A stretch of 63,967 bases of DNA, filler included, from Intoshia linei (lineage: Eukaryota > Animalia > Orthonectida), in assembly GCA_001642005.1 (NCBI GenBank). It is 8 parts of 8 records of this genome, joined end to end, with 100 filler letters (N's around TTAATTAATTAA, not from the genome) between each part and the next. Parts side by side here need not be neighbours in the genome. Positions count along the whole stretch, not along the records: positions 46,637 to 53,012 come from LWCA01001677.1; 7 more parts are not named here. One strand, given 5' to 3'. The translations under genes were made by a program, and so were the position numbers. Below are positions 1 to 63,967 of this stretch, piece by piece; position 1 is the first letter of the stretch; the number at the start of each line of letters is the position of its first letter. The notes under the pieces are model-generated. The model was not told where the DNA came from, ran no database searches, and was given only the letters and a program-made list of their open reading frames with translations.

Positions 1-607
1 TTTATATTTATTCAGTTTTCTCATTGGAATCTGTTTTTTTATCAATTCGGCGTTCATGATTCGCCCGACGATAATTTTGCGCCTCTTTATAGCTATTTGT
101 ATAAAAAATTTTTTATTTAAAATAATATTTCTAAAAAAATTGTCATATATTAGTTACTGTGAGCGATATATTGTTCAAAGCTTTAGAGGTGATGCCCCAG
201 GGTTTTTTAACAGTTGAGAGGTAAGATGGGGTGCAAATTGAATATTTTCAAAATTTTCATATGGTGGAAGGGTGCAATTTTGATATATAAATTCGTTCAC
301 ACCCCTAGTATACACGTGAAGGAGCCGTTTGAGTAGTAAATAAAAACCTAAATTTTACAGATATCTTTTATACACACATTTACATGTATATTCATGTTTA
401 AAATTTGATTTTAATTAGATTTAAACTAAAATAAATCAAAACTGGTTACATTGATTGATTACATTAACATTATGGAAACTCCATTTATATGAGTACAGTC
501 TAAAGTTTACACTGTTAACTTGTTTAACTGTTTAACTATTATCTTGAAGGTGGAATTTAGTCATATATCGCAGCCATATTGAACTCATAATTGTTTAAAT
601 TATACAA

Positions 608-1064
608 TCCTTACTTATATAATATGCTTTGTCTGTGTGTGTTATCGTTTATTTCAATAACTACCAGTTTTAGAATTTTATAAAGTCCACATTTATATTA
701 CAGTTTTTTCTGAGGCTGTTAGTAAGATACATTTAAACCTACAACTAACAAATAACAACTACCTACAGATAACAATTGATTTTAAAATTCTTTACGCAAA
801 TGTTAACAAAACAAAATTAAGATGGAATAATTCTCACTTTAAAATAAAAAAGTAAGGTGATATGACGGTTCCACCTGAAACAAGTTTGGGAACCATTTCT
901 TTAAAGGATTGATAATAGTGAATAGTATGATTTTTAAGTTAGATTTTCAACTTTAATTAGTTTTTTATTAGAATAAAAATGTACCCTCAGCAGAGCTAGC
1001 TGATATTTGTACGTAGTACATACTCAGTAATATATATAAATATATAAATACACAGTCAACCTAA
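608..1064 (+). mobile_element. Non-autonomous Helitron-like element (short copy)
   Basis: Begins A|TCCTTACTTATATAATATGC followed by a GT-rich tract. Ends with a TGTAC-gta-GTACA hairpin and ACAGTCAAC-CTAA|T (CTRR|T). No TSD. Internal sequence is shared with many copies in the window. Confidence 0.6.
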
Positions 1065-1516
1065 TAAATATATATAATTTTGTATTCATTCAATAACAAT
1101 CTGACTAATAGTGTATTAATTGGTTTAAACAGCGATTTCATGAGAAACTTTTAAATTTCAACTCAATGTATAAAAGAATTAAGTGTGTATATTCCACTTT
1201 AAATTTTAATTAATAGATATTATTTTGATAAATTACTGAACTTTACTATACTATATATTTAAAAATTACCTTGGTTTATACATCCAATATAGTGTAATAT
1301 GGCTTTGTCCAATGTAATACCCAGAAACAGGCCAATAAATGAATAATATAAAAAAGATTTTTTGAAAACGACGAGTTATAAACATTTCAAAGTAGCTAAT
1401 ACTTGAACACAAATATTTAAACATAATATTACATACAAACAAAAAAAATCAAATATTTATTTAGTATTTTAAAATTTTGTACATATCAATATTTAATTTT
1501 CTAAAAAATTTATATT

Positions 1517-4500
1517 TTAAAAGGGGTTACTTTGGGATTTTTTAGATACATGGAGAATGTATGAATTTTCGAGAACAATATTTTGAATATTTATAGTTTT
1601 TAGTACGTATATTTTTACCATTCCAAACGGAAATATTATAATCAAATTTAGTAAAATAACTTCAAATGTTATAACCATCGAATTTATGGTTGTATATGGA
1701 TAGTAGTATATAGTCAATACAGTGTAAATTGTTTCAAATAATGATGCCAATAATATTGCTCTGTAGATTAAATTACACTCATTCCAATTTACCGGAAATT
1801 TGCGAATTGGCGTTATGATAACAAGTAAAATTATTAGTATTGTTGGTAGCATCAATCTATTTACGTAAATTAGGATAGTATGTACTAACGTGGTTTTCAA
1901 TCTCGTACATGAATAATACAGACATTCAACTATATCATTAGTATATCTCTCTTTACGCAATTGTAGATCATTTCGTAGCATAAATATGCATAAACTAACA
2001 GCAATCTAAAATATATCTTTATGTACCTTATAGTATACAATGTATAATATAGTATACTAGGTTGACTGTTATGTACTACGTACAATCAGGACCTAGCTCT
2101 ACCGAGGGCACATTTTTGTTATACTTAAAAAATAAATTCACGTTGAAAATCTAATTTAAAAATCCTACTATTCACTATTATCAATCATTTAAAGGAGTGG
2201 TTCACAAATTTTTTTCAGGTGTTACTGTTTTTACTTTATTTTTAATATTATACACACATTCTGTCTAATAAATTAAAAAAATGGGATAACAATTGTTTTT
2301 AAAATTTTTTACGCAAACAAAAAATTAAGATGGAACAATTCACTATAAAGTAAAAAGTAATGTGAAATTCAAGTTTTTGAAACCAATCCTTTAAATGATT
2401 GATCAAAAATTTGACCCTGACCATAATAATATTGTATGTTGTTTATATACATTGTATGTAAAACATTTGTTAATTAATTGTATTAATACTAGACTTTTAA
2501 TTCCAATTTGCACTGCAAAATGGTATAATTTAATTATAATTAAAAAAAATATTGCCAACATTTGACTATTTGAAACAATTCCATATACATTTTATAGAAT
2601 AATTTGTATGTAATTGATGTATAACAGAGATAGAACCAGCAATACATGTTACCAACTGGTACGATTGCCAATATAAATATGAATATTATAATTATATCCA
2701 CTGTTTTTAGGGAAATGTCGACTTATATTTATATAGATTCTATATAAACAACGACATTCATGATAATTTAGCCATTACCAATTAACAAATATACGACTAA
2801 TGCGTTAATTAGCATGGTTACCAACAAAAACTGTTTTTGTAAACCTCAAAATCATCATAAGAAAATTTATAATATACTATGTCGTCATCACACTAAATTT
2901 CATATTTTCGCATACCACCTTGGTATTAATTAAAAAATTTTTCGAGGCAACGGGTTAATGTATATGTTATTGTCCGTTTAGAGTTTCATGACTCAATCAG
3001 TCATTTTGCCATTTCAGTCATTATGAATAATTTTCAATATTCATGATGCCAAAATCCACTTTTACCATCCCTTATGAGAAAAATTCACTTTCATGAACCA
3101 CTAAAAAAAATCCACATTAAATTAAAAAAAACTAAAATAGAAGCAGCTGGATTTTTCTGAATAAAAATTTTGATTAAACTATATAATCATCAAATATTAA
3201 GAAGATTAAAAAACGAGAAATAACAAAAGAAACTAGAAAATAAAGAGAGAATAAGACTAAACGACAAATAAAAATTTTTAAATTTAATTCTTGAAAATAA
3301 ATAGATAGACCTATTGTTTAATAATGGGTCACTGATAAATAAATTCAAATATTTGTCAAATCCAAATTTTTTAAGTTTGGGTGCAGTTGGATCATTGCTC
3401 AATAATATATCCTCAATAATATAATAATAATATTATATTTGTTTAAAATTAAGGTTTTACTGTTGTTAATTTTAACGTTACAATTAATAAAATGTTCCAT
3501 TTCAATAATTTGAAATAAATACAAAAAAGATAATTACAATAAATATTTCAAAATTTAAAAACAAACAATGTATTAATTTGTTTTAACGTCATAAAAAATT
3601 TTACAGATCTGATTTAATGGTAAAAATAATAGACTAATTTAGATAAATTGAAAATTTTACTAAGCTGCGTTAATAGGTATTTTCAAATTACAATCATAAA
3701 GAGTAATAAAAATGAACATGGAGTTAATAATAAAAAAATAAAAATGTGCAATAATTTACCAAATTAATTAATTATTTTGAGAAATAATAAAAATTTCAAA
3801 ATTTGTATAATTATACTATAATTGCCACTCCCCTGAAATTTGAATTATTTATTGCACAACACGTCATATCTTCAGTGCAGATTTTGCACTAAAATTATTT
3901 TTTTATAATAGCTATATACAATAGGGTGTCAATTATTTTGTGTTTTTTCTTAGGTGAGTAGTTTTAAATAGAACTAAAATCCTTTTTTTAAGCATAATGC
4001 AATAAAAAATTTTTTAACATAAAACCATGAATAAACATTATGTATCCATAATCTCCAGATATCCCGAAAAGTGAAAAAGTTATTTGACATTATATTTCAT
4101 TTTAATAAACATAAATACCCATGAGTAGGAATATATTCAGAAATTATTATTTCCCGTAAGGGTTGGTAAAGTGGATTTTTCCTTAAGGGTTGGTAAAAGT
4201 GAATTTTTTCCTTAAGGGTTGGTAAAGTGGATTTTTCCTTAAGGGTTGGTAAAGTGGATTTTTCCTTAAGGGTTGATAAAAGTGAATTTTTTCCTTAAGG
4301 GTTGGTAAAAGTGAATTTAAAAATAATGGATATTGAAAAAATGAACAAAAATTTTTCATAATGACTGAAACTCCAAACAGATGGTAAGTTACCATTGGTA
4401 ATATATATAATATGTAATATTTTATATATGATTTATAAATAATTACCAGAAATGGTACGGAAATTATACTAATATTGAAAACATTTTTGAGTAATCTAGT

Positions 4501-7500
4501 GTGGAGAATAATTTTATATCGATAATTGTATACTTTAACGGATAGTGCTACAATTAGAATAATGATACCATAATTATTAAAAAATGTAGCCATAATACAG
4601 GAATATTGCATACGTAAAGAGTATATTAATGTTGATATAATTCTTAATATACATCCAAAATTGATAAAAATATCAATTTCATAATGAGAACTTTTAATGT
4701 AGTGTTTATTTCGGTGTTTTAATAGAAAGTATATAGACATTATATGAAAAAATATCAATATAACAGAGTATGTTAAAAAGAGAACATTATATTCAACTGT
4801 TGAATTTTTACAATCTTGCAATAGTATACATGTACTTATATTTTTTGTATTTACAGATTTCACAGAGTAATATTCACCACATGAATAACATTTTTCATAT
4901 TGTGAACAATCTAAAATGTAATACAAGTTTTTATGTTTATTATAATAGTCATCATCTCCGTCTCAACTACATTAACATTATGGATGTAATTTTTAGTATT
5001 TATTTTTGAAATGTTTTGGTCCAAACACGGTTAAAGCCGTATGATGGTTTTATCAAAATAATGAAAAAAAAATATATTTTTTTGATCAATCAATGTTGAC
5101 GATTTAAATGTTAAAAACCCTATACAAAAATAATATATTAAAAATAAAATACAATCATTGCAATAAAGTATATTATATATCAGGGTTTCTCAAAGGAGGC
5201 GATTTAATTTTGAAAAAAAATTACATTTTTTTATTAACATCTTAATTTTCATTTATTTTATAGTTTTACGACTATTTTACGGGAATGTATGAAAATTATA
5301 ATTGTGCTACCATTTATATAATTTTGCATAAATTGAATCGAAAATATTACCCTGGCAAATGTGACAAACATTGTCAATATCCAACTTTCTTGTTCCATCA
5401 AAGCAGATAGGTTGACATAATTTCTGATATAAATTTGGAGTTAAGAACACGTCATCATAACCATTTCCATAAAAAATAAAATTTTTAATAGGTTTTGTAT
5501 TGTGATTGAAAAATATTTTATAAGATTGTCCAACAAATGTAGATTGTTTGTTTGTATATTTTTTAACATTTGATATAAAATTGCTATATAAATATTCATC
5601 AAATTTTATAGATTTTTTATAATTTTTTTCATCGTATTTTAAGTAAGTAATATTATATACTGCCAAGATTAATAGGTTGATATTATCCAAAACATGTATC
5701 CAATTGTCACTATTTTGTTGATGTGCATAAAATACACTACGACTATGAAAAATATTCCATTCCTGGGTAAATAGATCTGTAAAGATTAAAGTAACGTTGT
5801 CACTTGGGTCAATTAATTTTAATTTTTTTACAAAAGTTTTTATACAGACATCGGACAAAATTAGTAGTAAAAAATTTGCTGATGAAATTTCATAGTTTGA
5901 TAAATTTGATTCACTTTCTACTTGTACTGATCCTAATGCAATTGAGTAATCTAAAAACATGATGTATAAAGGCTTTAATTTATTTAAACTTTTTTGAACT
6001 TTTTAAATTTTAGTAGTATTAGGAAAGCTGTTGCAGAACTGAGCAAACTTGCTAATTTGACAATTAACTGTAAATCAAATGTTCGTGGAATAAAAAATTA
6101 TTTGGAAACTTTTGAATGTGTACTTATGACCGTTATTTTGCTTAAAATACAAAGACAAATTATGTTAATTTAATCTTAGAATGCACTGATTTAACATTAG
6201 ATGTTGAAAGGGATAACATCATTCAACTCAAGAAAAATATGTTGATATTAACTCTTTTACTGTCTGTGTATTCTGATATACACAGCATAATTTTGAAAAA
6301 CTTTATTCTTTTATTTTCACACATTTTCACATAGGTAATTTAAAAATAATACATGTTTGAATTAAAACATAAATTCCAGACGTGTGGTGGTGCATCATAA
6401 AATAGTATTACAGTGAAAGGGTTAAGAGATAAATGGGAGTTTATACTTGCAGAAGCACGTCTTATTGGAATTAGTGCAGATATTAAAATTATTTTTAAGA
6501 CTCAAAAAATGCGCAATCAAATTGAAAGTGATGTTTTTCTTATTATAATTGACTAGCTTGACTGTTTTTAAAACAAATTGAAAAAAATAAACTGTATAAC
6601 TAAACATGGAGAACAATATTATAAAGTTGTTACCACGTTTAAAAGCTCAAACGCCAATTTCCGTATAATATATATTACAATAAGTCTTATATAATCTGGA
6701 CATACTAGTTAATATTTATTTGTCTACCTCTCTGGAACTAAACCCCAGAAGTGACTAAAATTTAGACGATTAAACATAATTTTTCGCACATTTTAACTAT
6801 ATAGATTTTTTTAGTGTTGTACAGTGTTATTGAACAACAAATCAATGAGGTCAAATTTTAAAAGTATAAATGATATTGATTTGGTGGAAATTCGTTATAA
6901 TTATTTTTTTCAAAATTGTGTTAACTTTTAATATAAATAAATTACATTCAAAGCCTTATTGCCATAATGAAAAGGGATTAGTAGAAAGATTATACGTAAA
7001 ACACTCCGAATATTGCAATGATACACATGATAATTGGGATGATATAATAGATTATGTTTAAATAGGTACTATTTCATCAAAAAATGTATATAGTTCAGCC
7101 GAATTAACTATGGGTAATACATTGTTATTGTACTACTTTTGAATCACATTACGATTTGAATAATTTACACAATATTATTAAAATAAATAAAAACACCCAT
7201 CAATTGCGAATAAAGAAAAATTATGATAAAAGAATGCAATAAAATCTCAATCAAAACATTGGAATAAGTACACTGCAGTGTGCCCATTCCTTAATAAAAT
7301 AAAATGTATGTTACTCGAAAGAAGTTCATGCCAAGTCATTTCAAAGACTATGCTATAGATTAAACATGGAGGTGTAATAGCCTTGTTTATATTAAACTTA
7401 AAATAGTTAACAACTGTTCATTTCTACAATTACTTTCACTCTTAAAGTGTATTTTCATATTAAATTCTGATAAACCCTCTTTATATAATAATCAATATTA

Positions 7501-8884
7501 CACATTTTAATACTAATTTCTAAAATTGATTAATTTAGATTAGAGCAACCAAAAATTGATTAAATTTAGAGCAAGTTGATGACAAATTGCTTTAATATTC
7601 CAAGAAAGCAAGCTTTATATTTTATATAAAATTGTTAGGTTGGCAAGCAACTTTAGTTAATTACTAAAGAATTTAGATAGCAACTGGCAATTTCCTGGCT
7701 ATTTAAAATATTGATTCTTAATATTATTATTATTATTAATACAGTGAAAATTTTTTCATTTTTTTATGTCATGTAGAATGTACATTTGTATGATGCATAA
7801 TGCAAAAGCAATTAAATGTACAGCGTAGTTAAATTATTGTAAATATAGCTCACATTCCATTTTCTTCATACAAAAGAGAAAATTTTATTAAAAATGTCAT
7901 TTTTGTCGATAAACAGTTACTGTATTTAACGACAGATTGACAATGGTTGATCTAATTTGGATCCGATATTATTATATTTTTTTAATTTAATATTGATGTT
8001 TTTCCTGTATTTATGTTAAAAATACTTTTAAAAATTTTAATTGGTTAGAAATTGTAATGACTTCAAATTAATATGTAAATTTTTAATAAAAAAGAAATTA
8101 TAAATATCATGGGCACACAAATTTTGTAATAACATAAACAAACAAACATCATAGTTTAAACAGTTTTATAGTAAGTAGGTAGGAAAATTTCAGTATAAAA
8201 ATAATAAAATTTCATTTTTAATTATGTCTAATTAACTTAACAATTTCATATTAAATCAATAAATTATTAAAAATACATAAAATATACAGTATTAAGATAT
8301 TACTTGTTAGAGATTGCATATATGAATTAATTTCTGAAATTAAATCAATTTCATAAATCCCAGTAGTATAAATGACGGAAACATCGCTAGCCTTAGATTC
8401 AACGAGAAATTTACAAATAATTTCAGCCTGTTGTTTATTGGAAGCTGAAACACTAATAAAATTTAAATTATCAGCCATTTTTTCCAAGTGACTGAAAGAA
8501 ACTTCTGGTAAAATAACTGGATATTTCAAAAATTCCATAATTTTGATTAATTCTACAATATCATTAGTATAATTTGGTCCAACGATAATAACACATTTAT
8601 CTTTATATTTTTCATTATATTTTAAATTTATAATTCTGTTTAACTGATCACTAAGTTGATTTTCATGTGTGTGAGGATAATCAAAACAATAATTAAAATT
8701 TTCATTTTTAAAGCATCCCATTTCTATATCGTGACTAAAATTCAAATAATGATGTAATGAACTAATCTAAAAATTACCTTGGTTTGAATAACCAGTACAC
8801 AATTAAAGTACATTCTCCGAAATGACTTGCGCAAATTTTTAACAATAGTGATATAAATAATGCAGTAATTCTGCTTTCAACCAT
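1517..8884 (-). CDS. Class C (metabotropic glutamate receptor-like) GPCR, paralog 1, 5 exons, ~696 aa
   Basis: Model complement(1517..2005,4447..4910,5351..5950,8304..8734,8778..8884) = 2091 nt, in frame, all introns GT-AG. Signal peptide MVESRITALFISLLLKIC. VFT-like VIIVGPN..YPVILP. Cys-rich domain CQPICFDG..VCHICQDCSQYEKCYSC. Seven hydrophobic helices and the class C hallmark RKFPVNWNECNLI (cf. RxxPxNFNExKxI). Confidence 0.85.
2057..2403 (-). mobile_element. Helitron-like element 3' fragment (intron of GPCR paralog 1)
   Basis: Reverse strand reads ...GTACGTAGTACATAACAGTCAACCTAG|TA, the same hairpin and CTRR|T terminus as the other copies. Confidence 0.55.
2968..4387. mobile_element. Probable TIR/foldback non-autonomous element with subterminal tandem repeats
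   Basis: Left end TGTCCGTTTAGAGTTTCA...GTCATTATGAA is an imperfect inverted match to right end TTCATAATGACTGAAACTCCAAACAGA. Inverted degenerate copies of the 4155-4317 repeat unit occur at ~3050-3115. Confidence 0.4.
4155..4317 (+). repeat. Tandem minisatellite, ~6 x 26-28 bp (TAAGGGTTGGTAAA(A)GTGRATTTTT(T)CCT)
   Basis: Directly visible. It produces the spurious LYQPLRKNP repeats at the end of ORF 4183..4926. Confidence 0.9.
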
Positions 8885-9346
8885 TTGAATACTGATATTT
8901 ATTTATGCAGAAATAAATACATTTGCGTATAAATTATTTACTTTTAATGTAAATATACATATTAAAAAAGATGGAAAATGAAATGCGAACATGTCAATCT
9001 TACAATTTACTGTACAGTATTATTATTATTCATAGGAATGGAAATTTTATTATTTGCGAGTATACAAAGATCTTGCGTTTAAATCTGGTATAGTTTAAGT
9101 TTAGGTTTAAATATACGGTCAATAAGACTGTTACTGATTGTAAAATTGAATGTATAATATGGATTCAATTTTTTATGGATTACAATTAATAAATGAATTG
9201 TTAGTTCTATTTAAATTTTGTGAAATATTTATATTTGGATGTAACAATTGTTTACTTAATTTTAGCTAAAGTATAATTTATTATCAGATTTCACAGAAAA
9301 ATGTCAAAATTAATTATTTTTTTTTTTATTTAATTATTTATGACTA

Positions 9347-10137
9347 CAGTCAACCTTCTATAACGTGAACTGCTCCAATAATGAACAACTCCAAAAATTT
9401 GTTATAGTTTACTATGAAAAAAGTAAATTAACCGTGAACATTCTACTACGTGAACGATGAACATGATTTATCCAAATTAAGTGAAGTTCTTATTGTTATT
9501 CACAATTATGGTATACAAAACGTGCTTTTCGAAAAATTTTGATTTCTGCAACATGAATAAAGAAAATTTAAAAAAAAGAAAAAAAGATTTAGTTCTATCT
9601 ACAAAGAAAAAACTAATTCATTTGTTTGATGAAGACAAACGTAGTACACAACGTTTTCTTGCTTCAAAACACAATGTATACAATAACCATTATAAAAAAT
9701 AATACATATGAAGAAAATCAAATAATGTCTAAACTTGAAGACCCAGAAATCTTATTTTTTACCCATTATGAAGCTAATAATCATGCTAAAAAATTAGAAA
9801 CATTTTTTATGATTCATAACCAAGAAAAATTATCAAGTGTATGGACTTTAATGCAGGAAATAAAGTCTGAAAAATTGGCAAGATCATCAAAAATAACTGA
9901 TTACTTTGGTTCTACCAAAGAAAGAAAAAATAAATTAATATAATTATTATAATAATGTTTATTATTTATTTATCTTTGTAAAATTAATAAATAAGTTAAA
10001 TATTTTTTTCTGAATTGTTATAATATCAACTTTAATTTAACGGTTACTATGTCAATAAATTTTTTGTTCACCATTTCTACAATCATGAACATTCAAATAT
10101 TCGAGTCCCAAATGTTCACTTAGTAGAGAGTTGACTG
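9347..10137 (+). mobile_element. Internally deleted pogo/Tigger (Tc1-mariner superfamily) element
   Basis: TA|CAGTCAACCTTCTATAACGTGAAC ... GTTCACTTAGTAGAGAGTTGACTG|TA: imperfect ~24 bp TIRs with TA TSD. Retains an N-terminal psq/HTH-like KRKKDLVLSTKKKLI..STQRFLASKHNV and the C-terminal SKITDYF motif typical of pogo transposases. Confidence 0.8.
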
Positions 10138-10173
10138 TATATTATTTCTAAATTAGACAACATTTATATGCTA

Positions 10174-11820
10174 CTAGGTTGACTGTTATATACTACGTAC
10201 AAACAGAACCTAGCTCTGCCGAGGACACATTTTTATTATACCAAAAAAATAAATTCACGTTGAAAATCATTATTATTATTATTGTGAATATTAATATTAA
10301 CTATTATTAATCCTTTAAAGGAGTGTTTCCCAAATTTTTTTCAGGTGGAACCATCATATCACATTAATTTTTACTTTAAAGTGAATTATTCCATCTTAAT
10401 TTTTTGTTTGTTAACATTTGCGTAAAGAATTTTAAAAACAATTTTTATCCTTTAATTTATTAGACAGAATGTGTGTATAATATTAAAAATGAAGTAAAAG
10501 CAGTACAATCCTAAAAATTTCATCAATAGCATAAATTCCAGAAAAAATAAAATTGTAAAAACCTATTTTGTCATTTCAATCTGATAATATATATTCAGTA
10601 CCAATTTAATAAATACTTAAAAATGTTAATCATGCATCAATAATTAACTGAATATTCACTTTATAAACATTTCAGTCGAATTTTACCATTATTGCAAAGG
10701 ATTGTAATATAAAAATGATATTAATAAAGTTTTTATTAACAAAGGGTGCACTTTTGATATAAAAATTCGTTCACACCCCTAGTGTATGTAATTAATAGAT
10801 CCTACTTGATAATAACCTATACATGAAAATATCCGTATTTAACTCTAGTTTTATATGTATGTGATCATTAGAATAAGTAAGCTAAAAATTTAAGATTTGT
10901 CTCATAATTAAAAAAATAATTATTTAATTAATTAATTTTAAAATAAAATTTTTTCTTATTCACACTAATTACTCAAAGTTTAATAACATATAATTAATTT
11001 TTTCAGAAAAGACATAAATTGAAGCACAAAAATAGCCAAATTACATAATTGTGTTTAGTGTTTCTATAAATAATGAAAATGTTAATTGGTTAATTACTAC
11101 ACGTTAACAATCTATCCAAATATCGTGAATAATGTCTTTCTGCTCCAAAGAGGTCACACTTTCAACTGAAATGGTCAGACCCCCTAAGTAAACCAAAAAG
11201 TTCATTTTTGTTGTCTAGTGTAGTATATAAATTATTTTTCACCGGGAATACGCAGATTTCTGGGGTTGAAATTTTGTATTTATATTAACTAGAATAAGCT
11301 CTATCAGAAAAATCTTTTTTTTAATTTTCGTCGTTTTACATTTTTTGTTTTAATAAAATATTTCGGAAAAAAATATATGAGTACTAAAATGCTTTTTTGA
11401 CCGTGACGGTATCACTTATTCAGATGGAAATTTTTTTGTGTGTTGACAAAATACAACTGTAGCACCTGTAAATTTTTTTAAATTCTAGGGCTGTTTTCAT
11501 TACAAAAAAGGGTAATTTTGGGTTTTGGACCTGAAGATATATTTTTTTTAAATTTAAATTTATGATTTTAAAATTTGTATCAGAGTGTATATTTTTTTAA
11601 ATTCTCGAACTCATTTGATTTTCAAAAAAAAGAACAATTTGAAAAAAGGCTTTTTGACCCATAATATGTGAGTTTGGGAGGTTGAAATTTATTTTGCTAA
11701 CTTCCGAGAAAAAACTGTAATTGAAATGTGGACTTTATATAATTATAAGACTGCTAATTATTGAAATAAACGATAACATACACACATACACAGAAAAATA
11801 AAGCATATTATATAAATAAA
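10174..11820 (-). mobile_element. Helitron-like element, long or composite copy
   Basis: CTAG 3' terminus plus hairpin at 10174. Conserved family core at 11230-11820 ending in GCATATTATATAA. Confidence 0.55.
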
Positions 11821-12312
11821 TATTATAATAAATGCATCGGAGGTACTAATAAAATGAATCAAAATACAGTGTTGTGTACTGAAATACGAAATATTGTTAT
11901 ACTCAATGAACGCTATTGTGCAACTAGATACGGATAAGGGAGCATTCACATAGGGAAAATTATTTTAAATACATTTTTTGGATAACTTAATTTACAAAAT
12001 GTTGCTTAAATTTAATTGTTAATGACTTATTTTCAAAGTTTTTATTACATTGTGTATATTTTTAATATAATTTAAAATAAATTTCTTTCAACGCCGTTAA
12101 CACATAAACAAGACCAAAACGATGAAAAATATATAACAAATTAATTTTTTTAGATAGAAGATTGTTTTGCTTTGGCCTAGGGAATGTTTAATCCAGTGCA
12201 TCATGAACAATTTCAGATGAGACAATATGGCCATATTAAAAAAGTTTGAGAACTCCAGTATAGACCTTATATTACTGAAATATAAAACATCAATTTTAAT
12301 ATTCAAATACAA

Positions 12313-15300
12313 TCATTCAAATACTGTAGATCTTTTAATTTGTTTTCCCAAATTGAAAATAAAAGAGTTATCTAGTACAACATTTTGAATTCGAATGGTA
12401 TGGATAACATAAATTTTAATAATTCCAAATGGAAAAATCAAAATTATATTAACTACAACAATTTCAAGCGATATTACTAAAAAATGTACTTGTTCATAAG
12501 GTGAAAGATAGGATATCAAAATTGTGTACATTATTTCAAATAAAGTTGAAACGAGAAATGATCTATTCATCAACATTGTTTCATTCCAATTTGCAGGATA
12601 TGCACGTATAGGTATAACCAGCAATAACAATGTACCATGTATTAAGGGGATGCCAATTCGATATAAATATAATTTTAAGATTTCAATTGTAGTATCAGCC
12701 CTTCCATAACAAGATAAATATAAACAATGTGTATGTCTTTTGGTATATCGTACTTTTTTCAATTTTATTTCATCCAAAACCATATAAAGATATAAGCAAA
12801 TAAATATCTATATTAAAATTATAATTATATTTTATTGATAACTCATAGTACTTGTTATTCAATTATTACGTACATATTAGTACACACTGAGTCAAAATTT
12901 ATTGTCTATTTTTGAAAATATAAATTTAATCGGTCTTTAATTTTAATTTACTTTAATTTTTTTTACTTAAATTTGTATTATTTATGCTTATAATTATAAT
13001 TATATATTATAACCAAATTTAATTGTAAATTTCAAATTTTAGTTTTCAGATAACGTCAATAGCAAAATACCAAAATTAAAACTTTAAATTTTTTATAGTA
13101 AAAATAATTAAAGCAATTAATAAATATACATTATTTTATTATTATATCGCAAAGCTATTTCAGTAACATAAATTCATTTATAATTTAATTAGCTAAATGG
13201 TTAATGCTTCATTACATTTAGAAGATTTATTTTTTTCAATTATAAAAAATTAATTAACAATTCAAGATGAATAAAATTTTTTGAAAATAAGAATGAAAAA
13301 TTGGGTATCAATAAAAAAAATTGCGAAGGAATGAATTATATAGATTTTCACCCACATTTCTTTATTGAAAATGTGTAGACGTTCAATGCTTATTTTTTTT
13401 GAAATTGTAGGATCAATATTTACATTTTCCATTTTTATTTTAATCGAAATATTTGAAAAATATTGGTTGATAATATATTAAAATATATTTTTCACCCGGA
13501 ATGCGTAGATTTCTGGGGTTGAAATTTTGTATTTATATTAACTAGAATAAGCTCTATCAGAATAATCTTTTTTTTAATTTTCGTCGTTTTACATTTTTTG
13601 TTTTAATAAAATATTTCGAAAAAAAATATATGAATACTAAAATGCTTTTTTGACCGTGACGGCGTCACTTATTCGGATGGAAATTTTCTGTGTGTGTTAA
13701 CAGAATTCAACTGTACAACCTGTAAATTTTTTGAAATTTTAGGGCTGTTTTCATTAAAAAAAGAAGGGTTATTTGGGGTTTTGGCCCTGAAGATATAATT
13801 TTTTTAAATTTAAATTTATGATAATGTTTATGATTTTAAGATCCGTATCAGCGTATATATTTTTTTAAATTCTCCAACTTGTTTGATTTTCAAAAGAAGG
13901 ACAATTGAGGTTTTTGACCAATAAGATGTGAGTTTGGGACGTTGAAATTAAGTTTGCGAAGACCCCCGGAAAAACTGTAATTGAAATGTGGACTTTATAA
14001 AATTCTAAGACGGGTATTTATTTAAATAAAGATGAACACACACACTAACAAAAATCGCGTAGCATATTATATAAGTAATTATATCTGAATGCATTGAGTT
14101 ATAAGAACCAAGAACAGTTATAAAAATCTATTTGTAGATTAATAAACATTACCATACATATAACAGTAGCTATCAAAATTTTAACAACGTTTCCATAAGA
14201 TTTCGTGAATTGAATTGTGTTTCTTCGATAATTGTAGACTTTAATTATTAAAGAATTTAGGATAAGCAATAGTCCAAAGGAATTAAACAAAATGGATGCA
14301 ATGCAAGAAATACGGATTTGTGAAAATATTAAAAGGATTGAAAATGCTCTAAGCATGCATCCAATATTGATGCACACATCAATTTCGTAATGTGAACTTT
14401 GAAGATAGTTCTCTTTTCTCTTTAAAATCATAATAAAAATAGATAAAATTTGAAATATTAATAGCATTATTGTATATACTATTATAAGAACATCATATCC
14501 AATAACTTCATCGTTGCAAAATGTCAAATCTATACATCTGATAATATCTCTGTTGTTTGATAATTCTACATATCTATAATAATTGCATGGATAACAACGT
14601 TCATGAAATTTACAATCTATAATGAATTATATTAATAAAACATTTAGTAACTACAAATTTATATTATTATTACTTTATTTTATAAATATACTAAAGCACG
14701 GGTTCCCAAAGTAGGCGATATAGCCATAGAGGCGTAAATTCAGTTAGTTAATTTCATTGCTAGACAATTTTTCATTTAAAATCACTTTGTAGTACAAAGT
14801 TGGTACTATAATTACAACAACGAAGTACTAAAAAGTACAACTTTGTTATTATCATTTTTATATTTATTACAATGTTTGTAAAATTCACCCGAAATATGTT
14901 TTAAAGTGTTGATTTTATTAATTATTGATACAAAATATTTTTCACTCATCGAAAGCAGATATGTAATACGCATAATGTATATACCATCACATTCAAAAAG
15001 AAATTACCATTATTTACAATTTTTAGGATTTTAATTTAACTGTTTTTACTTTATTTTTAAGATTATACACTCATTCTCTCTAATAAATTAAAAAAATGGG
15101 ATCACAAAATTTTTTTTCAAATTCTTTACACAAATGTTATCAAAATAAAATTAAATGGAAATATTAAATTAAAAGATGTGAAATGACAGAAAGATAATTA
15201 AAGTATGTACTTTAGCACTTAGCTAGGACAAGTTAGTACAATTATTTATGTATATAAAATATTTTTGTAGGCATACCTTGGCATATCCAACAAACATTAT

Positions 15301-18300
15301 CAATTTTATTTTTTTTGGTTAAATCGAAACACACAGGTTGGCAATTTTCTTGATAAAAATTGGGAATAAGTGAAATGTTTTGAGGATTTTTAAGTGAATA
15401 CATAAAGTGAATATTAGGTTTCATATTCTCATTATAAAATATTTTATATTCTTTTCCAACAAATAAGGTGTGTGCAAAATTCATTCGTTGAAGTGTGATG
15501 GAAAAATTATTAAAAACGTATTTTCTTAAATTTTCTTTGTGGTTAATTTTCTTATGTTGCGCACTAATGTTTATATATGTTTTTATTATAATAGAATTTA
15601 TATTTTCCATAACATCTATCCAATTGTTAGTATGATGTGAATCACAATAAAATACTTTTCTTCCGTCAAATATATTCCATTCATTATTAAATAGGTCTGT
15701 AAACAATAATGTAATTTTTTTTTCAGGATCAATCAAATTTAATTTTTCGAAAAATCTTAATGGTGATAAACCAGATACTATCATCAAAATAAAATTTGTT
15801 GATGAGATTTCATAGTTTTGAATTTCTAGATCACTTAAAACTTGTTGAGCTCCCAAAGACATGTTATAATCTATAAATAGTATTATCAATAATTGCAGTT
15901 TTTAGTAATTTTTTACTAAATATCGGTGATACACGTTGTACCCGTACCTTTAAATTGTCGCTATTAACATTTCATTATATTTTATCATACTATATAGTAT
16001 ATAGTTTATATATTAGGGTGTGCACTTTTATACTGAAAAAAAAGTATATTTGCACATAGGTGTGTTTTTGTGTGTTGATCACAAATATGCAAAAATTAAT
16101 ACGTTTAATTGAAATTTTCTCCGCTATTTTTAAAAACGCATATGATATTTATTATTTTAGAAATTTGAACAGTAGTTTATTACTTGCTAATTTACTTTAT
16201 AATAAAATATCATTTATAAATTTCAAATATGTCAAAACCCAATAATTTATTATCTAAAAATAGTTTCAAGTGGATATGTTCATACGGAGTAGTTATTAGT
16301 GAACCTTTAAATAATTTATCAAGATTGCCAACTATAAATAAAATTATGGGAAGATACAATTCTTTACAAATAGAACACAATAAAAAATGTAAATCCTATT
16401 ACCGTAATAAAACTGCTGAAGAAATACTTTATTTATGGATAAAATTTAGACTGGGACCAATTTCATTTGTATTGGTAAAATTAAAAATTCGCCATTTAAT
16501 GAAAAAATATGCACTTTATGTAAAAAATTCAAACAAGAATGGGATGAAATATTCACGATAAGAGATACAAATGTGAAGATTGATGAGGAAGATGAAATTT
16601 TTCTTCAAATGCAAATTAATTCAAAGGGTATAAAATTTTAATACTGTATATTAAAATAAAAAATTTCATAAATCTAATTATTATTTTATCATTCTAAAAA
16701 GTATTTTGACGAGCCGCATGTAATCCATGGACCTCTATTTAAACACTCTTTATTATTTTATGCAACACCAACAAGAAAGTTTATTATTGTTGATAAAAAA
16801 AAATTGAAATATGTTTGGGCGGAGCAAAAGTGTAACGTTTTGTAAATGTAATCGAATATTTAAAATTATATTTATTTTATAAAAATGTTAATTATGATCC
16901 ATCCGTTAAAATTTACATTAATTTGAATTAATAAAAGTAGACAGCAGATTAATATAAAACGATTCAATGGAACCAGGTGATGCGATTGAACTTTCGTTAT
17001 TCATGTAATTATCATGATGGGAACCCTCCATCCCTAAATTTTTTTTATCTGAATAATATAATATTACATATTTTCGGTAAACTGCGATTTACTATTACTA
17101 TGTTATATATTTACTACTAGCTCACATATGGCTCGTACTAGTCTACATATTTACAGTAAGTGTTCACTTTAGGGCTTCTACGTTTAGGGTCGCCCGATTT
17201 TTTTATATATGCCGCCATAATATCTGCATCACTAAGATTTTTTCCACTGAGCACTGGAAAATTTTACAGGGTACAATTGATACTATAAAAACACAATATA
17301 ATAAAGTTTATGTTCTTTATTGAAAAATAATTTTAATTATTTTTAAATTCAAAAAGATTATAATGTTTTGAGAGTTAGAAAGTTTTAAGCACGCCACTCT
17401 GCTCAAAACAAACAGTTTCATTCAACTCGTTGACTAATTTGTAATTTATATATAAAGCGGGTTTACTACAAAAAATTAATGTGCTCCCTATCATGAATTC
17501 TCAAGCGGGTGTGACGGTCCCTAAGAGGTTGCAAAACGTTTCAGGAGTTGCCAATTATTTAAAGATTTAAAAAGAACTTTATTTAAAAGTTTTTATAATT
17601 TTTACAAATTTTATGATACATTTCATTGATTCATTTGAAGAGAAACCTCAGGTACGATTAAGTCGGCACTAAATACAGCAATCTCAATAAATTGAATAAA
17701 TTTTTAATAAATGCAATGATAAATTAAATTTGATTTGATTCGTGAATTTGCTTTCCCGGAAAATCACAATCACTAATTACAATAAAGGAATTCTTGTGAA
17801 ATTTTTGTTGTTCGTAATAGGGAGGGGGTCGCAAGATGCAAAAGGTTTTTAACTACAAATCTATATAGTTAGGTACTAAAATGAAAAATTAAATAGCGTA
17901 CAACTCGTTGTCAATTTCTCTTAGGACCCACAAAATTGCTTATTGCACTAGTGCGGCCTGGTACATCGATTAATAAACGCTCCTTTACATTGCAATGCAT
18001 TGTAGTGTAAAATGCTTTGTAAAGAGAATATAGTAAATACATATATTGGTATATTGGTTCAAATTGAATTAAATAAAAACATACTATTTATAGATTGAAT
18101 GTAGGCATTAATTTCTTGCAAAATGTCAATTTCATAAACTCCAGGCGTATAAATTACTGATATATCACTCGCTTTAGCTTGAATCAAAAAATCGCAAATA
18201 ATTTTGGCTTGTTGCTTATTTGAAGAAGATATGGAGGTCAATTTTAAATTTTTTGAAAATTCTTTAAGGTGGGTATATGAGACTTTTGGTAAGACAATCG

Positions 18301-18929
18301 GATACACAAAAGTATTTAATATTTTTATCAATTCAATAGCATCATTTGTATAATTCGGACCAACTATTACAACAATTTTATCTTTATATATTTCATTATA
18401 TTTTAAATTTTTAATTCTATCTATTTGGCTTAATAATGAATAGCTTCTTGATCGAGGGTAGTCTATACAAACTTTGACATCCTCAAATGTTCTACAGCCT
18501 TCACGCACATCATAACTATAATTGTTTTTTATATTATGACAATAAATAAATTAGAAATTATAAAACTTTGCAATGAATCAATGAATTAGAACCATTTAAA
18601 CTGAAATGTTATTTGTTTATTACATTTTATTAGCCATTTTTTGACACGATTACCTGCAGTAGATATTGATCTTATACTTAAAGATACAAAAAAACGGCCT
18701 GTTTACCTGTTGAATGAAAACTGTTCATGTGTGATACTGCCAAAAATATTCATAATAATAAAATTAAATATTGATTTAGATTGCCGTAAATTTTGTTGTA
18801 TTTAGAAGATACCTATATTTAATAATACCTGGGTCTAGAAATCCAATACACTATTAATTCATTGGTGTATATTAATTTAAATTGTACAATACAATATAAT
18901 AATTGAAATATAAAGATAGAATTTTTCAT
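12313..18929 (-). CDS. Class C GPCR, paralog 2, 5 exons, ~694 aa
   Basis: Model complement(12313..12807,14153..14616,15277..15870,18085..18515,18829..18929) = 2085 nt, in frame. Exons 2 (431 nt) and 4 (464 nt) match paralog 1 in length and phase. Motifs IVGPNYTND, CQPVCFD..VCWICQDC, SSHYEID, RAYPANWNE. Confidence 0.85.
13300..14078 (-). mobile_element. Helitron-like family copy (intron of GPCR paralog 2)
   Basis: Near-identical blocks to the 11230-11820 and 45610-46248 copies, e.g. GAATGCGTAGATTTCTGGGGTTGAAATTTTG and GAAATGTGGACTTTATAAAATTCTAAGAC. Boundaries approximate. Confidence 0.65.
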
Positions 18930-19238
18930 CTTGTGTGAAATATGCTATGAACTATGTATCCAAAGTAAATATTTGTTCATCATATTGCGAATATCAATTT
19001 TGACCATTTTAATCATTCAAAATTAATTATGGCTTGAATATGAGACGACACTAATTTAAATCCAGTTGAAAAAGTATGAACAGTGTTCATTGAACACACC
19101 TTTATTTATCAAGAAGAGGGCCAAATATCTCTAGGAAAATATTTTTATTGGTAAATTAATTATTATTTATTAATTAACATAATCAATAATTTGACCGCAA
19201 CCATATTATTTTGACACATTTACTAGAATAATACCTTA

Positions 19239-20214
19239 TCCTTACTTATATAATAATGTATGCTATGCAATATTTGTTTGTGTGTTGTTATCGTTTATTT
19301 CAATAACTACCAGTCTTAGAATTTTATAAAGTCCACATTTCAATTACAGTTAGTTTCCGGGAATAAATTAACTAAATTAGTTAGCAAAATAAATTTCAAT
19401 TTCCCAAATTCACATCTTACGGGTCAAAAAGCCCAATTGTCCGTTTTTTGAAAATCAAACGAGTACGAGAATTTAAAAAAATATATACGCTGATACGGAT
19501 TTTAAAATCATAAACATTATCATAATTTTAAATGCTGATGCGGATTTTAAAATCATAAACATTATCATAAATTTAAATTTAAAAAAATACACTGATGCGG
19601 ATTTTAAAATCATAAACATTATCATAAATTTAAATTTAAAAAAATTTTATCTTCAGGGCCAAAACCTTATATTACTTTTCTTTTATTAATGAAAACAGCC
19701 CTAGAATTTAAAAAAATTTACAGGTGGTACAGTTGTATCCTGTTAACACACACCAAAAATTTCAATCCGAATAAGTCACGACTTCACGGTCAAAAAAGCA
19801 TTTTCGTATTGATATATTTTTTTTCCGAAATATTTTGTTAACAAAAACAAAAAATGTAAAATAATTAACGGTCGGAAAATTAAAAAAAAGATTGTTCTGA
19901 TAGAACTTATTCCAGTTGATATAAATACAAAAGTTCAATCTGAGAAATCTACGCATTCCCGATGAAAAATAATTTTTAATATATTATCAACCAATATTTT
20001 ACAAATATTTCGATTAAAATAAAAATTGAAAATTGATCCTACAATTTCAAAAAAAATGTGCATTGAACGTCTACACATTTCCTATAAAGAAATATGGGTG
20101 AAAATGTTAACAAATAAAAAATTAAGATGGAATTAAATAATTCACTTTAAAATAAAAAGTAATGTGATAGGACGGTTCCACCTGAAAACAAGTTTGGGAA
20201 CCACTCTTTTAAAG
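19239..20214 (+). mobile_element. Helitron-like family copy with internal tandem triplication
   Basis: A|TCCTTACTTATATAAT 5' end. A ~45-60 bp unit (CTGATRCGGATTTTAAAATCATAAACATTATCATAA) repeats three times at ~19490-19640. Interrupted at 20215 by a hAT element. Confidence 0.65.
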
Positions 20215-21130
20215 CAGTGGTTCTTAACCTTTTTTGACCTATGCACTCCCAAATATTGATTTTAATGACTGTGCACCCCTGATTAAAAATCAATTAATAC
20301 AATATTAATTATAAATAAAGTGTTAACTAGTTTTTTAAATTAAACGGATAAAATTTAAGAATTAAAGCTGATTTGGTCATAATAATGGTCGTGGAGAGCC
20401 AGCAGTAGGCCCGGGCTCGATGGAAAGTATAGGCCCCTATAAAAAAATTTATAAAAATGGATTTCTGTACATTAATTAATGGAACGTTCAATATCTAAAA
20501 ATTAAAAATAATATTGATTATTGAAATTATGATATACTTAAGAAATTTTTTATCAATACCTATTAATAAATTAACAAAGTAGGCCCTCATGATTGTAGAC
20601 ACGGGACATATGACCCTCTCCACGACCCTGTCTGTACTTACTTCAAATCTTTATAAAAATGAAAACGTGTCAAATATCATATCCACTTAAAGCTTTGTAA
20701 GTACTACTGCAATATTCAGTAGATATATTATCTATTTTCCATTGAAAAATGTCGAAAAATGTAGCAGCCCTGGTTATACCATTAAATTCATTAATCAAAA
20801 ATAGACTATTCAAATATAATGTGAAAGACTCAGAAAATAGATGAATTAAGTGGTAGCGGAAAACTTTTACATAACAATTGAACAAATTTATTTACATAAA
20901 TTTCAATGGGATCGTTATTGTTGCTTTGAAATGAGAAGTAAGCTAAATATTCGCATTATTTTTAATAGGCTCACTCGCATACCGACACGGACATATAATT
21001 TATTCCTTTTTCTTTTGTTTTAATTAATTTGTTAGAATAGAAAATCCAGCCTCACAAAACTATGTTGTAAAAAAAGTAATAATTACTTAAAGAACAATTT
21101 GAGTCACAAATGGATAGATATTAAGCATAA
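20215..21130 (-). mobile_element. Degenerate hAT (Buster/Charlie) element with a nested small MITE
   Basis: Terminus CAGTGGTTCTTAACC at 20215. Minus-strand relic FTT*FCEAGFSIL..KRNKL..MRVSL..KQQ*RSH (Buster-type C-terminus) at ~20904-21130. Nested GGTCGTGGAGAG...CTCTCCACGACC inverted ends at ~20387-20630. Confidence 0.6.
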
Positions 21131-22014
21131 TACATCAAAAACCACAAAACATCACATTTGAACCTATCATATATAATATATTTCCCAAAAAGCCACTAGA
21201 ACAATTAAGGGGCTATGTAAAAAAGTTTTTATTTGAGGGCCAAAGTAAATTATAGGGCCCATAAAAATTTTGATATATATTTTAATGTATTAATATATAA
21301 TTTATTTCGAATACATCAATTCTCTTNNNNNNNNNNNNNNNNNNNNNNNNNNNNNNNNNNNNNNNNNNNNTTAATTAATTAANNNNNNNNNNNNNNNNNN
21401 NNNNNNNNNNNNNNNNNNNNNNNNNNGTCAGGCTCAATCGTCTCATTAATTCTAAAAAATAAATACATTATTATTGTTTTGATCAATATTTTATTATAAT
21501 TCGTTCGAATTTTTTTTCAGTGGGGCCTGGAATTTTTTTAAGAATAAAAGTGGGGCCTAGCATAAAAAAGGTTGGGAAACACTGTATTAGAGTATACATT
21601 TTTTTAAATTCTGGGAATCGTTTGATGTTAAAAAAAGGATAATTGAGGTTTTTGACATTAAAGGACTAATTGTCTAAAAATAAAAATTGAAAAAAATCAA
21701 TCAAACATAAATTTTATCATAAATTGGTATTTTTAAACTCTACGCCTCTTAGTTTCTTAAAATTGTAATATACAAACAGACATACATTTTTAACTAAATT
21801 AAATTTTTATCTGTATAAGTAAGAATTAAGATTGCTAGCTATTCCAAAAAATGTGTTTTTTCTTGATAATCTTAATTTTTAATTTTCGACATTCTATTCC
21901 AAAATTTCAAATTAGATATATTTACCAATGAATGACTAATTTATATATTAGCTATATATTGATTTAAATGACTTTATTTTCATATAAATAATTTTATTAA
22001 TAACTATTTTTCAA

Positions 22015-25001
22015 ATGGTCATCTTAAGAATTGCTCTGTTACTCATCTTTATTTGTTACGGCGAATCTATAAGTATATTTTTTATTATATATTTGTATAT
22101 CACTTTCAATTAATTCATTCGTGTTTGGTGTGACCACAAAAGTTAATACTATAAAAATGTTAGTTAATTTAAATTTTTGTCTTGCAATCGTATAAAAACT
22201 TAGACAGATTTATACAAGCTACCATTGATACCTTAACCCAGAGATGCCCAACCTGTAGATTGGAGATGATTTTCTATTCGATTGGCAAAATTAAAAAATT
22301 ACAATTAATCTTTTACTTTAATAATACTCGTCATTAAAACGATCTCTATTATAAAACAATTTATTTTAACTCATATACTCCCAGTGTGACCATATGGTCA
22401 CACAACATTACATTTATAAAAACACGTATCAAATTGAAACAAAGTTAATTAAATATGAAAAATTAAATTAATTAGTATATTATATAACATTCGAGTATAT
22501 TAGTCATGAGTTTTCATTGATTAGCCTCCTGTGTCACTGACAGTGGCCCAAAATGATTTTTCAAAGCAAAAAAAAATTCACTGAAAAAATTTTTTATATT
22601 TTTTTTGTTAAAGTTGTGATAACTGAATTTAATTGAATTTATATGATGAATTCATGTATTGGCTACAATTTGATAAAATAATTAGGTATATTGACATTCG
22701 GTTTTATATATACACGCTTATATTTGCCTTATTCTCCCAATGTGAACATATAGAATGTGAAATAATTCCAAATCTACAATTGGTAATTACCTAAAATTAT
22801 ATATGGTGAGAAATAGGCAAATATGTATTAACTTCCCAAATTTTTGGAACAATCGAAGCCAAAAAATTGGAAAAATTTGTCTGGGAGTATATGGGTTAAT
22901 ATTGATAAATCTTAATTGTATTTATATTAAACATAATACACGTGTAATATACATTGTATATTGTATATTGTAGTTCATTGTAATATAATGTTCGTAATCT
23001 CATAAAATCATAAGTTTTCAAGCATAATGTTATGGTAAAATATAAAACATGATTTGCAACATTTTTCATGAAAAACGTCATTTTTGACAAAAAGTCAAAT
23101 AGAACATTATAACTCTAACACTGCGATATGTGGAGTGGGTATCGGAACTTTACTTATTTAACCCCTTATCTAGCAATATTATTAAATAATATACTTGCTA
23201 CATTAAATTATAACATTTGGATTAGTCCACTATTTCTTATACTAGGTTTTGCCGATATGTTTCAAATACACAGCAAAAGTGCTTCGAATTATTTCAAATT
23301 TTAATTTTTATGTTTTATACGATTCACTTTTTAATTTTTAAATTAGGTTCCGATCAGAAACATTTTTCTAGTCAAGATAAATATAGTATTAATCGATCGC
23401 CACTCATTGAAAAATTTTAAAGTCGATCGCATTAAAAAAGGTGGGCACCCCTGCCTTAACCTATAAATAATGAGGTCGATTAATCATGGAAACATATGTA
23501 TACCATCTTAGCGAAAGTTAAGAATTCATAAAATATATTATGAAGCTACTGTAAACCAGAAATAATGTTTATGTTTTTGAATGTTTAAATTTAATATTGT
23601 TGCAATATTATTGCGAAACCTCGAGTCCTATTTTTTTAGTATAAAGGGTGGTTGGTATGAGTAGGTAAAAATGGATTGTTGTCTAAAGAATTAATAAAAT
23701 TGAATTTTTTTCAAATAGTTAGCATGAATTTTTTCATAAAGGGTTGATAATTATTATAATAATTATTATAATAGTAGACTTTTTTGAACAAGGTTGGTGA
23801 AAGTGAATTTTTCTCAAATTTTTTTAAATATTTTAACAATGTAAATTAAATAAATGTCTTCACTTTACTTGAAAGAGTAAAATAAACTATACAGTCATTC
23901 TGTAAAATAACTGATTCTCCAAACGGACATACATAATTATATAATAAAAGCTTGTTGATATTCGATAAAAACTTTTAAATTTTTTTCCAGAACACCTCAA
24001 AATATCAATTTTTCATTATTATTATTATATTTTAGTTTGCACCATTTCCTGCAAATTATGTATTATATTTTGCATTCGATGTCATTCCAACACTTATAAA
24101 GACCACACATTTAATCTCTGCCAAGGTAATATTTATAATTATAAAACAATTATAAATTAAATTCAGTTGAATATGTTAAGACGAAGAGTTCAATTATGCG
24201 GTTCGCGTTATAATATAAATTTTTATTTTTACAACAATTTTTTACACATATTTCTTTTTATACAGTTTTTTCATATATTTTTCATGATTTATTTATGCAT
24301 GATTACAATTTTAACATTATTTGTACACTTATTCCATTATTATTGTTTCTTATCTCATTTTATAAATTAAAATTATTATAAATTAATTAAAACTGTTAGT
24401 TTTAACATAATTTTTTGAGTAAAGATATTTTTTATACGGCCCGCGTAATAATTTTTTTTCACATTAGACAGCCAAGCAAATTAAGTCGGACAACCCTGGT
24501 TAAGACTATGCATGTGCTAATATTTCAAATGTGTTAGCATTTCTATATTTTCCAAGTAGATTTTACTTATTTTGTATTAAATTTTACAATTTGTGTTACA
24601 ATTTAGTTTTATTGCAATTTAACATTTCATTTAAATGTTCTATTTGTTGTTTTTATAGTTTTAAATTCTCTATCTCGTCAACTTTTTCGAAATCCCAAGA
24701 ATGGCGAGTTATAGAAAGAATACTGTACTTCATATGAAGTACATAACGCATAAGTTAATAATTTAGTGCAATTGTTTGAAATAAAATTACAAAATACATA
24801 CATAATATTAAAAATATATATTATTTTAAAGTAATATTTAAAAAAATTTTATGTTAAAAATACACGTGTTAAAATGTAAAACGATAAATAAAATTTGTTC
24901 CTATTTAGAATGTCATCCGACATGTGCACGTTGTAGTGGTGGAGCAGATACAGATTGTAAGTCATGCGTTCGTCAATTCTATTTGGATGGAACTTGTAAA
25001 C
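22015..25001 (+). CDS. Small secreted protein with furin-like Cys-rich repeats (partial model; 3' end uncertain)
   Basis: Exon 22015..22072 MVILRIALLLIFICYGESI (signal peptide, phase 1). Exon 24036..24125 xCTISCKLCIIFCIRCHSNTYKDHTFNLCQ. Exon 24909..25001 xCHPTCARCSGGADTDCKSCVRQFYLDGTCK. Internal exons are phase 1-1 with AG/GT borders. None is in the ORF track. Confidence 0.6.
22239..23453. mobile_element. hAT (Charlie-type) non-autonomous element
   Basis: TIRs CAGAGATGCCCA...TGGGCACCCCTG with a perfect 8-bp TSD CCTTAACC on both sides. Confidence 0.8.
22370..22895. mobile_element. piggyBac-type MITE nested in the hAT element
   Basis: TTAA|CTCATATACTCCCAG ... CTGGGAGTATATGGG|TTAA. Subterminal 20-bp palindrome GTGTGACCATATGGTCACAC. 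A second copy end lies at ~53113-53170. Confidence 0.8.
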
Positions 25002-27549
25002 GTATGCATTAAAAAATTATAAATAATAAATGAATACACGTATTGTATATGTAATAAATATTATGTATGTACTATAAATTGTTCTACACTGTAGATCAGT
25101 GTTTAACCTTTTTACTTCAGGGCAACTTATGAAATAAATAAAAAAATGGGTGCATAAAATATTGATAATTATATTTAGCATGTTATGAAACGTGTCTGCA
25201 TTGTAATGGAGAAAGGGTTAATGAATGTACAGCGTGCATTAACAATCATTATTTAACTATAAACAACTCATGTGAAAGTAACCAAATGAAATATAAAAAT
25301 ATGATATCTATTTTAGGATATTGTAAATATGTGAAAAGTTGATTTAGTTTATTTTTGTTATTTAGATTGGTATATGGGTTTTTATATGGAAGAAATTTGT
25401 TTAATAACTACAAGATACTATCGTCCTTGTTTATGTAATATTTTTTTCTTTATAGAGTTAATTACCAATCATTTAAATAGTGATTCCCAATTTGGATCCA
25501 TTTTTATTATAATTTCAAAAAATAAGTAAATTAATAATAATAAACATACTAAAGTTAACTAAATTATGTAATAAATGAAAAATAAACAATAAAAATAAAC
25601 ATTTCTATTGAAAATTTTTATTTATTTATTTACTGGGCGGTGATAGAAAAAAAGTTGGGAAACACTGATACACACTAACTGAAAGATACAATAACTTCAA
25701 AATTATAGTCAGTAAATTTTACATAATAATTCTTACTGATATCGAATCAAAGTGTTTGGTCTGGCTCATTTTCAAACTTACCGTACCGAAACACTCTTTG
25801 GGGCTCGACGAAATTTTTCTAAACTGAGCATTTAAAATAAATATATTTTTGAATATCATAACTTGTTTTATATTTTAAGTGTCAAATTTATTTCACATTG
25901 TATTTCAGAAATTTTCCAAAGGTTAAGGTTAAAAAGATGAATCTATTTTTCATCACATATTTCGATACCCCTGATAGTTTATTTAATTATCACGTTACTA
26001 ATTAACGAATTAATTTAATTGATGTAATCCCATTACACATTTAATTATATTTTTATGTTTAGAATGTAAATTCAATTCATTTTAGTGAATAATTTTTTAC
26101 TTATATTTATTTAGATATAATTATAATTAGAGAAATTTTTTAAGCATCTAAAACTGATATTTAGTCTGTATATTGCAATTTATTATTCTAATATATACAT
26201 TATAATATAAATTATAAATTATTCATATATTTAAGACAGTAATTTTATATGTATTAATGTATAGTACAATAAAATGTATTGTACTATTTTTTAATAATCA
26301 ATATTAAATTATTTACACGTTAACATAAATACGTACTATCTTTTAGTTTATTTAGAATAAATTTTAAGCCGAAAATTTTTATTCGTCATAATAGATAAGT
26401 AGTTTTGGCTTTACATTTAACATGAGGTTTAAAATTTTAAAAATTGATTAAAGCAGGTACATTGATTTTATTTAAAGTCAAATATGAAAAATGTATTGTA
26501 AATTTGTACAATTTGTAATGGGACCACAAATAATTTCACATTAAAATATTCTTTTAGTATGTAAATTTTATAGATTTCATAATTATAATATAATAAATCA
26601 GATTGACTGGTATGCTAGTATATAGTATAGTATCTAGCTCCGCAGAAGACTTTTCAAATTTACCTCAAAAAAATAAAATTTAATAAATATGGAAATAGTG
26701 GCAAACATCTTATTCAAATTTTGTACGAAATACAAATTTTTCAGAAAAATTTTTTTATTCCCCATTTAATTAATTTTAATTCACTTTAACTTTAATTTTA
26801 TTTAAAGTTTTTACTTTAAGAAAAGTTTTCAGGTTGTTATTTTATTACTTATAATTATCAATTTATATGTATAATAGTTAGTAATATTCTTTATCATGAA
26901 AACATACCTGTTTGAAATTAAAAATTTATTCGATCAATAATAAATATCAATTTAGTGGGTAAATTTAATTTAAATTGTCTCTGATTAATGTTATTTTTCA
27001 TAATTATGATTGTTATTAAAAATTGCAATTGTAATCATATACAGACCCGTATGTTTTGAGCACTTAGTAAAATCGCCGCAATCTGTATAAATTTTCAATA
27101 TTATAATTTTTTAAGTGGCTAATGTACTTAATAACAGAAATTCCATTCCTTAAAAAATTGTTTTGGTTGCGACCATACATTAAATTTAATAAAAACTGAT
27201 TTATTTATAAATAACAATATTTACTCTATCAAATATTTTGAGCACTTACACTTTCATTACTTTCAAAAACGTATTTTTTGCAATATAGGTAATTAATATT
27301 ATTCTTNNNNNNNNNNNNNNNNNNNNNNNNNNNNNNNNNNNNNNNNNNNNTTAATTAATTAANNNNNNNNNNNNNNNNNNNNNNNNNNNNNNNNNNNNNN
27401 NNNNNNGAAGACCATCGTGATGTATTCATCATTATAATAGTTTTAAATTATCAGATCACTGGTTTACTCAAAATAAAAATTGGAAGACCATCGTAATGTA
27501 ATCATTTTTATAACTTATTCATCATGAGAGTATAAGTAAGATAAAATAC

Positions 27550-27903
27550 CGAATTCCGCGTTCCCAAATCATGGAATTTACGTTAGTGTCCAATCTAACA
27601 TCATCAGTTCCCATTTGCTTTCTAGCAAATTCACGTACAATTTTGATAGCTCGTGGTGCTCGTTTTTTGAATCCACTAAAAAAATGATGATTTATAAACC
27701 AAAATATCATTTAAAAAATTTGATATAAAACTCACATAATTTTGTTAGAGATGAACTCTGATTACAATTAGTTAACGATACAATAAAAGTAAAAATTACA
27801 CTCCATGAATTTTACGGTGGATATTGATTGTGTAATCTCGCTCAACCGTAAGATTCGTAAATTTCTTGGGTTTCATAGCTGATTTAAATTTTCGACTAAC
27901 CAT
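27550..27903 (-). CDS. RPL31: 60S ribosomal protein L31 (exons 1-2; last exon probably in the gap at 27307-27406)
   Basis: Exon 27800..27903 MVSRKFK...[16 protein letters not shown]. Exon 27550..27675 [46 protein letters not shown] borders. Confidence 0.93.
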
Positions 27904-28296
27904 TTCACGCAATATTTAACGATAATAAATTCTAATAAAATTATTTTTATTTTAATTGTAACTTTATTTATTGAAATTTTACAAGTTTTTGCATAAAATA
28001 CATTTATTAAGAGTGTATGGTACATTCTGATATTAAGTGAGGATAAATAGTTTGGGTGGATGTTACCGAACTAAGATTTTAAACCAAAACTTTCCTGTCA
28101 AAATTCAGTCTAAATTACTGTCAAAAACCCCAATTATCCTTTTTTTTGAATTCAAACCCGTCTTAGAATTACATAAAATACACAATCTGATAAAGATTTT
28201 AAAATTATCAATATTATGATAAATTTTATATCTTCACGGTCAAAACCCCAAATGACCCCTTTTTTTTAAATTACAACTGTCTTAGAATACATTAAT

Positions 28297-28832
28297 ACAG
28301 GGATGGGCATTTGCGGCCTCTCAGAAAAATTTTGCAAAAAAGTGAAAATTTTAATTGACAATTCAAAAAACAATATATTGCCTTGAGAAATAGTTTCTTA
28401 TAATAAATGCATCTTGAATTTGAAATCTGACTTGTTTTCTCAATATTATTGTCATATATAAGATTCATCAATTTTTTCAACAACTTATTGCTGCGAGTCT
28501 ACATTTTCTCACATGACCAAAATAAAATTTTCCCAACGAACCAATATCACAGACCTACACCTAGAAGAGAGTTTGATTTTGAAAACTAGCAAGTTTCAAC
28601 CAGACATTGACGATTTGGCAACAGCTAAATACAAAAACAAGTTTAACAGTTCAAAATAAATTACTTTTCTGAGGAAATGATTTTTAATCTCTTCATTGAA
28701 CTGATTTTAAGAGCAACAATTCTTTGTTAAATAAACATGAAAGAAAAAGAATTTATGCAAATACATACAACAATTATTTTTATTTTTTGTTGTGGCCTCT
28801 AAGAATTTTCGCTAGACAGATTTGGCCACCGA
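28297..28832 (+). mobile_element. Deleted hAT element (SPIN/GTF2IRD2-like C-terminal relic)
   Basis: Starts CAGGGATGGGCA. Plus-strand FSTTYCCESTFSHMTKIKFSQRTNITDLHLEESLILKTSKFQPDIDDLA resembles the hAT dimerisation domain. Confidence 0.65.
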
Positions 28833-29879
28833 TACAATTACTAATTGTAATATTTATTAGTAGTTAATATTTAAAACAATTAGTGAATTAAAAGAGATTA
28901 ATTGGAACATCTTTCATCAACAAACCAAATATCTTCGACTTCACACATATTTTTGATTATTGATGTATCCACTTTGCAATCCAGTTTAAGATTTAATGAT
29001 ATGCACAATCGTACCTATATCAAATACATTTTTTTGTTCTAAATTCAAAAATAAATCGACAATGTCAATTAGACATTTAGTTAAATAAAATTAAAATATT
29101 ATAAACAATTTTAAATAATTACAAATTTTTGACATAAAATAACAGTTTTTGGGCAAGGCAGCTAATATATCGCTACGCTAAACAATATATTATTATGTAA
29201 TAATAATATTATAATTAATGTAATATAATATGTTACTTGATATTTTAACACTATGCGTGTTATATACTTCATATTCAGTAGTTAGAAAATATAGAAATGC
29301 TCACAAATTTCAAATATTAGCTTATGCATAGTGTTAATAAAATGGTTTTCAACCTTTTTGTATTCGTGACCCCTTATAAACATAAAAAATTTTCGCGACC
29401 CAAAAATTTTCTATATACTCCAAACATCATATCAATTCACATAAATAAAATTACTAAAAAAGCATATTCAGTTTTATTTATATTTTATACTGTGCTCACT
29501 GAGCACTGCTCAGTACAATGTATTATTACACTGTCCAACATTGCAAAAAGAAACTTAATGTAACATATATTAAAATAATCAGCTAATTTTAGTGATTCTA
29601 ACGATATACATATTTTTATAATTGAAGATCGGAAAACGTGATATTTTAATTAGTAATTTTACTATTCTATTAAATTTATACCCACAAAAAAACAGTGACA
29701 TTTTTTACATATCAAATAAAGTTTTTATTACATCTTTCAATTAATTAAAGCGATGAGTTAATTTTATAATTGCATTCTCACGAAAGATTTATACCAAGAA
29801 TTACACTGTTCAACACGTATACTACAAACTTACTGCGACCATCATAAATGAATTATTGACTGTTAGACTTTTCTAATGA

Positions 29880-30463
29880 ATATTTTGTACTTTTTAAAGA
29901 TCGTGATCGTCTGATGCAAAATAATTTTACCACCACTTTATATAAAACTTGGATTGGTTAAAAAATTTTTATGTGGATTGAATAGACAGTACCACTAAAG
30001 GCATTGCCATCATTAAAAAAAAATTTTCCTAATCTCAGCGACGCTAAATTAATGGCTGGTATACTAAATGGCCCACTATTAATTAGATTTATTAGAAATT
30101 AGAAAACTATTAAAAGATGTACACTTTCGATCTACTCTTAAACCTGAACAAAAAGATGCGTTTAATACTTTAGAAAATATAATCTCATTTTTTCTTGGAA
30201 ACAATCGATCTGAAAATTACAAGGATTTAATCTAAGAGTTATTAATAAAATACCAAGAAATGAACTGCCTTTATAGCATAAAAATGCATTACCTAGAATA
30301 TCATTTAGATTTCTTAGCGCTAAACTGCGGTATGTGGTCAGACGAAAAGGGTGAACAATTTCAGCAAACTATGATGTTATATAAAAGACGTTTTGGAAGA
30401 TGTAGATCATTAAATATGATTGGTGATTTTGTTTCGTGGTGTTCAATAAAAAATAAATTTTAA
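29880..30463 (+). pseudogene. DNA transposase relic, CMC/Chapaev-3-like
   Basis: Frameshifted motifs LPPLYIKLGLVK, FPNLSDAKL..GILNGP, FLGNNRSENY and KMHYLEYHLDF..WSDEKGEQFQQ. Compare LPPLHIKLG / SLKxHFLHSHLDF / SDEHGERFHQ. Superfamily assignment is from memory. Confidence 0.65.
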
Positions 30464-32631
30464 ATTTATCTAATTATTACTTTTTTTATTAAATATTTTT
30501 AATTGATACCTTCTTATATCTTAGTTTTTGAAATTTATGTCTATCACTTACATTCTTGATATTGAACAAGATTCGTCTAGGGGTAACCCGAAAAAGTTAA
30601 TTTTATGTGTAATGTAAGTAGTACATCCAGAAAATTTTCATTTCATATTGTTTGTCGATGTTGCCTTAAAATTAATTAAGGTAATTAAATAATTAATGAC
30701 AATTTTTTTATACATATGTAGACGTGTATGTCTATCTGTTAATTTTACGATTTGTAATATACAATATTAATTGTAAATAGACCTCACGGTCGAGTGTACC
30801 TCGTTAAAAAAAAATTTTGACCCTTAATTAAATCCAAAGTCGATCTTGAAATTAATAAAAATTTTTTAAAAATAGATTTTGACATTTGCGTTTTATTCAC
30901 GAATGAATTGATATCCAAAAATAATCTAAATGAAGTAGATCAAACCTATCAAATTACACTGATGTCTATTCGCAAGGAACGTGAAACAGAACAAGCGAAA
31001 ACGTTAAAGCGAACGCAATCATATGATCGTTACCAAGAAAGGTCTTCATTGAGAATGGACTTAGATACACTATCAAGTCAATATAGTGATGTATTTTAAT
31101 ATAAAAATAAATTTTTATCTTATGATGATTTTTTTTCAACAATTGCTACATCCCTAAGATTTTGTTGTATCTTTAACCAGATTTGATAAGTTTAGCAGTT
31201 TTTCAATTACTATATATTGGCATAAAATTCTGTAAATTTACTTTCGATTTTAACATGTAGACAAAAAAATAGATAGATTAGTTAATTTCAAAGGTTCAGA
31301 GAAACTCGATTTATTTAGTCAGATGTCATCTCTTTCTTTCAAATTTCAATATTTTTTTTTTATCACAGTAACATCATATTGTTGACTTTTTATCTAGAGT
31401 TTTTTAAATACATTAAATTAAGACTTTTTTAGGGTAACTAATTAAGATTTTCTTCGTCCCAATTTAAATGTTGAAAAATTTCCAACCATTCCAAATCTAA
31501 ACAACGACCAAATAAGTTAAAAACATTAAATCATTTCATAAAATATTGATTTACATAGTAGTTTTAAATACATAGCATTAGTAAATTTAATTTGTAAACA
31601 GTAATTATAAGAATAACTGAATACAACCGAGTTGTCAAGTTAAATTAAGTTGTACAGTCGAGTAAAAACGATATTATTTAGTTTTCAACAATTTTATTCA
31701 GTGAAAACAGTAAATCCTAAAAATTTTTTTATGCGCTAACAGGTATGATTGTGTAAAATGTATTAGCTGTAATTTTTTTTTAAAAAATGGCAATCTGAAA
31801 TTTTGGTCGACATATATTATAATGCTTATTATTTTAAAAGCTATCCCAAAATTTATATTTTATAAAATTTTAGTATATGTTTCATTTTGAAAACAATTTT
31901 ATAAATAAATGGACACATTCAATTTTATATAAATAAAAGATTAAAAATAATTTTTTACTGGGAATACGTAGATTTCTGGGATTGAAATTTTGTATTTGTA
32001 TCAAATGAAATAAGCTGTATCAGAATAATCTTTCTTTTTTTAATTGTAAGACCGTTAATTATTTCACATTTTTTGTTTTAATTATGTTCATTTACCATTC
32101 TAACTATGGTCCTAATTTCTGGACGTTGACATTAATATTATAAAATAATTTTTTTATATATCGACATAAATGAAGTCATCAAGTCTTTCTATACTTACAT
32201 ACAAATATTATTTAACAAGTAGCCAGGTAAATATTGAATTATTTTTTAATAATATCTGTAGATACTTGCATGTAACATTACAATAATATGGAGTTAATAA
32301 GGTTAGTATAACACGTTCATCAATATAACAATTTTTAATAAATAAATGTATATGATACATTACTATTGTAGTATATTAAGATAACCAAAATATTTCTAAC
32401 TGTATGCAAAATCAAGTAAAAAATATAATAATAGGATATATAAATACAAAAACAATGCCTTAGATGTACTGGTTTAGTAGTTTATATAATACATCAAAAT
32501 TAGTTTTACAATAATTTGAATCTAGATTCTAGAGTTCAAACCTTGGAATTAACTTGAATAAAGTTTGAAAATTTCGTTTTAAATTTAGTAAATATTTGTC
32601 TTATCTTAAAAATTTGAAATTTCATAAAAAT

Positions 32632-35600
32632 ATGAAATATATTTTGGTTAGTGGAGGCGTAATAAGTGGACTAGGGAAAGGTATAGTTTCATGTAGTATT
32701 GGAGCAATATTAACAGAATGTAATGTACCCCTTTGTATGATTAAAATTGACCCATACTTAAATATTGACGCTGGAACGTTTTCGCCATATGAGCATGGTA
32801 TTCAATTTTATGTTAAAATAATGTTAATTGTATAGGGGAAGTGTATATTTTAAATGACGGTGGTGAAGTTGATTTAGATTTGGGACATTATGAAAGATTT
32901 TGTGATTTGACATTGACTAGTGATAATAATATTACTTCTGGTAAAATATATCACAATATAATAAACAAGGAACGACATGGTGACTATCTTGGACAAACAG
33001 TTCAAGGTTTGTATTTTATTTGAGGATGAAAACTGAAAATAATTTATTTTTAGTCGTTCCACACATGGTAAATTCAATAGAAACGTGGATTAAGAATGTT
33101 GCTTTAAAAAGTTGTAGCAAAGATGGGAAAACTCCAGAAGTTTGCATTATTGAGGTACTTTATCCATTTGTAGTGTGTATTGTTTTATCAGTTAGGTGGC
33201 ACAACCGGTGATATTGAGGGAATGGCTTTTTTCGAAGCTTTTAGACACATGCAATTTCATTTAGAAGATAACAATTTTTGTAGTGTTCATGTTAGCTTGT
33301 TACCAGAGGTTAATGTATGATTACCTTTTTACATTTTTTAGACTTCGAATGGAGAAATTAAAACTAAACCAACACAACACAGTATAAAATCATTACTTTC
33401 GAGGGGGTTACAAACCGATATTGTAATTTTTTATAATTTAATTAATTTATTAAATACCAATATCAATATTGTTGCAACTCGCGATATTATATTTTAATAT
33501 TACATTATAATTTACCTTAAATATTCACACTCTTTCCAACACAAAATATAATCACAATTGTTTAAGTTTAAAAATTATACACTGTGAAATGTAATTAATA
33601 TTACCTGGTGAAAATATAAACGCATTACCGCCAAACTGAATATTAAAGTTTATTATAATTATTAATATACATGACAAATTTGTAATATTACCTTTTGCAA
33701 CAATATTGATTTGGCGCAAAAAATTAAACTTATACACATTTTTATTGTAAATTTTTATTATACAGTTGGTTTTACGATCTAGAAGACAAATCCATGAACG
33801 AATTCCTAAGAAACTTGCCAATCTTTGTCAAGTTCGTGGAGAAAGAGTAATTTTTTATTTATTTTAAATTACGTTTTAAAAATAATATTTGCAGATAATT
33901 TGTCTGCATGATGTTGACTGTTTGTATAAAGTTCCCATTATGATAGAACAGCAAGGATTAATCAACATGCTGAATACTGTTTTGGAATCAAATTTTACTC
34001 TTAATACCAACAAAATGTCCAAATGGGAAGATTTATTGTATAGGTATTTTAACCTTTAGTTACTACATGTTGTTTATTTTTGATTTTTATAAATTTAAAC
34101 TATTTCATGAATTTTTACTCACATTAATACTCATTTTTGTTTTTTTACAATTTTATGATTAAATGGTTAATTTAATTTTTTAACAAGAAGTAAAGGACCA
34201 ATGCACTTTTACGAATCCTTATGGGGAAGGTAAAACAAGAAAATCGTATGTATTTAAATTAAATTTAATTACATTTGAGAGTTGGTAGTAATTTTTTTAA
34301 CAGAGCTTGGTAGATGTAAATTTTTCTTTCAGAAATTGATAAGAGTCTATTTTTTACTATTATTAACAATTGATATGATTTGCGCAATTTTAAGTACCCA
34401 CCAATTTTTCAATGTTACTAAAACATTGCAATTTAGATCAATTTATTATAAAGAAATGATATCGATAGGGCTAGTAGGCAAATATACAAAACTCAGCGAC
34501 ACGTATAAATCTGTGCTGGATGCTTTACAAAGTGCAGCATTACATATGAATTATAAAGTGGACATAATACTCATTGAATCAAAAAATTTGGTTGAAAAAA
34601 TTGATAAACCGGGTAAAACTGAAAAAAATGATACCAATGAGGATATAGAATCAATTAGAACGACAAAATGCACGAAAAATCGCCGATTATCTTATAGTGA
34701 CCCTTCAGATGCATGGAAAGCTCTCAAAGCGTGTGATGGCGTTTTGGTTCCAGGTGGGTTTGGAGATAGAGGCATTTTAGGAAAAATTAATGCCATACAG
34801 TATGCTAGAACTAATGACATTCCATTTTTAGGTATATAAAATTATTTATTTTTTAAATTCAATTAAATTTTATAAAATGAATTGTCTCGTATAAAAATAA
34901 AAAAATGCCAGTGTAGTTTAATAGCCAATGTATGACATGCTATAAATTACACTTAATATAATTTATTTAATGGTTAATTAATTACCTATCAAATTTGACA
35001 ATAATTCTATAATTTAAATCTTTCAAATTTTTCACCTGAATCTGATGTCTACTGATAATGTATTTATGATAGAATCGCATAGTTTTTTATTTACACCCAA
35101 CAGATTGCATGTAAATAATACATTTTTGTAATCAATTGTATTAGTGCAGTGTTTCTGACTGACTTGCAGACTGGTGTTAGCAGACCCTGGGGTTTCGTAG
35201 AATGTTCCAGGGGTCCGCGAAATATTTTATGAAAAATTTTATGGTTACAATGGACTAAAAACTCAATTTATGAATCGTTTCCAACACTTTATAATTTTTT
35301 AAAACTATCTAAACAAGAAAATTGTAATGATTTATGAACAATTTTTATTGATCATTTAACTTCTCTAAAAAATTAATTCAGAAATTATTTTCATATGCAA
35401 GATTTATGTAATAATTAGATTAGAAATCATTTCTGTTTAAATATTGTAGATTCTAAAAAATTATCTATACTCAGCAGGATATCCTTGTCGATTTATCTGT
35501 GAAAATTTATTATCGAAAAAATATTTTATAATGGGGCCCGCAAATATTATTTGGTAAAATTGGGGTCCGTTTGTGTTTTAGTGTATTATTTGCAGTAACT

Positions 35601-37678
35601 TGTATAAATCTATAATATGTAATAAATCCCAAGAGAAAATCAGCTAAAATTGAAATTTTCTCTAAATATTTGGTTAATTTTCAATTTTTGGTTATATATT
35701 TCTATATTTTCTCATTATAGTTTATAAAAGTAGATTATTCGCATGAGATATAAACTAACGTAAAACTATTATTTTCTTAATTTAATTATTTATTATAATT
35801 CAATCTAAAATGTATTAACATTATTATAAACACAATTTTCAATTGAACAATCTTGAAATATTAATTTATCACATATATAATCATAATTATGATAATTAAA
35901 TAAAATTTTAAACATTTTATTTTTAATTGTTATTTAAATTTAATAAGTATTATAAAATAGTACTTTTTTTATTTATTTTTTTTGGTATATTTAATTGTTT
36001 TAGGAATTTGCCTAGGATTGCAATGTGCTGTAATTGAATTTGCTAGAAATGAATTACATTTGACTGATGCAAATTCAATAGAATTTGATTTCAATACTCA
36101 ACACCCTGTGGTATTTTTACAAGATAACTAATATATAATTGTATTATTGTTATACTTACTTGGATATCAGGGAGGCAAGGGTAAGGTTTTTGCGTCTCGT
36201 AAGCAACTTTTTTATATCGAAAAAATTATACTGGCCCCGTTTTTTAAAATTTACACATAATAAATTTCAACTTTAACTGAAGAGAAACGGTTCAATGTAG
36301 TATAACCAACAAAACATATCCGGGCAATCTGAAAATTCAGAATTAAAATGATTATAATGAGCTAATTATAGTAGAAAATGTTTAAAAATAAATAATTTAC
36401 ATATTTACTCAAAGAGCCACCATAATTATTCTTGAACCACTTTTGGCCCGCGGCCACTGGTTTCCGACACCTGTTATATATCTTACTCTATTATTGGAAT
36501 TCCAATTTTATGTTAAATTTTAGGTTATTGAAATGTTGGAATATGATAGTGTGAACAAAGGAGGAACAATGAGACTTGGATTGAAAGAAACTATTTTTAA
36601 TGAACCCTGTTATTTACGTAATGATTAATTTTTTAAATATATCTCTAATTGAGCAGGCGAATCCTTTTAAATTTGTTATTTAAATGTTAAAATGAGAAAC
36701 AAGATATAGTATATGCAATTAAAACTAAATATTTTTTGTGCTCTTGGATTGAGTTTTTGACAAAGAATTTAACTTGTAATAAAAAGCTTGAAAACTTGGT
36801 AGCTTTATTGAGCTTATATTCCAATCCATTATAATTATATGAACATAACTGGTCAAATTTGGTAGATAGTGTCTACTAGATAATTGATAAATAGGCTGAT
36901 TGGATGACACTGCGAAACGATATTATATTCATGGCTTTATATTTTAAATTTGTGGGTCCTAACTATTTATTAATTTTTCATTATTTATACCATTTTTTAT
37001 GTAGAAGATTTGTATGGATCCAACAGTGCCCATGAAAGACATCGTCATAGATACGAGGTAATTATTATTTGAATTATCCAATACAGAACCGAACGTACCA
37101 AGCTTGAGGCCACCCGAAAATGAACAATAGGCTGTACAAAAATTTTTTTGCAATCTATGAATTTTGTCATATAGACCTATCCTTCTCTCAAAGGCTCTTG
37201 ATTTGATATTTTTAATTTAACACATAAAATCGTTATGATTAATATAAACTAATGTACATAATAATACAAATCTATATGTAAATACAAACTTCATAAATAA
37301 AAAAAGAGTGTATTGTATTTAGGTTAATCAAAATTATGTTGAACAACTCGAATCTAAAGGAATGAAATTTGTTGGAAAGAATAAAGAGGGAAATAGAATG
37401 GAAATATTATCTTTAAAAGGTATTATAATGCTATTAATGTTTTTGCTAATGTTGTTTTCTACATTTCATTGTATATAATGTAATACTCCTTTTATATAAC
37501 ACTTTTAATATTATGAATGAAAATGAGACAAATAAACTTTTAAATTAATTTAGATCACCCCTACTTTTATGGCGTTCAATACCACCCAGAATTTTTATCA
37601 AAACCAAACAAACCATCTCCACCTTTTCTAGGATTAATTAAAAAAAGTATAGAATATCAAACAAAAAAATTTAGCTAG
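32632..37678 (+). CDS. CTPS: CTP synthase (multi-exon, complete)
   Basis: [81 protein letters not shown], catalytic GICLGLQ (exon at ~36004), ERHRHRYE, and QYHPEF...SPPFLG ending TAG at 37676-37678. Confidence 0.97.
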
Positions 37679-37802
37679 AAAATAAATTAATCTACATGAT
37701 TAATTTTTACTAAGTTGGTGTAAATAAAATATCAAATTGAAATTTGTATCATTTTTGGATTTATAAATATTTTGTATTATTTTTTATTAAAATAAGAAAT
37801 AT

Positions 37803-37986
37803 TCACTCGTCTATTTTGGAGTTTGTATTTATAGATATATCGTTTGATCGGATAATGTTCCAGTCAAATTTTTGATCGTATTGATAGTGCATTCGTTTTT
37901 TAAATAGTCGGCGAAATAGTTGAGATCGTATGTATCCGTAATCTGGATCTTCGTCAAATCTCTGAGCGTGAACGTATTTTAAATAT
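37803..37986 (-). CDS. Casein kinase 1 family kinase, terminal exon (rest probably in the gap at 38291-38390)
   Basis: After the acceptor CATTTAG it reads YLKYVHAQRFDEDPDYGYIRSQLFRRLFKKRMHYQYDQKFDWN..., matching the CK1 C-lobe end (YLxYxRxLxFxxxPDYxYLRxLF...YDxxFDW). Not in the ORF track. Confidence 0.8.
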
Positions 37987-39506
37987 CTAAATGTAATTTT
38001 ACGCTAGTGTAAAATTGGTTAAAACTGAAGTATGCGGGATAATTGCAAACCCTAGTCTAAGTATAATAATATGGACTCTATTTATTAACCTTTACAAATT
38101 AAATTAATTTGAAGAATAATACATTTGGTTTGAACAACAAATATTGATACTAAAATGCTTTTTTGACGGTGAAGTCGTCACTTATTCGGACTGAAATTTT
38201 TTGTGTGTGTTACCAGGATACAACTGCACCACCTGTAATTTTTTTAAATTCTAGGGCTGTTTTCATAAAAAAAGGGTAATTTGTGGTTTTNNNNNNNNNN
38301 NNNNNNNNNNNNNNNNNNNNNNNNNNNNNNNNNNTTAATTAATTAANNNNNNNNNNNNNNNNNNNNNNNNNNNNNNNNNNNNNNNNNNNNAACAAAGCTT
38401 TCGGTTTCAAAATAATATCAGATAGCTGCATTGAAATAAATTTGCTAAGTTGAATTTGTAGTATAATTAGTAAGATTTAAATAAGAGAGCTTTTAATAGA
38501 ACAAGCAAATTCAACTTAGGTTGATAATATAGATAGATAACAATCAATCTCATCTTCAATCTTCATAGTGATATTATTTATCACTACATATATAATATTA
38601 CTATTTGAATATATCCATCAAATAATGACCAAATTTTGAAATATAATATTTATTTGTCATGTTTTATTATTAATCATTATTTGCTATGATTCCCCAAAAT
38701 TAATAATAAACCAAATGAAAGAATTGGTAACCCGAGATTTTTTTAACTTGATGAAATTTTGCGTTTATATGTGACATTGGTGCCGAGCAGTGCAGAATCT
38801 ACCCTACCGATAACCCTATTCGGGGCCTCAACGAAATTTTTGTAAAAATTGAGAATTAAAAAAAATAGATTAATGTATATATTCCTGAATATTTTGACTA
38901 TTTTGTGTTAGATTAACATTCTCAAGTAAAGATCATTGGTTCGGTGGCTAGGGACTACATGACACTACAATTTGTTTGCCAAATTTTTCTTAAGGGTCTA
39001 TTTTTCATTTTCTGATAACCTTGAGCTTGATAGGTTCGGCTCTAGTTCGGTTCCAAATTCGGAAATGATTAAGAATCCATAACATAATGTGTTCAGTTTT
39101 TAGTATTTGAGTATTTTTAGATGTCAAAGCTCAAAAATGAATTGTTGCATCTAGTAAATGCAGATAATGAAAAAGTTTCGAAAATTTTGGATAAGTATCA
39201 TGAAAACAATGTACTTTTAACTTTTATAATGATAAACAGGCTGAATTAATCTATTAATTAATTAAATAACCTTACCAGGCCAGTAATTTAATTTTTTTAC
39301 AATTCGACCCAAGAGTCGAGACAAACATGCTCAACATTCTTAGTAAACATTTCTTACATCTAAAGCATATAAGGCTCTACTGTAGACTAGGTTTCTGCAA
39401 CATGATGTGAAGCACGAAGCGACGCGATTAAAACCGAACACGAATTAAACAAATTGTTGCGATACGACCCGAAGAACGAACTATAGCATTTATATAGCAA
39501 AATATC

Positions 39507-40540
39507 TTTACTTATAGAATATGCTATGCAATATTTGTATGTGTTGTCGTTTATTTCAATAACTACCAGTCTTAGAATTTTATAAAGTCTACATTTCAAT
39601 TACAGTTTTTTCCGAGTGTGTTAGCAAAATAAATTTCAATCTCTCAAACTGACATTTTACGGGTCAAAAAGCCCAATTGTCCTTTTTTTTGAATATCAAA
39701 CGAGTTGGAGAATTTAAAAAAATATATACGCTGATATGGATTTTAAAATCATAAATATTATCATAAATTTAAATTTAAAAAAAATATATCTTCAGGCCAA
39801 AATCCCAAATTACTCTTTTTTTTTTAATGAAAACAGCCCTAGAATTTAAAAAAATTTACAGATTGTACAGTGTATCCTGTATACACACAAAAAATATGAA
39901 ATAATTCACGGTTCAAAAATTTAAAAAAAGGATTATTATGATAGAACTTATTCCAGTTAATATAAATACAAAATTTCAACCCCAGAAAACTACGTATTCC
40001 CGGTGAAAAATAAATTTTAATATATTATCAACCAATATTTTTCAAATATTTCGATTAAAATACAAATTGAAAATGTAAATGTCGATTTCAAAAAAAATGT
40101 GTATTGCACGTCTACACATTTCCAATAAAGAAATATGGGTGAAAATCTATATAAGTCATTCCTTCGCAATTTTTCAATCTCAAATTCTTATTTTCAAAAC
40201 ATTTTTTTTAAAAATTAAATTAAAACTACAACAACGAATTACTAAAAGTAATACAACTTTTTTACTATCATTTTTATATTTATTACAATCCTTTGCAATA
40301 TTGGTAAAATTAACCTGAAATCCTAACTTATATAATATGCTACGCGATTTTTGTTTGTGTGTGTGTTCCACTTTATTGAAACAGCTACCAGTCTTAGAAT
40401 TTTATAAAGTCCACATTTCTATTATAGTTTTTTTTCGGGAGTGAAAGTAAGATAAATTTCAACTTTCGAAATACAGATATTACCTGTCTAAAATCCCTAA
40501 TTTTCCTTTTTTTTGAAAATCAAATGATTTCTCAAAAATT
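39507..40540 (+). mobile_element. Helitron-like family copies (one long copy plus one 5' fragment)
   Basis: Family core at ~39507-40200 and a second 5' end (ATCCTAACTTATATAATATGCTACGC) at ~40320. Confidence 0.6.
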
Positions 40541-40688
40541 TTTTACATGATTATGATTCGTACATGATGAGTCATTATTGATGACTCATATATCTTCCAA
40601 TTTTCGATATAGTAACCATACACATTGATGAACAATTGGTCAAGAAATTTGGGAACCCTTAAATTATGTTATTATTATTTTATTACAG

Positions 40689-41313
40689 ATTGATGAACCA
40701 ACGTATCAGGAAAATATTCAAGAAATCGAATCTTGTTTTAGTCAATTTACGCTTTTTGAAATAATAAATAAGTTGAAGGATTGTAACTCAGAATGGTCAA
40801 AAAAGGAATTATTGAGAATAAAAACAAAATCTCCAATTTCTCTATTATTGACACACCAATTAATTAGACAAGGTTGTAATATGAATTTGAAGGAATGTTT
40901 AAAAATGGAATATCGTGTCGCCATTCGATGTATGCAAAATCATGATTTTTACCAAGGTGTAAAAAGTGGTATGTTTATTGAGAAATGCTCAAGTTTTAAT
41001 TGATATATTCCATTCAAAAGCGTTTACTTTTCATTATCGTTCCGTAGGTTTTGCGAAAATAAAAATTTAAGGTTTAACCATCTTAATTACCATCACTACT
41101 ATCGTTAGTGGGGTTTTCCAACAAAAATTGTAAAATTACACCTCCCTTATGCAAAATGCTTGTTACACATTACGCTAATTAAATATATATATTTTAGTTT
41201 TAATTGATCGTAAAAATACTCCAATTTGGCAACACTCTAAATTGAACGAATCCATCAAATTTGCACCTTACTTTAGACCATTTGAAAATGAGAATGAAGA
41301 TTTAAATTTTTAA
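40689..41313 (+). CDS. HIBCH: 3-hydroxyisobutyryl-CoA hydrolase, last two exons
   Basis: Exon 40689..40968 IESCFS..KSPISLLLTHQLIRQG..LKECLKMEYRVAIRCMQNHDFYQGVKS. Exon 41198..41313 VLIDRKNTPIW...YFRP. A probable upstream exon lies near 39154-39211 (KVSKILDKYH). Confidence 0.85.
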
Positions 41314-41700
41314 ATAAAATGTAATTTTATAATAATAAATGTAAAATTATGCTTCACATTTTCCCGATAATTACATGTATCGATTAAATAGTGCAAAAAT
41401 ATCATTATTGTCACAAGCGGAATCCACTATATAAATTTATTGACATTATTGTGAATCAATGTACCCATAATATTATAATAATCAAACAATATATGCATGT
41501 AACTACATACTGATGTATGTACTGAATTGACTAATAAACAAAAGTTACAAACAAGTTTACAATACTTGGAATAGTCATCAAAAATTTTAATTATTAAATC
41601 CAGTCAAATATCGTAGTCAAATTAACTGATTAAAAAAACCAGTTGGAGTTTTATCAAGATTGTAAATTTAGCATAGCGAATATAAATCATATAATATAAC

Positions 41701-42101
41701 ATGGAAGATGATTCGAAAAAAAATAAATTTTGTGCACCATTAACTGAGGTACATTGTTTAGAATTTAAATTTCTAAAGAATTAGGAAGAAAAAGCTATTC
41801 TATTGAAAGAACAGGAAAGTATATTGAAATTAAAATATGGCAATCATGCTTTAATGAGACAAAAATCAAAATCCAATGTTCAAAGGGTAAAATTTTGAAA
41901 GGGTAGTGTTTGTTTCAATTTTTTCAAATTTAGCAATATTTTGATTCTGCTGACTACAGTATGGCTCAAGCTCGAAATGTTAATATGCCCAAATTCCCAC
42001 CTGCACATCTCGCCAAACAAACTAGTTCGGAAAAATTAGTAGAAATTGATATAGCACAAAATATTGAAGCGAGAGAATCTGATATGGATGTTGATAAATA
42101 A
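41701..42101 (+). CDS. ENSA: Endosulfine / ARPP-19 family PP2A-B55 inhibitor
   Basis: join(41701..41748,41785..41886,41934..42101) is in frame. It encodes EQESILKLKYG and QYFDSADYSMA (Greatwall-site motif FDSxDY). Not in the ORF track. Confidence 0.8.
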
Positions 42102-42751
42102 TGTATTAAATTGTATCAAAGTTTTTCAAATTTCATTATTAATTGTCGTATATCAAAAATTAGCCAAGCAAACATTAAGTGAAGATAAGTTTATTCTTCC
42201 TGTCGTATGATACACTACGACTCGTAATCTATAACTCCATATTTACTTTGTATGTATAATACCAATTCTTATTTTCCTAGTACCACCTAGCTCTACTAAG
42301 GGGGACTTTTTTAATTCTAATAAAAAAATTTATTTTAATAACATTTGTGTAAAGATATCACTGGCTATAACTATCAGCTTTAATTTTTGTAAAAGTAAAT
42401 GCAGAATTTACTTTTTATAAAATTTTAGGACATTATTAATTTGTAAAGCAAAGAGTCATTTGTGGTTATGACCATGAAGGTATGCGTTTCTGGTTTTCTC
42501 GTAGGACTTTGAGGTTGTGATTTACGACAATGTTAATGATTTCAAAACGCTTCCCAGAATTTATGTATTTATAAATTGTTGGGCTGATTTTATTTTTAAA
42601 AAAAGGGAAATTGGTTTTTGACTGTATCACTCAATGTCTAAAAATGAAATTTATATATTAACATCACTCGCTGAAAACTATTTGAAATTGTGTTTTTTTA
42701 AATTGTACGGCGGTTAATTTGTTAAATATACGGTAAAACACATACCTTTAA

Positions 42752-43610
42752 TCTTTACTTATATATTATGCTACGCAATATTTGTTTGTGTCTGTGTGTG
42801 TTCCACTTTATTTCAATAACTACCAGTCTTAGAATTTTATAAAGTCCACATCGTTTATTTCAATAACTACCAGTCTTAGAATTTTATAAAGTCCACATTT
42901 CAATTACAGTTTTTTTGGGGTGATAAGAAGATAAATTTCAACCTCCCAAACTCATATCTTACGGATCACAAACCCCAATTGTCCTTTTTTTTGAAAATCA
43001 AACGAGTAGGAGAATTTAAAAAAATACATACGCTGATACGGATTTTAAAATCATAAACATTATCATAAATTTTAATTTAAAAAAAATATATTTTTAGGGC
43101 CAAAACCACAAACTACCCTTTTTTATGAAAACAGCCTTAGAATTTAAACAAATTGACAAGTTGTACAGTTTTATCCTGTTAACACACACATATAATTTCA
43201 ATCCGAATAAGTGACGACTTCACGGTCAAAAAAGCATTTTAGTATTCATATATTTTTTTCTGAAATATTTTATTACAAAAAAAAGAAATGTGAAATAATT
43301 AACGGTCCGAAAATTAAAAAAAAGATTATTCTGATAGAGGCTTATTCCAGTTGATATAAATAAAAATGTCAACCCCAGAAATCTACGCATTCCCGTTGAA
43401 AAATAATTTTTAATATATTATCAACCAATATTTTTCAAATATTTCGATCAAAATAGAAAATGTAAATATTGATCCTACAATTTCAATAAAAATGTGCATT
43501 AAACGTCTACACTGTAGACTCAACACATTTCTAATAAAGAAATATGGGTGAAAATCTATATAATTCATTCCTTCGGAATTTCTTTCATTGCTACGCAATT
43601 TATAAATTCT
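42752..43610 (+). mobile_element. Helitron-like family copy
   Basis: A|TCTTTACTTATATATTATGCTACGCAA 5' end. Contains an internal ~45 bp direct duplication (TTTATTTCAATAACTACCAGTCTTAGAATTTTATAAAGTCCACAT x2). Confidence 0.65.
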
Positions 43611-43881
43611 CATTTTTAAAAGTTAGTACGTTTTTATTCTGGTCGCTTTAATTAAAGTGGCCAGAAAAAATACGGACTCAATTTTAGTTTATTTGGTATT
43701 AAATGTAAATTAAAAACTATATATTATATATATGATGAATAAAATTTTCGCCCTAAAATTTATTCCAAATAAACTAAGTGATAGTAGATATTTTTTTGAC
43801 CACTTTACTTTATATTTCAATAAACGACGATAATATGTTATGATAAATAATTTAAAAGTATCTTTGTTTTATTATATCAGT

Positions 43882-44734
43882 ATGGAATATTTATCAGACA
43901 ATGAAATGCTTAGATCAAAAAAAAGTTATAAACCTGGATTCATTTTCCGGGAAGAACCATATGCATATGTTGTAAATTCTGAATATTTGGGAAAAGTTTG
44001 CAATAATTGTTTTAAAAGGTAATGATTAATAATGATATGTAATTGTTAATATAAAATAGAAAAAAATGTTATAAATAGAATATAAAAAAAATAACAACAA
44101 CTCTTAACTCGTAGATAGGTCAGTGGCCCCAGGTCAGATAAAAATTGTAGGTCCCTGTGAACATTTTACACTTTTTGACTTTTTTTGGGAATATGTATTA
44201 CGATAGACACCGATTAAATTATATCACTGATGAAATTATTAAATGATGAAATTGTTTCCGTTTAACATAATTCAGATTAACTGAAAGTTCACACGAAGAG
44301 TAACTTATATAAATATAGAACACAACTGAAAACATGCTCAAACTGCAAATCTGTATACTACTGTACTTCAAAATGTCAGGTATTTTAATTTTTTTTGATT
44401 TCGTTTATTTTTACACATCTTTTTAACACTCTCGCACGCAGACATTTTTTTTTAAATTAATTTTTTATAATGCCATAATTTCCACAGTGACTAGAAAAAA
44501 TATATCAGAAAATTCATGTTTGTAAAAAGTTTGTTTGTAATTAGCGTCAATTTTAAGTTCACATTCCAATTACATATGCAGTTTATGAATGTGAGAGTGT
44601 TAATGGGTCTTTTTTGACAATTTATTTAGATTGAAAATTGGAATAATGTACACAAGTATATTTGTAAATATCTCAAAATGAAACCTGATATAAACCCTCA
44701 ATCTAGGTTTCTACTGCAGTTAATGTGCAAGAAG
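43882..44734 (+). CDS. SET and MYND domain lysine methyltransferase (SMYD2/3-like), 5' exons
   Basis: Exon 43882..44018 ...YKPGFIFREEPYAYVV..VCNNCFK. Exon 44319..44379 LKTCSNCKSVYYCTSKCQ. Exon 44630..44734 ENWNNVHKYICK. Together these form a split-SET N-segment plus MYND zinc finger. The remainder is unresolved (possible exon at ~45014, then the gap). Confidence 0.8.
44427..44599. mobile_element. Short TTAA-flanked MITE in a SMYD intron
   Basis: TTAA|CACTCTCGCA ... TGTGAGAGTG|TTAA. Confidence 0.6.
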
Positions 44735-45459
44735 GTTTATCCTAACTTATATAAAACTCTTTGTTTGTCGGTTTGTTTGTAATACAGACTTAATGTTATC
44801 GTTTATTTCAATGACTAAGAATTTTAGAATTTTAAAATTCCATATTTCTATTACAGTTTTTCGGGGGTGAAAGTAAGATTTAATATTTGTTTGCACCACT
44901 ACATACACGTCTACATACGCATTGGAAGGATTCAAATAGTAGAATTTTATTAATTTTACAAATTCATTTTTTTCCAATTTAGAACAGTTCTTTCCAATTT
45001 TTGTCATTTTTAGAATTTTTCATGAGGAAATGGAACACAACAAATTCTTTGAAAGTATTGTCTCTATTTATTTGGTTAAATGTATTAATTTTATTATAAA
45101 TAAGTATGCATTTTTCAATTTGTATCTACGAAAAATGGGATCTATCGTTTACTCAAGAAAGTGGGAATAAAATTTTAATTTTCTGCATCCCCTTTTTACT
45201 GTAAGCTTCCAATTTATCATAGAATCTACATGAAATAGGGATTTAAAACTATAAAACCGCAGATAAAACAATTTAAATTTTAAATTACAATAAAATGTTA
45301 AATTGTAAAATTTATGCCAAACACTTAAAATCTATTTTATCAAAATATATTATATCAATTTAATGATTGATGAATTAATGAGATTTAGAAGCATTTTAAA
45401 TTTCAAAGTGATTTAATACTTACTTACATGAAATGGTTTTAAAAGTTTTATATTTTAAA

Positions 45460-46248
45460 CTAGGTTATCTGTTATGTACTACGTACAAACAGCACCTAGC
45501 TCTGCCGATGGCATATTTTTATTCTACCTACTAACAAAATTGTATTACTTTTAGATATCGTTGATGTAGTTTTAATCTAAATTTTTAATTAAATGTTTTG
45601 AAAGTGAGAGTTTGAGATTGAAAAATTGCGAAGGAATGAATCATATAGATTTTCACCGAGAATGGGTAGATTTCTGGAGTTTAAATTTTATATATATATA
45701 TATATATCAACTGGAATAAGCTCTATCAGAATAATCTATTTTTTTATTTTCCGACGTTGATTATTTCACATTTTTTGTTTTATGTTAATAAAATATTTCG
45801 GAAAAAAAATATATGAATACTAAATTTTTTTTTGACCGTGAAAACGTAACTTATTCAGATTGAAATTTTTTGTGTTTATTAACTGAATACAAGTATACCA
45901 CCTGTAAATTTTTTTTAATTCTAAGGCTCTTTTTATTAAATGAAAAGGGTTATTTGGAGTTTTGGCCCTAAAGATAGATTTTTTTTGAAATTTAAATTTA
46001 TGATTATCAAATCTGTATCAGAGTATATATTTTTTAAATTCTCGAATTGGTTTGATTTTAAAAAAAAGGATAATTGAACTTTTTGACCCGTAAGATGTGA
46101 ATTTGGGAGGTTGAAATATATTTTGCTTACACCTCGGAAAAAACTGTATTTGAAATGTGGACTTTATACAATTTTAAGACTGGTAGTTATTGAAATAAAC
46201 GGTAACACACACAAACAAATATTGTATAGCATATTATATAAGTAAGTA
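45460..46248 (-). mobile_element. Helitron-like family copy with both termini
   Basis: CTAG 3' end with the GTACGTAGTAC hairpin at 45460-45490. 5' end CTTACTTATATAATATGCTA at ~46248. Confidence 0.7.
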
Positions 46249-46731
46249 TATGTAAAAATTTAAAAGAAAAATTTTTATTTAAAATATTTACTTAGTCATT
46301 TTACAGTTATTGAGTAATATCTTTTTTAGCATCATCCATAAATCTCATAAACTAAAATGTCAATACATATATAAAATTATAAATTAATTACCCTAAACCA
46401 TTTGTCAATTTTTTCATAATTCACGGTTGTTATGCTTTCAATGAATTCCATTTTTTGAACGGTAGGGTGTTTTTCTTTATCGTAAAACTCTTTCAGAAAT
46501 GCCAATTCCTCTTTTGAAACACGAATTCCCAATAATNNNNNNNNNNNNNNNNNNNNNNNNNNNNNNNNNNNNNNNNNNNNTTAATTAATTAANNNNNNNN
46601 NNNNNNNNNNNNNNNNNNNNNNNNNNNNNNNNNNNNAAACAGTGATGAAATCTCTTATTCGCCATAATAATAATATTTCTGGGGCCTTGTAGGCTGTAGC
46701 ACCGTTATATAAATTTTAAGACATAATTGTA

Positions 46732-48060
46732 TTGCCATTATTAGATAGTTCTGTTGTAGAACAAGCACCAATAGATGTACCAAATGTTAAAGATACCATG
46801 GAAAATACAAAAATATTGATAAATAAATGTGTCACAAAAATAAATAAAATAGTGAAACCTTTGACAAATCTTTGCAATCTTGCAAAACGAAAAACTATTA
46901 CACTTACCAAAGGTACCGTTACCCGATTTCTCTTTCGACAATAATAACAATATGTATGTGTTATGACAGGTCAAAACTATGGGTAGGTTGAAAGAAAATA
47001 GTCTAAAACAGAAGAAAATATATTTCGGTACTGGTGAACGTATAATAGTTAGTGATAAAGAATATGATGTGGAAATAACGGATGATGCAGACGTTAAAAC
47101 GGTAATGAAAGTACGTGTTATTAGTACTAAATTGCGTGATGGAAAGATATATATTTCTCCAATAAATTGTAGATTGTTAGGTCTGTCAGTGAATGATTGC
47201 AGTAAAATTGATTTGCGTTATTCTGAAAAGATTTTTGATGTATTACGACTTTGGCGTGCTGATCGTAATGACCAAGGACTACATCGCCTAGGTAAACCTA
47301 TACCAAGATCGGGTATAGTTAGCACCGGTATCGATACTGTACTATCAACAGTACTATCAAATGTAACGTATAGTGTTGTAGTGATAAGGCGTTATCTACA
47401 AAGGTTTTGGTATCAAATAATGACGATACAACAGTTGATAATTGTACAGATGTGGAGAAAGATGATAACGAAAATGGTAAGAATATTATTAATGCGGGTT
47501 TATCTAGAAAAATAATTGCAGAGTATTTGGGTTATTGTCGAGATATACATGAGACTAATTATAAGATGATGCGAGAATTCGCCTATGAATACGCAGAAAT
47601 GTATAGTGCCGTACCATTATGTGTTAAAGCTTTGGATCACAATTTTGGTATAATTAATTCAGATGGAACTTGGTTAATTGAACCCAAAGAGACGAAACAA
47701 AACTACAGAAAATTTTTTTCTTCTAATGAATTTCATGATTTTTCAAAGCTCAGTGCTTTTAAGGATTCTCTTTGTGTTGTTAATGATTATTGTGAAATAG
47801 GGATGGAAATTGATGTGGTACGTCAATTTCTTACTTTACCAGTACTGTATAATGTGAATTATAGTTTCATACAAGCTGCACCGGGTACAAGTAAAACTAC
47901 TCATATTATTCGAAACGCTAGGTCTATTATGGGTGATGAGAAAGTGGATACCATAATTGTTAATACTTGTGAAGGCAGGGATGATGTAAGAAATCGCATG
48001 AATCAATATTATAATGTACCTACTTTGAGCGAATATAAACAAAATAAATTGGTGAGGTAA
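46732..48060 (+). pseudogene. Endogenous viral element: replicase fragment ending in a virga/tobamo-like superfamily-1 RNA helicase (truncated after Walker A)
   Basis: Three consecutive intron-less ORFs joined by a stop and a frameshift. The last has NFGIINSDGTWLIEP (cf. the tobamovirus helicase accessory region FGxxDxxxxxWLIKP), Walker A FIQAAPGTSKTTHII at 47875-47898, and motif Ia DTIIVNTCEGRDDVRNR. It breaks at KLVR, before Walker B. Confidence 0.75.
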
Positions 48061-48171
48061 TAAATTTCAATCAATGCATTGGAAAATTTTATGACATTAT
48101 TAAATAATTGGTATTTCAAAAAAAATTGATTAGATTGGTTTTTGTTATTGTTTACAACTGTCACCTTACAT

Positions 48172-48481
48172 CAGTGCTTTCCAAGCGGTTTGTCGTGACA
48201 CTTTTGTGTGTCGCCAAACTTTATATAATTTTTTTTTAATTCCATTAGCAGACAATACAATTGGAAGACGTAAAAATGCAAATAAAAGATATTTTTAGTG
48301 ATGATGATAAATTTTAAATAGCTTATTTTCAGATTATTATTAAAAAAAAATTGGTTTAAATTATATTTATCGATTTATTTACTATATTTATTTACAATCG
48401 TTTATTTTTTTGATTGGTGTGTAGCGAAATTTTTTGAGATCTAAATATGTGTCGCCAACCAAAAATGGTTGGAAAGCACTG
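48172..48481. mobile_element. hAT (Charlie-type) MITE
   Basis: Perfect 13-bp TIR CAGTGCTTTCCAA...TTGGAAAGCACTG and perfect 8-bp TSD CCTTACAT (48164-48171 and 48482-48489). Confidence 0.9.
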
Positions 48482-48601
48482 CCTTACATACTTACTCATA
48501 CATTTAAGATTAAAAATATTACAAAATACTTATTCTGATATGCCCTTTTTACATGTAAGTTTTATTTGTTAATATAATTGTCTGAATAGATTTCTGAATC
48601 C

Positions 48602-50113
48602 ATGTCAATGCAAAAAAAGATTGTACTTGAACACTTCCAAATTTTGTCGGGAATTGACGAGACATATAAATGTTGTCAAAAAGTGTTGGTACGACGCAAA
48701 GCGTCTGGTTGGTCGAATCTGTATAAGCACATTCAGGTACATATCATTTATTATATACACATATATTCAGGTACATCATTCTGCAACGAATAATTTGAAT
48801 TTTGGAACTACAAAAAAATCCCATAGTATTTTCAGATGGATCGAATGGGTTTGCGTTGGAATGAAACCATTTGCATTTGTGGAAGATCCACTTACAAGAA
48901 TAAACATTTGTTTGGAACTTATATCTGCAAAGTCTCTAAAGTTATACATGGAATAACTGACCAAAAAGGTACAAATAAAGATTTCAAATGTTCTTCCAAA
49001 AAAATTCGCAATAATTTTAGATGGTTGGACCAAAGGAAGCACTCATTTCGTTGCAATTTTTGGAAGTTACAGTGACATTGATGAGGAAAATGGATATTCA
49101 ACTTTCCTCTTATCTTTTCTCCTTTAATGACCGATGAAACCACATTAAGTGCACAACTCATTATGATTTGATTTTAGAAACTTTAAATATTTTTGATAAA
49201 ACCCTTGATAATGTGGTAGCATTAATTGGAGACAATTGTGAAACTAACAAATCCCTCAGCACAATTTGTGGTGTACCATTTGTCGGATGTGCAAGTCATA
49301 GATTTAATTTGGCTATTAAAGACTACATAAATCAACATGTACAATTATTAGGAAAAGTCAATAATTTAATGGCAAAATTAAAAAACATTAAATTATCGGC
49401 TGCCTTGCATCATTTTACTCAACATAAACGTGTTCAAATGAACGTAACAAGATGGAGTAGTACAGCTGAAATAATCAATAGGTAAACTAATCTTTAAAAT
49501 TACCTATTATTATTAATATTTATTTATTTAAATATTTTATGCTTAGACCTTATTTGGAATTTTTGCCCCAAATACACGAATTTACATTGAATGAAAATGA
49601 AATTAATACTTACATAAACAACATAAACATAAAAAAATTTAACTCCGTAACATTAGCTTTACAACGAACATCAACAGATATGGTTGATGTACGAAATATC
49701 TTTAAAGAACTATTAATACAATATCCATCTATGAGCAGATACCTTAATGAAGATTCGAAAATTGTTTTGAGCAAACATTTTAAGAAAGGAGTTGTGAAAA
49801 TTCTTGATAATCATGAACATTTGCTGCTTAAACCTGAATTAAAAGCTGTGAAATTATAAAAATAAATGATTCAGGTAATATTTAATTTATTTATTTATAA
49901 TAATTGATGAGGAGAATTGTGATTTGGCTTCTAGTATAATAAAAAAAGAAAATCCAATTCGAATGATACTGCATACCTTAATTGTAAGTTTATCGTCCTA
50001 ACATCTGATATAGTTGAAAGATTTTTCAGTTTGGGAGGATTTACTTATACAAATTTAAGGAAACGGTTATTACCATCAAATTTGGAGAATCAGCTATTCC
50101 TAAAACTCAACTA
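48602..50113 (+). pseudogene. BED-finger hAT transposase pseudogene with spliceosomal introns
   Basis: YKCC..GWSNLYKHI (BED), FAIILDGWT (first Asp), LIGDNCETN (second Asp), GCASHRFNL (CxxH), VTRWSS, and PTSD-like TSDIVERFFS (Glu). Contains stops and frameshifts. Short introns at ~48737-48770 and ~49482-49547. Confidence 0.85.
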
Positions 50114-50344
50114 AAAATTTTGGGACACTGAGACAATTCAGAATATGGATATGTTGTAATTGTTATGTAAATAGTTGTTAAATTGAATTTACAGTGATCA
50201 TGGTGATCACTTTATGATCTTGTAGCGATAATAAATTTGTTATTAATAGAAATCCTTGAAACATTACATCATAAAGTATATATTATTTTTGATTTTTTTT
50301 GTATTTGTTTTATTTTAATTTTATTATAAACTTATAAAATTAAG

Positions 50345-51310
50345 TCATAAAGGTTGGAAAACGTTCAGGGATAAGAAGTTAGAACAGTTAAAACAATGAT
50401 GGTGTAGAATCATAATATTATGAATTATGATAAATATTGGTTAGATAATTTTAATCATGTAGCTTCAGGGTCAGCTCCTTCTGAATATAAAATTTCTAAC
50501 AGCAAAGTCGGACGAACAACAAAGCGGAGTATGGCACATATTATATCATTAGATGATATTAAAAAGAAGATAAACGAAAAAGCTATTCAATCATCAAAAG
50601 TTCACGGTAAACCTGAATTGGAAAAAACAAGACCTGTTTTTGGAGTAGAATCATTTCACTATTTTGTTAGTGATTATTTTACAAATATAGCAGAAAATTT
50701 ATTTCCAAAAATTCATTTTGACTTGAATGAGAAAACGATGACTGCACTTAGATCAATGACTACTAGATCGCAACAATGTTCGAGAGAGTGAAATTGTGTA
50801 TTGTTTTGATTTTAGTGCATTTGATGAACAGCATAATATTAATGATATGGTAAGTGTTATTGATGTTTTGCGCTATTTTTGATCGGCATTATAATAATGA
50901 TGATAGATAAATTGTTTTAAAATCAATTCAATGGACATCAGAATCAGAATATAACTATGCAATTACCTGATAGTTAAAAGATATATAAGTGTAAATTTGG
51001 ATTATTTTCAGGATCTCGACAGACGACATTAATTAATAGTGTGCTTAATTATATATATATATATATATCAAATTATATAATATTAAAATGATAACAGGCA
51101 AAAATACTATGGTTAAAAATTCATTACATCATGATGATGTTTGGATTATATTTGAAGATGCATCTATATGTGAAACATTCAGTGATTTCGCTCATAAGAC
51201 TGGAGTAAAGAACAATCCACCAAAACAATTATATAGAACTGGTATTGGTGAATACTTGAGGATGTTTTATTATAAAGATGGTTCAATAAACAGATTAATA
51301 AGTAATGTAG
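50345..51310 (+). pseudogene. Endogenous viral element: totivirus-like (Ghabrivirales) RNA-dependent RNA polymerase, degraded
   Basis: Motifs in the correct order across frameshifts: YW..NHVASGS; KPELEKTRPVFG (~50609-50644; cf. KxExGKxRxIY); CFDFSAFDEQH (50802-50834; motif A); GLFSGSRQTTLINSVLNY (50999-51052; motif B); LHHDDVW (51124-51144; decayed GDD); GEYLRMFY (51247-51270; cf. EFLR); GSINRLIS. Confidence 0.9.
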
Positions 51311-51682
51311 ATAACAATAACTACATTTACAATTATTCTAGTAACAAAGGATACAAGAATTAAAATATCGTTGTAAACATTGTTTTTAAATTAAAATCTT
51401 TGATCATAATCTGTGAAGTCATCGTACACAACACTACTATGTATACATGCAATCATGCCATAATGAGCTTATTGATCACCATAATATTATTGTATCCTAT
51501 TATCAACTGGTGTCTGGCGAATTAATCCAAAATAATTGATAAATATTCATATTGAAATGAAATTAAAACTTAAACTGAACTATTCGAGATAAATATTTTT
51601 GTAGGTAAATAATCTTTTACGATTACTTTTTTTTAAGACTAAATAAAAAATCTAATACGATGCTAAAAAGAAACAATCAAAA

Positions 51683-52870
51683 ATGAGAAAAATGTATACC
51701 TTAGAAGAAAAGATTATAAATTATAAATTTTTCTGAAATGAATAGTGCAAAATATACTCAAACTTTCAATTAAATTTGGCATGCCTCTTGGTGTGATTAA
51801 TAAAATTTTAAAGAATAAAGACTCTTTAAAACAGATAAAAATAGATGGGATTGAGGACAAACGCATGTTTGTTAATTTTGCAACCGCTGAAATCGACAAA
51901 CTAGTATATGAGGGGTTTGTTCGAAAGAAATCGAAAAATTTTATTATTTCAGGAAATATGATTAAAACAATAACTCTTAAAATCGGGAAACAGCTAAAAA
52001 AACCCAATTTTAAAGCTTTAAATGGTTGGTTTTCCTGTTTTCAAAAACGTCATAATATTCGTTCTCGTGTTATCAGTAGTGACACAGATCTTGTTAATAC
52101 AAGTTAATTTGAAGCTTTTTCAGATTTTTTTAGAAGTAAAGAAGAGAAATATAGTCCTATGGACATTTATAATTGCGATGGGACAGGCCTGTTTTTCAAA
52201 AATTCTAATTCTAGAATATACGTTTTATCAAATATTGATAAATCTTGTGGAAAATAATGGAAAAGTCACAGATGAATTCCCTGCGTATGATGAAAACGAC
52301 TATAGTGACGATAAATTCATCGATATCTGTGATACCGCACATAGAAGAAGACACCAATCATAAAGACAGCATTGATTATTGTACCTGTAGTAAAGTAGAC
52401 ATAAAAGATGACATTCTATCTAGAATAGAGGCTCTAGAACAGTGATTTTCAACCAGGGGATCGCGAAATTTATCAGAGGGGTCGTGAGAATTTGAAAATT
52501 TTATAAATACATTTATTTATTTTAATATATTATTGACAGTAGTAATATTACGGAAATATTTTTACATTCTGAAAATTTTTAAGTCGCGAAAATTTTTTAT
52601 GTTTATAAGGGATCGCAAACACAAAAATGTTGAAAACCACTGCTCTAGAATGTATTAATAAACTAGAAAAATTCTTTATTTCTGATAACTTGAATGGCTT
52701 AATCGCATTACAAGCGGTGAAATATACTATATTAAAAAAAAGACCCAAAACAATGTGATTTTTATAAAAAAATAAATTAATTAAAAATAAATTTGTTTGT
52801 TCGTTAACTTTTTTTTGAGGAACAAGAAATTTTCATGTAAGTTGCTATTCGTTAAATTGAGGTTTGACTG
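51683..52870 (+). mobile_element. pogo/Tigger (CENP-B-like) transposase relic
   Basis: RKMYTLEEK, KLSIKFGMPLGVINKILKNK, FKALNGWFSCFQKRHNI and DIYNCDGTGLFF (cf. NxDETGL). Right terminus GAGGTTTGACTG|TA at 52870. Confidence 0.8.
52440..52642. mobile_element. hAT (Charlie-type) MITE inserted in the pogo relic
   Basis: TIR CAGTGATTTTCAAC...GTTGAAAACCACTG with 8-bp TSD CTCTAGAA. Confidence 0.85.
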
Positions 52871-53413
52871 TAATTTGAAAAACACTAATATACTCGCTAT
52901 ATACTAATAGACCAGGGATGTCAGACTCAATTTGCTTGGCGGGCCAAATGTAAAAAAGATTATTACGCGGGCCGCACAAAAAAAATCTTTACTCAAAAAA
53001 TTATGTTAAAACNNNNNNNNNNNNNNNNNNNNNNNNNNNNNNNNNNNNNNNNNNNNTTAATTAATTAANNNNNNNNNNNNNNNNNNNNNNNNNNNNNNNN
53101 NNNNNNNNNNNNGTGTTTTTATAAATGTAATGTTGTGTGACCATATGGTCACACTGGGAGTATATGAATTAATAAAATAATTAACGATTTTATAAGGTGC
53201 TCAAAACATATGGACGGGTCTGTAGTGTCCATTTTGTTGTAAGGATAAATACATATTTCATCCTGTTCACAAATTCTAATTTTTTTGAAAAATTTTGTAT
53301 TTAAATTTACTTCATTGTTAACAGGGGGGACCAAGACATAAAAACATTTTTTGATTTATTTTTAAAATTTGTACATTGTCTAATGGACAATGTCTATATA
53401 TAATATAATAACA

Positions 53414-56400
53414 TTAATTTAAATAATTAAAAAAATAAACAAAATAAATTAAAATTACACTAATTAAGAGATTCAATTTCGATTGGTTTTGATTGTTTTT
53501 ATGTTTTTTATCTGAATTATGTTGGTATTTAGACTCTTGAAGAGTATTTTCTTTTAAACTATTAAAAATTAAAATGAATAATTGTAAATTGTACAATGTA
53601 ACTTCAAAACCGATGAAAATCTAAAATGCTCCAATATTTTGTAATCAAAAAAATTTTATAAAAAATGAATAAAATGGTTTGAAATACATATCATAAATTA
53701 TTATAATTACCATTTTAAACTATTATGACTTTTATTACTTATAGAAATCCCTGAAACCTGGTTTCTCGTGAAATTTTTAGTGGGTTTATCTTTTGAGTGA
53801 TTATCATCATTTTTCTTTTTGAAGGTAATTTTGTATCTATGTGCATTTTTCAATAGTTGAGCCACCTTTAATACATTTGCATTATTTAAAAGGCGTATAG
53901 TTTTTTTTGATTCCATGTCAATTTCATCGTCAATAAAATTCTCCATTGTTGCAGGAAATGCTACTAACTCGGGAGATGCCTAAATTATTATTGAAATATA
54001 GAGTTTTCTCACTAATTTGATAATGTCGGAGTTTGAGTTTAGTAATTTAGACATGTACTAAAATTCTACAACATGGATAAGGCACTAACGTCCATACATG
54101 TATTATTAATTTAGCTAAAAATGTATGTCCGTTCTAATTTATTTAATAAAGTAAGGGGTATAGAGTTTTAAAAAAACAATTTTTAATACAGTTTATCGAG
54201 AGTCAGGTTTTATCGCAAATTTTATTTTCAGAAATTTAGTCAACTCTCTATTCAAAAACTGAAATTATTCTATTTTGTAAAAATTAAAAATTAAATGAGT
54301 CCTAAATACCTATTAAATACATACAAATTAGAAAATGGTGAAATTTACAATATCATATTTTAATTTTACCGGTATGTGAATTAATGGCTCTATTGCTGCG
54401 AAAATTGTTGAAGTGTTTGATATCTAAAAAATATACTTACATTTTTTGTTTAATCTTAACTTTAAATTTATCCAGAAAGATGATAAAATTTAATGTAAGA
54501 CTGATAATTTACGGTAATTTATTAATTTGTCAGTATTTTCAACATAAAATTGTCAGTATACACATTAAAATATCAGTAATAAAAAGTATTTTTTCAGTAT
54601 TTAATTACATATTTATATGTTTTTAATTGCTTTCTTGTCAGTACATAATTGCATTTTTGTCAGTAAATATATTAACTAGATCAGTATTCATCGAAAATTG
54701 TAAGTACCTCAACAAAAAAGTATATAGAAATAAACACATTTTATAAAATAAAATTTTGTCCGTAAAAAAATTGAATTGTAAGTTTGATGATTTTAGAGTG
54801 TCAGTATACAAATTATAAATTTAGTTGTTGAAAATTGAATGTAATTATGTCAATCCCTTTAATCTTTTTTATATCTCTCTTGTCTTTATTATTATCCTTG
54901 TGAGATTAATAATTAGGTTAATCTGATGAAATACTTTATATAATAATATTATCCACTACAGACCCAAGTTAAAACTGAAATATTAAGATACGATATTATA
55001 CCTACAAACCAAATTACAAAAAAATTATAAATATTCTATGGTGTTTACACCAGAGAATATTTTTTTAAGAGAAAAAATTGTTAATTAATTGTGTAAGTAT
55101 TTTTCTTTAATTATTTTTCAGTTTTGTAGATGGTTTGTCAGTATTTTAGGTGCCTTTAATGACAAAATAATTATTTTTACTGCCCTTCCAATTTAAATAC
55201 TGACACCTTACCAATTGCCACCTAAAATATTGACAAACCATCTACAATACTGAAAAATCAATGTTTCTACTGACAAACCATCACCAATACTGACAAATCA
55301 ATAAGAAAAATACTGACACAATAAATACCCGCCATAATTTACTTCAGGGTACAGCAACCTTTTTTATCTCGTGGGCCCCGTTTTTGAAAATTTACACATG
55401 ATACATTTCAATTTTCAATCAACTGAACAGAAATGGTTCTATTATATTCAAAAAAATAAAATCAAGGGCGTATGAAAATTCAGTATATCAGTGTATTAAA
55501 ATTATTAGTTTGCCAATTATAATAGAAAATTTTTAAAACAGTGATTAAAATTTAAAAATTTACTCAAAAGTTTATTAATACTTCTCCAATCGAAAACAAA
55601 ATTATTATGTAGCCACTGGTTGTCGACCCCTGATTTAAATGAAGTGATATAATAAAATAATATAATAACTTATTATTTTAATTATATAATATTAATTTTA
55701 TTGAAAAGTTACAGTATTTGATGTATTAATCTGATTTTCCTTGGTACGTGGAATTGTATGATGCATATTAATAGTTTTGTTTGTTTCATTAATCATTTTA
55801 TTTCTCAAAATAGTCATTCTATCTTGTAAATATTTTAATTTTTCATTCTAAGATACATACATTTATTTATTATAATATTATATTATTATATATTACACTA
55901 TACAACACTGAAAAAAATTTTTGCTTAAAAATAAAATAATATGCAAATATGAATTATTATTCTTTATGGTGGATTTCAAATTTTGTCTATTTGTTAATTA
56001 TTAAAACTTNNNNNNNNNNNNNNNNNNNNNNNNNNNNNNNNNNNNNNNNNNNNTTAATTAATTAANNNNNNNNNNNNNNNNNNNNNNNNNNNNNNNNNNN
56101 NNNNNNNNNTAAAATCTTGAATAGTAACAATTTGATATCTTTTTAGTAATTTAAATTTTTCATTTTGAACAATTTTTACATTTTTTGTAATGGGATTTTC
56201 ATTATATTCAATTAATTTTCCCATGTGTAAAAAATTTGAATTTTCGTCGACGATAATTTTTTCAATAATATATTCATTATTTAACCATAAACTTCCTCGG
56301 TCCGAAGGAATGTCGTTCACACTCGGCCGTAAATTGGTTTTATCCAAAATAAAACCATAAATCTTATCAGTCATTTTGAATGAATGCATTAGGTTGCAAT

Positions 56401-57330
56401 TCAATTCGGGTTTATCTAAATTTTTAATTATAGACATTAAAGTTTTGCAACACCAACACTAAGTCCTAAGAACTAACTTTGGATCGTGTTACAAATCTTA
56501 CAAACTCACTTTTATAGTTGAGGTATTATATATACATTAACGTTGGTTTTTTTAATTTATTATAGTAAAGTAAATATATTACAATATAACCAGCGTAGTG
56601 ACCAAAAACTGTTATCCCAACATGATCACTATAAGATGGTTATACTGTATCACTATTCAATATTTACCTGTAAATACTGTTTTAATTGTACTAACATTGG
56701 AGGCAAGTTGATTGAAACAATCTGAAATGAAAACAGATTCCCGATATTTTTCATCCATGAAATTGTCATGCTTTTTACTGAAACTATCATTCTTTGAAAA
56801 TGGTACCAATGGACGTGGAATATTGTAATTTTCAAAATTTATCTCAAAATTTTTCAATTTATTTACATTCTTCATATGAGACAAAAAATTTTCAACGTGT
56901 TGTTCAATTACATTATATACCTACCAAAATACATTTAAAATTTTAATTTTAAGCAATTTTTCAACCTGTTTTGTAGTATTTTGATCAATGTTTGCATAAT
57001 AAGGTGTCTAAAAAGTTATAAAAATATAATATGTTAATCACTAAATCATTGACAACAATGTTGATCATTTCATAAATTGGTCCATTTTCATTATTAAATT
57101 CGAAACCAAGTTTTGAATAATTAGACAAAATTCGGTAGATAAATTGCTTCACATAATAACTAAATAATTAATAAAAAGGTATTACAAATTATTGATGAGA
57201 AATTTTTGATTAATATACTTTATTCATGTGAAAAGATAATATACACCGCTCTTCAGCATACTTTATGAAATATATCCGAAAAATATCTTCCAAGGGATCA
57301 ATTCTCCCCCTATTGAGACCACCAAGTTAA
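53414..57330 (-). CDS. Uncharacterised multi-exon gene or genes
   Basis: Several minus-strand open, codon-like segments with AG/GT borders (~53707-53978, 56110-56470, 56668-56920). No recognisable domain. Interrupted by a gap. Confidence 0.35.
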
Positions 57331-58306
57331 CCTATAGTTAATAAGTTTATATAATACTATATTTTAAGCGTAATGAATTAGCGGCCTTCTCAAAAATTAA
57401 TTTAAGTTTTAGTAGATTTTAATACATTGTATATTAGAAAAGACTGCGCTCTAGGGGTATTCCATTTTGGCCTTTTTTTTGAAATGTAAAAAAGACATGT
57501 ATATATAGTGATCATCATTTAATTTGCTGCGGAATGATATAAATCTTTTTTCATTTTGGTCAAAAAAAACACCGCGTATTTACCTTTCCTGCTTTCTTAA
57601 CATTTTTTCAGTCAGTTTCTACTATTTCCCCTATATTCGGATATGTCATAGACAACATGATACTAATTATGCTCATTAAAAAAATAATACAAATGTAATA
57701 TATTCTACAGCAGGTTTCTTAACCGCTGGATCGTGAGTCACGACCCCAAGTGGAGTCGCAAAAAATATTTTTGGGTCGCGCAATTTTATGCAAATTTATT
57801 ATTAAAATAAAAGTTTGAATATTTTAAATTAATATATAATTATATAAATATGAATTATAATTCATACAATATAACAAAATGTAATACATTGACTTGATTA
57901 AAGTTTAATAAAACAAAGTTTAGTTAAACCCTACCGTACACAAACATATTTTACAGGTGTCGGCAGAAAAACTGTAAAAATTAAAATAATTCCAAAAAAG
58001 TTTTTGTAATTTTTTTACAAAATGTTAGTAGTTTGCCATTTTTTCAGTGTTTTTTAAATATTTTGAAATTTTCAATTGTTCGGACTTTACCGTTAGCTTA
58101 TGTTCAATTTTTCGTTGAGCACAATAAAATTTGCTCAGGCGCATCGGTTAAGAATTCTAAGAAAAGTCAGCTGTAGAAAATAGAAGTTATTAATGTTCAA
58201 TTATTGTTGGAGAAAACACAGCTCTAATTTAAACGTATTTATACTCATTAGTCCCCATAACAACATTGTAAATAAATATAGTTCATATTGCATGTATAAT
58301 TTTAGA

Positions 58307-58457
58307 GCAAAAAAATTAAAATCGGAAAATCAAGTTGCAGAAGATGAAAATATGGGAGATAAATTAAATGGTTGGACATTGAACGAAAAAACAAAATTAT
58401 TAAATTATATAAAAGATAAAGATGTAGATTCCATGAATTACGAACAATTACAAAATG
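58307..58457 (+). CDS. Exon with a SANT/Myb-like start (WTLNEKTKLL), truncated by a gap
   Basis: Acceptor TTTTAG followed by an open frame ...GDKLNGWTLNEKTKLLNYIK. Confidence 0.3.
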
Positions 58458-58557
58458 NNNNNNNNNNNNNNNNNNNNNNNNNNNNNNNNNNNNNNNNNNN
58501 NTTAATTAATTAANNNNNNNNNNNNNNNNNNNNNNNNNNNNNNNNNNNNNNNNNNNN

Positions 58558-59166
58558 CAAGGAAGAAACACCAACGTGATTAAATTTGTCGATAAGTTGA
58601 AAGCGTTTTTGTGTAAGCTTGAAAACTGGAAGAGAAAATTGATGCTCAATAATTATTCAATGTTCAACAAAGTTTCTACTGTCGTCGATAGCGAATACAA
58701 AGATTTCGACTTACCGAACCTCGTTAAAATTGACATTATCGATCATTTGACAGCTTTGAGTTGTGCTTTCGATAAATACTTTCCAGAATTAACCGAAGAC
58801 TAAATGGATTGAGTCAAAAATCCTTTTCATTTCCAAATTGAAAGACTTCCTGATAGTTGTCAAGACGAATTCTGTGAATTCATCAATGATTCTACTACAA
58901 AAGATTAATTCTCTCAAAGGGATATAACTGAATTTTGGCTTTTAATGTGTGATTCATATCCAAATATCGCAAAAATGGCGATCCGATCTTTACTCACTTT
59001 CGCATCAACATTCCTATGTGAATCTGGATTTTCGGCGCTTTTAAATATTAAGAACAAACAACGAAACAAATTGGACGTTGAAGATGATCTTCGTTGTGCA
59101 CTCTCCAGTACTCCCCCACGCATTGAAAAACTGATAAAGAAGAAAATGCCATCTAATTCAAAGTGA
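58558..59166 (+). pseudogene. hAT Buster/ZBED8-like transposase C-terminal relic
   Basis: QGRNTNVIKFVDKLKAFLCKLENWK..FDKYFP, followed by YPNIAKMAIRSLLTFASTFLCESGFSALLNIKNKQRNKLDVEDDLRCALS. Contains internal stops. Confidence 0.85.
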
Positions 59167-59391
59167 CGTATAAGTTTTATCTAGGTATGTTTCATTATAT
59201 TAAAAATTGTCATAAATTATATATAAAATAATAAATAATATATTTTATTTACGTGTCTACTGCTTAATAATTCCACACGTTTAATCAAAAATCCTGGCGC
59301 GTAGTAAAGTTTAAAAATGTAAATAAAAAATTGTAAATTTAAATATATTCATCTTATATACCAATTATATCAAAAAATATATTATAGTATA

Positions 59392-61281
59392 TCAAATATT
59401 TAGTGGAGGTAGGGGGAAAATAATATTTCCTAAAACTGAAGGGGTGCATATAGAGTAAATGGTTGAGAACCCCTGCAGTAAAGTCATAAAATTAAAAAAA
59501 ACATCAAAAATAGTTTTTGACTTTAACATAGTGTCACTCTTAACACTATTGATGTAGCTACCCATAGTGGCCAAGCTTCTTTCGGCAATTTCATTTGTAG
59601 GTAATATATCAAATGGGTGTTCTTTCTTCGTCCAATGTCTCATTATACAATGTAAGCTTTGAAATAATGATGATATTATAGGAAAACTTCTAATTCACAC
59701 CAATGGGCTTTTTTTGAAAACGTGAAGTGAACCATTCAGGTGCCCAATATAATGATATGAAGTTACAAGCATCAATCATATTTTGACTTCTATCACTATT
59801 CAGTAAAAACTCCTTGATACAATAAATTGCACGCGAATTACATCTTGCATTGGATAGACACCGAAAACATAAGAAACGCATTATAGGCAACTTTCCATAT
59901 TTTTGATGTTAGATAACCATTACACAAATTTTTCAACTCTCTATAATCATCTCTTCATTCTGTTCCTACATTTAGTGAATCTACAATTTCAATTTGGCCA
60001 TTATATCTTGATTTTAAGTTAATAAAATTTTGTTGTAGTAACGTATTAAAATAATAATCCATATTTATGGAACTTGAATTATAATTGAAGTTAATATAAT
60101 TTAATTTGGTTGAGGACGTGTTTCAAAATTAAATCTAAAATGTGAAATCTACAACCGATAAAAGGTATTTTAAATGATTCAAATTTTTTTTGTAAAAGAG
60201 TTACAGCACCCTGATGTTTTCCTGTAATTGCAGTAGTTTTATCAGTAATAATTAGATATTTTTTCTTTTAAATCAAAATCTGTAATAACTTTTTTAACTG
60301 CATTTGCCACAGATGCGTCTTTACCGTTTGGAAGAGTTTTTGTTCCAATGCAGACTTATAAGAATTTTGACATCCCCTGTAGGCAATTAGAAACTCTTTC
60401 TGCCGTTTTTATCCCCTCTATATAGCTTTTAGTTCTTTTTCCATCAAAATGTATGCAAAAAGTTCCGTCGTAAGATAACAATTTTTCTTTCATAGTCATT
60501 TTGACCTTTAATATATCTCTTAGTTGTGATTTATAAACTCCAACATGTGTAGGAACTCTGCAATTTGGATTTCCTTTAGCTACAATAATTACGGCTTTCC
60601 TCACAGAGGTATTTTTCATCAATGCGACTCTGCCAATATCCTGTGCTTTAAGTTTATTGGGTAATTTTACGTAATCAATATCAGATAAATCATTTTCAAT
60701 TCCTTCGTCATCTTTATATCTTTCATATTGAAAATTGGCCACTTGTAGGCTTTTCTCGGTTTTTTCCCTTGTATAACTGAAAATATATTATATATAAAAC
60801 TTCTTGTAACTAACAATAATTTTTTTCAGTTTTAAGTTGATCAATCCTAAACTGACAGGTTGCAATGAAAAACGAGTCCATAAATCATTAATTTCTTACA
60901 CCAATATATTTAAAATAATAGTCTTAGAAACTCCCGAATTCACCATAATGAGGTGGTGATATCTTTTGAGCACCTTATTCTTAGATGGTAATCTTGTTAT
61001 TTTATTTACATCCTTATCGATTATGTTACTGTAAAGTCTTTTCTTTCTAAATTGCATGTACTTTAGTAATTTAATTAATTTTTTAAATTGATTATAACTT
61101 TATTGATTTAAGGATTTTTTAAGATATTATAAACTTTAATTTTTTTGCGCAAGGGTTACGTCAAAATATGATTATCTAAATATAATAATTGGAGTCTGAA
61201 ATTTTACATACTTGTAGAGAATACAAAATGAACTCATATGGCAAAAATACTTTTTTCTCATTAACTAGGTTAACACCCTAA
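59392..61281 (-). mobile_element. Degenerate hAT-related (hATm-like) transposon
   Basis: Minus-strand motifs CIHFDGK, DKTTAITGKHQGAV, NARCNSRAIYCIK and PTNEIAERS. TTAGGGTG terminus at 61274-61281. Confidence 0.6.
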
Positions 61282-61372
61282 TGTACATTGTACATTATAT
61301 TATATGGTAAGTCGATAATTAATTAAGTAATTTTAGATGAATATACAATAAATAATAATTTAATAAAAATTT

Positions 61373-62959
61373 TCACAAGACAGGTAAACTTGTTGATGGG
61401 TCTTTAGAAGAATAATTAAAATTACGATAAGAGGATAACTCGTATCTATTAACATTAGCTCTTTCCTTGAATTTTGATAGTTTATAAGATTTGAAGGTAA
61501 AGTTTGTGTCATTTAATTTAGACTTTTGGAAATTCATTACATATGTATAATAATTACGTTGATGAACCAGGCATATACCAATAGAGGCAATAAAAAAAGC
61601 ATTAAACATTGTTAGTCTGTGTAATATAACATGCGGCATGACAATAACAAATATACCTTGAAAAGCAAAGTAAATGATGTATAAAACCATATAAATCATG
61701 ATAACTCCTGAATTAAAAGGTAAATGTACTGATCGCTTTGAATAGTCCAAAAAATTTTCTTGCTTTTTGTATTTCATATTTACAATTAAATTTAAAATTA
61801 TTATAAAAACAATGATACAGTATATATACCATTGACTTTTAATTATATCAATATAGTAAGATTGGTATGGATAACACGTGTACATAAAATTTTGAGAAGC
61901 ACTTGAATATACAATTTGATGAAACGACCATTCTGACCAAATAGTATAGAAAGATGTAATTAGTTGTATTGAACCAACCAGCATAGTAGCTATTAAAATC
62001 AACAATGATTTTACTGAAATCAATCTTTTACAGTAAACAATGTCTGTTGCATCAATTATATTTATCCTTTTATTGTTAAAAACATCGATAACATTTTCAG
62101 CATGTCGAATATTATAATACAATCGAGGGTTCAAACTTTTTCGTTTTTTTGTAAATACATTTTTTATTATTTTATATTTGGTATTTCGGATGTTGATTTC
62201 ATCAATTTTTAGGGTTAAGAGACTATAAAGAATGTATAATGATTTCATCAAGATATTGGAAAACATTAAACAAGTGAAGTAGGATACTACAATCATGTTA
62301 ATATTGCATTTTTTGTTTGATACTATTATTACTATACAAATTACATGTAGTACCAAAAGAGTTAATAAATATAAAATATCCACGAAAACACACATTGACA
62401 CTCGATTTGCATAAACTATTAAACCCGTAGTGAATAGGATGTAACACACTGATGCAATGGAAAATGACAAAATTGTTAGATCTATGTCATCTAATGGTAC
62501 TTTATCGTCTAGGACTGATAAGATGAGTTCATAGTAGTGCATTATTTTATACAGATTTGTACAATCCTTTATAGTACTTTTGTTATTATTACATATATTC
62601 AGTGTTTGATTATTCAAAATGTTCTCTGAATATGTTTCAATATTATCAGTGTTATAAATATTACTATCGAGTTTCTTTTTAGTTTCTTTTGCAAATTTTT
62701 CTTGTGGTTTTATATCCATATCTTCATCGTCATTATAATTTCTGATTATCTTTTCACTTTTAAATTTAAAATTTTTCCAGTTTATTAATATCTTCTCCAA
62801 AGTTTTGGGAAAAATTAATCTTGTTTTATTCAAGTTTGAACAATGACAATCAATGTAATTATTTTTTGAGCATTTTGGTAATATATTATCAATGCTCCAG
62901 TAATCTATATGATTGAACTGGATGAATTCTATAGGTTCATAATTTCGCCAATTTAGTAA
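61373..62959 (-). CDS. Class C-like 7TM receptor, large terminal exon (upstream exons outside the window)
   Basis: The open frame extends to an acceptor at 62959 (LLNWRN..PKCSKNNYIDCHC). Seven hydrophobic segments, TM3 CLMFSNILMKS (cf. SxxLxKT), TM4 SIQLI, and an ECL2 Cys (YTCYP). Confidence 0.65.
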   Translation of the reverse strand, partial: LLNWRNYEPIEFIQFNHIDYWSIDNILPKCSKNNYIDCHCSNLNKTRLIFPKTLEKILINWKNFKFKSEKIIRNYNDDEDMDIKPQEKFAKETKKKLDSNIYNTDNIETYSENILNNQTLNICNNNKSTIKDCTNLYKIMHYYELILSVLDDKVPLDDIDLTILSFSIASVCYILFTTGLIVYANRVSMCVFVDILYLLTLLVLHVICIVIIVSNKKCNINMIVVSYFTCLMFSNILMKSLYILYSLLTLKIDEINIRNTKYKIIKNVFTKKRKSLNPRLYYNIRHAENVIDVFNNKRINIIDATDIVYCKRLISVKSLLILIATMLVGSIQLITSFYTIWSEWSFHQIVYSSASQNFMYTCYPYQSYYIDIIKSQWYIYCIIVFIIILNLIVNMKYKKQENFLDYSKRSVHLPFNSGVIMIYMVLYIIYFAFQGIFVIVMPHVILHRLTMFNAFFIASIGICLVHQRNYYTYVMNFQKSKLNDTNFTFKSYKLSKFKERANVNRYELSSYRNFNYSSKDPSTSLPVL

Positions 62960-62996
62960 CTAAAAATTAAATTAAATTCTTACTTATATAAATATA

Positions 62997-63967
62997 CTAG
63001 CTTGGCAGTTTTGTACTACGTACAAACAGCACCTAGCTCTGCCGAGAGCACTCTTTTATTATTTCAAAAAAATAAATTCACGTTGAAAATCTAACTTAAA
63101 AATACCAATTGTGTATAAATAATTAATTCAATCTTCACTTCATAAATATTTCAGTCGAATTTTACCATTATTGCAAAGGATTGTAATATAAAAATGATTA
63201 ATGTTAAAAATGTGTCCATACTTTTGGCCTTTTTTCTTGTGAATGTTACTTTTCTTTTTAGCATTTTATGTTAAATTTGTAACAATTATAAATAAAAAAA
63301 ATAACGTTTCAGTTAATATAAATTTAATTTTATAAATTCGTTGCTGTAGTGTTAAAATTTGACGATTATAAAAAATGTTAGGAAAATGAAAATTTGAAAT
63401 TTAAAAATTGCTTAGCAATGAAAAAAATTCAGAAGGAATGAATTATATAGATTTTCACCCATATTTCTTCATTGGAAATGTGTAGACCTACAATACACAT
63501 TTTTTTTGAAATTGTAGGATCGATATTTACATTTTCAATTTTTGATTTTAATTAAAATATTTAAAAAATATTGATTGATAATAAATTAAAAATTATTTTT
63601 CACCGGGAATGCGTAGATTTCTGGGATTGAAATTTTGTATTTATATCAACTGGAATAAGCTCTATTAGAATAATCCTTATTTTAAATTTTTGGACCGTTA
63701 ATTATTTCATATTTTTTGGTTTATTAAAATATTTCGGAAAAAAAATATATGAATACTAAAATGCTTTTTTGATCGTGAAGTCGTCAACTTATTCGGATTG
63801 AAATTTTTTATGTGTGTTAACAGGATACAACTGTACCTGTATTTGGCAATGAAGGTATAATTTTTTTAAATTTAAATTTATGATTATGTTTATGATTTTA
63901 AAATTAGCATCAACGTATATATTTTTTTAAATTCTCTAACTCGTTTAATTTTCAAAAAGAGGGACAA
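62997..63967 (-). mobile_element. Helitron-like family copy running off the window end
   Basis: CTAG 3' terminus plus GTACTACGTAC hairpin at 62997-63025. Family core at 63410-63967. Confidence 0.65.

Follow-up and report, generated by a model that had tools for sequence, protein, structure and literature searches.

Toti-like endogenous viral elements (EVEs) and the capture of viral sequence by LTR retrotransposons are both already known in kind. In Aedes, the nearest EVE has the polarity of the LTR element in 543 of 614 cases, a bias that the consulted part of one report reads as copy-choice recombination (10.1101/127498); hybrid cDNAs of virus and LTR element have been sequenced from infected cells, according to the passages used from a second (PMC6797480), and an excerpt of a third places one EVE within a full-length Pao-Bel element and notes template switching (PMC5497376). 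Isopod EVEs, toti-like ones included, are described without signs of retrotransposition in the sections of that paper at hand (PMC4231630).

Here we describe a broken piece of an RNA-virus polymerase gene, about 950 bases long, that is located inside a repeated element in the genome of Intoshia linei, filed by NCBI under Orthonectida, Lophotrochozoa. An orthonectid is a tiny marine parasite. The window, by which we mean the whole 63,967-nt stretch of DNA analysed, joins eight contigs, and the piece lies in the contig at 46637-53012 (Table 1). Five sequencing runs were available, all as contigs; four were mapped on this contig and three on 50090-51730. X1 is the DNA run of organism A, sample S1, possibly the source sample of the window assembly and so not independent of it; X4 comes from the same sample, X2 from organism A in another study, and X3 carries another organism label. 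Contig depth gives a rough total and does not measure copy number.

Table 1. Positions in the window of the viral insert, the repeat around it and the neighbouring elements
Feature	Positions	Strand	Evidence or remark
MITE with terminal inverted repeats and 8-bp target duplication	48172..48481		high summed X1 depth
Decayed hAT-like transposase, 3' end interrupted by the repeat	48590..50151	+	zf-BED E 0.041, Dimer_Tnp_hAT E 0.025, both under curated cut-offs
Left part of multi-copy LTR-like repeat, TGTTGT start	50152..50348	+	run contigs, composition
Viral insert: broken mid-portion of a Ghabrivirales-type RdRp gene	50349..51300	+	profile match, tblastn, composition
Block 1, open: fingers motifs up to motif F	50411..50773	+	37% identity to P0003 2154-2274 (tblastn)
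Block 2, other frame: motif A	50775..50870	+	motif search and tblastn
Block 3: motif B	50978..51046	+	tblastn
(AT)n run, 19 nt, at frame change	51050..51068		repeat search; length from assembly only
Block 4: motif C without glycine, motifs D and E	51112..51300	+	tblastn; assembly only
Right part of same LTR-like repeat	51301..51379	+	run contigs, depth; alternative end 51433
Further repeat, ~10% diverged copy in X1	51440..51667		X1 record 5
Decayed Tc5/pogo-like transposase	51742..52257	+	HTH_Tnp_Tc5 E 1.7e-8
Second MITE with 8-bp target duplication	52440..52642		52571-52639 matches 29343-29411, 90%

The viral identity of the insert is carried by its match to the Pfam family RdRP_4 (PF02123), whose pieces follow one another in order (profile positions 203-291, 298-324, 346-383 and 390-447 of 465). 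Single pieces scored E 0.007-0.018, and the frame holding two pieces reached E 1.7e-10, above the curated cut-off; an earlier note on this DNA had named the lack of such a match as a possible refutation, and the match is there. Eight conserved polymerase blocks occur in order, seven from an alignment of relatives and motif C separately, which bears out that note's seven ordered motifs. The strings DFSAFDEQH (50808), GLFSGSRQTTLINSVLNY (50999) and HHDD (51127) lie on the + strand in three frames, the first two in switching frames as previously described. With the closest known protein, P0003, tblastn returned four collinear HSPs across the window (sum E 2e-35), while a PDB sequence search with the window frame gave no match at E 1. 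The insert (GC 0.279) matches the genome in AT-richness, and its protein leans towards AT-rich residues (FYMINK 0.38; P0003, 0.27). We are highly confident that the piece is an integrated viral fragment.

A phmmer search of 1.84 billion representative proteins gave 30 matches at E 0.001, the window's own piece included, with P0003 at E 1.5e-22 and all remaining matches at 4e-8 or weaker. P0003 is a single ORF of 2712 aa on an 8785-nt contig, with RdRP_4 at 2139-2459; the insert, at about 952 nt, amounts to 11% of that contig's length. Joined with X at the breaks, the four window blocks are 41% identical to P0003 over 239 residues (next relatives, 33% and 32%), and two motif residues are common to the window piece and P0003 alone, each being found in 1 of 31 relatives. 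The two are sisters in a 32-row tree (99.6/100) and in a mixture-model tree of 18 of the 32 rows (100/99), the rows being search hits and not type species; the window's own P0001 and P0002 and the cluster duplicates P0030, P0032, P0035, P0036 and P0038 were left out. Compositional attraction as the source of this pairing was rejected, as FYMINK differs between the two and the mixture model retains the pair.

Deeper in the tree, placement ends in an unresolved fork (90/85) with XiangYun toti-like virus 3, Sclerotinia sclerotiorum dsRNA virus 3 and others. Motifs and tree support a Ghabrivirales-type origin without assigning a family, so that of the earlier "totivirus-like" the broad assignment stands, membership of the totiviruses proper is no more than possible, and "totivirus" is a loose label. 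The phylogeny of the repaired polymerase that had been proposed as a check likewise gave the sister relationship with P0003 but, its rows being search hits, no place in a named family. One of the toti-like RdRps compared, P0020, was annotated in a fungal genome, that of Akanthomyces muscarius (70,100-nt contig), and is likely another EVE.

P0003 is a candidate for a new Ghabrivirales family in its own right. Its first 2050 residues had no match among the 35 proteins compared (best iE 0.026), a PDB search with it returned weak picornavirus polymerase matches only, and a scan of viral contigs found no relative. A word-based search with its polymerase gave 3 matches among 2064 long candidates and 0 among 7616 short ones. 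Beyond the polymerase, tblastn matched nothing else of P0003 in the window, N-terminal part included.

The insert is decayed as a coding sequence. The frame changes near 50774, between 50871 and 50977, and at the AT run, and the stretch 50871-50977, ahead of the motif B block, holds stops in all three frames. Two of these changes fall within an X1 contig that has 0 differences from the assembly. The AT run, one of two such runs in the window, lies where the frame switches between motifs B and C, as the earlier note had reported. Its further proposal, growth of the run out of Tyr-Ile-Tyr codons, is plausible, P0003 having YAY at this position; the spacing from motif B to motif C, not a multiple of three yet inside the range of the relatives, fits gain and loss of AT units alike.

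Aligned with P0003, motif C has a one-residue gap (HHDD), which agrees with the loss of the GDD glycine previously claimed; GDD is present in 29 of 31 relatives, the two others being short fragments of 209 and 241 aa. Run contigs are cut at 51039-51079 and 51080-51299 is without a contig, so the length of the AT run, HHDD and the last block are read from the assembly, as is the finding that the catalytic GDD is not intact in an open frame. The piece thus shows the coding decay that marks a non-retroviral endogenous viral element. As a fragment whose frame changes several times and whose motif C is broken, it does not, judging by its sequence, make a working polymerase.

The host transposons around the piece had been recognised before; the LTR-like repeat that directly encloses it had been missed. 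The repeat starts sharply at 50152, TG first, in all four runs. Positions 50152-50268 are common to other copies, and 50269-50348 is T-rich (10% GC) and absent from the other X1 copies seen. There are two candidates for its 3' end, 51379 (AACA, where the extra X1 depth stops) and 51433 (ACAACA, the exact inverse of the first six bases). Among the flanks listed, those upstream of other copies are purine- and G-rich: one comes from this repeat's family (3 X1 contigs, agreement 0.91), one is a mixed consensus, and two further purine-rich flanks belong to a sister family. This make-up is reached by 1723 of 126,340 window 13-mers (1.4%), with thresholds set after the flanks were seen.

A TG start and a conserved purine tract mark the beginning of a 3' LTR. 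Because of the TG start and the purine-rich tracts ahead of other copies, the repeat is likely the LTR of a retrotransposon, and we call it LTR-like only. The viral piece has the same sense as the inferred LTR. The copy holding the viral piece has no purine tract ahead of it; neither a primer binding site (PBS) nor a 4-6 bp target duplication follows 51379 or 51433; and, with 30 flanking letters visible per contig, the repeat could be linked to no gag-pol, PBS or target-site duplication. Two candidates were rejected: the five bases before 50152 recur at 51349-51353, where the repeat continues beyond them, and a PBS-like stretch at 51508 belongs to the next repeat. The sister family shares only the first 30 nt (50152-50181) and has purine-rich upstream flanks of its own (X2, X3, X4). 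In X3, the segment 49901-50195, with two variants of the hAT 3' end and the junction of hAT and repeat, has depth 20-50, against about 2 elsewhere in the transposase; were X3 an RNA run, a transcript that ends in the repeat would account for this.

At the left junction, an X1 contig (50152-51038, 0 differences, depth 10.2) bridges the viral body into the multi-copy repeat, and X4 covers 50649-50807. The viral body is found in sample S1 only; X2 and X3 are without cover there, which we weighed neither way. Summed X1 depth is 163 at 50145-50199, 10.2 at 50310-51024 and 103 at 51300-51354. Back-calculation gives an X1 depth of about 78 over 51301-51322, the excess stopping near 51380, and for X3 it gives 3.3, the depth of its single contig there. 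The insert, at 10.2, compares with 11-14.4 in its neighbours and 27.7 upstream (X1). By segment, X1 depth is 27.7 on 46738-48220 and 10-14 on the hAT element, the insert and the right flank (48454-51750); the transposon stack may be present on some haplotypes only, or the upstream piece may be duplicated.

Copies of the repeat without the insert are seen in X1 and X3, with 50207 joined to 51329. The X3 contig with this joint is likely a paralogue, that is, another repeat copy rather than an empty allele, because it has 4 differences in 52 left-hand nt and majority variants at 50182, 50189 and 50192. The joint was rejected as an exact empty site, since 50208-50268 and 51301-51328 are common to other repeat copies, which share 50178-50268 (X1 record 3) and 51301-51439 (X3 record 18). 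The hexamer at 50343-50348, which occurs 21 times in the 63,967 nt, opens the 30 unaligned letters of X3 record 18, and GC jumps from 10% to 35% exactly at that site. The simplest reading is that the insert, 50349-51300, replaced about 24 nt of the repeat. Its left edge is set by a single match of 6 nt in the terminal letters of one contig, and its right edge is the start of the multi-copy repeat, with the right junction read from the assembly. The RdRP_4 match (50384-51318) runs 18 nt into the right-hand repeat, by overshoot or microhomology.

These edges adjust those first given (50345 and 51310). The earlier note had argued for germ-line integration over contamination: integration is upheld by DNA-type runs, decay and the left-junction contig, and germ-line fixation is no more than possible, the piece being found in S1 only. 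Of the DNA spanning both junctions that it had called for, the left is at hand without differences, and the right comes from the assembly. X2 was rejected as independent proof of the viral junction, its match (49995-50281, 0 differences) ending short of the insert. X3 record 14 holds this locus's hAT-repeat junction with 0 differences.

We suggest, at a probability of roughly 0.6 for the whole route, that the piece was captured by LTR retrotransposon copy-choice, then integrated and decayed neutrally. A dsRNA virus is not known to expose any single-stranded form but its (+) transcript. Such a transcript would have been co-packaged with retrotransposon RNA, and reverse transcriptase would have switched from the element RNA to the viral mRNA and back; two switches, out and back, yield a replaced stretch without duplication, here about 24 nt of the LTR exchanged for viral sequence of the same sense. 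The hybrid cDNA would then have integrated into the 3' end of the hAT-like element, the rest of the retrotransposon being lost through later insertions or recombination, and the viral piece would have decayed neutrally. Polymerase homology, the repeat on both sides, its insert-free copies and the left-junction contig support this route, as do the LTR-like marks of the repeat and, by parallel with Aedes, the shared sense.

Several observations count against it. Capture within U3 should show in both LTRs, yet a single X1 contig covers the viral body and no second copy was found within the window; and the lack of a purine tract at this copy, the ambiguous 3' end, and the lack of a gag-pol, PBS or target-site duplication tied to the repeat all weaken the LTR assignment. 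Break repair just as typically exchanges a few bases and leaves no duplication, and viral cDNA from whatever reverse transcriptase might have been patched into a double-strand break in a resident repeat copy. This is a credible if unlikely origin, which would account for the replaced ~24 nt, the single copy and the presence in X3 of this locus's hAT-repeat junction with no viral body, but leaves the shared sense with the inferred LTR to chance (one in two, a weak point); moreover, arrival in a repeat a few hundred bases long would be likelier had the element itself made the cDNA. Were the repeat not an LTR, as in a non-autonomous DNA element or a LINE end, the piece would have entered by another retroposition route. 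The common TG start and the conserved purine-rich upstream flanks in several contigs, together with the lack of a poly(A) tail 3' of the viral sense strand, make this improbable, although the internal domain, PBS and target duplication of an LTR element were not found and the T-rich tract 50269-50348 adjoins the insert.

Under either copy-choice or break repair, the integration may be real and the virus one that replicated in the host animal or a symbiont, only its RNA reaching the parasite's germ line. Orthonectid plasmodia grow inside host tissue, and fungal and insect labels occur among the tree relatives; the AT-richness of the insert, on a par with the genome, and the like shift of its protein are what a virus adapted to the parasite would show, though decay in place has the same effect. 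We think such an outside host rather doubtful; infection of this lineage, as claimed in the earlier note, may be the case, as may infection of the parasite's own host animal. Contamination or misassembly, in which the 6.4-kb contig or its right half is foreign (for example, DNA of the host animal), is very improbable. The contig does lie between two N gaps with the highest GC of the eight (0.286, others 0.232-0.268), 51080-51299 is without a run contig, and X3, with its other organism label, holds pieces of the contig. Nevertheless, repeats of the contig are met again, at 88% and 90%, in contigs of the window that bear genes, and have high depth in the DNA run of organism A; X2, from another study of that organism, matches this locus up to a point before the viral piece; and the protein homology is collinear across the uncovered part. 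In addition, an RNA virus is not known to enter a DNA library in a form with stops and frame changes.

The rest of the window carries animal-type genes at about 25% GC, including a class C GPCR-like 7tm_3 match (E 2e-5, under cut-off), a glutamine amidotransferase exon and an enoyl-CoA hydratase exon; the family of the second MITE is also found on a contig bearing a CTP-synthase-like exon. Two tandem diverged class C GPCR-like genes, with weak ANF_receptor and 7tm_3 matches, lie at 1500-18550 (-), and Pfam gave no match for a membrane-protein ORF of 528 aa (61373-62959). The seven gaps (e.g., 46537-46636) each consist of two 44-N runs around a 12-nt spacer that places stops in the frames, an assembly device. 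Downstream of the insert, 52859-52870 is likely the 3' terminal repeat of the Tc5/pogo-like element and is followed by TA; no 5' partner was found in the contig at up to 2 mismatches.

Upstream, 46700-48060 (+) holds GC-richer (32%) ORF pieces whose end is the start of a P-loop helicase (AAPGTSKTT), cut off before the MITE. Atlas features predict a helicase N-terminus there (0.92-0.94 for the part), and the motif presumably recalls superfamily-1 helicases of alpha-like RNA viruses; this piece may be a second EVE. Its predicted fold has a pLDDT of 35, a protein search with the ORF at 47374-48057 (326 candidates) found no relative beyond Intoshia linei's own protein (98% identical), and a viral-contig scan found none. 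A reading of the upstream ORFs as belonging to the virus of the insert was rejected, because neither P0003 nor the remaining matches align to them. The gene model P0001, which joins the helicase-like piece to the hAT zinc finger, is likely an artefact.

No virus record for Orthonectida was found in the literature searched, with most subscription journals outside it, and no paper titled on orthonectid viruses was among the matches listed. Within the same scope, we found no paper on endogenous viral elements of Intoshia and none joining Ghabrivirales, Lophotrochozoa and endogenous elements. A virome paper covering 31 phyla names Orthonectida once, for its guide tree, in the text consulted, and its supplements may bear on any claim to a first record (PMC11097642). 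The locus would add a rare virus record in this animal group, an animal host anchor for a deep RdRp lineage, and a case beyond arthropods and mammals in which surviving empty copies of the carrier repeat may allow the capture route to be read base by base.

Tentatively, and short of an even chance, the locus might be read more boldly. It would be the first virus trace from Orthonectida: a family-level Ghabrivirales lineage with a single capsid-polymerase ORF, known here from P0003 alone, would have infected the parasite, and its mRNA would have been caught by copy-choice inside an LTR, with both switch points readable against empty copies. If the helicase-like piece 2.3 kb upstream is counted in, the contig could then be a small EVE-collecting locus of the mosquito type in a highly reduced spiralian genome. 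The locus opens two questions to test: is the capture of RNA viruses by LTR elements through copy-choice a general process in animals, and do parasites whose genomes are reduced retain an EVE-based small-RNA memory?

Among viruses, P0003 is the closest relative and tree sister of the insert and shares its RdRP_4 polymerase, but it is an intact single ORF with GDD, and a long branch separates the two (path 2.43). XiangYun toti-like virus 3 (NCBI: unclassified Orthototiviridae) and Sclerotinia sclerotiorum dsRNA virus 3 (unclassified) share with the insert RdRP_4 motifs in order at 32-33% identity and, unlike P0003, are tied to it only via the fork described above. In totiviruses proper, a frameshift links two ORFs, one for the capsid and one for the polymerase. 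P0003 has one 2712-aa ORF, and the insert is a polymerase piece, in which this layout would not show. Among endogenous elements, the Totiviridae EVEs of Armadillidium vulgare, as far as the published sections consulted describe them, are likewise toti-like RdRp fragments in an invertebrate genome, but group with artiviruses, references for which were not among our search matches, and show no sign of retrotransposition (PMC4231630). The non-retroviral EVEs of Aedes, as described in the excerpts used here, resemble the insert in being short viral fragments in the sense of an LTR-type element within a transposon-dense stretch (10.1101/127498, PMC6797480, PMC5497376), whereas the Intoshia insert is nested in the terminal repeat itself, derives from a presumably dsRNA-type virus and lies in a non-arthropod host.
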